A stretch of DNA of 63,994 nt, filler included, from Jimgerdemannia flammicorona (lineage: Eukaryota), in the NCBI GenBank assembly GCA_003990765.1. It is 3 parts of 3 records of this genome, joined end to end, with 100 filler letters (N's around TTAATTAATTAA, not from the genome) between each part and the next. Parts side by side here need not be neighbours in the genome. Positions count along the whole stretch, not along the records: positions 43,146 to 63,994 come from RBNJ01001579.1; 2 more parts are not named here. One strand, written 5' to 3'. Positions 1-63,994 of this stretch are shown in pieces. Positions within the stretch are counted from its first letter, which is position 1. Every line of letters begins with the position of its first letter. Under the pieces are notes generated by a model. That model saw only the letters and a program-made list of their open reading frames with translations. It did not search any database and was not told where the DNA came from. A program made the position numbers and the translations under genes.

Positions 1-82
1 GGGGCGGGGACGAGATAGTTGAGATAATGAGTGGAGGGTGGAAGGTTATGTAGCATGAGGCAAGTTTAATTGTTGTACTTAC

Positions 83-3000
83 TCAACATATTTAGCAGCA
101 CAATTGTGCTGATAGACGTGAACAATACCCTCATTATGTCAGTCGATCGACCAGCATTCCAATTGTCAACCACATTAAAATCACCCCCCAAAAATTGCCA
201 CAATATTTTCAGCGAACCATCCATATTGCTGAAAGGGTTGCCTGAATCTGGTGGATTCGTTGCGTTGTGGAGGAGAATCCACATTGAATGAGAAAAGGCG
301 AAGATGATCGCTGTCATGAGAATAGCCAGCCAGATAAGACTCTTCATAATTTGAATCAGCAAAGTGAAAAACAGGCCTAAGCTGGCGTGCACAAAGAGAG
401 CATAAGTCAATAATTATACAGGGGTGAGCATTCAGCAATAAGACTTCAATGTAAGCGACGTAAACGTGATTTTTCAACGAACCGTGGGAAAACCCTGAAG
501 TTGAATACAACTAACAACCAAAGTGCCAGGACTGTCCAAGCTTGAAGGTCAATAGTTTGGTCAAAATCTGGCGAAGTGAGAAGCGTGCTAACGAGCACCA
601 GTATAAAAGCAGCACGGTCAATCCAATGGTATATGGATAACCAGTAGGTTAGGTTATTCCATCGCTTCAACAGCGGCCGAAAGTGGAAGATGACCAGAAA
701 AAATCCTGTGAGCGCGATCAGAGCGATTTTGATTCCAGGTATCATGAGCGTGTACGGAGATATACTGACGGCGACCAAATAAATAGTGGCGTACGCAATA
801 TAGAGAACTAGGAGACATTGGTGATACCACCGTGCAAACTTGTTCCATTTGTATTGCACGACCGCTTGGAATGCCGGTTCATCAAATACCCGGCTTTTGC
901 AGAAGGCGAGCTGTGCAAATACGCTTAGCCGAATATCGAGTTCTCCTGGGACTACTGGATAGCGATTGAGACCGTAAAGAAGGGATACGCATTGTTTTGG
1001 ATGAAGCAGTCGTTCACCGTTCAACCACAAGCCGAATGCATTTTGATATTTCAACCACCGATCTCGAAGAGGGGACTGATTGTAATTGGAAAGTTGCTCG
1101 ACACGCGCGAATAATCCATCGTGAAACTCTCCGGTTACAGGAAATCCTGCAATAAACCTATCCAGCTTAATGTGTGATACGTACTGTGCAATTAAGGCCG
1201 CTAGTTCAGGGCTTTTTCGAGATATGGTTGGCAAAGCTCCGACGACAACTGCGATGTAGCCAGGCTCCAACAACACACCGTCTTCCGTTAATATATCCTT
1301 CAAGCAGTACCTCACAATGTCTTCGACGAAATTTCCAACTTCCAATGCATCCATTAGCGCACTCCAATCCCAAAAGTTATTATCGTAAAACATGGGACGG
1401 TAGGCGTTGCTTTCCAATACTCTTTTCACATATGTGGCAGCTTCGGCGGACGGATTTCTAACCATGTGACCGAAGGTGGACGTCTTCGTTTCGAATTCGA
1501 CCTCGTTGACAAGGAGTATCTCGGCTGATTCCAATCCCAGCTTCAAAGCCTTCTCATACGCCGCGCTGACCCTACTCCTGTTGTCCTCCCCAGCGAATTG
1601 AAGGTAGCGTGATGCGTGTTTGATCGAAATAGATTGTTTTTCGATGTCTACAGTTTCTATATGCGTTTTCCCATCATGCTGGTACTCCAACTTCATCTGC
1701 TTGATGGTCACGCCACCAGAAAGTGTGATGAGTTTAATTAGTTTAATTCCACTTATAGCTGCATCCGTGGAGGGAAGGCACCACCCGAATTTTATCACGT
1801 GCTTGTTGTAGGTCGATGATCTAGCGTTAATTATCTGCACGGTATGTTGGCCAGCAACCACGAAACAATCGTTGGATATCCAATGACAAGCCAGTGCGCG
1901 ATTATTCCACGGCTCAGGACGAACATCCACTGGATTAATGAGATAGACAGCAGGACATATTTAGCATGACATCCATGACTATATCAGATGGGGGTCACAG
2001 TCGATTAACATTTTACCTGAGTGTGGCTTGAAACCACAAATTTTCACGCGGCATTCCTCTGGTGGGCCGTGATGCTGTATAACTTGGAGGTTTTCGACCT
2101 CAGAAAGACGATATTCCACTGGCGGGTCCTTCAACTTCAATTCAAGCGGAATGTTGTCGATGGCCAGTTGTTGTGAGACGTTTAAGTTCTCCATAAAAAA
2201 CCGTGCAACGGTGGCCTTCAGAGGTGTCACCAAAGAGATCGACGACAATTCCGTGCCATCGATGACGACGTCGGAATATTTGAACTCATTCGAAAGTGTG
2301 TGCGTAAGCGGGATATTTTCGTTAGCTTTCAGGCCCGTCAAAGGATTCCACACGCCTAAAATGCAGGCCGTTTCGCTACCATCTATTGTCACGAGGAGAC
2401 GAACACCGTTGATCGTAACGAATTTCACGCCGATAACCTTCATCTCACTCATGTCCAAGCGTTTAGCTTCGCAAATGGAGATACCAGTCTGGGCGGTGAA
2501 AATCTTCAAGCCGTTGATGCCGTAGAACGCGACGAGATTGCGACGTGTATCGTAGTCATATTTATCGCCCAAATGAAATGTGTAACGAAAGGCTTGCACC
2601 AATCGACCAGTAGGGACATGCCACATTGTGGTGTAATTGGAGGTATTGTGCCATAGAAAATGATCCAGCCCTAGCGGTTTCAACGGAGGTTTGAAGACTG
2701 GCCCCGAGGCAATGACGTCCAAATGCTTTCTATCAAACGTGTGGATCAACGATCGCAATTTAATGTTCACCACAAAGAGGCGTTTTGCATCCATTATCAG
2801 TAAGGTGTTGCCATCACCCAGAATGTAGAATTTGCCGACGACATTCACCGGACGGCTGACGATATTTCTCAGGCGAATTCGACGGTGATCTATGCTGATG
2901 TAGCTTAGGAAACGAATCTGACAGTCTTCCGGAGGAAGTCTGGGGTGATAACGACCTAAAACTAGTTGTGGTAACTCTTGATTGATAGTGTTCGAAATGG

Positions 3001-3427
3001 CAAGACTGAACTGGTCGTGAGACAACAAACCAACGTTGTCGAGCTCTCTGAGTGTGAAATCTGGAACAGATATATGCTTAACGAACTCGGGGACCGGACC
3101 ACGGTAAAGACGCCAAACCGTGAGGATGCCATCATCTCCACTAAAGCAAGCTGCATAGCGGCGATCCGGTGAACACTGAAAGAGTCCAACGGGAGCTTGG
3201 TGTGGAATTTGAAAAGGTCGATGACCTTGATACTTGAAGGATACCGTGGAGTTGATCATGAGGTCTGGACTAGACTGTTTGAGGCGGATAACAGGATAAA
3301 GGCCGTCCGGAAGGCATTCCTTTCTCGCGATCTCTGTGGTTGAGATTAATGTTGAGATTTTTTTTTTTTGGGTACACCGTATTGGATGGAATTCATTGTC
3401 GAAATACACCACCTTTTCCATCCTCAT
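83..3427 (-). CDS. TRP-family cation channel-like protein (long beta-rich N-terminus + multi-TM channel domain); 3' end runs off the window start, true 5' end uncertain
   Basis: Three ORFs join in frame through GT-AG introns 1930-2016 and 382-482; a further donor GTAAGT starts at 82. Motifs typical of TRP channels: pre-S1 'FDEPAFQAVVQYKWNKF', S4-S5 linker 'FRVFPRLGLFFTLLIQIMK', pore 'NPFSNMDGSLKILWQFLGGDF', S6 'IVLLNML'. Confidence 0.75.
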
Positions 3428-4986
3428 CGCCCCTCTTATAAAGAATGGACCAACAGGCTACTCCGTTGTCTTCATAGCTCCAAATCCAATGGTATCAATA
3501 TCCGCTGTACTGGGGTCATACATATATAACATATTTCCAAACTTCAAAGACCCTGTCAGCGGCTCGTAGTTCCATGTGGTGAAGTCCTGCTCGAGACCTG
3601 AATTAAATTACTTAGTGTTGTCGAAAAGCAAACATTTCTCGTGGCATATAAGAAACATTCCGTGTTGCTCACCTTTACCGAATTTTTCCTCCTCTTTCAG
3701 ATTGAACCATTGCTCGTATACAAATCCTAGCCAAACGGCACTTCAGCGTGTGGGGAATGGGTGAAAACGGTCAGCTAGGCGTCATTAAGAAATATAACGA
3801 TTTTGTATGCTCTACGAGAACAAACCTTGGTGCATGTTCACGCTTGAGAGTTATCTCAAAATAAAAATCCTCAGTTATACTGGTATTTCCCTTAAAGTAA
3901 TGGATTCCTTCTTTTCCTATTTAAAGAAAACGAACAAACAAGACGTTGGCTTGCTTCTGCGACATAAGGCGAAAGGGCAGTCTTGTCTTGCGGCGTCTTC
4001 TTTAACGTACCATCGGGACTTTGGAGCAGAGGCAGCTGAATATCTGATATGTTCTGATCTGGGATGGTATAACGTAGCCTTGGATCCATGTTAATGGACG
4101 TATCGGTCAGTGGGGTATGGGGTATGGATTCCATGCTAGTTGGATGCTAAGTTAACAGACTGACAGACCGGAAACACTTTATATGAATAGACTGCGGATT
4201 CCGCCGCAGGAAGAGAATTATCTGCGGCAGGCGGTTGCAGTCCTTTTTTGTTCATTCCGACAGCGATTTTCGGTTCATCCATCTTAATAGAGTCACCCGT
4301 CTTCGTCAGCTTCTACAGCGGGTAAGCCTTTATGCTGTGCAACCGAACCCACCGAAACTCTGGTCTTTCCTCTTGGCCAAAAGCCCCAACTACTATCGGT
4401 ACCAAATTTAATAGCATAAATTACTCTGTTAATAAAAGATGTACGCACAGGTTATTTATAATAGAATATGTGACAAATTACAACATTGGAACCGATAAGA
4501 AAATGATTTATTCTAAGATTTTACGTTGGGCGTAAGTGGAAGATACTAGTTAATTTTCTTTGCATGCCGGATGACGGCTAGAACAATGTCAACTACGGTG
4601 GTTTTTGGAAAGAAATTTGCCGAACATTACCTGAGTTTGTTCGTTAATCATGATAATTCTAACTGTGAGGCGTACTTTGGTTGGTCTCAACTTCGTTTCG
4701 CACTTCAAGTTCTCTGATTCTGCGTCGAGTACTTAGTTCGTGCTTTTAGACCGAGTTCCGTTTAGGATTGGCTGTCAGGGGAAGGTACCCTGTTTGGGTT
4801 GTCGTGCGCCACAACCTTACTGGAAATGATCGCACACGACTGCCTTATTGCCAATATATCGTCCGTAGGAAATAATTGCCATGGTCGTTCTTCGGATGCT
4901 CATCGTCGTCCTGCATTCCTTAGATAGTGATTGGTATGCTAACATTTAAACACGCTATCATACTGAAAAGCAGTGTGGTGAAACGA

Positions 4987-7583
4987 CTTATTTTCCACCG
5001 TAATACAAGCATGTGACTGAACCCATAAATGTAATTATGTAATTAAACCCGCCTCCAAACATGGTGCGCAAGCGCGGTTTTCTTCTCAAACAGCGCGAGT
5101 GGGTTTGTTCTTCTCAAATAAACAACAAATCAAATCCACAAAATGTCAACTACTATGCCAATTGATATCACAGAGTTAGCTGGTGACAGAGAACTTCCCC
5201 TGGCTGGCCTTTTAGACATGTTTGACCACTTCATGGAGAGTCTCCAAGATGCCCCTGTCCCATTCCTAATGGCCTACTTCCTCATGGTGCTGTTCTCTAT
5301 ATATGCGAGGGTTCCCAATGCAGCTGAGCAAATCCAGGCTCAGAGTAACTTGTCCCATTGGACACTGAGTTCCAGAAGTGGGTACATAACTTTGGCCATG
5401 CTACTAATGCAAGCTATGTGAGAGAGTGAACTGAGACCACAGCTGGGAATGGAGTTTCACTACACTTACAAATGCCATTGGTCAGGAAAATACAGGAGTA
5501 TTGCCAGCAAAGATCCTATGAAGAAAGCATGCACAAATCAGAAGAATTCAAAGAAGGTTGACTATATGGCTACTATTATTATTACCAAAACTCATAGAGC
5601 CCAGCCTCAAATAATTATCAAGTACACTCCTCACACCCATCATACTCCAGGTGCTGATGATGATGTTGGGACATTTAGGCATTCAAAAGACCTCTGTATG
5701 ATGGGTTTGATATGAAAGAAATCTGCCAACTTTTTCAAATATAAGTATATAAGTTGGAGAGAACTTGGTATCAATTAGAGCAGCAGACTATAGTTAAGAT
5801 CCAAGACTATCTTATTACTTCTGATGATATCTACAATATTTGGAAGAAGGTCATCAAGGAAAACCAGATACTATATCAGTTAGAGAAACAAAGCCTCAAT
5901 CTCTAACAAATTAAGCTTAAGGAGAATAGAGATCTCACCTATACAATTTCTTAATTAGAGAGTAGTGGTGAGAATGACAAGAGAAGACTTCTTGGCTTTA
6001 CTATTCCTGTAAAGAGAGAAATTATCAGTTAGGTTATCATGATCCTTCTTGATACTATCTAGAGTATAAATAAAAAAAAAAGACCAGCTTGATATATTCC
6101 TCTTACCTGATCTAAAGACTGATAAAGGTCTATCTCTTGCTCATCTTATTTTATCTAGAAAAAAACTATATCTGTAAAACATTGGCTGTAGAGCCTTTGA
6201 TGACTGGTAAGACTCTACATCATTTTTAGTTAACTGTAATTCTGCTCAGATTAAGGCCCTCTACTCTATCTTCCCAGAAAGTGAAATATTGATATATTGA
6301 TGATATAACTCAATAGCTTGGTAGGAAAACTTACAGAAGATGATACAGAGAAAGTGGTAGTAATAATAACAGCAGGAGAGAAACTGAGTCTATATATAAA
6401 GAAAGTAATAATAGATGAGCTCTGGACTGATCTGAGAGAGTTGATACATATCGATAATTAAGAAAATACTAAGGAGGATCTGGCTGCCTTCTTAAATAAG
6501 TAAGTACATATAATAACTTTATTATCTATTTTAAGAAGCAGTGGTTGAATGAACCAGATAAGCAAAATATTGTCTATAGTATTAACAAGAGTATGTGGAT
6601 CAAAGCCTATTGATCAGAAGTTTCTCATATTAATATAGATACTACTAATATGCTCAAGTCTTGGCATCATAAGCTCAAGTATAACAACTTTAATAATAAG
6701 CCAAACTGTTATAGAGATGTTCTTATTTATTAGCTCTATATCATTAGAGATGGGAATGTTTGACAGCTGTAGAGGTTAGCAGAAGTATGTATAGGAAAAT
6801 TGATATCTGTAGAGAGAGAGGATCAGGAATAAAAGTAGAAAGCAAAAGTATTGATAGAGATAGTATAGGGGATTGAGATTGATACTACTGTACAATGTGG
6901 ACTGTGGCATAGCAGGAGTAAGATACTCAATTGAGATGGATGCAGAGTCTCAAGAACAGCTGGAGCAGCAATTCTCCTATATCTGTTGTGATTTTCAGAG
7001 CTGGTATCTTCCTTGTAAGCATATCTATACTGTTATTTTTCTCTACTTTCCAGCATCTACACTACAGCTGAATAGCCAGTTTCCTCTTCTCTCAAATGTA
7101 CAGTATCAGCAACAACACCAGCAAGAGCAACAACCCACTGTTGAACAGCTTCTTCGTGAATTCCAGAAGATGATGGCAGGTCTGCAAGATCTGGATATCA
7201 GTGGCTTGCAGGTTGTTTGAAATCAGATAGCACAAGTTCTTCAGGAGGTTCGGCAGTCAGGCAATGAATTTCGTGTAGGAGATTGGATTGAAGAAGGGGA
7301 GAGAATAAAACTCCCTCCACATATGAACATTGAGAGGCAGAGGTGGTGAAATGGTTGTATTTTGTATTATTGTCATATTTCTTTTAATTGGAAATTCAGC
7401 ACAGGACTTGTACTGCAAGAGCACGATGAGTATGATATTGCAACAATATATATATATTTTATTTTATTTTTGGATTAAAGAAAATCACCGCTGTCCAAAT
7501 TGCGAACTTAGCGTTTGCGACAACTTTGAAATGACGTCCAACGTCTATTCCAAATCGGGATATGTATTACGGTGGGAAATAAG
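4987..7583 (+). mobile_element. Degenerate Mutator-like (MULE) DNA transposon
   Basis: 21-bp TIRs CTTATTTTCCACCGTAATACA (4987-5007) and TGTATTACGGTGGGAAATAAG (7563-7583), 1 mismatch. The 9-bp flanks GTGAAACGA and GTGACACCC match 6/9. Stop-ridden transposase remnants: 'FLVNCNSAQIKAL..IFPESEILI', 'TTNMLKSWHHKLK', SWIM-like 'CCDFQSWYLPCKHI'. Confidence 0.8.
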
Positions 7584-7708
7584 GTGACACCCTTCACGAT
7601 CGTATTTTATCAATGGCGCACGTCGCACAAGACCAGCTGACTGCATAATCGTTTTTGTCTTTTTTCTCTGTCGACCACTCTCTCTAACCACCAAATTACC
7701 AATACACA

Positions 7709-8399
7709 ATGACCAAGTTCGCCCTGACCACCACTCTCCCGCTTGACAACCTGCTCAAGGTCCTCGGCCCCACTCAGGGCCGCGAGCAGACCTACCCTGT
7801 GGCGTGCAATACATTGTCAGGCAGGGCGCCACGGGCAGCATTCAAAAGAAGAGCAACTTGAAGACCTTGGGCAATCGGGAGGAAGCGTGAGTATTGATTC
7901 TTATAGGGGACGACTGTCATGGTGTGGTCTTGTCGCGCATTCGTCGTAATTTTGATCGTCAATTCACACGCTCCAGACATCAGTCAATCTAAAACTTTGC
8001 CTTTCTGCAATCTTCTGTCATGCCAAGCCATCGAAGGTTCATGAGGTCCTACAGTTTACGCAAGCCGTCTGCAACGTCGCCTACAGTGCCTACTACGTGT
8101 GCGAAATGTTGTTTTGTGTGAGCCTTCCCCTCGTTTTTTATGTTTTATTTATATTTTTTACCATTGGCAAGTTGCGAATGTACATTTTTCATATCTCTCC
8201 CCATCTCATATGCCTTCAAGGTGGCTTCCGCAAGGTGGCCAACCAGAAGCAGATCAGCGACATGGGCCACAAGTTCTGGACGGCAGCCGTGCGCTTCTCG
8301 ATCTTCTCATCGCTCTACTCATCATCCTGCACGGGGAGTTCCTCGAGGGCGCGCACCGCGCTGCAGGGTAAGGATGCTCTTACCAAGTGCGCAAATTAA
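7709..8399 (+). pseudogene. PEX11: PEX11-like peroxisomal membrane protein pseudogene
   Basis: 'LDNLLKVLGPTQGREQTY' continues as 'GVQYIVR' only after a 2-nt frameshift near 7797. Later blocks 'VAYSAYYVCEML' and 'GGFRKVANQKQISDMGHKFWTAAVRFSIFSSLY' resemble PEX11. Donors GTGAGT and GTGAGC are retained. Confidence 0.55.
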
Positions 8400-9389
8400 A
8401 AGGCCGTTCAAGAAGGCGCTCAAGAAGTGAGTAAGGCTTTTTTTTTTGGAATAGGTTAATGTGCCGGTTCGCGAATAAGTAAATCGCTGATTTCGTAGAA
8501 TATAATTCGAATTGCAGTCGTACGTTCCGGTTGTAGAGTCGCTAGTCATGTGAACCCGCAAATTGGAATAATTGAGCGACAAAAAAAGCGTTATTCTCAA
8601 TTCACTTTCCTTTCCGCATAATGATCAGTAGTGGATGTTGCCTACTATGAATAAACGCTAAGAATTCTCTAGCACAAGTCGTATTTGCGTTGCTGCTTTG
8701 GCCTTGGAGATCGTTATTTTTTGCATGGTTAATCGGCACTGGTATTGCTTGTTTCGGGCGATGAGACGCTGTCGAGGTGGCAGAGGCGAGAATAAATGGC
8801 GGAGACGGTCAGGGGATTCGTGGAAAGGTGAGGGAGGTTTCGTGGGATTTTTGGTACGGGTGGGAATCGCCGTTTAATTCTACCGCCAATACATTATTCT
8901 CGTCACACAGATTCTCGAAGACAACATGGCGCAGCAGGCCGACCGAGCGGCGACACCGACCGGGCGGTGACATCGACGGTGGCGGTGGAGCGATTAACTA
9001 CTACGATTACTTCCTAGAGGCGAAAGAACGGCGCTAGTTGCGAAGCACTCATGAGCAAAACGGTACCCTGCGAATGGGATTGGGTTGGGAAAGATGTTTG
9101 ATCAGCTGGAGCAGAGCTTGGAGGGATGACGGACATGTTGAGTAAAGTTGCGAGCAGGTTGGATCGGAAGAGGAGAGCGAGGAGAGGGTTAGGGCGCGCT
9201 GGTGGCGGCGAGTGGGGTGAAGGTATCGGAGGTACTTGTTTGGGATTTTGGAGACGGTAGGTGATCTGGTGACTGTGTAGAAGAGTATAATAAGTTTAAT
9301 AATTATAAATAAATAATAGGTAGTAATTTGATAAAGATATCTCTAATAAATTAGCTTATAAATTTAATTGTTTAAAGATATATAATTCT

Positions 9390-9690
9390 TATCTATTACC
9401 TATCTTCTAGTAACTATCTTATTATTTATCTCATATCATTTATCTCTTGTCTATTATTTATTATCTATATTTTATCTATTATCTATCTCTTATTACTTAT
9501 TTTCTACTCATTATCTCTATCTCTTATTATCTATCTTCTATCTATTATCTGTCTTTTATTATCTAACTTTTATTATATATTTTCTATTTATTATCTATCA
9601 CTTATATTCAATTTATTACTTATCTTCTATTGCTTATCTCATTATTTATCTTTTATTATATATCTCTTATCTATTATTTATTACTTATTA
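9390..9690. repeat. AT-rich low-complexity array of TTATCT/TATTA-like units
   Basis: Many imperfect TTATCT(A/C/T) units; almost no G on the + strand. Confidence 0.6.
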
Positions 9691-9701
9691 GTTATAGTTT
9701 T

Positions 9702-10326
9702 TGTTGAAATTCTTATTATTTTACATCTTGATAATTTGTAGCTTATATGGATTATATATATATAATTATATCACCCATAATTACATAACTGATTTTAATA
9801 TATATATAAATTTACACTATATAGAGAAATAAACAAATGCTCTCTATTACTCTTTCTATACTATTTATAATAAAGGTTATAAGTTTACTAATACATACTA
9901 AGTAGCTATATATAACAATATACTTCTAATATATACTATAAACAAACTATTATAAAGAAAATAAAAGAGGTTAATTTTATTTAGTTATATAGGTTATATA
10001 TTTTACATATTATTGATAAATGATATAAAACTAATGAGATGATATAAGTTATATACTGATACATATATCAAGTTACTATACTAATACTTTTACTCAATAA
10101 GATATATATATAAAATATAAAACTAGAATAAAAAGTAATATCAAATATATGCAAAACTAGAACTATATATATAACCCAGAATTATAATTATTAAATCCTA
10201 TATATAAAAAATTTTTATAGACTAAAAAGTATTCTAAAATATCTATAGAAATACTGAATATAATATAAACTAACTAATAACTGCAAAAACTGAATATTAA
10301 GCTAAAGAAGAACTATTTATATATAC
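9702..10326 (+). mobile_element. Highly decayed Ty1/Copia 5' relic (LTR + PBS-like site + gag remnant)
   Basis: Starts TGTTGAAATTCTTATTATT, similar to the reverse complement of the Copia LTR end at 39168. GGTTATAAG PBS-like motif near 9875, as in the other Copia copies. Confidence 0.4.
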
Positions 10327-12785
10327 TGTAATATAGTAGACACTTAATCCTTAAAGTACATCAGATTTCTGTATCTTGAAACTTGACTTGTTCTGACTCT
10401 TACAGAGTTCTCAGAGTTGCAGGAGTGGGTGAGTTCAAAGTGTATCTGCCTACAGGCTTACTAGTTCCTTTACTTTCTCTTTGCTTTGAACTATTTTGAT
10501 CTGAGATTTATTCACTCTAAGATGCTGGGTTATTTATACATGTTTTACTAGCTTATAAGGTGGCTAAGTTATGAGTCATTTCACAAGTATTGAATCTTTT
10601 AACATCTGCTAGGATTGTGCTGATTGCAAATATTCTAATATCTTCTAAATCTTTACAAATATTAAAGTTTCTGCACTTTGTAGAATATAACTGCTATTTA
10701 TAAGACTAAGCTATTTTGGGAATCAGATTCAGGTACTGCAATCAAATGTCTAATTTTCCTGTTTCATGTTACTAATTTGGATCAGCTGTCACATCTTCCT
10801 TCTGAATAGGTGATTTGTCTCTGGAGTATCCTATTCACTTGAATTCCCAGGCTTCTATAATTTGTATTTCCTTGTACTGCATAATTTGTATCATTATGTT
10901 CTTCTAATGTTATCTCTTAATATATCCAAAGTCTTCTGGGGTTACTTCTCAGAAATGGACTAAGACTGACTCGTTATTCTTGAATAACTTGTGCACTCTT
11001 TTTGTGATTGTAATTTGAGCATAGGAGAGCTGACATTCCTTGATCCAGTCTTCTTTTCCCATCTTCAGTTTGGAATTCAGTAGCTGTCCCAACTTAAAGT
11101 ATTCCTGGAACTCAGTTCAGTTCTAGTAGGTCTTGAAATATAAGATTCATAATAGGTGTGTTTGCACTATACTCTGGATACTGTCAAAGGATTTCTCCAT
11201 TATTGGTGGCTTGGTAGAACACCACTGTCTTTCTATGACTCCTGAACAGTATTAGTAATCTTGAGGGCAGTAGCATTTCTTTGTTGACTAATCATAATAC
11301 TTCTTGAGTTAGTTTCAGTGAATAGTAGTGGGGATGATTGTGCCTGAGAGTTTTCATAGCCAAAAGGTGGTCTCTTTTATATCTTGCACAAGGTAAGGTT
11401 CTTCTTACTTAGGCTCCAGTTTTCATGACCATGAAGCTTCTACTATATTCTGATATACCAGGACTTTGTCTCCTATCTTGATAATCTCTAGGGGCTTGTG
11501 AATCTTTTCTGTATTATTTCACTATAGTATCTGCACCTTATTTATGTAATCCTCAGCCTTCTTCCTGATTTGGTGTAGTTTCCATATCTCTATGTCCATG
11601 CATTTCTATACAGTATCTCTATTGGACAATAGAATTTCTTGAGAACTTTTTTCTTCAAATAGCATTTCTTGAGAGGTAAAGTGGGTGCTTTGTGATTGGA
11701 TATCCTGAAGAGCAGATAATGCTATTAGCAGATAGTGATCTCAGTTTTTATAGTTATTGTAAATCTTTGTAATAACATTCTTGAGGGTCTTGTTAGTTCT
11801 TTCTACTTATCCATTTCCTTCAGGGTAATAGGCTGTGGTCTGAATATACTGGATCTTATACTTCTTATAGAGAACCTTGAAGAACTGATTCATAAATTCT
11901 GTCCCTCTGTCTGTGGTTACTTGCATTTGGGTCTTGAATTGGCAGATGATTTCTTTGTAAAAGAAATCAGCAATTAACTATGTATTGGTTTCTTTGAGAG
12001 GTCCTGCCTCTATCCATTTTGTGAAGAGGTCTACAATGATAATAATATATTGATTGCCAGTTAGGGTCAAGGGTAGAGAGCTAATTATATCTATTGCAAT
12101 ATGGGTAAATGGTACTAGTTCTATATATACTGATCCTAGGGCTTGATTTTATTAGTCTTGTTTTTATTTCTGGCATTTGTCACAGGTCTTGACAAATTTT
12201 CTGATATCTTTCTCTATTTCTGGCCACCATATTGTTCTTCTTGCTTTAACATATATATTGATTCCTCCTAAATAGCCAAGTTCATATACTGATTTCATTG
12301 CTTGCTCTATCTTATGTTCTGATATAACTAGTAGTTTTCCATTCTTCAGTATTTCTCTATTGGTTTTGAATTGTTTCTATGTTCTGTTGATAATCATTTG
12401 TGTCCATTCTTCCAGATATTGGGGTATCTTTTACTGTCCCAGGTATGTGATAATTCCATAGTAAAGCTCCTTATTCATTATTAGTTTGTTGGTTGAGGAT
12501 CCTTTGGGGTGTCTATAAGAGGGTATCTGTATTGGCATTGGTTCTTCCTGGACAGTGCATGATGGTTATATCATAGGCTTACAACTTCATGATCTATCTA
12601 GTATAGATTTCCTTGGGTTGTCTAGTGGTCAGTAACCAGGTAAGAGTTGAGTGATCTGTTTGAATAGTAAAGTGTCTTTTGGCCAGATAGTAGTAGAACT
12701 TTTCTACAGCCCAGATAACTGTGAGACACTCCAACTTGTATGATTCATATTCTTTTTCAGCTCCTCAGGTTCCTTGGCTGAGGTA
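10327..12785 (-). mobile_element. 3' part of a Ty3/Gypsy element: RNase H, integrase, accessory ORF remnant, PPT, 467-bp 3' LTR (10327-10793)
   Basis: RNase H 'YESYKLECLTVIWAVEKF..IQTDHS'; integrase 'QYWWPE..C..CQ', 'HIAIDII', 'YRPQPI'. PPT AGAAGGAAGA abuts the LTR, which reads TGTGACA...ATTACA on the minus strand. Confidence 0.8.
10840..11160 (-). pseudogene. Decayed accessory ORF between integrase and 3' LTR, apparent distant homolog of ORF 61159-61986
   Basis: Reads 'TEFQEYFKLGQLL...ITKRVHKLFKNNESVLVHF*EVTPEDF'. The KR-to-DF block aligns without gaps to 'AKKIHQIFRHAPWSIPNLEYVRVSDF'. Confidence 0.55.
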
Positions 12786-13334
12786 AGCTTTAGCTTCCAA
12801 ATCTATCACCATCTCTCTGGTCATGGCCACAGTATTACCTACCTTTGAAGCAGAGCCAGTCAATGGAGGGACAAGAGAGGAGAGGGTGAGGTTGAGTTCC
12901 ATAACCCATGCCTTATAAAAGATCTATACCTCAGGCCTCTTTGCAATAGTATCACCAGCTAACTGCCAGATCCAGGCATAGAAGAATTGAAGGACCCAAA
13001 CCTTTATGGTCTCTAAGGCATTCTTGTTTTGGGGGAGTATAGAGTCTCAGGCCAAAAGTACTGAGAACTCAAGCACCTTCATCATATTTTGAAATATCAT
13101 GATATAATCAAGATATAAGAGAAATTTGATAATTGATGTCAAGATATATAATATATTGAGAATCTTTAACAACATTACATAGACAGCATACAGGATCTTC
13201 TAGATCTGCCTGATCTTCAGATAGACAAATCTATTAATATAAATACACTGAAGCCAATATAATAACTCTTATTTCTATCTCTCTCTGATCCTTTGGATTC
13301 TTAGAGAAATAAGATATTACTTAGAGACTTAGTA

Positions 13335-15239
13335 TATGATATATACCAAGAGGCCTTTAGGTTGAGGAAGCGCTTGCTTGAAAATAGTTGTAGTAGCAGT
13401 ACCTTATCTTTTAAAGGTCTTTCTGGTTTGCTCTATCTTTTAAGAGTCTTATTCTTTGCTGTGCACAGACTGAATTTGTCTTAGAATTTAGGTTCAATGG
13501 GTTTACTAAGTCTTTGGGGATTTATATATCAGTCTCAGTTCTGGCAGAAGATAGCTAAGCTTCTGGAGTTTAGTTAGAAACACTAGAGTCACTTAGGTAT
13601 CATTACTAAGACTCAGGGGAATATGTGTGTGTAGGGGGGACTTGATTCTTGTATCAAGGACTGAACTAAAACTGCTTTATTTTGGATAGAAACTGGAGGA
13701 TATTTATATAAATTGGTCTATAATTTCTGACTAAGTATGAGTGACTAATTTGATAACTATAGTGAGGTTTGTGATCATGACCTTTGTTAGGTAGTTTGTG
13801 GCAAAAACAACTCTATGATCAGGACCTCAATTATCAGCTGCTGTGGTAATAGTTGCTATGGTGCCAATTGTCAGAGATAAGCTAGATATCATTTTTTGTA
13901 TTGTTTTCTATATTGTTCATTTATCATTCATAATATTATATGTTGTGCTTGATCATATGACATCATTGCCAGGTCAAATAATTACTCATCTTATCATGTC
14001 TCATTCTATTACATCCTTCTCTCCTTAGAAATCAATGTCCTCATTGATTCAGAAATTGAGAACCAGGGGAGAAAAAGGTAGAGAATCTTCCTCAGTATTG
14101 TTGCCTTCTTCTTCAGTAACAGAGGGAGCAGTTGCTGATAGCTTGGTGTCCAGAATGGTGAAGTCAATGAGGTCTGCAAAAGGTTCTTGCATTGGTATGG
14201 GCATTGGAGTAGGGGTTCTCTATCTAATATAGTTGGGACCATTCAAGTAAAGTTCTTAATCCTCATACCTAGGAATATCCATTTGAATGAGTGGTTCTTC
14301 AAAGAGGTCAGAGAGGCCTTGGAGCCATTGGTCTGAGTTGTCATTCAGAAGGATACTCTAGTGGAGTTCACAGTCAGTAGACTTGAGAGTGATCCAGAAG
14401 TTAACTTCTTAGACTACCTTAATCTCAAGCTCATCAACCTCAGGAAAGAAGAGGTTCTGGAAGTCCTTCAGTTGGATATAGTTGAGGTTGGGAATGGTAA
14501 AAGGTATATGGCATATGATTTGGTAGACCTTCTTAGCTAGTCTTTGCTCATGCCTATCTAGGAGAGTCCAGTCTGAGACTTGATCAGTAGGTAGGTCCTT
14601 TGTATTTTGGAGGAGTTGATGGCTGATTTTATATTTATGCCAGATCTCTAGGTGGCTAGTAGCAAGGTAGGCCCTTTTGATGAATTCATGGTAGTCAAGG
14701 ATATACTGTCCAAAGTTCTTGCTAGAGAGGTTAAGGGCCTCAGAGCAGTGGTTCCTTCCTTGAATAGTAATCTGGATGTGTCCAAAGAGGTGGTCAATCT
14801 GGCTTGGGAGAGACTGACTATAGCAGGCAGTTTGGTGGTAGGTGGCAGGTATTCTTGTCTTGTCTTTTCTTTGTGAGGAGGGGGGATAGAGGTGGTGGCA
14901 TACTCTTTGCCTTGGGTATTTATACTTATTTGCCTGCCTGGTGTGACTTTTAATCTGATCACACTTTTCTACAGAATGTGTGACCTGTTGCTGTAAGCAG
15001 AACATATGCTAGTTATATGAGGAAATCCAGATTTCAAAGATATTGCCACTTGTAGTAGATTGGAATTCTGATATAAGGTAGTAAAAAAGAACTTTGTTAG
15101 ATAGGGAGATAGAGAGACTGCTTGGTTTGAGAGAAGTAATATAGACCTGAATAAAAGTCTGTAGTTGTTAGCTATTACTATTGTTTAGTAGTTAGAACTG
15201 TTTAAGTAGAATAGATAAATAGAATTCTTAGGTATAATA
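13335..15239 (-). mobile_element. Decayed long LTR-like unit carrying an accessory ORF (boundaries approximate)
   Basis: Same order as solo LTR 60921-62435: ORF homolog, then TTTATATAAATA (about 13700-13712, minus), then AATAAA about 25 nt downstream. No TSD could be fixed. Confidence 0.55.
14049..14760 (-). pseudogene. Decayed homolog of the LTR-encoded ORF 61159-61986
   Basis: Shared blocks: AKKVYQIICHIPFTIPNLNYIQLKDF / AKKIHQIFRHAPWSIPNLEYVRVSDF; ITLKS / ITLNS; DNSDQWLQGL / DNPDQFLQGL; FADLIDF / FADLISF; C-terminal PLVLNF / PMILNF. In-frame TAA/TAG stops present. Confidence 0.85.
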
Positions 15240-15600
15240 TACTTACTGAGACTGGTGTAGATGTGCTTAGAGGGAACTTCAATATAGTGCAGAATATGCT
15301 ATTAGATAGAACTAATAGAGAGAAGAATGTTATCAGATCTTTCTCTAGTAACATCCAGATTATATAAACTTCTGGCAATACTGAAGACTTTGTTTTTGGA
15401 GAAAAGGTACTAGCAACTTAATGAGTATTCCAAGGTGTATGCTGGGTAGGGTGGCCCTAGTACATTCAACTAGCAGTATGTAGAGAGGAGTTATGGCTTG
15501 GGGAGAAGTTGAGGGGTCTGCTGGTTGGAGGACATAGAAAGGGAGAAGACAGTACTGGGGGATAGAGGACAGAGAGGATGAGCATTGCAGACAAGGTGAA
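15240..15600 (+). mobile_element. Fragment(s) of an older L1-like element (endonuclease region)
   Basis: 'ETGVDVLRGNFN' matches 'EAGVDVLSGEFN' of the adjacent LINE (the GDFN motif of APE endonuclease). Confidence 0.45.
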
Positions 15601-15609
15601 GAGGAGTTG

Positions 15610-18600
15610 ACCAATAATGATAACTGCCAACACCTTTCTCAGCTACAATTCACATTACACACACTTTTACAACACACTTTAAAGTTGTTTATTGGAGAAA
15701 GATACTAAGGTAATGGCAAACAGCAAGCAATCTGGGACATGTACTAGGCAGGGTGGCTCTAGTGTGTTTGACTGGCAGCAGGTAGGGAGAGGACCTAGCC
15801 TGGGGGGGGGTATGAGGGGGCTGCTGGCAGGAGGATGAGGAGGGGGAGGAGGCAGTAATAGAGGACAGGGGTCTGGGAGGGCAAGCTTTGTAGAGATGGT
15901 GAAGGGGAGACAGCAGACATCTGGGTTGGAGGGATGGCTGAGGAAAGGCAAGGAGATGGAGAAGACAGCAGTTCATAGGGGAGTTGCCCTTGGCAGGAGG
16001 GCAGTGGAGCTGGGGGGGGTGAGCATAATGGCTGATGGTGACAGAACTACTAATCTGGAAAAAAATCCAGATGTGACTGCTGATAGCATGGCTGAGCAGC
16101 AGGGGCTTAGAGGGCAGGGGGACTTGGCAGATGGTATGATAGGCCTGGCAGTGGCCCTGTTACTCAAAAAATCAATCTTGGTATTTACAGTTACACTGTG
16201 CTTCTGAGGCCTAGTGGTGATGGTGAAAATGGTGCTGGAGCTTATCACTAAGCAGGTGGCAGGAGTAGTATTGGTAAAGTTTCTGAAGGGATTGGAGAGA
16301 GTGGAGGTGGGCTTTGAGGAGGCTGAGCCTTTGGAGGAGGCACTGAAGATTGGTTTGACTGTTGGGGAGATATATATCTCTATGGCACACTGCCTGAGAT
16401 AGGATCCCAGGGTAGTACAACTGCTGGTGAAAGGAGTGCCCATGGTGACAGTGGTGGAGATGAGAAGGAGAGTTAAGGAGGTCATGGTGGAGTATGATGA
16501 GATGGTAGATATATATCAGCTTTAGGGTCTGAGAAGGGACCTTGCTCAGAACTGGGGATGTTAATATGCAGATTTGGCTGGCAGGAAAGGAGGCTATCAG
16601 GAAGACAAGAGACTGGCCATTGGTGATGATCTGGGGGGCAATCTTGTGCAAGGTGATGAGGGTGAAGGGGAGTGAGAAGGAGGAAGAGGATTTGTTAGAG
16701 GCATTGGAAGAGCTGAGTGGTACAGTAGAGTGGCAGGCAAAGGCTTGGAAGGTTTTTGTGGAATCAACACACTTGGAGGAGATAGATGGAAAGTGGATTA
16801 GAATGGACAAGGGGTAGTGGAAAAGAGCTCAGGGATATAAGCATCAGAAGGAGCTGCTGGCTAAGCTAGAAGATAGACCTTGAAAGGATGTGGGTGGAAT
16901 GGTAGAGGTGGAGGGTGCCAAAGTGAGTGTCTGGGCTGGCAAGGATGGTAAGAGTGCAGGGAAGGTGGCAGGGGAGGACAGGAAAGTGACTGGCAATGAT
17001 CTGTATGCTGATGGTACATTTGAGGTCTAGGAGGAGGACTGGGAGGGATTGCCTACTCCTACTCCTCTTATCAGGTGAGGTCCGACTTCCCAAAGCAGAG
17101 TGGTAGAGGATGTGCCAATGAGGGGGGCCCAGTAAGTGCAGTTTGGAGTTCCTGAGGTGGTGAATGGGAGACATGTGGTGGCAGTTGGAGAGGAGGAACT
17201 GGTGGATGTCCCAGAGATATGGGATGAGTCTACAAGTGCCAGGGCTAATACCACAATGTTGGATGGAGGGAGACCAGTGACTCCTGGGGGGAAGGAGGTG
17301 GGGAACCTGCTTTGGATGTGCAGGATGATGAATAACCTGGCAGCTGAAGAGTTGGGAGAGGTGGACTTGAGAGTAATAAGTGATGAGCATTGGGTGCAGA
17401 TCCTGCAAGGGGATGGCATGGAGCAGATATTGAAGGCAGAAATCCTCACAGTATATCTAGAGGAGGAAGGGTATGAGGTGAATAAGGAGTAGGAGGCTGA
17501 GCTGGCAGAGGTTGCTAGTGAGAGGGCTAAATACTGTTGGGACAAGTATCATGGATTGCAGCTCTGACAGGAGGCCTGCCTGGAGTACCATGAGGAGTTT
17601 GAGGAGAAGGCAGATGGGGAGATGAATGAGCTATTGGCTGGACTGGAGGCTCAGAGGGCTGAAGAGAAAGAGGTGACTGCAGAACATAATCTGGATATAG
17701 TGCAGGAAGAGATGAACATAGAGCAGTAAGGATAGACTGAATAACATACTGTATTTCATTATGAATAGTACAACCAACATTTTATCATTGAACATGAATG
17801 GGTTACAGAGTGCTTCTCGACATAGGAACATTTTTACTTGGCTGAAGGGATTGGAGGCCAATCTCTTCCTCTTGTAGGATGTCAGGTGCAAGGATAATTT
17901 GGATAGGCTGGAGTAGACAAAGGAATGGGGAGGTGAGGCAGTTTGGAAGGGCAAGGTTGGAATTCTGGTACAAAAGGGTCGAGGGGAGATACAGGAGATG
18001 AGGAGCTGGGGGGATAGATTGGTCTGGGGAGAGTTGATATGTAAAGGTTGGGAGCCAGTCACAGTGGGCTCCTGTTACTGCCCTACTATATGGAGTGAGC
18101 ATGTGGATTGAGTGAAGGGTCTCCAGAAGAGTGGGGTCCTTGTAGAGGCTGGGGTGGATGTGCTTAGTGGAGAATTCAATAGGGTCCAGGATACACTGGT
18201 GGATAGAACAGATGGTAGAAGGGGAGCTGAGAGTAGGAGTGGAGGGTTGGTGGCATGAGAGGATGTGGAAAGGCTAAGCGCTCTGATAGATGCTGGTAGG
18301 GAGTATTGGGGAGATAGGAGGGTATACATGCACTGGGCAGGGGGTCTGGGGATGAGGATTGACTGAATGCTGACAGCCAGCTGCTGGAGATTGGATGTTT
18401 GGAAGTCACTGGAAGTGGAATGGTGCCCTTGGTCGGATCATTGGGGGCTGTTAGGGTAAGGATATTTTGGGGGAAGTGGGGATGGGCCTGGACATTGGCA
18501 CCTCAATTCCTCATTATTAGATAATAGGATCTAGTAGAATGCATAAGTGGAAGACATTCAACTGAGGGTAGAGAGCTGAAGGCAGGAAGGTGTCCTGGTT

Positions 18601-21475
18601 GGTGTTAGGTAGATGAGGTAAAAGGATGGCCAGGGTTTACTGGAGTGAGGCTGGTAGGGAGGCTGGAAAGTAGAGGAGGCGATGGGTGAGATGGGCTTCT
18701 ATTAGACTGATCAGACTCTTGGAGGATTGGGCAGGGCTAGTAATAGTGGTGGAGGGGAGAGAGAATTGGAGATTGATAAAGGCGAAAATGGAGGTTGGAG
18801 AATTACAACAGGTGCTGAGGGATGAGGAGGAGGCAAGGGTGTAGAGCTTGGCAGCATGGCTGTATTGGCAGGGGTTAGAGGAAGGGGAGAGGCCCTCTAA
18901 GTATCTCAAAAGAGCCCTTCAGGTTAGAAAGATACAGCAAAGATGGGAGGGGGTGGTTGACTCTGATGGTATACTGGTGCATGGTATACAAGACATTCTT
19001 GATTCACTAAAGGAGTGATGGAGTGGATTGTGGAGTAAGGAGAAGGGGGGGGGCTGATGCTGCTGCCATTGACCAGACTTTGGAGAATTGGCACCCTCCT
19101 CAAGCAAATGGGCTGAGTGACTTAGTATTGTCAGTACAAGAGGAAGAGATCCACCAGGTTCTTGCTACAACAACCCCAGGCATGGTACCTGGGAAGGATG
19201 GTCTGCTCTGGGACTTCTGGAAGAAGATGGTGAGAGTCTCGAGAGTTCTGAGTGAGATAATGGTATTGGGTGACTTTATATTACAGATGGGGAGATGGGT
19301 GGGGGAACAGAATCTGGGGCTAGTGACACTGCTTTATAAGAATAAAGGAAGGTGAGAGGACTGGAAGAACTGATGGCTGATTATGTTGCTAGACATAGAC
19401 TTGGTGACTAAGGTAGTAGTTGCAAGGCTACATAAGGTGGCCCAGTAAGTTCTGGGTGTTGAGCAGAGGGGCTTCGTAGGAGGCCGGCTCATTAGGGATT
19501 GCACAGCTTGGGTACATGGAGTTATTGAAGAGGCACAAGTCTGTGGACTGGATGGGTGATTAGTCTTCTTGGACCAAGAGAAGGCTTATGACCAGGTACA
19601 GTGAGTCTGGCTGGCAAAAGTATTGGATAGGACTGGGGTACCATAACAGTTCCAGTCAGTAATAATCAGCCTACTAGAAAGAAGTAGGACAGTACTCATC
19701 TATAATAGACATAGAGAAGTATCATTTTTCCTGGGTAGAGGAGTACCCCAGGGAGACCCACTGTCTCCCATTCTATATACTCTTTCCCTGGAGCCCCTAA
19801 TGGACAGAATCAGGCATAAGATAATGGGACTCTCCATCTTTGGAATTGGGTGGAAAGTTGGGGCCTTTGCAGATGACATGGTGGTTGGTCTAGGATCCAT
19901 TGTAGATATTGGGGAGCTCAAGAAGATGGTGGAGTGGTATGAGGAGAACTCTGGAGCTAAACTCAATTGGCACAAGTGTGAAACAATGATATTGGGCAAT
20001 GGTCTGGTGGGTGGGGACATCATTGGAACAATCGTCTCTACTGGCAAGGTAGTGCAGTACTTGGGTATTTATTTGTCAGTATATAGATCAGTACTACCTA
20101 GACTTTGGTGGGAGCAGAGGGTTGGAATCTAGGGGGAGGCCCTGCAGAGCTGAGGGGGTCGCTATTTATCTCTAGCAGGGTATATCTTGATTTTGAATAT
20201 CTATTGGCTGCCGAAGTTGTGATATCTGGCTTATCATCTGGACTTCCCAGTCTGAGTTATGAAGTGATTGTTGAAGCTGGCCAAGGAGTAGATCTGAGCT
20301 GGTAGAAGGGGTCAGATCAGTTGGAAGGTCTTATCCTTACCAGTGGCAAGAGGAGGGCTTGGGCTGATTGACTTTCCAAAGTGGTTATACTGCTTGAGGG
20401 CATGGTGGTTGAAGAGAGTGGTGGAATTGAAAGGAGGCAGTTGGGTTCCCCTATTACAGAAGGTCTGGGAGATGAGATCCTCACCAAGAGACTTGACAGG
20501 TAATCTCTTATCATTGGTGGGGCTTCAGAAGACTGCACAATTGTGATACAAAGACTTCTAGTGGGGAGTAGCAGAGGGGGCACACTGCATTGGAATTTGT
20601 TGGCAGGGTAATAAAGAAGAGATGGCTGGGGATCTGGTGATGTGGAGATGGGACTGAGTGTTGTTAGGAGGCATTCTCTTAGTCGAGTTCAACATTGGTG
20701 ATGGGATAGACTACCAAAGAGAATAAGGCCAGGATCTGTGGCCTAGTGGATGACAGGGAGTCAGTATCAGAGAAGAGTGGAACTGACATAGCATGTGGGC
20801 CTGGAGTGCTGAGGTGAAGAGGTGGATATCACCAAAGTACTGGGTGGTCTGGTGGTACATGCTGAGGAGGAATGTGATGCTTAAATTCTGCTTGGGTTAT
20901 CTTATCGAGAGGGATTGCTTTGACTGAGAGGAGTGCCACAATGTAGGACAGGAAGAAGGATATGTACAGATGCCTGAACATTGGCTAGAAGAGTGTGAGA
21001 TACTTAGCAACTTCTGGTGGGCTGTTGGGAACCACTTGAGAGTAGTGTGTCAAAGTGATGGCACACAGAGTCAGTGGGAAGATCTGAGGAATAGACTGGT
21101 AGGAGGGGTGGGAAAGGAGTGGCTTATCTAAGACTGGGTTTTGATAATTTGGATGGGGTTGGCCAGCTACTGGCTATTTGTTTTTGAAGATAGGAGGAGA
21201 CTTGGCTTGGGAGACTGGTTGTTGCATTGGCATGGCCTTATGGAAGACACCTTGACAGGCTGGTGGCTTGGTTGGGGGCTGCAGAGTGATTGGAGGTACT
21301 ACTTAGTGGAGAGGATCTGTAGGCAGAGTAGGAGGAGGGTGGGGGTAGTGGGTGAGAAGGTGGCCTTTATTCACAATGTTACAGGAGGGAGCTCCTCTAT
21401 GGGAATTGGGTAGGAGGAGGAGATGCTGTATAATTATGAATAGATTGGTAATAAATGGTGGAGTCTAAGTAACTA
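15610..21475 (+). mobile_element. Near full-length decayed L1/Tx1-clade non-LTR retrotransposon (ORF1 from about 15712; ORF2 APE-RT from about 17760)
   Basis: APE start 'ILSLNMNGL...LFLL*D'; RT motifs 'PGKDG', 'LDQEKAYD', 'GVPQGDPLSPILY', 'AFADD', 'YLGI'; C-terminal CxxC..EH...C; AATAAA just before the contig end. Confidence 0.9.
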
Positions 21476-21575
21476 NNNNNNNNNNNNNNNNNNNNNNNNN
21501 NNNNNNNNNNNNNNNNNNNTTAATTAATTAANNNNNNNNNNNNNNNNNNNNNNNNNNNNNNNNNNNNNNNNNNNN
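21476..21575. other. Artificial contig spacer
   Basis: 100-bp N block containing TTAATTAATTAA (21520-21531), a six-frame stop linker. Confidence 0.95.
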
Positions 21576-21858
21576 ATTTTTTTTTAAAGATAAAATAAAA
21601 ATTTAAAAACAATAAATTTAATATTTTTAAATATCTCTAATATAAAACTATAATATATTATAATATAAAATATATTTATTTAGAGTATTTTTATTTAAAT
21701 AATTAAAATATAAAATTTAATAAAACATTGGTTCAGTTTTGGAACATACTGTAACAGTTGAAAATAATTTTGCCTGACCACTGGAGAGATTGGTGTTAGT
21801 TGCTACATTTGTATTGGCTGGGATATAGATGTTGAAGTAGAGATTAAGATAGATATAT

Positions 21859-23184
21859 TGTAATGTGCCTAGCTCAATAGAGACAAATTACAAGGTTGGG
21901 GGTTGGTGTAGTTTGACTTGAGCCCCCAGTTACTTTGTCAAAAAGCAACAAAATGTTCTAAGATTCCTAAGATCCTTATTGGTGTTTAGTAGTATAATAG
22001 TCAAAACTGGATATCTGTGAGCAGTTTCCTTATTTGAATAGTTCTCTGGGTATAGTAGTGATTTGTATGTCTTTTTCTTCTTGGGTCAACTGGGAATTGG
22101 TAAAATTTCATATATAGCATAATGATCTCTATGTGTGATAGTCTAGCAATTTAGCAGTTCTCCTTCTTGAGTGATAGGCAATCTCTGTGTAGTGTGATAA
22201 TCTCCAAAAGTATGTAATTTCTGGGTGATGATCTCTTGTATAGTGCAGTAAATTTCTTATATGATTTGGGCAGATAACTTAATTTGGTGTAGATTCTCTT
22301 AAATTGGTAGACTTCTGGGAATAATAACTCAGGTGGCACAGGTTCTTCTGGGAATGCAGATAACTTGAAAATGGTAGATGATACAGATTCTCCGGAATTG
22401 GCAGACTTCTTGAAAATAGTAGCTTCAACTGAAAAACATGCTGGTGGCTTTTTGGGAAAGGGTCTCTTAGCAAAGTTGCATCAAAGACTGGCTTTGTTTG
22501 TGCAAATAGATCACTATGAAGTTGTATCAGAAACTGGCTTGAGTAAGGTGGCTTTCTTTTAGGTGGTGGAAACTTGGGTTCTTCAGACTTATCTGGCAAG
22601 CATATCAATAACAATAATTCCAAAGGCAATGAAGTTCTTCCTTGAACTTAGGTAGCAAACTCAAATTTTTCAGACTTAGTCTGGCAAACATACCAAAAAT
22701 GGACTCATTTTTTATATCAGAAAGTGGACTGGAGCAGGGAAATAAGCTTACAATCTCCTAGTAATAGCTATAGAGTTCCTCTTGAAGTATGTTAGGCAGA
22801 CTTGTCTTTTGTTTCAATTTTGGACTTTTGGACTCTTCTTTATATTAGAAAGTGAACTGAAGTTGAAATGTGTTCTGAATTTTGGACTGAGGTTTATTCA
22901 CTCTTGTCTCTGGGATAATTTATACAGTTGTAGTTACTATCTGGTTACTATGTTACTAATTATAGATTACTATCTATGGCAAGTATGCAGGTCTTGCATG
23001 AGTGTATAGGTCTTGTACAGGTGTACAGATCTTGTATAGGTGTACAGGTCTTGTACAGATATACCTTATCTGATAGTCTGGCTATTTATACAGCTTTCTA
23101 TAGCAATAGTTGCTGGTTACTATGCTATGTGTTTATATTATCTGACTAAGTTATAATTCAGGTGGTACATTTTGATTTATTATA
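21859..23184 (-). repeat. 3' LTR of the full-length Gypsy element
   Basis: Direct repeat of 30743-32034; the differences are almost all transitions. Confidence 0.92.
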
Positions 23185-26100
23185 TTAGTTCACACTAAAG
23201 GATGGTCTGTCCTCAGGCTATCCTTTAGTCATCATTTCAGTATAGGTAAGCATCTTTTGCATCAATACCTGTTCATCATCTTCATCATCTATACCATGGT
23301 TGCTCTATTCCAGGGGTTCTTCTTCTTCTTCTGGAAATAGGATTTCAACAGCATTGATGATGCTCAGATAGGTGGCTAAGTTCATTCTTCATGCATCTCA
23401 CCAGGAAAATTATGCTTGTAACAAGGCTGCAGGGTTACATTTGTAAAGGGTATAGAGCCTGTCTGCAGCAGTGATATCTCTTCTTAATAGTCCTGTAGTG
23501 CTTCAGATGTATATTTGTTCTGGGACTGGAAGGTTCTGCAATTGTTCTCCAATTGCATAGTGAGCCTGAAGTTGGTGGACCTATAGCAATTATCTGGCCA
23601 AGACAAGATTCTCTTAATGAATCTGAATTTTTTGAAGGGTAGTCCCATTGATTTCTCAAAATTGGGGTAGAGGAACTGGCAGTGATTGAAATGAGCTAAG
23701 GATAAGAGTCTGGAGGTAGTTGTCAACTCTCTGATTTATAATGTGGAGGAAGATATATCTTAAGGTGATTGATGTGTACTGATGTCTTTAGGGTTCTTCC
23801 ATCTATGCTTCTTAAATAGATGCTGATTCCTCTGATATTGTATTTAAGATAAGGTTCTTCCCATTTGGGTTCTAATTTGACAGCAAAATTTGTTTCAATT
23901 ATGTTTCTCCAAACTAGTACTTGATCTCCAATCTTGATCTTCTGATCCTTCTGTTTCTGGTTATAATACTTCTTTTGTCTTTCTTGGACATTAATAATCT
24001 GACCTCAGGCTTGATTATATAACTGTTCTACCTTCTTGAGGAGGTCTCCGAGATTCTCATAATCAGCAGTTCTGGTTTTCTTAACAAACATTATCTTGAA
24101 TGACTTTTGTTTGGTGGAGGCAGCAGGGGTGTTCCAAATTTCCCATAGGATCTCAGGTAAGCAGAGGTCCCAATTGATAGGATTGACTCAGGCAAGTTCT
24201 TTCTTAATGGTCTAATTCATTCTTTCTGTCATACCATTGGTCTGAAAGTGGTATGATGTGGTCCATTTGAGGTGGATCTTGTGAATTTGGGCATAACTTA
24301 TGATTATGTTGTTGATGAATTCTGTGCCTTGGTCAGAGATGAGTTCTTCTGGGTATCTATATTTGAGTATAAGTCTATGGAGAAGACCTACAATGGTTAA
24401 GGCATCTGTAATTTCCATTGGGAAAGCCTTGGGCCACTTGGTCAAATGTTCTACAAATACAAGGATATATTTGTTTCTTCTTGGTATAACTGGTAGAGGT
24501 CCAATTACATCTATTCCCCATCTCTGAAAGATGTTGTCTGGTAGTGTGATTGGTTGCAATGGTGCTTGATAGTTCTTCCTTCCTTGGTACTTCTGGCAGA
24601 TGTCACATTTCTTGAATATGTTCTGGACTTGTGTTCTGAGGTTGGGCCAATGTTGGTGTGTTGTTCGCAGCTTCTCTTCTATATTTGCCTATCTCTGGTG
24701 GGCTTTTTGATATTCTTTTTGGATGAGATCTTCTTGTGCCTTGATGGTCTGAGGAGCTTCCTTTAGGGTGTAGTACCTTGGGACACCCTTCTTCTGGTTT
24801 ATTGGAGCTGGTGGGAAAGTACATCAACATTGTTGTGAGCTTTTCCTGCTTTGTAGATGATAGTGATTTTGTAATCCTAAAGAATAAGGATCCAGTAGGC
24901 TAGGATTCCAGTGGGTTCTTTGCAGTTGAATAGCTATTTGAGAGCTGCATGGTCTGTGATCAGAGTGAATCTTTTTCTAATAAAGTAATGCTTGAACAGA
25001 GTGACCACCCATATGACTGTAAGGCATTCCAGTTTGGTGCTACCATAGTTCATCTGCTGCTGATTGATAGCTTAGCTTGCATAAGCTATTATATGATATT
25101 ATTGGTCAGATCCTTCTTGGGCCAGAACTGCTCCTAGGCCATCTTTAGAGGCATCTGTATATAAGATGAATAACTTCTATAAATTGGGGTATACAAGGAT
25201 TGGTGTTGTAGTCATGCAGTTCTTGAGTTCTTTGAAGACTGTTTCTTGTGATTGTGTCTATTTGAATGGCACTCCTTTCTTGAGAAGGATCCAGATTGGG
25301 GTAGCAATTTAGGCAAAGTTCTTGATAAACCTTCTGTAGTAGGATACTAGTATCAGGAATGATAGTGTTTCCTTTGGGGTCTTGGGTACTGGCAATTGTT
25401 GATCTTCTCAGTTTTCTTTGAGTCTATATGAGTTCCTTCTTTTGAAACCATGAATCCAAGGAATTCAAGTTTCTGTTTCCCAAAGTAGCATTTCTTTGCA
25501 TTCAGTCTCAAGTAGTTCTTGTGGGTGAGCTTGAAGAATTCCTCTAGGTGGTGCAGGTGTTCTTTGAAATTTGCTGAATAGATGTTGGAATCATCCATGT
25601 ATACAATCAGGTAGTAGTGGATCAAAGGGGCATAGACTGAATTCATCATCCTCTGAAAGGTAGAGGGTGCATTGTAAAGTCCAAAGAGCATTCAGAGGTA
25701 TTCAAACAGTTTTCCTAGAGTAAGGAAAGCTGTCTTTTGAATGTCTTTGGGGTCTATGGAGATCTCATAGAATTCTGTGAAGAGGTCCATACTGCTAAAG
25801 TATCTGGCATCTTGTAACTGATCCAAAAGGTCATCAATTCTGGGTAAAGGATAGATATCCTTTTTGGTAACTGAATTGAGTTTTCTGTAATTCACACAGA
25901 GTCTCCATCCTTCTTTCTTTGATATAATAAGTATAGGGCTGGCCTAGGAGCTAATAGAAGGTCAGATGACTCTATTGTCTAAGAGTTCTTGAATGTGTTC
26001 CTTTTCAAATATTTTTAAGTAATGGGGTATTCTATAGGATTTCTGCCAGATGGGTGTTGCATTTCCTGTATTTATGCTATAGTGATATGATGGGTTGTAT

Positions 26101-26619
26101 AGCAGATTACCATAATTGGTGGTGAAGATATCTTGATATTTGTTGAGAAGTTCTACTAGTTGCTACTATTGCTGGAGTGTCAATTCTTCTCTAATGTTGG
26201 TGGAAGGCTTCACTGTCTCTTTGGTCACAGAGGGGCCTTTCCTTTCTTCTGGGACCTTTTTCCATTTCCCAATAAGTTCAGTTCATAAACTTCTCTATGA
26301 GTTCAACTGAGAAAAGGCACTAGATGTCCTATAATAATTCCTTTTGGCAAGATGATGGTTTCCCAACTTTGGTTGATTGCTTGGAAGTGTACTGGATTTA
26401 TCTTGTCAGGAAATATATATCCCTCTATGTCCAGGTAGGAGATATCTTCCTTGAGATCAAAGAAAAGATTTCTGGGGTCAGGTGGTACAAAGATTTCGAA
26501 GGTAGTTTGTTCTTCAGACTCTAGGATGAGATTCTTATGCAGTTTGACTGGTTGGTGGTACACCTGCTGGGGGACATTTTTTTTGAGATGGTTGACTTAA
26601 AGGAGATATACTTCCTTCT

Positions 26620-27030
26620 TATCTGAACTTCCAAATCCTTTTGCTTGTCTTGTTCCTTCAGTCAATTTGGAGACTTCTTGTAATTGTAGAGTCCTGACCT
26701 TTATAAAGACTGCTTGGGCAATCTTCTGTCCTCTAATAATTTGGTGCTATTCTGTACTACTGTTATGTAGAATGACCTTGATTTCACCTATATATCCTAG
26801 GTCAATAGTTTCTCCTTCTATGGTTATTCCTTGTCTGGCAAGTCCTGACCTTGAGATCAGTTGGATGTAAGCTCTATGGGGTAGCTGTATAGCTAATCCA
26901 GTTCTGATCATGAAGATTTTTCCAGGCTTAATAGATCTATCCTCCAGACTGTGAAGATCATATTCTATATCCTCTGGGTGGGCTTTGGTCAGGGGTTTGG
27001 CTTTGGGATGCAGCAGAGTATACTGGGCAA
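26620..27030 (-). pseudogene. dUTPase domain in Gypsy pol (between protease region and RT)
   Basis: 'EYDLHS...RTGLAIQLP...ISRSGLARQGI...TIDLGYIGEIKVILHN...IAQ...KGFGSS' covers dUTPase motifs 1-5. Confidence 0.9.
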
Positions 27031-30000
27031 TATCCTTACTGAGTTCAGGCTGATCTAAGGCTGAAGCTCCACTAGCAGAGAGCCTCCAGGCTCTGAGGTT
27101 GAGGTGTGGCCATCTGGCTCCAGTAGAGGGGTCTCAGAGATAGTTAATTCCTCTTCTTCCTGTAGAGTTTAGGGCTTCTATGAAGTTGGTGGCATCTTCT
27201 ATCCATCTTTGGTAGGTTGTATGTCTGATGAGAGCTAGGATGTCTTCTTCCAAATCATAGATCTTGAGGGTTCTTCTTCCTGGCTTTCTGGTCTGGCTTT
27301 TTCAGATCTGGCTTCTATTGTCTCCTCTCTTCAAATTATGGATTGCAACATCATAACTAAGGTGAATCTTCTGATGTCTGCAGTCTTGGCAATCTGGGTG
27401 TCTTCCATGGTTGCAATATTCCATTGCTCGAAAATGATGTTCCCAGTTATTGATCTCTTGTTGTCTCAGGAATCAGAACCCATCTTGGTCATAAGTTGGT
27501 AGAAGAGTAGACAAGGGGTATACTTCTGTCCAGGTAAAAAGGCCTTATCCTCTGAATCAGCTTTACAACTTGATGGTAACTTCTTAGAAGATAGTTGACT
27601 GTGCAACTGTGTTCAGGGGTTCTCGTCTTTGGGATCTCTGTCTCTCCTATTGGTCTAGTAGATGGCACTGATAGCAGTAGTCTTGGGGAGAGTGGAAGAT
27701 CATTTGGTGTAGATATCTTCCTAGCTGAAAAGCCTTTTCTTGGTGAGTTTCTTTTTTTGAGATAATGATAATTATGCTGGGCCCTTCCTCTATATTCCAA
27801 GAGTTATTATCCTCAGGTGGTGTCCAGCAAGAGTCATCCCAAGGAATGAGTTTGGGGACTTCTTCCTCTTCAGATACTTCTTGTTCAGGAACTTCTTGGT
27901 CAGAAACTTCTTTTTCCTTGGATGATTCTTGTCCCCAAATTGCTTATACTTCTGTAGCTTCAGCTGCAGGTATTTCTGAAACATGTCTGCATTTCTTCTT
28001 CTTCTTTCTGTACTCTGGGCAGGCTGTACCAGGTGATTTTCTTGTTTCCATGATCTTGGAGGAATACTTGGGACACTTGTGTCTCTTGAGGCAGATAGGG
28101 CATCCTTTGATTTCTCCTACAATGGCTCCAATGGTGATAGAGATGGTGTTCTTAGCCCATACATTGTCTTCTGGTCTATCATCTACTAGGTTAATTCAGG
28201 GATTGAGTCTAGGGTCATTTCCATCTTCAGATTCTTCCTTCTCTTCTGTGGTAGATTCTTTACTGCTAGTATATTCCTTCTGAATAGTAACCTTCTTTTT
28301 CTTCTTTGATTGCTCATAGCTGGTCACCTTAACTCTATACTTCTTGCCTCGGTAGTCAAACTTGTATACTTGTTGACCAATATCAACAACTGCATTTATT
28401 TCCTTCATCCAGTTGGTACCAAGAATCATATTATAGGTGACAGCTTCAGTGATAATAGCTTTCAGGATAGAGAACTGAATGTGTCCAAGGGAGATAATGA
28501 TATTTCATACTTCTCTAAGGGGTTGGGTTTGGGCTCCATCTGCTACTATAATGCTGAGGTTGGATGGTCCATCAATGGGCCATTGGAGGGTGTCCAGGAA
28601 CCATTTGGCAATGATACAGACAGCTGCTCCTGTGTCTATGAGGATCTTCACCTTTTGTTCTCCAATATCTCTATATAGATAGGTGCTGATATATCTTTCA
28701 GCTGCTTGGACAGGGATGGGAGCTGGTTCCTGCTGTGAGATTGGGACCTAGCCAGTGCTAGACCTAGCTGTTCTCAACAATTTGTTTTAAACTCCAGCTA
28801 GTATCAGTTGCAGAAATTGCAGGAGGGGAATCTCTATCTTAGCTTCTTGAATCTTCTGCTAGGCTTCATTGTAGATGTCTCTAGGCATAGTCTTCAGGGT
28901 ATACTTCTTCTTGGGCTTTAGGGCAGCAGGTTCTTGTTCTTTTTGTTCCATTTTTCATCTTCTAGTAGTCTTGAGGACAAAAGGTGAGGGGGTTCAGGGA
29001 GGTATTTCTATCTGTTCCTCTTTATATTCTTCATCTTCTTCTTGGATAATTCTTCTGCTGATGTTTCTGGATGGCCTTTCTACAGGTCTCTTCTTCTTCT
29101 CTACTGGGTAAACTGTTTTTTGGGTGGTAACCTTAGTAGAGTATAAGTCTAGGTCACTGTAGTCTTCACTATTACTTACTTCCTCAAAATCTTCAACAGA
29201 ATGAGCTTCAGTTTTCTTGTACTGAGTGTCATTTCTCTAGTTTGATGGTTCTGAGTCCCTTTGGTCACTTCTTTTATTGTCACATTCAGTGGCATAGTGT
29301 CCAAATTATCTACAGTGGAAGCATTGGACTTGGGCTCTGTCTTAGATAGGGTATCTTCTTTCTTCTTGCTGGTAATTCCTGTTATCTCTTGGTGGATAAC
29401 CTTGGCTCCTCTGTGGTGGGTATCCTCTGTTATCTTGATAGCTCTGATTTTTGCATGTGGTGAGTTTTTCAATCTGTCCAACCAATTGGTCCAACTTGTA
29501 GCTAAGGTCTCGGATTTTACTTCTGTCCTTCTTTCCTTCTTTGGTTAGCCTTCTTTCTTCAGATCTTTCTTATCCTTGAAGGAGTCCTTGTAGGGCTTTG
29601 ACCAGAATATCTTCTTTATCTTCTTTCTTGTCATGATCACTCTAGATAATTCCTTATCTGACATCAAAGAATCCTTGGACTGCATCTACTTGCTCTTTGG
29701 ACCTTCTAATACCTAGGGTATGGATATACTGGGCAATGTTTGGAGGAATTCCATTCATAAAGATCATTGGATCTATAATGTCCTGGTTGGTAGCATTGAA
29801 CCCAGCAGCATGCATTCTCTTCTGGATTCTTGTGAAGAAGGCTCTGGGTGATTCTCCAAGATTCATCTTCATCCCTATAATGGATTCTTGAGTTTTGTGG
29901 TGGGTTTTGTTTCCTGCATACTTTTCAATGAGCTAGTGGACCATGGCTACATATTCTAGCTTATAAGATATTGCTGCTTGTATCTGTCTTGCTAGTTCTG

Positions 30001-30726
30001 AATCTGGATCATTTGCTGTTTGGTGAAAAATTCCTCTGACTGATTCTCTAAGCTGAGCTTTGTAGATGGTGATTTTTCTTTCATCTGAGAGATTTCTCAA
30101 GGCTGTAATTCCTTTAATTCCATCAAGAAATTCTCTGGGGTCTTCTTCTGGATATCCTGCAAAGGTTGGCAATGAGGTGGCCATTTTGTTGTCACTTTCT
30201 TTTGATTCTGGTTCTGGTCTAGATTCTGATTCTAATTTGTTTTCTGAGCTGTCACTGGAGATGGGGGTGCTTAGGTATCCTGAGGATGGTGTTCTGGACC
30301 TTAAATGAAGTAGAATGAGCCTAGGTATTCTTATAGGAACTACTTCCAATTCTGCAAGAGCTTGTAGTAAAAGTTCTATTGGTGAGATTAATGGAACAGA
30401 TATGGGGTGTCTGGCTGTAAGATCTCAGGCTTGTATAATAAGATCTTCTAGTTCTTATGCAAGTTCTTCAAAATCTCCAACAGGGCCACCAGTGTTTTTT
30501 AGTTGATCTGGTTGGAGATTTCAGACTATACTGGCTTCTGGTTCTAGTTGGGATCCTTCTGATACTGGGTAGTTGGCAAGTTTTGATGTGATTACTTCTC
30601 TTTCTATCCAGATACTAGTGATAACTGGTTCTCCTGTAGTGGCAGAGATTGGTGTTATATCAAATGTATCCAGTTTGACTATGGGTTCTTGTGAGCTGAA
30701 AAGTTATGTTGATTTTGAAATCTTTT

Positions 30727-30740
30727 CAGTTGAGCCCCCA
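30727..30740 (-). promoter_or_regulatory. tRNA-Pro-type primer binding site
   Basis: TGGGGGCTCAACTG lies 2 nt inside the 5' LTR and is complementary to a tRNA-Pro 3' end (..GAGCCCCCA). Confidence 0.75.
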
Positions 30741-30742
30741 AA

Positions 30743-32034
30743 TGTAATATACCTGGCTCAATGGAGGCAAATTACAAGATTGGGGGTTGGTGTAGTTTGG
30801 CTTGAGCCCCTAGTTACTTTGTTAAAAAGCAACAAAATGTTCTAAGATTTCTGAGGTCCTTGTTGGTGTTTAGTAGTATAATAGTCAAAACTGGATATCT
30901 GCAAGCAGTTTCCTTATTTGGACAGTTCCCTGGGTATAGTGGTGATTTATATGTCTTTTCCTTCTTGAGTCAACTGAGAATTAGTAGAATTTCATATACA
31001 TATAGTGTAACAATCTCTATACATGATAGTCTAGCAATTTAGCAGTTCTCCTTTTTGAGTAATGGGTGATCTCTGTATAGTGTGACAATCTCCAAAAGTA
31101 TATAATTTCTGGGTGATGATCTCTTATATAGTGTGGTGGATTCCTTATGCGATTCAGGTGGATAACTCAATTTGGCACAGATTCTCTTAAATCAGTAGGC
31201 TTCTGGGAATAATAACTCGGGTGGCATGGGTTCTTCTGGAAATGCAGATAACTCAAAAATGATGGATGATGTGGATTCTTCTGAATCAGCTGACTTCTTG
31301 AAAGTGGTAGCTTTAACTGGAAAACATGCTGGCAGCTTTTTGGGAAAGAGTCTCTTGGCAAAGTTGTATCAAAGACTGGCTTTGTTTGTGTGAATGGATC
31401 ACTACAAAGTTGCATCAGAAACTGGCTTGAGCAAGGTGGCTTTCTCTTAGGCAGCAGAAACTTGGGTTCTTCAGACTTATCTGATAAGTGTACCAATAAC
31501 AATAATTCTAAAGATGGCAAAGTTCTTCCTTGAACTTAGGTGGCAAACTCAAATTCTTCAGGCTTAGTCTGGCAAGTGTATCAAAAACAGACTCATTCTT
31601 TATATCAGAAAGTGAACTAGAGTAGAGAAATAAGCTCACAATCTCCTAGCAGTAGCTGTAGAATTCCTCTTAAAGTGTGGTAGGCAGACTTATCTTTTGC
31701 TTCAATTTCAGACTTTTGGACTCTTCTTTGTATCAGAAAGTGAACCAAAGTTGAAATGTGTTCTGAATTTTAGACTGAGGTTTATTCACTCTTATCTCTA
31801 GAGTAATTTATATAGTTGTGGTTACTATCTGGTTACTATGTTGCTAATTATAGATTACTATCTATGGTAAGTATACAGATCTTGCATGGGTGTGTAGGTC
31901 TTGCATAGGTATACCTTATCTGGTAGTCTGGCTATTTATATAGCTTTCTGCAGCAATGGTTGCTGATTACTATACAATGTATTTATGTCATCTGGCTAAG
32001 TTATAATTTGAGTGGTATATTTTGATTTATCACA
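30743..32034 (-). repeat. 5' LTR of the full-length Gypsy element
   Basis: TG...CA termini, followed on the minus strand by the PBS and gag. Confidence 0.92.
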
Positions 32035-33325
32035 ATATCTATATAAATCTCCTTATTATTTCTTTCTTCATTGAACTATATATCATATAAAGTTATTATA
32101 TATTATTTATATAGATCTCAGAGTCAATATATTTTACCAGAATATATAAGAAATATATGCTTATTAGTTTTTAGCTTGAACTTATACTAATTGATATTAC
32201 TTTTGTTAAGAATATATATATTATATCTGAATATATATAAATATAATATATTGGACTTAGCTCTAGTCCATAATTTCTCAGGAGTTAGATTATTATCTCT
32301 AAAATACTTATTATTACCAGATTCTTTACTTAATGCTCAAAATACCCATTAGTTGTATATATATACTACTATATTAATAGTCTTAGCCTAATAAAAATAT
32401 GATAGTTTAGCCACATTAATCATTATATATACCATCTCTATGGCCATACAGTTAAATTACTTGGCCATACTATTCTGCTATAGTATATATAGTACTATTG
32501 TTTGATAATATATATTATATTTTCTCAGATACTACTTAAATATATTATTGATATATTTTTATCTATTATTTGAGTATATAATATATATTCTATATTCTAT
32601 TTCATTCTTTGTAATTACTTTAAACTTTTTGAATTTATCCAAAACTTCACTCTTTACTGACTAGAAGTATATATATATTATATATATATAATTATTAATA
32701 AATATAATAAAATATCTCTTCTCTCTATAGAAAGTAGTATGCATTAAACTATATATATCTATATAGATTAAATTAATTATACTAGATATATAATTTGTCC
32801 ATTTTTTAAATAGATATCAGGATGATTTATTTATTATATAATTCTTATAGAAGTTATTATCAAAATATATTACTGATAATCTATTTACTGAACTATTTCT
32901 TATTATTCTTTCTAGACTTAATTTGTCTAATATTCTAAGTATTAATACTATATATTGGATATATCAGATATAGTTGTTGTATATGTGAAGATTTTTGTAT
33001 CACTTGGTATATTATTGATCATATAAATATTATCTCACTTTAATACTATTATAATCTTCTTATTATTCTTCAAATTATATATAGTTATTCTTTTTGAGTA
33101 TATATATATATATCATTTTGGTAATTGAAAAGAGGTTCTTAACTATCTTTAGAGTATATATATAGTATGTTCTGAAAAGTATCAGTGGGGTCTGAAATAT
33201 TTCTATAAAGATGTATACTGATATTGAGTATATATAATATTATTATCACTTAACTTAATTGGTACCAGATGCTCAAAGGACTTATATATAGAGAACTATT
33301 CTCAGTAAACTATTATATATTATAT

Positions 33326-34747
33326 TGTAACATGCCGGCTCAATGGAGGCAAATTACAAGGTTGGGGGTTAATGTAGTATGGCTTGAGCCCCCAGTTACT
33401 TTGTCAAAAAGTAACAAAATGTTCTAAGATTCCTGAGGTCCTTGGTATTTAGCAGTATAATAGTCAAAACTGGATATCTGTGAACAATTTGTATGTTGAT
33501 TTCCTAATTGGGATGGTTCTCTGGGTATAGCAGCGATTTGTGTATATGTGAATGGGTTTTCTTCTTAGGTCAACTGGGAATAGCAGAATTTGTGTGTAGT
33601 ACAAGCAGTTTCCAAAAGTGTGCAATTTCTGAGTAATGGTCTTGGTATGATGATCTCTGTGTAGCATAACAATCTCTGTGTGACAATCTCTGTATAGCAC
33701 AGTGGGTTCCTTATGTGGATGTTCTGATAATTTGGTAAATAACTTGATTTGGCTCACTGGGAATTGTACAGCATGGGTTCTTATTACTAGAAATAGTACT
33801 GGTAGCAGATTCTTCTCGAGCTTACTAGGAATGATGAATAACTCAGATATCATGGTTTCAGCTTCAACTGGGAATACAGTGGATAACTTGGAAACAGCAG
33901 ATGATGTGGATTCTTCCTGAATTGGTGGACTTCTTGAAAACAGTGGCTTAACTGGGAATTAACTCAGATGGTGCGGATTCTTCCTGAATTGGCAGCTTTA
34001 ACTGGGAATTAGCTTGGATGGCATGGATTCTTTCAAATTGGGCTCTTCTGAGAATAATAACTTGGGTTCTTGGCAAGTTACATTGAGACTGGCTTCATTT
34101 GCATGGAGTTGCGTCAATAGACTGGCTCTACTGCAAAGTTGCATCAAAGACTGGCTTGTGGCAAGGCTCTCTGGAAATGCAGAAACTGGGGTTCTTCAGG
34201 CTTATCTGACAAGTGTACCAATAGCATGGCTTATTCCTTAAGTAGCGGATTCTTCAAAAGGTGGCAAAGTTCTTCCTTGAACTTGGCAGTAAATCTTCAA
34301 GCTTTATATCAGAAAGTGGACCAGAGTGGGAATAAGGGAATCAATTGCTCAATCTTTAGAAGCTTCTTTGGTTTGTACTTCAATTTGGACTGAGGTTTAT
34401 TTACTCTTGTCTCTGGGGTAATTTAATTAAGTTGGTTGCTATCCAGTTACTATGTGGCTAACTATAGATCTACTACTTATAGCAAGTATACAGAGTCTGC
34501 ATAGTGTACAGGACCTGTACAGTGTACAGAGTCTGTATGGTGTACAGGACCTGTACAGTGTACAGAGTCTGTATGGTGTACAGAGTCTGCATAGGTAAAC
34601 AGACCCTTTCTGATATATCTGGCTATTTATACAGTTTTCTGCAGCAATGGTTGCTGATTACTATGCTGTATATTTACATCATCTTGCCTAATTATTTGCA
34701 TCATCTGGTTAAGATATAATTTGGGTGGTACATTTTGGTTTGTTACA
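33326..34747 (-). mobile_element. Solo LTR related to the 21859-32034 Gypsy family
   Basis: TGTAAC...GTTACA termini with ATAT on both sides. The first ~150 bp are nearly identical to the LTRs at 21859 and 30743. Confidence 0.9.
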
Positions 34748-34859
34748 ATATATATAGTACTAGAATCTATTGGCCATATATCATTATCATTAGCTATATT
34801 AGTATATACTTCACTTATATTGATATTATCATTTTTTACTAGCTTAAAAATATATAGTA

Positions 34860-37800
34860 TTGAAATATCTTTATTATTATAACTAAGATATTTCAATACT
34901 CCCACTCAATAAGATATATTTCAGAATATGCAGAATATATAAATAAAAGACTAGTTAAAACATAACCAATTAGATACTATCTAGATAACTAGAAAAGATT
35001 GAAATTTCCTATTTATAAGTATGAAAATAAGTTAGAAATATAGTGAAAGACCAGTAATATAGATCTAGAATAAAGAGATGTAAGCAATATTGTGAGAAAT
35101 ATATGTAAGATACACAGAAATGTAGAAATATAAATATAAGATATGATGAAAGACTTTTAGAAACCTGAAAAGTTCTATAATCTCTATTGAAATATTTGAA
35201 TATTGATTATTGTATATAGTTTCTATTGATATAGAGTTACTTATTACAGAATTACTTGTGAGTCTCATTCCTTATATATATAAGTCAAACTTTGTCTTTA
35301 GAAGGACTTTGGTTAATAAATCTGCTATTATATACTTTATTGGGGTATATTCTAGATATATAGTACTGTTTTTTATATATTCTTATATAAAATAATACTG
35401 TATATTAATATGCTTCATTCTAGCATAATATATAGAGTTCTTTATCATAGTAATTATAGACTAATTGTCTTATTAAAGTAGCATAGAGTGTAATTGATTA
35501 TATCTTAATTTCTTTAGTAGTTTCCAAAGCTATATAGCTTCTTTTATTACTATAGATAATACTTGATACTCTGCTTATATAGATGATATTGTTACTAAAG
35601 ATTATTTATATGTTTTTCATGAAATAGTTCTATTTTTGCTAATTTTAAAGAGGTATCTGGTTATAGAGCATCAATCATCAAGATCTCTAACCTAGTCTAT
35701 ATCACATATACTAGATAACCTTATAATACTCTTACTTGATCTATTATTATTACTTAAGTATAATATACAGTATACTATACCTTTAATATATCTGAAAATA
35801 TACTTAATTACTATCTAATGTGAATTATTATAACAGGATAAGTACTGTATTACTTTATTGACTATATATAATATATCAGACCTCATCCTGAGCATAAGAT
35901 ATATGAGGGATCCTACAGCTTATCAATAGAGAATATCATTGTCTTCAGGTATAGTATTGGACTTCTTTAGCCTTACAGATGTCTCTATAGATGTTCTAAT
36001 AGATTTATATTTGCTTATACTAAATTATTTGAGTATAGTCTGAATGTATGTAGCTTATAATAGATATATAGTATGCTTGTATAGATCATATATGATCAAT
36101 ATTCCAAGAAGATGAGATGTATTATCCATATCTATCATCTTGAACCTCTGGCATAGTATTACCTTTATATTATTAATTTTGCTTATTGTTCTGACTAAAA
36201 TATATAATATTATTGACCCAAATTTCTAAGTATACTATTTCTGAGGATATATATTAGATATATATGCATAAATTGGCCTCACAATGCTTAAATCTATTGC
36301 TTAAGAGATACTTATTGATTTTTCAATTTTACAGTCTTATTGCTTGTTTGATACTATAAAGATCCTTATGTAATTATATAAGCTCCTTTTACTCATCATT
36401 ATATAGTTTATATCCTTGTAGTTGATGGATATATAGCTCTGTATCTATATTATTATTTAAGAAGACTGTCTTAATATCTATTTGGTAGATTTTATTATTA
36501 TATTTAGCTCTGATTACAAGAAGTATTCAAAGTAAAGTAAGCTTGAATATCAGGAAAAAGGTCTCATCATTGTCTATGTTATATTTTTGTGAATATATCT
36601 TTGCTATAAATTAGGCCTTATATTATTCTACATCATCATTACTATTATACTTAATCTTATATATTCATCAGGATCTTATTACTTATCAATTTGCCAGAAG
36701 AGAGATTAGATTCCAGATGTCATTCTCAATGAGTAAATCATACTCCTCATTCATAGCTTTTTTCATTCTTCCTTATTATTCAAGTATATAGCTTTGTTGT
36801 AGTTTACTAGTTCACTAGTTATTACAATGTAAGCATACTTACAAGCATAGTTTATATGATATTTGTTGTGATAAAATTCTTTAAACTTATCTCAATAATC
36901 TTCTAAATCTACTTTGATCTTATTATATAGCCTAGACTTATACTTTTTTTTATCTTTCAGAGAGATATCCTTATTATTGTTGTTATTGCTACCCAGTCTT
37001 GATTTCTTATTTAAAAGGCTCATGATAATGTGCTTATAGTCTAATAATTTGTCAGATTTTCTCATAGTAGTGATAACTATATTGTATACCTCAGGAAGGA
37101 TGTATAAGAGTCAGAATCTTATCTTTATTCTTAATGAGTTCTGCTAGTATAGAAAGAGAGTTCACCTGATTCACCAGATCATCAATATGGTTGGTATAAT
37201 CTTGAATACTCTTCTTGAACTTTATTTAGAGATTAAACAGTTGCACTTTTATGTAGAATCTGTTTGATGCAGATATCTACTAGTAGTGATTATATAAGAT
37301 CTTCCAGACTTCATTTATCATTGTAGCATTAATGATGAGCTTTATTTATATATTTGAAAGGGTAAACATAATCTCTCTTAGTACTCTGTGATTCTTCACA
37401 GCTTCATATACTATTACTTATACCTGTGACTTACAGTAATCTTCTAAACTGTATTCTTTTAAGAGATTTTTCATATGATATATCTATATGATATAATATT
37501 TACCATTAAAGACAGAGATTGTCCTCTTTATTATCATCAGTGCTACTATAGTTATGACTATCATATTAGATATACTTACACTACTGATATCCATTCTGGG
37601 TCTTGTTCTACTTATACTACTTAGCTAGCTTATGTTTGATATACTACTAGTATTGACTAATATTATAGCATAGTATAGTATATATATTAGAGATGTATTT
37701 GTTATCTTCTTTCACTAGTAAGGCTTATAACCTTTTATTGTAGAATACTTAAAAGAGTGGAGAGAAAAAATTGAAAGAAGAGAGTATTGTTTATTATTAA

Positions 37801-37906
37801 TACTAACTTATGTACTTATATATATTGATGATATTTATATAATAATATAGTCAGGGTCAGACTGCACTACTATATTTTGAATTGCTATAACTAAGATATT
37901 TCAATA
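34860..37906 (-). mobile_element. Inner decayed Ty1/Copia element (gag + RT/RNase H; integrase apparently deleted)
   Basis: Both LTR starts read TATTGAAATATCTTAGTTATA (37906 and 34898, minus). PPT GAGTGGGAG at about 34899-34907; PBS-like GGTTATAAGCC near 37725; Copia RT-like remnants. Confidence 0.6.
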
Positions 37907-39168
37907 TATAGCTTAAATATAAATATAAATAATATCTTCTCCAGATACGTACTCAGTATATATTACTTATATATAAAATATACCTCTACTCTAATTATTG
38001 TCAGTTTTAGTAGTATTTGTATTATGTTATTCTTTACTATTCTCTCAATTCTTTCCACTACTTCTATGTTATTATTATTAGCCTCTATACTTGTTTTCAT
38101 CATTCTCCTTATCATTATAATATTAGTTATTTTATATATATCTATACTTACCATAGTAATAGTAGTTTCTATCAAACTTAGATTTGTATTTTTAATCTTA
38201 TTGATACTTCTTACCTCATTTGCATAATCTATAGAATGTCTCCTTATTATCATTATTGATATTTTCTTAATACATCTCTTTATTGATAAGACTTATTATT
38301 ATATGAATATAGTCTATAAGTTTTCTACTCTCATATATAACTGTTACTATGATATTATACATATATCTCAGAGAGATTACTTATAAGGGCTAGAACTTTA
38401 TTTTTATCACTAATATATTCTACTAATATACTTAGAGAATTCACTTGATTTACCAGATTGTCAATACAATTAATATATTTATAGATACTCTCTTTGGGCT
38501 TTATTTATAGATTAAATGGCTGAGATTTCAGATAGAACCAATTTGATGAGAATACTTATCTATAATAATTGTATAAAGTCTTTCATATATTATAAACTAT
38601 TATATATATATTATATATAAACTTTATTTATTGGTTTAATAATATAAAAATAATCTCTTATATATAATACTCAGTAATTATTTATAGTATTATAATCTTA
38701 ATTCTATACTTATAGTTTCATATACTCTACTAAGTCATACTTTTCTAGAAGATTGCTTATATAGAATACTCAAATAGTATAATCTTTATTGTTAATGATT
38801 TAGATCAACCTCTTGACTATATTTATATTTATCATAAAGGCTATAATTATCATTATATTTATTCTGAGAATACCCATATCTGTTGTATTCAGTATACTCA
38901 CACTGACTCCTAGATTTATCTCTTGTGATATTTTAGCATAAAGTAGAATATAGTCTTAGAGAAGTGTTTTCTTAACTACTAAATAAGGCTTATAATCTTT
39001 ATTGTATCTTAGTTAGAAATATAGAGTAGAGAGAAGAAGAAGTATTATTTATTATTAATTATCTATATTTTTATATATTGAGTAATATAGATCAAAAGAA
39101 TCATATAATTCTAAGAATTATATATCTAGCCATATTATTAAGATGGTATAATAATAGAAATTTCAACA

Positions 39169-42100
39169 ACTTCTTTAACTCTTATTAGTAGTAGAAAGTC
39201 TGAAAATATTAGATTCTTTTAAGATATTGTTAGGCTTTATTTAGATCTGAATCTTCAGAGATTTATATATTGATAGAGAGTAGTTCAGTAGAATTCTATT
39301 AGTATTCAATAGTTATAAAAATAGTTATAGCAATCTTATTCTTAGTTTGTTCTCAGTATTATTGCTAGATACTCATATTAAGAGTGAGTTATCTATATGA
39401 GATTGTTTCAGAATAGCTTAGTATCAGATTACCTCTCATACTATTCCACAGCTCCCTTTAGTACAGCTATATCTTCTACAGAGTCTAGCCTAACTACTAT
39501 ATTATTAGCAAAGGCTCCCATCTTTCAATTTACTCTAAGAATATTTAATCCCCACCTTATATCTAATTCTGTCCAACAGAGGCTCCAGAGAGAGAGTATA
39601 GAGAATTAGAGATAGCAGATCTCTTTGTGGTACTTCTCTGCCTAGGGAGAATGAAACTCTCTTATACCTATTCACTAATATTACAGCCCAACTTCTCTCT
39701 AATAGTCTGATTAATAATTTTCTAAATCCTAAAAGAACTCTCATATACATCAGCACTTCTGCCAGCCATACTCACCAAACTCTATTATATGCCTTCTCCT
39801 GATCCAGAAAACTAGCTAACTATCTACCCCTGTAGTCTATATATCTTCAATAACTCCATATACCCAAGCTGTCTCATCTCTTATTAAGTATTCTTCAATA
39901 AAGCTCCTCTGTTCAGCTCTCAGCACTTGTTGAGCCACCTCTTACAGCCTAGCCACCAGTATCTTTATAACTAGCTTGTGATTTATATCCAAAAGTATAA
40001 TCAGCCTTCAGTTCTTTCACTTCTTCTATCTCCTCTTGTTCTTGTACAGCAGAACTACCAGACCTAGTTGCTTTCTCCCAATCTACTCTTCTGATCTAAT
40101 AACCTTATTGTATATCTCCACTATCTCCTTTAAAGCCAACTCTATACTAGCTATTCTCTTTCAGAAATCTCAAAATAGCTCATCCTCCTCAGGAGCAGTC
40201 CTGAGACTTATCATTGCCAAGACCCTACATATCTCCCCACCTTGGACAAGAACTTCAAGCCCTCTGCTGGGTCTGGATACCAATTCTCCAGATGCTGTTC
40301 AATGTCTAGGGTATCTTTCCCACCTTTCTCCTTACTCTATAACTGTCTCTACCTTAAGCTCAACTGGTCTAAGATCTCTGGGATTCTAACCACCATCTCC
40401 CCAGTCTCATCCAATACTCTCTCCCACCATTTCCTCACTCTTTTTGCCTAAAGAAGCCTTGACAAGAACTTTGTAGGCTGCTCCCCTTCTTCTATACCCT
40501 ACTATCTTAACTGGGCTATCATATTCTTTACTTATAGATCTTTCTTCTATCTCAGCATTCTCTTCAGCTCTTCCACCTCAAGCTGGACCCACTGAACCCT
40601 CCAATTTTCCTCCTCTCCATTATTCAGCAAATTATCTCAGATCTTCAACAACTTCTCCAATCTCTAAGAGGCCCACTATAGTCAATTTCTCCTCTCATTG
40701 TCTCTCATCTTCCCTGCCTCCCCCTAGAACCTTTAAGCATCAGATTTCAAACACTACCACTGGTCCTCAATCTTCAGCCCCTTTGCTCTCCAGCTAAGAA
40801 TCTTGGAATTTATATCCACTATCTATACATCTCACAATAAGAGCTCCTCCAGCAAAGAGATATTTAGATACTAATATCCAGACTCCTCCCCACTTCTCCC
40901 AAACTTCTCACAACTAAGCAAATCTCAATAGTCAGACCATGGGCACCAAATCATCTTCAGAGGACTCTAAACATCCTCTCCCCAGTACTCTGTAGTTAGG
41001 ATCCAGTTGATCCTCAAGTCTAACTCTACTACTCAGTAAGTATAGACCCTATAGTCTCCCCACCCAAGTTGCCCTATATCTACTTAAAAGCTCAATCTTT
41101 AAATCTCCTCTCAGTCTTCCATACCTTCCCTCCTATCAGTCATTTCTCTCTCTCTATCTATCTTGTTCAATAGTCCATCCTGGATCATATTGAAGTCTCC
41201 ACCCAAACAGTCAATCTTTACCTCTACCAGTATCTCTGTATCTCTAAGTTCCCTTATCTACTCCACTCATTCTCTCCTTTCTACTAGGTAATAACAAGAT
41301 CTAACAGTTAAGAAACTCCAGCTCAGTCTCCATCATACTCCCTATATTACTCTATCTCCCCAATTTCTAATATCTCCAATATCTCCTCTGCCCTTCCTAA
41401 CCAAAATACCCACCCAGCTCTGCCAAATAGCTACTCTACCCTATTTCTTTGTCCAGTCCAGCATATCCAAGTCCACATTATATCTAATATCCTACAGCAG
41501 AAACAGATCTGCATCTAGCCCCTTCAACTAGCTAAAACTATTCTGATGCCTTACTATACCTTATAGCCTATTGATATTTAAAGATAGAATTCTAGTTGTA
41601 CTATTTATATTGAATAATTGTTGTAAAAAAATGACACTCACTCTATAATTCCATGCTCACTATATCACCAGTAACATTCAGATTTCCATCTGCCTCAAGT
41701 TTCTCAGCCTCTCTCTGCTGAGTATTTAGAGTCACCAAGATCTCTCAATAGTCCTCACCATCCACAGCTTCCATGTTAGACCAGTACTCCTTATATACTA
41801 CCTGCCACTTGTCAACCTCTTCCTAGAGCTCTACAGATAAGATGCATGATCATTCACAATTTTCAGAAGTACTGCCTCTCTGTTGCCATCTATCTCATAC
41901 TCTTCTGCCTCCAATAGCCCTACTATCAGCTTATCTCAAATCTTACATACCATCTCTTCTTCTTGCAGAACCTCTCTCCAGTACCTCTCACTAATTACCC
42001 AGAAATCCATCTCACCCAACTCATCTGCTATAACATTCATCAACATTTTTCACAACTATCACTCCTTACTTATAGTCTTATCTACTCTCTGAACCACCTC

Positions 42101-43014
42101 CTGCCCCTCAGTCTCTTGACCACTACCAGCATCAACCCTTACTAACTCATACCAGTTCTCCTCCAACATATCCTATAGCTTGTCATTACTCTCTCTCTCT
42201 ATAGGTATGTCACACTGAACTCAAGTCACTTCTACTATCATTTTATTCTTAACTACTATATCTTGCTCTTGCTCTGGGTCTCCCCCTTCTGTTAGGGTCT
42301 CCTTCTTCACTATTCTCTTCTCTTCTGCCCAGGTACTAGTCCTTGATCTGACTCTATCTGCAGCCCTCCTCCCCTCTGGCAGTCCACCCAACTTCACCAG
42401 CAAATCCTCCTGAATCTGCCTCCCTTGTATCCTCTCCCAGACAGCTCAATCCAGCCTCACTTGCTTGTCATTCACTATCTTTATCACTGTCCTGGTCTCA
42501 AACTCCTTTCAGACTAATCTTCTCTTCTCAACAGCTCTAGCCAGATCCTCCAATATCTCTAGTAAGTCTTCTTCCTCCTCTAGCATCTCCTTGACCCTCA
42601 AGACCTTATACTAGTTCCTACTTATATACTACTGGCCAATCTCTTTCTTTTCTAGTATTCTCCTTGACTATCTCCTTCTTCACTGTAGATACATTTGCTA
42701 CCACCAGCTATACTATTTAAGAGTTCCAGTATAAGTACTAAGCCATAGAGATTGCTACTCCTCCTACTACCACACCTTTCTCCAATACTCCCAACATTAA
42801 CTCCTCCTTCTCAAATTCCACCCCAGACTCTTTAAGAACTTCACTAAGGTAGCTTCTTCCATCTCCTGGACTAGTAGTTCCAGAACTATTCTTATCATAA
42901 TTACCAGACCCCAGAAGCACAATGTGATGCAAATTTGAACATTGATTTCTTGAGTAATAGTATACCCACCAGATCTATTATATCATTAGCCAAGTCCCTA
43001 GGTCTTATGCTCTA

Positions 43015-43020
<6 letters not shown>
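39169..43020 (-). mobile_element. Second, more decayed L1-clade copy, 3'-truncated at the Copia insertion
   Basis: APE start 'NSTTRILSLNIN' near 41600, 'LGGDFN' near 41200, RT 'VPQRDLLSLILYTLSLEPLLDRIR' near 39600; collinear with 15610-21475. Confidence 0.85.
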
Positions 43021-43045
<25 letters not shown>

Positions 43046-43145
43046 NNNNNNNNNNNNNNNNNNNNNNNNNNNNNNNNNNNNNNNNNNNNTTAATTAATTA
43101 ANNNNNNNNNNNNNNNNNNNNNNNNNNNNNNNNNNNNNNNNNNNN
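43046..43145. other. Artificial contig spacer
   Basis: 100-bp N block with TTAATTAATTAA at 43090-43101. Confidence 0.95.
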
Positions 43146-44229
43146 CGCGCCCGTGTATGCTAATTCTCAATGGATATACATAATTTGTCGTTTCCATTGA
43201 CAGCTGGAAAGCAGGCAAAGTTTAAACCACATCGACGAGCTCCGCTTTACCGCCACCGCGGCTATGTACTGTTTTTGAAACCTCTACTGGTGCTAGCACA
43301 ATCTTTTTGCCGACCTTCCAGCCGCGCGTCTCTAATGAAAAGCATCAACCTTTTTTAAATACATAAATTGGTGACTTGGACTATTTTGAAGTAAAGGTAT
43401 TCACCACACACATATGTGCAATATGGAGTTCGATATGATGCATGTCTATGTGGGGCAGTTCAAATGTCGTTCCGGGTCAGGACCTACCTTGTGAATAGCT
43501 ACATTGAACGAATGCTGAACCTCAATTAATGGAGGTGTGATTTTTGACCTGCCTAGTGTGATAGTACCATCCATACAAAGCTTGAATATTTTGACTACCA
43601 GCACGATCCGAATGGTAGTCCGCTAAGAAAAATAAATTCCTACTTTACGATGCAAGTCGGGAAAGGCTCTGCGTGCAGCCAACTTTCAAAAATCACGGTT
43701 GGCTTTCGAGGACGTTCGGGCCCGCTATCTCGGTCGTATTGTCGCCCGGTCGTTCCGCTTGTACGTAATTCGTATGCTACAATTAGACATAGACGAACCG
43801 AATGCTTCAGATCGCTGTCGCGAAAACGGATGAAATCGTTTGGCAGAATTTGAGACACTCCAAGCTTACTCTGTGTGACACAGACTGACGTGACGAGCGG
43901 AAGATCCTTCCCCTATGTCCATTTCATACATTTCGGCTTAAACCAGTAGTACACGAATAACAATAATTCGATGACTACGTCACACCGAACTTGCAGTATC
44001 TAAAACGCTAAAAGTAGACAAAAGAAACCAAATAGTAACAGAAGTAAAAAAAAAAAGACTAGATCCCCTATTGTATCTTACAATCAGAGGTTAACAAATT
44101 ATTTTGTTTGCATTGACCTACTAAATTAGTTTTATTTTATTTTATTTTATTTTATTTTTATATTTTTTATGGAGATAAAATACTGAACCAACAAGAGCTA
44201 GCTTTCAGGTGAGCACAATCTTCTCGCAC

Positions 44230-44265
<36 letters not shown>

Positions 44266-44590
44266 TTTAAAATAGTTCACATTTCCGCGATTCACTCTGG
44301 GTCACCACGTAGTGGTAGATCAAACGCAAACGCGCGAATTCAATGCATCAGCATCTGTCCAGTTCAAGATTGCAAATAACTCCAACGTTTCATGTCCTCA
44401 TATTGGTTCCTTACCTACTTATGGTAATTTACGTTCCGCAACAAAACCCGTTCCCAATCTAATTTACCGATGAGTATAAATCCCAGCCGAAGCCCACACA
44501 ATGCCCAGTTCCAAATATCACCATACCAAAATACGAAATATAAAGCTCCAGGGTTATTGGGTTTATTTGAGAGATCATGATCAAAAGAGT

Positions 44591-45843
44591 TTACTTCTTA
44601 GCCTTGGTCTTCTTTTCCTCAGCGGCAGCAGGGGGGGCCTGGGCGGGCTCCTCAGGGGCGCCGAAAAGGGTGTTCTTCTTCTCGGCAACACGAGCCTGGC
44701 GACGTTCACGGGCGGCTTTGGTTTTGTTACGGTGCGCCTCGGCCTGATCGCTAAATGGCACAGGTATGAAGATTGACACATTTGGGTCATCAGATCGCGC
44801 TTAAAAAAAAAAAAAAAAAAAACGTGCAAGACAGCGCCGAGTAATGAATTGTACTTACGCGATGACCTTAGTACGCAACTTCTCGGCCTTGGCCTTGTGA
44901 ATGTACTCCATCAACACACGCTTGTTCTTAAAGACGTTACCCTTCGCCTTGACGTACAGGGAATGGTATCTATACGGGAATTAGGCAACAATAATCAACT
45001 GGTGAACTTGCCGCACTATGGATACGAACATAACGGCATTTTTCCATTCCCCACTATTGCATCAAAAATAAAAATCCAGACACGTACAAGTGCTTGTCGA
45101 TCTTGCCCGACTCGCGGTACTTCCTAAGCAACCGCCTCAAGACACGCATACGCCTCATCCAGAGGACCTGGCGGGGCATACGGGCATCAGCGGTACCATG
45201 GCGTTTACCGGTGCCAGTGTGACGACCGACACGCTTGGCGGCGAGCTTCACACGAACGCGGAAGTGCGAGTGAACGGTGGTGGGCTTGCGGATAATCAGA
45301 CCATCCTTGATGAGCTTACGAATGTTCTGGCCTGGGTGAACGACGACGGAAGGGCGATGATGGCGGGTTTGAGTAATGATTACAATATATTTGAGAATAG
45401 TTCCTCAGTCACGTTGTGTTCAGGACTTCCGTCTCCTCAACCCCACTATATACTGCTTGACAATGACAAAAAATGTTATGTCAAGGTATCCAAAAACCCA
45501 ACGAAACCACTGGACATGCATGCAGCAAGCATTTCTCGAAGCCCATAAAGTTCACAATTTTGCACCACATTCCAAATCCTCTCACAAGCCCCTCCACAAA
45601 AAAGCCTCTGAACTCCACATGTGCGTACTGCCATAAATTTTCCTGGAACTTACGAGAGTTGGCGTTGGAGATCTCGTTGACTTCGTTGGGATCGAGCCAG
45701 ACCTTCCTCTTGCCGCATCCGAGGACGCTAGAGGCCAATCGTTTCTGACTGCTCAAAGTAACCCTGCAAGGCCACGGACAATGTAAATATCAATGGGCAG
45801 ACCGAGAGTTGGTAGTGACTCGAAGTGCAAGAAGCACTTACAT
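44591..45843 (-). CDS. RPL19: 60S ribosomal protein L19 (eL19); exons 45843-45842, 45763-45654, 45331-45088, 44969-44859, 44750-44591
   Basis: '[22 protein letters not shown]', '[18 protein letters not shown]', '[19 protein letters not shown]'; all introns GT-AG and in phase. Confidence 0.97.
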
Positions 45844-46602
45844 TTGTACAAGAGCAACCTGTCAGGTAATTTCCAAAGTGAAAGAGGAAGTGCCCAAGCG
45901 GTGCAAATGGGTGCATTTTTTTAATGGGACTCGCCCTTAAGGCCATCGGTGATTGGCTAGTCGCTTCCAAAACAATTTTGGGGGTGCCTTTGGGGCCCAA
46001 GATCCGAGGCCACGGCTCATTAATGGATGCATCCACATCCAGATCCAATCATCCGACACGTCATCACTTTCACACATTTTCATCAAATTTTACATTTTTA
46101 TTTTCGCATCGCACGTACATGTATGGCTGCAAGCAGTCGAACGAGGGGCACACCGAATTAGTCTGTATTTTGACGAAAGGATAAAGTGAAACAGGTAGGT
46201 TGTGATAAACGCCGGCGGAGAGGGCAGATTTCGGGAGGAAGAGAGGTGGAGATACGAGTAAGTAAAAATATCCGCAATAGAATGCACACAATGGTTACTG
46301 CTCAGCTTATCCCAATGGTGGCAATGCCGTAGCAATAAAAATATCAGATTATGGTGTTCCACAGTTATGTGATTCGGTCAATGTAGATAAGGTTGTGTGG
46401 TTTAATCATCATTTGTTGCCAGGAGTGAGAAGATGTCGAAGGAAGTTGCGTTTTCAGGCTTTTCCGGGTATTATCATAATCCAAGCCAAAGTGTGGGCTC
46501 TGGATGGCACTCCCGGATTGATATTTTCCCAAAAACGAACCAGCGTTTCCAGAGAGATCCCAATTTCCTTCTCACCAACAATACCGACCCGGCAGTAGGG
46601 AA

Positions 46603-46640
<38 letters not shown>

Positions 46641-46641
46641 A

Positions 46642-47838
46642 TTACGCACTCTTCTTCTTCGAGACACCGACGGTACGTCCCTTCCTACCGGTGGTCTTGG
46701 TGTGTTGTCCGCGTACACGCAGACCCCAATAATGACGGAGACCACGGTGAGCGCGGATCTTCTTGAGACGCTCCAAGTCCTCACGGAACTTATTGTCGAG
46801 ACCGTTCGCCAGGACCTGCGAGTACTTGCCATCGATGATGTCCTTCTGCCTGTTGAGGAACCAGTTGGGAATCTTGTACTGCGTTGGGTTCTGGATGATC
46901 GTCACGAGACGCTCGAGTTCTTCGGTCGTAAGCTCACCGGCCCTGAATAACCGAATTTAAGATATATGTTAGGGTCGTTTGGAATGGAACAAACGTATTC
47001 AATTGGAGGGAGGATCAGGTGCAGTGCCGCCCGGTGGAAATCGCGTTCGAATGATTTCAATTGCCCAATCCACCGCGCGGCGCGAGCGCTTGGTAGTCGA
47101 GCGAGTGAGACACGCGCAACCAATTGATCCTGAAATACTGTCTTTCTGAGGTGATAACAGCCCACCCGGTAACAACAACACAGTGATACTATCGGAAACA
47201 TACCTCTTGTTGAGATCGATATCAGCCTTTTTGATGACCAGGTTAGAGTACCTGCGACCCACACCCTTGATGTTGGTCAGGGCGAACATGATCTTGGTCT
47301 TGCCATCAACGTTTGTGTTGAGGAGACGGAGAATGTGTTGGAATTGGCTCTTGTCCGGAACGACGAGCGACTAGGTAAAAGAAACAACAAAGTTTGGGCA
47401 ACACGTTGGTCAATCACGGCTGCTGAACTATTTTGCCTGATTGTTCCAACCGTTAAACTGATACCATGTCTAAGATATTCTCCACGTCGTGCCAAGATCG
47501 CAAGCTCGGTATGACGAATGGGAGAGTGTTGCCTGTTTACCAAAGCGTCTCACCATGTGTTCTCATCTTAGGTCTGACACCACCAAATACCAGCCAATTT
47601 ACCCATCTATATCCATCCATCGTAATACTTCCAGAGGCCCCGCCACCGATCCATCCGTCCACCATAATATCCAGCGCCTTCGGAGGCATCCATCCATAGT
47701 GGCCTCACTTCCCTCCACCATCCATCCAAAGTTACGCCGAGGACCATCGGAACAGAAGGGGGTGGGGGAAGAGGTGTGGAGTGGAGAGGTATACACGACG
47801 GTGCTGTGGTCTCATAAAGGATGACAGAAACGTACCAT
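46642..47838 (-). CDS. RPS18: 40S ribosomal protein S18 (uS13); exons ATG 47838-47836, 47370-47204, 46942-46642
   Basis: '[14 protein letters not shown]', '[12 protein letters not shown]', '[22 protein letters not shown]'. ATG|GTACGT follows a pyrimidine-rich leader; an alternative ATG|GTGAGA exists at 47556. Confidence 0.96.
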
Positions 47839-48044
47839 GTTGAGCAATATTCGAAAAAGGAGGGATGACGGGGTCTTGGCACAGGCGCAATTATGACCTG
47901 CCATCGACAATACGCACGGCCAGATGCGGTGCGTGGTTTGAGAGCAACGTGATCGGGGGATGACATAATACACAAACTGCTGCGGCAGCTCGTCAAGCGC
48001 CTCTTATAGCAACCACACACTGTTCTCTCTCCCCAATGTACAAC
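47839..48044. promoter_or_regulatory. Putative bidirectional promoter (RPS18 / SSL2)
   Basis: About 200 bp between divergent predicted start codons; depends on the inferred first exons. Confidence 0.45.
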
Positions 48045-52020
<3,976 letters not shown>

Positions 52021-53215
52021 GTTGGGAGTTGGTTATGGGTATTTAATTAGAACCATCGCAGCAGTGGAAATGAGATACTTTTCTTTTGGCTTAGTATGTT
52101 GGAGAACGCTCTATATTAGATATCATTCTATTGCCAATCATCCTCTTAGTCATTCAACGTGTATGCCCAAAAAGTCATATCTTCTTGAGATTAAATATTC
52201 ATTCAAATCCAGATGTCAAGCGAGAGCCTGAAAGACGCCACCTATCCTCGTCCGACACTTGTCTTTTATGCTTAATATTCGTAGGTCTGTTAGTGATGAT
52301 GTCACTTCATCAGCCAATTTGATTGGCTGCAAGCCTTTTGGGCACTCTTAGTTCACTAGACGTACCAATGGTCCGATATTATTCTCTTCCGAATATACTT
52401 GTTAGGACAACCTTTCATACCATTTGGCATTTCCTTTTATTGATGCATTCGAAATTTGCTAATTATAGTCTAGTCAATGGTTGCTGCATCGACAGGCTCA
52501 CCTTGTAACCGGTTTCCTACAAATTGGACGAAGCGTATCTTGTAACTGGCACCAATATGCTGGATATCGAGAGCCCCCAGCGACTGTTTCACATTTTCTC
52601 GCCATTGACAAACTGCCGTGCCCACAAAGACTCTGGGAGATTATGGTTGAATGACTACATGCAGCTGATGACAGCCAATCTCCCTTCTACTGTTCCCACC
52701 TGCAAATCAAATTGAAACCCCATCTACGGGCATTCTTCTCTGCCCTCGAGACGGCACGGGCATGTGGGCGGCGTAAACCCTCTCAAACAGCGGTTGAGCT
52801 GTTGTGCCGACCAATTACAATACACATCATGGGCGTTGATGTCCAGCATGCGTAAAATTCGCACGCTGCAAAGACAAGCCCCCCCCCCCCCTGATGTTGG
52901 ATTGACTGTGCACGCTGAGCCACGAGCTCCAGGAGTTCGCTTCCGTGGTCAAAGAGTAGAACCGGTTGAAAACGGTGCCGAGATTTAAGGCGAGGTCTTT
53001 ATGATGCCAGAGTTTTCGGATGAGAGAACAGGGATTTCTTGCAGCCTCAATGTAGGGGGAAGTGCAAAAGAACCAGAAGGATGTCGGCAGCCACTAGCTC
53101 ATTGATAATATAAGATGTGTGTATTATTACGCCGCTCTCTATGTAATTTATAAAAATCTAACTGGTCATGGAAAGACGAGCGTTCATCAATTTACAATAC
53201 AATAATAATAATAAT

Positions 53216-54547
53216 TCAGCCGTAAATCTTCATCACGTCAAAAACCTCCTGCCGACACAGCGGGCATTTCTCTTTGCTTCGCATATTCCTCCCGCCGTCA
53301 GCAGGAGTGTGGGTAAAGTTCGCCGAACATTCGATACACACGCAATAATGTCCGCACGGTACGAACGCCATCTCCCTGCTATTAGTCATGCACACCACGC
53401 AGTTGACGGCAGCCTCCTTCGCCTCGTCCCCTTTGGTCGAAGAGGCGTTTCGCCGAGCCATGTACTTGGCCGACATCACTTCGCATAGTCCGTGGACATA
53501 CCACAAGGCTCGGATCGTCCAGCACGCCCCAGTCATAATGGCGAAGGCGCACGTCACGTTGCCGATGACACACCGGTAGTAGACGTTATTGGGGTCGTTG
53601 GAAGCGCTGTGTCGGGAGCACGGCTGGAATGTGTCGTCGCTCAGAATATTGTAAGTGATGACAAAGGTCCAGAAGAATGTCATGGCGACGGCGACGTAAC
53701 GTTCGCAATACATGCCCTCACTTCCGTAACGACACGTCGCGAAGATTAGCCACAAGCTCACGACAACGGAAACCACGCCGGCGCACAGCCAGAGGATGTA
53801 GGGTGCATGAGGAGGTGAGTCCCGCAAGGACGCGATGCCGGTCGTTTCCAGACTCTGTTGTTGCAGTAGGACGATGGTTCCTGTGTGCGATGCCAGCACT
53901 GAACACGCACCAAGAAACTGCAGTAAACGCAACAGAGACGCGTAGCGTGTCGGTCGTTGGCTAGTCCGCATCGAAACCTCGGAATCAAACTCGAGCTTGG
54001 CGAGCCGAGCATCTATCCACAAAGCGCACAAAAACCACCACACAATTGCGCCCAAGCCAAAGGCACGCGTCGCAATCTGCGCGGGGCAGATGTGGAGACC
54101 AAAGTCGATTATGGTGCTTTTTGTGCCATTTATGTTGTTTGTATTGTTTAATTGTTGCTGTTGCGATAGCGTTGACGCGGCACTGCACGTCTGAAATCCC
54201 CCTTCAGATGCCATCAAGTAAACGACCGTGGCAGTCCAGATTATTGTCATGACAATGGCCAAATACTTGTTAGCACTGAAGCCCTTGTTATATGCGCAGA
54301 AGGATGAGGACAGAATGAGGAACAGACTGATAACCGTAGAGATGGCGCTAACGGAGAATACGAAAAAATAGGCTGTGCCTTGACGGACGGAGTCTCCACC
54401 CGTTATTGCGTCGAGATCATCCTGTAGGATGACGGCGGCGGAAAAGGATGCGAGAGTGCCAGCAGCACAGAACAGCTGGATTAGGCGAAATTGGAAGAGG
54501 GTAGCGCGAGGGCCACAGTCGCATAGAAAGCAAAACAAGTAACGCAT
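53216..54547 (-). CDS. Intronless multi-pass membrane protein: two MARVEL-like repeats + C-terminal RING-HC finger (putative E3 ligase)
   Basis: 443-aa ORF with normal CpG content; RING 'CVVC...PCGHYCVCIEC...CPLCR'; internal duplication 'FRLIQLFCAAGTLAS' / 'LRLLQFLGACSVLAS'. Confidence 0.85.
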   Translation of the reverse strand: MRYLFCFLCDCGPRATLFQFRLIQLFCAAGTLASFSAAVILQDDLDAITGGDSVRQGTAYFFVFSVSAISTVISLFLILSSSFCAYNKGFSANKYLAIVMTIIWTATVVYLMASEGGFQTCSAASTLSQQQQLNNTNNINGTKSTIIDFGLHICPAQIATRAFGLGAIVWWFLCALWIDARLAKLEFDSEVSMRTSQRPTRYASLLRLLQFLGACSVLASHTGTIVLLQQQSLETTGIASLRDSPPHAPYILWLCAGVVSVVVSLWLIFATCRYGSEGMYCERYVAVAMTFFWTFVITYNILSDDTFQPCSRHSASNDPNNVYYRCVIGNVTCAFAIMTGACWTIRALWYVHGLCEVMSAKYMARRNASSTKGDEAKEAAVNCVVCMTNSREMAFVPCGHYCVCIECSANFTHTPADGGRNMRSKEKCPLCRQEVFDVMKIYG

Positions 54548-54912
54548 GATGGTCGGGGAGAGTGTGTGGGAAGGGGGGTGGATGAAAGGAGGTTCAGGGG
54601 ATTATGGTTCGAACTCAGAGGAGTGGGTCCGATCACTTGACCCACAATGGTGTGTGAACAGCGCCCTGATCGAGTAAGTCACGCGATAATTAATTACATA
54701 CTGATTACTTGATCGATGGCCCTTGCGTCCACTGCGCCACATCTGTTGCTATAGTGGCCGAGATCTAGTCACAACAAAGGTACATATCAACTCTAGAATA
54801 GCTTGTCTAGTTCTTTTTCCTATAAAAAAATTTAATAGATCTTAATTACTTATTACTTTTTATTATTTACTTAAAGATCTTTAATACTATATCTATATAT
54901 AATATAATAGTC

Positions 54913-55035
54913 TGGGGGGGGGGGGTCCCCCTAGGGGAATTGGGTAGTGGAATGGGTACTGTATTTATATTGATAGACTGGTAATAAATGGTGAAGTTCA
55001 TAGGACTATAAATATATATATATATATATATATAA
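54913..55035 (+). mobile_element. Short 3' fragment of the L1-clade LINE followed by a (TA)n tract
   Basis: GGGAATTGGGTAG...TGGTAATAAATGGTG matches about 21400-21460. Confidence 0.7.
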
Positions 55036-57939
55036 TATAAATATCTAGAGATTGTATATAATATTGATATCTCTATTCTAGACTATTGTACAGTTTTATA
55101 GCTAAATATAGTATACAAAATATTATCATTATTATAGATATACTCTAGTATTATATTTTTACAATAAGAGTATATATATTTATAATAATTAAAACTCAAA
55201 TATATTAATAAATATAAAATAGTAGAGATGATTATTATACTATAGTTATAATGGTTCTAGTTTCTTTAAGAGAAAGTGGCTTAATATAGAAGTTTTAGTT
55301 AGCCTAAAGTAGCTCAAAGAGATACTTAAAGATTTAAGTGTTCTTAAAGAATTTCTGAGAGAAAATATTCTGAGCTTTATTTAGGTAGAGAATAAGGATA
55401 TTTATATATGATCTAAAAGAGAGATTCAAAAGGATCTTGAAAAGAAAGAAAAATGCCAAGAAATAGGTTTTCAGCAAAGTTGACTAATACTATTTTACAA
55501 TGTTCTAAAAGATTTTATAACTAGCTAAGATAAGATACTTGGCACTAAGGAAAGGTAAGAATATTCTAGTAGTATCTGGGTGCCAAGAGAAGGTTTCTAA
55601 GCAAGTAGAAGGTGGTGGAACATAGTAGAATATTTAAGAAATAATAAGAAAAGACTAACTAAAAGATGTGAAAATATACTAAGACTAAATATAACTGTAA
55701 AATTATTACATCTCTCTCTCCTTAAGAATCAATATTCTCATTAAGTTCTCAGATAACATAAGACTAGATATACTTAACCAAAATTTCTCAGTATATTGGT
55801 GGGGATTGGTCATCCTCATACGTATAAGGCAGAGGGTCTATTATCAGACTAACTAACTAAGAGAGATTCAAATCTAGCTAGTAGCTTCATTTTAGTAGAC
55901 TTTTTATTTATTAAATATTCTACTAGTTCTGAGGTCCCAAAGTAAACTTCCAATGTATAAGACACTGGTCATTACTATAGGTCATTGACAATCCAAGAAA
56001 GTTACTATAGAGATTAGACAATATGTTTTATCTCAAAGTCTTGAGAGTTCTTGAGGTTGATCAGTAGTTCCCAGATAGTATCATATTCAGAGTAGCCCAT
56101 CTACTTGACTAGGTATTCAGAATAGTAATAGTAGATTCATTTGTCAAGAATTTTCTCAGCTTCATACTCAATATGATCTTCAATAATCATAGGGGTAGAC
56201 AGCTTAGGAATTTAACCAGGGTAGAGTAGTGACTGGTTCCAGATCTTGAGGTATAATATATGAAAGACTGGATGTACTCTCATAGTTTCAGGTAGCTTGA
56301 GGTAGTAGGAGGATGTAGAGACTTGTTCAGTGATCTTGAAAGGTCCAATATATTTGGGTTGAAACTTGTTCAAAGGATAGTTAACTTGAGATTATATTTT
56401 GAGGTTCTTGGTAGACAGTAGGACTTAATCTCAAATAGTATAAGTGACATTGTGGTGTTTCTTGTTAGCATACTTGGCTTGATACTGTTGAGCCTTCTGA
56501 AGATTTATAGTGATAATCTTGAGTAGTTTGTCCATTTTTTCTATAAGGCTCTTAGTAGTAGAGACTTGTATTTAACTACTTTTCTTGAAAGAGAATAGAC
56601 TTATAGGGGTCTCAAGATCTTGACCATAGAGTAACTGGAAAGAAAAAAGACCAGTAGATGATTGGATAGCATTATTATATACAAACTCTATATAAGTCAG
56701 ATAGTGGTCCCAATCATCTTACTTATAAGAAATATAGTTTCTAAGCATTTGTTCTAGAGTTTTGTTCATGTGCTCAGTTTGTCCATCAGTTTGTGGGTAA
56801 AAGGTAATAGATAGCCAATTGGGTTCTTAGGGTCTTGAAGAGAGTTTGTCAGAAGTAACTGGTAAACTTGGGGTCATGATCACTAACAATTACTCACAGT
56901 AGGCCATAGTAATAGAAGATAGACTTGAAGAAGATTCTTGCAATCTTAGATATAGTAGCATTAGTAGTAATTGATTCAACAATCATAGTCTTGATCAGGT
57001 GATCAATAAATATGATAATAGTATCAGTACCAGATTGAGTTCATGGTAGTTGAGTTATAAAGTATATAGTAACTTGCTCAAATTTCTTGGTGAGAATTGG
57101 CAGTAGTTATAGCAAACTGACAGGTGCTTGATTGGTAGACTTATTGTGCTGGTATAGATTATAGCTAGTAATATAATTCTTAATTTCCTTGACCATACTT
57201 GGCTAATAGTAGTAGTATTGGATATTCTTGATAGTTTTTTCAATTTCCAGATATGTAACTAGTGAGAGAAGAGTCATGGTATTCTTGCAAAATCTTATAG
57301 TATAGATTTATGTTTTCAGATAGATAGACTTAGTCTTGATGATAGATCAGGTTATTCTTGACAGTATATATATCCTTGAGCTCATTCAAGAAAACTCTAG
57401 TGGTAATTGTATCTTCTTTGTAAGCTTGTTTGATTTGGTCTAAAAATTCTGATGCTAAGGTGATTTATATGATTGTGGTAAGATCAGGATATCTTAATAA
57501 GACATCTGGTACTACAAGTGTCTTACCAGACTTATAGATGATCATTAGGTTAAAGATTTGAAGCTTGAGGCTCTACTTGGCTTATAGATATAACAGAGTA
57601 GGTTGAGTGTTGATATATTTGAGAAATTGATGATCAGTAATGACATCAAACTCAATACCTTCTAGATAGTATTACTAGTGATCTAGTCCATATATTATTA
57701 TCAGTAGTTCCTTCTCATGAGTGGCTAGCTTTTGTTTAACCAGGGCTAACTTGTAAGACTCAAAAGCAATAAGACAGTGTCCTTTGCCATCATCTTGTAA
57801 CAGAACTGCTCCAATGGCAAAATTCAACATATCAGTGGTAACTATGAATTTTAGACCTTGATCTGCATTATATAGGACTGAAGCATAGGTCAGGTAGTTC
57901 TTGAGTTCTTGAAAGACTTGTTGATAAAAGAGGTCTCAG

Positions 57940-58046
57940 ACCCCCTAGGGGAATTGGATAGGAGTGGGCACTGTGTATTATATAGAGGATAGAAGAATAT
58001 ATAGGATTAATAAAGAAATGAGTCTAAGAGATTATAAAAAAAAAAA
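57940..58046 (+). mobile_element. 5'-truncated LINE insertion with poly(A) tail and TSD
   Basis: LINE 3' end with AATAAA and poly(A); flanked by AAAAGAGGTC(T/C)CAG at 57926-57939 and 58043-58056. Confidence 0.85.
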
Positions 58047-58238
58047 GAGGTCCCAGGTGTAGGATACATAGTGGTCTGAGTGTGGGGCTTTCCTCATAAG
58101 GTTAGTTAGTGGCTTGGTAATGCCAGAGAAGTTTCTGACAAAGTAGTAATAGTAGCCAGCTAGACCAAGGAAGAATCAGAGTTCTGTAAGGTTTAATAGA
58201 ATGGGCCATTCTTTAATTACTTCTATCTTGTATGGGTC

Positions 58239-58622
58239 TAGTGCTCCCAACGAATCGAATTGAATTGAATTTGGCCCAAACTCGATTTGATTCAATCAAA
58301 TCAAGGGTCCAATTCAATTTGATTTGAACCTTAATTTTCAAAATATAATAACTTGACAAAAACTCATCCAAATTTAACCTATTTTAGCTTGTTAGATTCA
58401 CCGTATTAATGTGATTCTAACAAGCTAAAGTACATTAGATTTGGATGAGTTTACGCTGAGTTATTGCATTTTGAAAATTAGGGTTCAAATTAGACCCTCA
58501 ATTCGATTTGACTTTTGATTTGATTTGAATTGATTCAAATTGAAAAATCCCCAATTCAATTCAACTCATTTAACTCTCAATTCAATTCAATTCGAATTGA
58601 TTCGACTCATTTGGGAGCACTA
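58239..58622. mobile_element. Non-autonomous hAT-type element (MITE)
   Basis: Perfect 12-bp TIR TAGTGCTCCCAA / TTGGGAGCACTA; perfect 8-bp TSD TATGGGTC; subterminal TYGAA/TTCRA pentamer arrays. Confidence 0.93.
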
Positions 58623-59909
58623 TATGGGTCTACTTGAATTCCTTGTATAGAGACAATGTGGCCAAGATATTTGACTTGTTTCTTGAAGAATTCACACTTC
58701 TTGAGCTTAGCATAAAGCTTGTATTTTTACAAAATCTCCAGGACTATTCAAATATATTTGAGGTATTCTTCTTTAGTTGTATTAAAGATCAGGATATCAT
58801 CAAGATATATCAACAGAAAAATAAATAGTTGGTCTTTGAATATCTTATTCATCAGAGTCTGGAATATAGCAGGTATATTGGTGAGACTAAATACTAAGAC
58901 CAAGAATTCATAGAGTCCATAAGTGGTCATGAATGTAGTCTTGGAAATATCTTCTAACTTGATTCAAATCTAGTAGTATCCTAATATGAGGTCCAACTTG
59001 GTAAAGTACTTGGTATTCTTGAGAATATTAAATATTTAATCAATCAAAGGTAACAGATAGTAGTTCTTAACAGTAAGCTTGTTGAGTGTATAATAGTCTA
59101 TATATATTTATAGAGTATCATTCTTCTTTTTGACAAATAAGACTGGTGAGCTATAAGGAGATTTGCTTAGCTGAATGGCTCCTCATATAAGTAGTTCTTT
59201 TAGTTCCTTTTTAACTGCTTCAATTTCAAGTGGTAACATATAATATATATATTTCTTAGATAGTACAGCTCCTGAGATTAGTTTAATTTCATGATCAACT
59301 TTCCATATAGGCAGTAGGTCAGGTAGTTTGTCTGAAAAGACATCCTTGAATTCTTCTAGCAGTAACTTAATACTTTTATTGACTGATAGTCTCTTGTCTT
59401 ATTTCTTAGGATGGACTATTATAATAAAGGCATGCATTGCCTTCTTAAGTGCTCTCTTATACTATATAGCTGACAGTATTGCAATCTGGGTCTTACTTGT
59501 GGTCTTGTCTATCTTGATAGTAATGTTGGCTCTATCTTGAAGTAAGGTAACTTTATTCTTGCACCAATCAATGTCTGGGTTGTATTTTATAAGCCAGAGT
59601 TTTCTTAAGATTAGGTTATAATCTCCTATTAGTACAACCTCAAAGTCTACTTATTCCTAATATTTCTGAATCTTAATGAGTAGTTTGGTGGCAATTGACT
59701 TGATAGAGTACAGAGTACCATCTGCAGTAACTATATTATTATTCTTGAGTATAGGCTAGATAAGGATCTTGAGGCTTTTAATGAGGTTCTGATTGATGAA
59801 GATTTCTATAGCTCTACTGTCTATGAGTACTTAAACTTCTTTTTCTTTGACTAAGCTTTTAAAAATGAGCATAGCTTAAGCTCAGTTTTTAGTAAGACTT
59901 ACTGCTTGA

Positions 59910-60320
59910 TTGGTACTACTAAAATCTTTTTGGTCCCATTTGGTTTCAGGGAGTTCTTGGACTTCTGTAATCTTGAGTTGACTGGTTTTTTCTAGGATCA
60001 TTTACACAACTTGGTCTCCTTTCTTGACTGTATAGTCTTGATTCTTCTGGTTAATAAGCAGAACTTGGACTTGTCCTTGAAAGTCTAAGTCAATGACACC
60101 AACATCTATATCTAAATGATGTTTGACACTGAGTCCTGATTATAGTGCAATTCTGATATAATATCCTTCAGAACATTGAACTGCAACTTCAGTAGATATC
60201 AGAGTTCAGCTCTTAGCTAGAATGGTAACTTGTTTGATAGAGTATAGGTCAAGACCAATGACTCCTTCTATTTGATATTGAGGGACCTGGGTTTTTGGAT
60301 GAAGTTTCTTGATCTTGAGC
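59910..60320 (-). pseudogene. dUTPase domain of the chromovirus (between gag and protease)
   Basis: 'KLHPKTQVP...GLDLYS...*SGLSVKHH...GVIDLDFQGQVQVLLIN...KKGDQV'; the protease 'VLIDS' follows at about 59830. Confidence 0.85.
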
Positions 60321-61158
60321 TCAGATTGACTGATAGTGAGATTGATAGATATGTCCTTAGACAATATGGTAACTGGTCTTAAGGGTTCACTAGTCTTCTT
60401 AGGATATTTGGTTACAATATATTCTATTTGGTAATAGAAGAAATAGGCTTCAGATTTCTTCAGATAGTCCTTTTCTTCAGAAGTGAGCTTAGTATTCTTT
60501 TTGTTTATAGTATCTAAGTCTATTGATACTGGACCAACTATTCTTGGTTAGTTCTTATAGTGGTTCTCGAAGTGGTTCTTCTTATAGTATTCTGGTTTGA
60601 AGTAGTTATCAAAGATGATGACATCAAACCTATCAGTGATTCTCATGACTTCATCAAGGTTTTTGAGCTCTTCTAGCTCAACTTTGACTTATGTATTTCT
60701 CTTCAGATTTTGGATATAGTGGTCTATCTTTTCATCCTCAGATATTGCTGATAGCTTGAGTAAGATTAATAAGAATTGTATATTATAGCTTTATACAGAC
60801 TTGAGTTGCTTGATGTTTACTAACTTGTCTCTGGCTAGCTTGATAGCATTAGCAGGCTTGAACTGTCTATAAAGGGCTCTCTTGAAAGCTTCTCAGTCTC
60901 TAATTCATGTATATGAGTATTGTAACAGTGACCCCAGAATGATGACATCAGCACAGGAGACAGCCTTTCTTTACAAGCCACCAGATCAGAGTACAAGAAG
61001 ATTATACAGCATATGAGATGAGCAATGATGACCAACTGTGAGTCATTGTGACCACAGCACAAGTATCCTGAAGAATATAAAAGAAGGATCAAGGAACTGC
61101 AGTAGCAGCAACAAGAACCACCAATCCCAAAATAGCTCAAAGACTTACCACAAACAAA

Positions 61159-61986
61159 ATGCCTGCTGCCTGCCAAACCTCAAGGTCAAGGAATCATCAA
61201 GGTATCTTGGTTGAGGAAAGAATGTTCCAAGACATCAGAAGAGCCATGAGGACCCACTCAAGAAGGACTCCTAGCATCAACCTGGGTACTGCAGACTCTT
61301 ATCACTTTATCCTCTATCACCATGAAATGGAAACAAGAATCACCATTGCCACCGAATGCCTCCAAATGTGGCAGGAGTATGAAATAGGAAACCTCCTCTG
61401 CCAGGAGTTCCCACAGACCAGCCCTCAAGAGCTACAAGATACCACCCCCATGGACCTACGTGAGGCAAGAACAGCAAAGAAGATCCATCAGATCTTCAGG
61501 CATGCACCATGGTCAATCCCCAACTTGGAGTATGTTAGAGTCTCAGACTTCAGAGACCTGTCATCCTGCTGTATCAATGCACTAGAAGCCAGGGTAGCTA
61601 CAGAAGCCCAGTCCACCATCACCCTCAACAGCAAAGAAGTAGAAGACTTCTGGCACCCTATCCTTCAGGACAACCCAGACCAATTCCTGCAAGGATTGAT
61701 CTCAGTATTCCAAGGCCCAAGCATCCGGGTTAGATCTCCCCAAGACCCCACATTTGTCTCCTATTTTGTGGAAGAGAACCTCATAGACTGGAGAGCTCCA
61801 GACCTTGTTCCCGATTTCCCCGCCACAGCTGAACATGATGACGTCATCGATGACGTCATCTCGCATGACATACCCGAAGTACGTGAAACACGCGACCTAT
61901 ATGACGAATTCGCGGACCTCATCTCCTTCAGTGATGATGATGATGATGATGATGAAGCTCCCATGATCCTAAACTTTCTGCTCTAA
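61159..61986 (+). CDS. LTR-encoded protein of unknown function with acidic C-terminus
   Basis: Open 275-aa frame inside otherwise stop-ridden TE DNA; protein-level similarity to 14049-14760 despite diverged DNA. Confidence 0.75.
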   Translation: MPAACQTSRSRNHQGILVEERMFQDIRRAMRTHSRRTPSINLGTADSYHFILYHHEMETRITIATECLQMWQEYEIGNLLCQEFPQTSPQELQDTTPMDLREARTAKKIHQIFRHAPWSIPNLEYVRVSDFRDLSSCCINALEARVATEAQSTITLNSKEVEDFWHPILQDNPDQFLQGLISVFQGPSIRVRSPQDPTFVSYFVEENLIDWRAPDLVPDFPATAEHDDVIDDVISHDIPEVRETRDLYDEFADLISFSDDDDDDDEAPMILNFLL

Positions 61987-62005
61987 AGTTCTTTGTTACA
62001 CTAGA

Positions 62006-62126
62006 TAATGCCAGCACTGGTATTCTCATGTAACACTGGATAATACCAGCACCAGTATTCTGAGGTGACGCAAAATTATTCCAGCACTGGTATTTTGATG
62101 TGGTACTAAATAATGCCAGCCCTGGA
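62006..62126 (+). repeat. Four 35-bp tandem units with palindromic core, upstream of the LTR TATA box
   Basis: CCAGC at 62011, 62046, 62081 and 62116; core AATGCCAG-CA-CTGGTATT. Confidence 0.8.
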
Positions 62127-62650
62127 ACTTAGTAGTTTTAGTTATTGGAATTTATATTTAGCTTTATATCTTAGCAACCATTGAATTATATTTTATATAA
62201 ATACTTCTCTTATTTCCTCTAAAATAAAGTCAATCTTTCTCAGTGCAATACATACACTTCCTTGCAAGCAATCTAAGAGATAACAAGATAGTTATAGATA
62301 AGAAGTTTGAGGACTATAAGACCTTGGGAAGGCACTCCAATAAGAACTTGCTTATAACAAACTTGAGTTAGTCTAAGAGATACACCTTGAAGAGAATCTG
62401 GCGTATTTAAAGGACTCAGCGACCACTATGTGACAGTATATAGATATAGTCATAATATAATTATACTACCAGATAGCTATATTTCCTCAGAGAAGTATAG
62501 TGGCAAATTGGACTTGCATGTCTTCTTCCATTCTTATGAGTTTGAAGTATTAGTCCAACTAGAAGGTTCATACATCTGTAGATAGTCTTTCTGATAACTA
62601 TCAAAGGTATTGCAGGTAGTGATGGTGAATGACAAAGTAGTCTTTCATTA

Positions 62651-62783
62651 AGAGAGAGTAGGGGAGAGAGCCTAGAAAGATCAGGTAGGGGTGGGCACAG
62701 TATATTATATAGAGGATAGATAGTATATTAATAAAGAAAGGAGTCTAAGTAACTATAAAAAAAAAAAAAAAAAAAAAAAAAAA
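62651..62783 (+). mobile_element. Short LINE 3' fragment with poly(A)
   Basis: AATAAAGAAAGGAGTCTAAGTAACTA + poly(A), sharing the GGAGTCTAAGTAACTA terminus of the long LINE; no clear TSD. Confidence 0.8.
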
Positions 62784-63584
62784 CTATTAAAGATATCTAA
62801 CTTGAGTAGCTTGAAACTAATTAGTACTATAGTAGAATATAATATACTCACAGTTCTTATTTTCTGCTATTCTAGTTGTACTTGAAGTTCTTGGATTTGA
62901 TGGGTTATAGTAGTGATTATATCTTCTATACCAACTTATAGTCTTTTTGCTTCTTCTGTAGCAGAGGGATCTGACTGGTAGGCTGACTCTTTATGGCTCA
63001 TTTTAGATTTGTATAACTAGTTGTAACTGTTTTTTGAATTTATGTGAGGTTTCTTAATAAGACAAGGTATAATGATACCACTGCTATCAAGTATATATAA
63101 TAGTTCTAGTTAGCCTAAAGTAACTTGAAGAGATACATAAAGGTTCAAGTATTCTCAAAGAATTTCTGGGAGAAAATATTCTGAGCTTTATTCAAGTAGA
63201 GAACAAGGATATTTATATATAATCTGAAAGAGAGATCCAGAAGGATCTTGGAAAGAAAGAGAAATACCAAGAAATAAGTTTTCAGTAAAGCTGACTAATA
63301 CTGTTCTATAATATTCTAAAAGGTTCTATATATGATTAGCTAAAATAAGATACTTGGCACTAAGGAAAGGTAAGAATGTTTTAGTGATATCTGAGTACTA
63401 AGAAAAGGTTTCTAAACAAGTAGAAGATAGCAGAACATAGTAGAATATTCAAGAAATAATAAGAAAAACAAGACTAAATATGACTGTAAAATTATTATAA
63501 TAGTATATATAATAATATATATATAAGATATCTACTATCTTATCTCTTATTATTAGTAAGAATGATATATGTATTACTAAAGTC

Positions 63585-63900
63585 TAGTATTTTGAATAAG
63601 CTGATTTAGATTAGATTTAAATTAGATTCAAGTTGATCTAGATCAGCTTAGATAGAAAATAAGCTAATCTGGATTAATTTAAATTAAACATTGTTTTAAT
63701 TTTCAAAATTAGATAATTAAATATTTACATCAATAACTTGATGTATAATTATCTAATTTTAATAATCATAATATTATTTGAAAGCTCTTAATAAGATCTT
63801 TCTAATAATATCAAAAATATTAAAATTAGATTATATATTATTAAGCTATTAAGAAAAATATTCTTTTGAAAAAATTACTAAAATCAATGAGTCAGATATT
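63585..63900. repeat. Possible old relative of the hAT MITE
   Basis: Pentamer-like ATTAG/ATTTA arrays and shared TTAATTTTCAAAAT; too decayed for TIR or TSD. Confidence 0.3.
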
Positions 63901-63994
63901 TTTCTTGATAACTTGGCAATATATAATCTAATTTTAATGTTCTTGATATCATTTTTTTTTTTTTTTTTCTTTTTTTTCTTATAGTCTCTTAGAC

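What the first reader, a model, noticed from the sequence alone, without database searches (positions are those of the whole stretch)
60921..62435. Unrecognised accessory protein family of fungal Gypsy elements, intact inside an LTR
Seen: a TG...CA, TSD-flanked solo LTR carries an open 275-aa ORF in sense orientation upstream of its tandem repeats, TATA box and AATAAA, so in U3. A clear decayed homolog lies on another contig (14049-14760, similar through to the C-terminal P(L/M)(V/I)LNF). A more distant one lies at 10840-11160. Shared core: (Y/F)x(I/L)(G/S)xxL...K(K/R)(I/V)(H/Y)x(I/L)...DF. Knowledge: standard Gypsy elements encode only gag and pol (sometimes env); U3-encoded proteins are known from retroviruses (MMTV Sag, HIV Nef). 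Inference: protein conservation across diverged DNA implies selection. There is no obvious signal peptide or TM segment, so it is not env-like. A helical core plus acidic tail would fit a transactivator or anti-silencing factor in a genome that heavily mutates its repeats.
Basis: partly seen in the sequence, partly recalled or inferred. Interest (0 to 1): 0.82.

Follow-up and report, generated by a model that had tools for sequence, protein, structure and literature searches.

The report
Protein gene carried inside a retrotransposon LTR
A 1.5-kb long terminal repeat left behind by a Gypsy-type retrotransposon carries its own small protein-coding gene of an unknown, evolutionarily conserved family, an arrangement otherwise known mainly from a few retroviruses.

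Summary
60921-62435 is a repeat unit with TG..CA ends and a 4-bp duplication (GTAT). Public contigs show a precise empty site, a purine tract before its start and a TGG-type primer site after its end. Its ends and TATA/AATAAA core match the 3' LTR of a decayed Gypsy-type element in the same window. It was not seen as a pair around gag-pol.

The 275-aa ORF (61159-61986) lies upstream of the LTR's core promoter, so in U3. It has its own conserved TATA box and leader.

The family is real and small: about 18 database proteins, two metagenome loci and a decayed copy at 14049-14852 (-), in 4-5 subfamilies down to about 30% identity. It has no Pfam, PDB or fold match. Between subfamilies pN/pS is 0.13-0.32, and DNA similarity is confined to the ORF.

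The third proposed copy (about 10.9-11.2 kb) is only weakly supported, and it lies before the purine tract, not in an LTR.

Function is inferred only. A basic N-terminus, helical core and acidic tail suggest a nuclear regulator of the element. "Fungal" was not tested and no RNA evidence was obtained. Verdict: new variant of a known kind (accessory ORFs of LTR elements), interest about 0.6.

The parts
60917..60920 (.). left copy of the 4-bp target-site duplication GTAT
   Evidence: the empty-site joint skips 1519 = 1515 + 4
60921..62435 (+). solo LTR, 1515 bp, TG..CA; nested in the internal part of an older element (E3)
   Evidence: depth step at both ends; PPT-like loose end before 60921; PBS-like loose end behind 62435; termini and core homologous to the E1 3' LTR
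61039..61045 (+). TGAGTCA, an AP-1/Gcn4-type site 31 nt upstream of TATA1 (motif identity recalled, not tested)
61076..61081 (+). TATA1, the ORF's own TATA box, 78-83 nt upstream of the ATG
   Evidence: TATAAA invariant in 4 of 4 aligned copies
61143..61158 (+). conserved leader ACTTACCACAAACAAA directly before the ATG
   Evidence: near-identical in window, L001 and L002
61159..61986 (+). 275-aa accessory ORF (stop included)
61839..61858 (+). two TGACGTCA palindromes (CRE-type, motif identity recalled) inside the ORF, encoding DDVIDDVI
   Evidence: TGACATCA repeats at the same place in L002
61994..62125 (+). 35-nt tandem repeat, 3.8 copies, between the ORF stop and TATA2
62194..62203 (+). TATA2 (TATATAAATA), core promoter shared with ORF-less relatives
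   Evidence: TATAAATA invariant in 4 of 4 LTRs
62223..62228 (+). AATAAA, the only one in the unit
62436..62439 (.). right copy of the target-site duplication GTAT
14049..14852 (-). decayed homolog (subfamily B): ATA for ATG, 4 in-frame stops, ends PLVLNF*. Has its own TATAAA at 14924->14919, and TATATAAATA at 13710->13701 with AATAAA at 13681->13676 downstream
11822..12316 (-). integrase of decayed Gypsy-type element E1 (Integrase_H2C2 12316->12158, rve 12109->11822)
10931..11185 (-). candidate distant relative of the ORF, between the E1 integrase and the purine tract (weak)
10327..10803 (-). E1 purine tract AGAAGGAAGA (10803->10794) and 467-bp ORF-less 3' LTR (10793->10327, TGTGACAG...TATTACA)
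55284..63512 (-). older element E3 that hosts the solo LTR: LTR pair 55284-55694 / 63095-63512 (84% identical), RNase H at 57678-57935

Best explanation
60921-62435 is a solo LTR of a Ty3/Gypsy-lineage retrotransposon. Its U3 region holds a self-contained accessory gene.

The proposed layout is as follows. A dedicated TATA box (61076) and a conserved leader precede a 275-codon ORF. Next come 35-nt repeats, the LTR's ordinary core promoter (TATA2, 62194) and its single AATAAA (62223). A transcript started at TATA1 would contain that AATAAA and could end inside the same LTR, giving an mRNA of about 1.1 kb. The genomic RNA started at TATA2 would begin at or after the AATAAA. If so, every LTR, 5', 3' or solo, is an expression unit for the protein.

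Shown here: the LTR anatomy, the placement of the ORF, the conservation of TATA1 and the leader, the existence of the family and purifying selection on it.

Inferred, not shown: transcription from TATA1, and the function. The protein has a basic N-terminus (pI 11.8, residues 1-45), a helical core and a very acidic tail with embedded F/L/I residues (21 D+E in the last 60). It has no TM segment. My best guess, at about 0.3, is a nuclear trans-acting regulator that raises the element's own expression. A role against host silencing is next, at about 0.2.

This particular copy is open but carries CpG-decay missense changes, so it may no longer be functional.
For: LTR status:
- TG..CA ends and a GTAT duplication.
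- Contig depth steps up and down at 60921 and 62435 in 3 of 4 runs.
- A joint 60915->62435 skips 1519 = LTR + one duplication copy (X17, 1 contig).
- Loose ends behind 62435 read ACTTGGTGCCCATTGG in X1 (4) and X2 (1). Loose ends before 60921 read ...TATTCAGGAGGAAGA in X2 (3). Other loose ends show unrelated flanks.

Gypsy link:
- In E1 the integrase (H2C2 + rve) is followed by ...TATTCAGAAGGAAGA|TGTGACAG and a 467-bp LTR.
- That LTR's start, TATAAATA-N-AATAAA core and last ~50 nt align with the unit.

U3 placement: TATAAATA is invariant in 4 of 4 LTRs, including the ORF-less E1 LTR, and the ORF lies upstream of it.

Own promoter: TATAAA is invariant in 4 of 4 copies, 72-83 nt before the start codon in the two window copies, and the leader is conserved.

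Family:
- 5 hits among 515 candidates.
- 5 hits in 1.84 billion representatives.
- 9 hits among 3034 candidates with a profile.
- Clusters of 2, 6, 1 and 2 members.
- 2 loci.
- Full-length members start with MP(A/P).

Selection:
- pS 0.67-0.80 against pN 0.27-0.49; dN/dS 0.13-0.32 in the 5 of 6 pairs where dS could be computed.
- blastn similarity of the unit to L001 and L002 covers only the leader and ORF.
- Among listed indels, 3 of 4 in the ORF are multiples of 3, against 1 of 9 in the non-coding LTR (Fisher p 0.052).

Protein features.
Against: - The unit was never seen as a pair around gag-pol. No genome is held and both fetched loci are short contigs.
- The tRNA for the PBS-like motif was not identified, and the window has no tRNA gene.
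- No run on record as RNA holds the stretch, so transcription and use of TATA1 are unproven.
- Within subfamily A, the listed differences in the ORF are 13 synonymous and 14 non-synonymous (binomial p 0.07 against about 0.33 synonymous). This is near neutral, as expected for decaying copies, but it gives no support for selection on present copies.
- dS is saturated, so the ratios are rough.
- Structure models are poor (pLDDT 53.5 and 60.3) and no fold match was found, so the function rests on composition alone.
- The CRE-type palindromes and repeats inside and after the ORF show that part of the conservation could be on DNA signals.
Confidence: 0.6

Rival explanations
1. The ORF lies in R, not U3. 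TATA1 is the promoter of the genomic RNA, R runs about 1.1 kb to the poly(A) site, and the ORF is the first cistron of the full-length RNA, upstream of the PBS and gag. TATA2 would then be a relic or a second start.
For: TATA1 is as conserved as TATA2 (4 of 4 each). Extra ORFs upstream of gag-pol exist in rice Retrosat2/RIRE3/RIRE8 (ORF0; PMC3485330, passages read).
Against: The TATAAATA-N-AATAAA core is shared with the ORF-less 467-bp E1 LTR, where it must serve as promoter and poly(A) signal. An R of 1.1 kb would place the AATAAA in the 5' copy of every genomic RNA.
Confidence: 0.15
2. The ORF is a captured host gene or gene fragment carried passively in the LTR, with no role for the element.
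For: LTR elements do pick up foreign ORFs (rotifer elements, PMC5408684, abstract start in the listing and one passage). The protein has no retroelement domain.
Against: It is kept with its TATA1 and leader in at least three diverged LTR families, with pN/pS well below 1. No longer or fused form and no host-like homolog were found: 0 of 1204 longer candidates, and only 5 hits in 1.84 billion representatives. DNA conservation between LTR families is confined to it.
Confidence: 0.1
3. The unit is not an LTR but a small independent repeat or multicopy gene whose ends resemble LTR ends.
For: No paired copy is seen in the window. Contigs of relatives are all short except one of 4.8 kb and one of 19.4 kb that could not be fetched.
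Against: The same PBS-like continuation appears in two runs and a PPT-like continuation in one. The termini are homologous to the LTR that follows the integrase and purine tract in E1. There is a 4-bp duplication and an exact empty site.
Confidence: 0.05
4. The ORF is a real LTR gene, but the protein acts on the host rather than the element. For example, it blocks DNA methylation or RNA silencing of repeats, or works as a structural or chaperone cofactor of Gag.
For: Repeats here are strongly CpG-depleted (o/e 0-0.27) against 1.07 in host genes, so the host mutates or methylates repeats. Arc C-lobe (Gag-derived) appears among weak fold rows at Z 3.4-3.6.
Against: No similarity to any known silencing suppressor or Gag. 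All fold rows are below Z 5 and the model is poor.
Confidence: 0.2

Closest known systems
Additional ORFs (aORFs) of LTR retrotransposons: plant elements (review PMC7264820), brtn of Botrytis BcGypsy1 (PMC8365987), rotifer elements (PMC5408684)
   Same: An extra sense ORF of unknown function carried by a Gypsy-type element besides gag-pol; lineage-restricted; no known domain.
   Different: The position classes I recall for those are between the 5' LTR and gag, or between pol and the 3' LTR; only Retrosat2's ORF0 position was read in a call. This ORF is inside the LTR, with its own TATA box, so it is duplicated in each element and survives in solo LTRs. The phrases 'within the LTR', 'in the LTR', 'inside the LTR' and 'LTRs contain' occur 0 times in the plant review. 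No sequence similarity was found.
MMTV superantigen (Sag), encoded in U3 of a retroviral LTR (recalled, not from a call)
   Same: A protein-coding ORF lying within U3 of the LTR, in sense.
   Different: Sag is a type II membrane glycoprotein of a vertebrate retrovirus. This protein has no hydrophobic segment (maximum 19-residue hydropathy 0.48-1.07 in 5 members) and no sequence relation.
Spumavirus Tas/Bet with the internal promoter (recalled, not from a call)
   Same: 3'-terminal accessory gene(s) that reach into U3 and are expressed from a separate promoter upstream of the LTR core promoter. Tas is an acidic-domain transactivator that binds the LTR. This is the nearest working analogy to what is proposed here.
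   Different: Retrovirus, not retrotransposon. The promoter lies in env, not in the LTR. No sequence or fold similarity was found. Activator function is untested here.
ORF0 of rice Retrosat2/RIRE3/RIRE8 (PMC3485330)
   Same: An orphan extra ORF in Gypsy elements with unusually long LTRs. It evolves faster than pol but has Ka below Ks.
   Different: ORF0 lies upstream of gag-pol in the internal region, not inside the LTR (passages read). Unrelated sequence.

Membership tests
LTR of an LTR retrotransposon (here a solo LTR) | TG..CA termini with short inverted ends | tested here: met
   TGTAACAG... ...TGTGACA
LTR of an LTR retrotransposon (here a solo LTR) | target-site duplication and an empty site | tested here: met
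   GTAT on both sides. One contig (X17, 37 letters on the short side, 88% threshold) joins 60915 to 62435 and skips 1519 = 1515 + 4. It probably comes from a paralogous copy of the host element or from a relative.
LTR of an LTR retrotransposon (here a solo LTR) | copies followed by a primer-binding site and preceded by a polypurine tract | tested here: met
   Loose ends ACTTGGTGCCCATTGG behind 62435 (X1: 4, X2: 1) and ...CAGGAGGAAGA before 60921 (X2: 3). The matching tRNA was not identified. No self-priming complement of 8 nt or more lies in the unit.
LTR of an LTR retrotransposon (here a solo LTR) | occurs as a direct pair around gag-pol | not testable with these tools
   No genome is held. 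The window has one copy. The fetched loci are 1.3-1.5 kb contigs.
Ty3/Gypsy (Metaviridae) lineage | pol order PR-RT-RH-IN, with integrase last before the 3' LTR | tested here: inconclusive
   Met for the related element E1: RNase H tail, then H2C2 + rve integrase, purine tract and LTR. Also met for E2 (PR, dUTPase, RT, IN). The unit's own internal region was not seen. The link rests on LTR-end, PPT and core similarity to E1.
Additional ORF (aORF) of an LTR retrotransposon | conserved ORF other than gag/pol carried within the element, under constraint | tested here: met
   No Pfam hit. pN/pS 0.13-0.32 between subfamilies. Found in LTR-type context in the window unit, copy 2, L001 and L002.
U3-encoded retroviral proteins (MMTV Sag type) | ORF located in U3 | tested here: met
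   The ORF lies upstream of the TATAAATA-N-AATAAA core shared with an ORF-less LTR. The transcription start was not mapped.
U3-encoded retroviral proteins (MMTV Sag type) | type II transmembrane glycoprotein | tested here: not met
   Maximum 19-residue Kyte-Doolittle mean is 0.48-1.07 in 5 members; N-termini are polar and basic.
Retroviral transactivator with its own promoter (spumavirus Tas type) | separate promoter for the accessory gene | tested here: inconclusive
   TATAAA invariant in 4 of 4 copies, with a conserved leader. No transcript data.
Retroviral transactivator with its own promoter (spumavirus Tas type) | binds LTR DNA and activates transcription | not testable with these tools
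   Composition only: basic N-terminus, acidic tail. Fold rows with HTH proteins at Z 3.2-4.5 are not significant.

The most novel reading that the evidence does not exclude
A Gypsy-type retrotransposon lineage has turned its LTR into a complete gene: promoter, ORF, and the LTR's own poly(A) signal. Every LTR, including the many solo LTRs left by recombination, could then supply a trans-acting regulatory protein to the family. That protein might be a Tas/Tax-like activator of the LTR or a suppressor of repeat silencing. This would be a retrovirus-style regulatory gene outside the retroviruses. Solo LTRs would be a distributed gene reservoir rather than dead scars.
Probability: 0.3. Interest if true: 0.8.

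Novelty: new variant of a known kind. Interest (0 to 1): 0.62.

Why it matters
Extra genes in LTR retrotransposons are known, but they sit in the internal region and are lost when an element collapses to a solo LTR.

A selected gene inside U3, with its own TATA box and able to use the LTR's poly(A) signal, changes that picture in three ways:
- The gene is present twice per element.
- It persists in solo LTRs.
- It could be expressed independently of gag-pol.

This would put a regulatory layer of the kind thought typical of complex retroviruses (U3-encoded or U3-overlapping proteins, internal promoters) into a simple retrotransposon. It would make testable whether elements in a genome that heavily CpG-mutates its repeats encode a counter-measure or self-activator.

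It also matters for annotation. LTRs are routinely masked as non-coding, so such families stay invisible.

Tried and rejected
- Whole genome: none held, so no genome-wide tBLASTn and no test of paired LTRs.
- Expression: no RNA holder listed. X10 and X17 are only guessed to be RNA, so their cover of the ORF is not used. All run shares were small (0.19 or less), so no habitat is claimed.
- Collection scans: the first metagenome scan gave 243 pattern matches and 0 relatives. The viral-contig scan gave 80 matches and 0 relatives.
- Longer or fused forms: 0 of 1204 candidates.
- Domains and structure: Pfam gave 0 families for the ORF, and 1 of 15 members had a chance hit at E 0.088. The PDB sequence profile gave 0 hits at E up to 10. 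ESM Atlas best score was 0.88, below the 0.9 lead threshold. AlphaFold2 gave pLDDT 53.5 for the whole protein and 60.3 for the core. VIA-align found 0 of 48,161 chains at Z 5 or more. Foldseek against PDB and BFVD found 0 matches at E 0.001 or less.
- The second Atlas call, on the neighbouring RING protein, gave no usable taxon.
- A PBS-like match inside the window (40936-40949, 2 mismatches) has no LTR end beside it, and 24 of 100 shuffles give such a match. Rejected as chance.
- Post-integrase regions of E2 and E3 show no similarity to the family (11-155 of 300 shuffles reach the real score).
- A 122-codon frame open in both E2 LTRs is 72% identical in protein against 84% in DNA, which looks neutral.
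- Earlier findings of this scan: nothing on this genome, sequence or words.
- Literature: searches found no paper describing an ORF inside the LTR of a retrotransposon. The phrase 'ORF within the LTR' with 'retrotransposon' gave 0 papers. This covers the held library only.
Full report
**1. What is in the sequence**

The window is three contigs joined by N runs (1-21475, 21576-43045, 43146-63994). The finding lies in the third.

- The ORF 61159..61986 (+) is open for 275 codons.
- The unit 60921-62435 starts TGTAACAG and ends TGTGACA. It is flanked by GTAT on each side (60917-60920, 62436-62439).
- After the stop codon come 3.8 copies of a 35-nt tandem repeat (61994-62125).
- Then follow TATATAAATA (62194-62203) and the unit's only AATAAA (62223-62228).
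- A second TATAAA lies at 61076-61081, 78-83 nt before the ATG, and a TGAGTCA lies 31 nt before that.

**2. Is it an LTR?**

No genome is held and the window has a single copy. I therefore laid Logan contigs of four public runs on 60400-62900.

- In three of four runs the summed depth jumps by one to two orders of magnitude in the bin that holds 60921, and drops in the bin that holds 62435. In X1 it goes from 23 to 856, and from 2052 to 84. The tool warns that this is not a copy number. I use it only for the boundaries.
- Behind 62435, X1 (4 loose ends) and X2 (1) continue with ACTTGGTGCCCATTGG... This is a TGG-type primer-binding-site motif three bases after the LTR end.
- Before 60921, X2 (3 loose ends) ends in ...TTATTCAGGAGGAAGA, a purine tract.
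- Other loose ends at the same two positions are unrelated sequences (X10, X17), as expected for other insertion sites.
- One X17 contig joins 60915 to 62435, skipping 1519 bases. That is exactly the 1515-bp unit plus one copy of the 4-bp duplication. The contig is about 87% like the flank. It probably comes from a paralogous copy of the host element or from a relative, because the flanks are themselves repeated (see section 3).

**3. The link to Gypsy-type elements comes from the window itself**

On the minus strand of contig 1, read through with X at stops, there is an RNase H tail, then Integrase_H2C2 (E 1.2e-11) and rve (E 7.7e-8). A ~500-nt post-integrase stretch follows, then ...CTATTCAGAAGGAAGA|TGTGACAGCTGATCC, and a 467-bp LTR ending ...CTACTATATTACA (10793->10327). 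I call this element E1.

E1 aligns with the unit and its loose ends in four places:
- its purine tract;
- its LTR start;
- its TATAAATA-N-AATAAA-CTCAG core;
- its last ~50 nt.

The unit is therefore an enlarged relative of the E1 LTR. Its R-U5 part is about 240 nt and comparable to E1's. Its U3 is about 1275 nt instead of about 250.

The solo LTR sits, in opposite orientation, inside an older element E3. E3 has an LTR pair at 55284-55694 and 63095-63512 (84% identical) and RNase H at 57678-57935 (-). Contig 2 holds a further decayed Gypsy-order element, E2. It has PR, dUTPase, RT and IN, with an LTR pair at 21859-23180 and 30743-32030.

For one search I submitted 136 of the 178 stop-to-stop frames of 75 aa or more. 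The 42 left out were mostly overlapping frames in 43.6-54.2 kb, plus frames of the ORF and copy 2 already scanned.

**4. The protein family**

Database searches:
- The single-sequence word search found 5 proteins among 515 candidates (61-89% identity).
- The search for longer forms found 0 of 1204 candidates.
- The exhaustive phmmer run over 1.84 billion representatives found 5 hits, reaching 32-45% identity.
- A profile search found 9 among 3034 candidates.
- Four clusters hold 2, 6, 1 and 2 members.
- The second metagenome scan returned two loci with intact ORFs, L001 (1535 nt) and L002 (1345 nt).

Inside the window, a profile that does not include it scores the minus-strand copy at 14064-14849 at 1.1e-65. 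This copy has ATA for ATG and four in-frame stops, and it ends PLVLNF*.

The members fall into four or five subfamilies. The full-length ones begin with MP(A/P). They share W-x-EYEI, AKK(I/V)HQ(I/V)FRH-P, LE-x-VA, L-x-DNPDQ-LQ, F-(Q/E)-GP-I and, in most, DLI-x-F and P-x-(I/V)-LNF near the C-terminus.

No Pfam family, no PDB sequence relative and no fold match was found. The two AlphaFold2 models are poor (pLDDT 53.5 and 60.3) and show only a helical core. There is no transmembrane segment or signal peptide.

**5. Selection**

Codon comparison of the four DNA copies gives pS 0.67-0.80 against pN 0.27-0.49. dN/dS could be computed for 5 of 6 pairs and lies at 0.13-0.32; for the sixth dS is beyond saturation. 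dS is near saturation throughout, so the ratios are rough, but pN is far below pS.

blastn similarity of the unit to L002 (69%) and L001 (61%) covers only positions 198/220 to 805/951 of the unit. That is the leader and ORF, not the rest of the LTR.

Among the indels and joints listed, 3 of 4 inside the ORF are multiples of three (6, 72, 81; one +1 in a low-depth contig). In the non-coding part of the unit 1 of 9 is (Fisher p 0.052).

Against this, the 27 listed single-letter differences inside the ORF are 13 synonymous and 14 non-synonymous (p 0.07 against about one third synonymous). These 27 come from the 40 rows shown; 177 more rows were not shown. Copies within the young subfamily look close to neutral, as decaying insertions should.

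Differences are almost all transitions (X1: 127 transitions, 4 transversions). CpG o/e is 0.27 in the unit, 0.00 in the copy-2 region, 0.10 in L002, and 1.07 in the neighbouring host genes.

At seven positions where its closest relatives have Arg, the window copy has Cys, His or Gln. For the two adjacent Cys codons most laid contigs also read Arg. "Intact" here means open, not unmutated.

**6. A gene cassette inside U3**

Alignment of the region before the start codon in the window unit, L001, L002 and copy 2 shows TATAAA invariant in 4 of 4. The leader (G)ACTTACCACAAACAAA-ATG-CCTGC is nearly identical in three.

Alignment of the region after the ORF shows TATAAATA invariant in 4 of 4 LTRs, including the ORF-less E1 LTR, followed by AATAAA and CTCAG.

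Hence the ORF lies upstream of the lineage's ordinary core promoter, in U3, and has a promoter-like element of its own. A transcript from TATA1 would include the AATAAA and could be processed within the same LTR. A transcript from TATA2 would start at or beyond it.

This reading is inference from sequence. No RNA holder was listed.

**7. The third copy**

It is therefore not in an LTR.

- Window-wide it is not significant (i-E 2.6 and 4.8; another chance hit scores the same).
- Tested alone it scores 5.1 bits, reached by 1 of 1000 and 1 of 300 shuffles.
- The other two frames, and the equivalent regions of E2 and E3, do not stand out (11-155 of 300).
- The two best family motifs are colinear in it, with nearly the same spacing.

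I rate it as possible (about 0.4). If real, the ORF exists on both sides of a conserved purine-tract/LTR junction in related elements. That implies a move or duplication of the gene into U3, or out of it.

**8. How it probably works**

- Shown: an LTR-borne, selected, orphan protein gene.
- Inferred: independent expression from each LTR.
- Guessed from composition: a nuclear regulatory protein. Residues 1-45 have pI 11.8 with RRAMRT-x-SRR. The core is helical. The last 60 residues hold 21 D+E with embedded F, L and I, which is the pattern of acidic activation domains (my knowledge).

The nearest working analogy is the spumavirus Tas system with its internal promoter, or U3-encoded MMTV Sag for placement only. 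Both are recalled, not from calls. Weak fold rows with helix-turn-helix regulators (Z 3.2-4.5) are below any useful threshold.

**9. Known or new**

Additional ORFs in LTR retrotransposons are well described:
- the plant review PMC7264820 (abstract start in the listing, plus a phrase search);
- Botrytis BcGypsy1 brtn, PMC8365987 (passages);
- rotifers, PMC5408684 (abstract start in the listing and one passage);
- Retrosat2 ORF0 upstream of gag-pol, PMC3485330 (passages).

None of the six literature searches turned up an ORF inside a retrotransposon LTR, within the held library only. I file this as a new variant of a known kind.

Noticed in passing
window 26750-27133 (-): A dUTPase domain (E 7e-14) sits between protease and RT in the decayed Gypsy-order element E2 of contig 2.
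   Followed up: no
window 21859-23180 and 30743-32030 (-): E2's 1.3-kb LTRs carry the TATAAAT-N-GAATAAACCTCAGTC core only about 220 nt from their 5' end, leaving about 1 kb downstream of the poly(A) signal. A 122-codon frame is open in both copies, but protein identity (72%) is below DNA identity (84%), so it looks neutral. A third related LTR piece lies at 33321-34756.
   Followed up: partly
window 61839-61858; L002 749-778: Two perfect TGACGTCA palindromes lie inside the ORF's variable acidic region. L002 has TGACATCA repeats at the same place. These may be enhancer sites overlapping coding sequence.
   Followed up: no
L001 170-202 / 1481-1513; window 13779-13794 / 15089-15104: Short direct repeats flank the ORF at a spacing of 1311 nt in L001 and 1310 nt in the window's copy 2. 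The repeat sequences are unrelated between the two, so the equal spacing may be chance.
   Followed up: partly
window 446-1930 and 1979-3427 (-): Two adjacent large ORFs (494 and 482 aa) have no Pfam match.
   Followed up: no
window 49083-52017 (+), 53216-54547 (-): Host genes: an intron-split XPB/ERCC3-type helicase (Helicase_C_3, ResIII, ERCC3_RAD25_C) and a 443-aa RING-finger protein. Their CpG o/e is 1.07 against 0-0.27 in the repeats.
   Followed up: partly
window 19329-19943 (+) and 39435-40052 (-): An RVT_1-bearing repeat (E 1.8e-15) is shared at 66% identity between contigs 1 and 2. It is possibly a non-LTR element family.
   Followed up: no
window 44227-44280, 46601-46654, 50211-50271, 62747-62809, 43019-43045: Several pure poly(A) tracts of about 25-40 nt are scattered through contig 3 and at the end of contig 2.
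   Followed up: no
window 62436-62449 and 10313-10326 (-): Both the solo LTR and the E1 3' LTR are followed by GTATATA... in AT-rich sequence. This may reflect a target preference for TA-rich sites.
   Followed up: no
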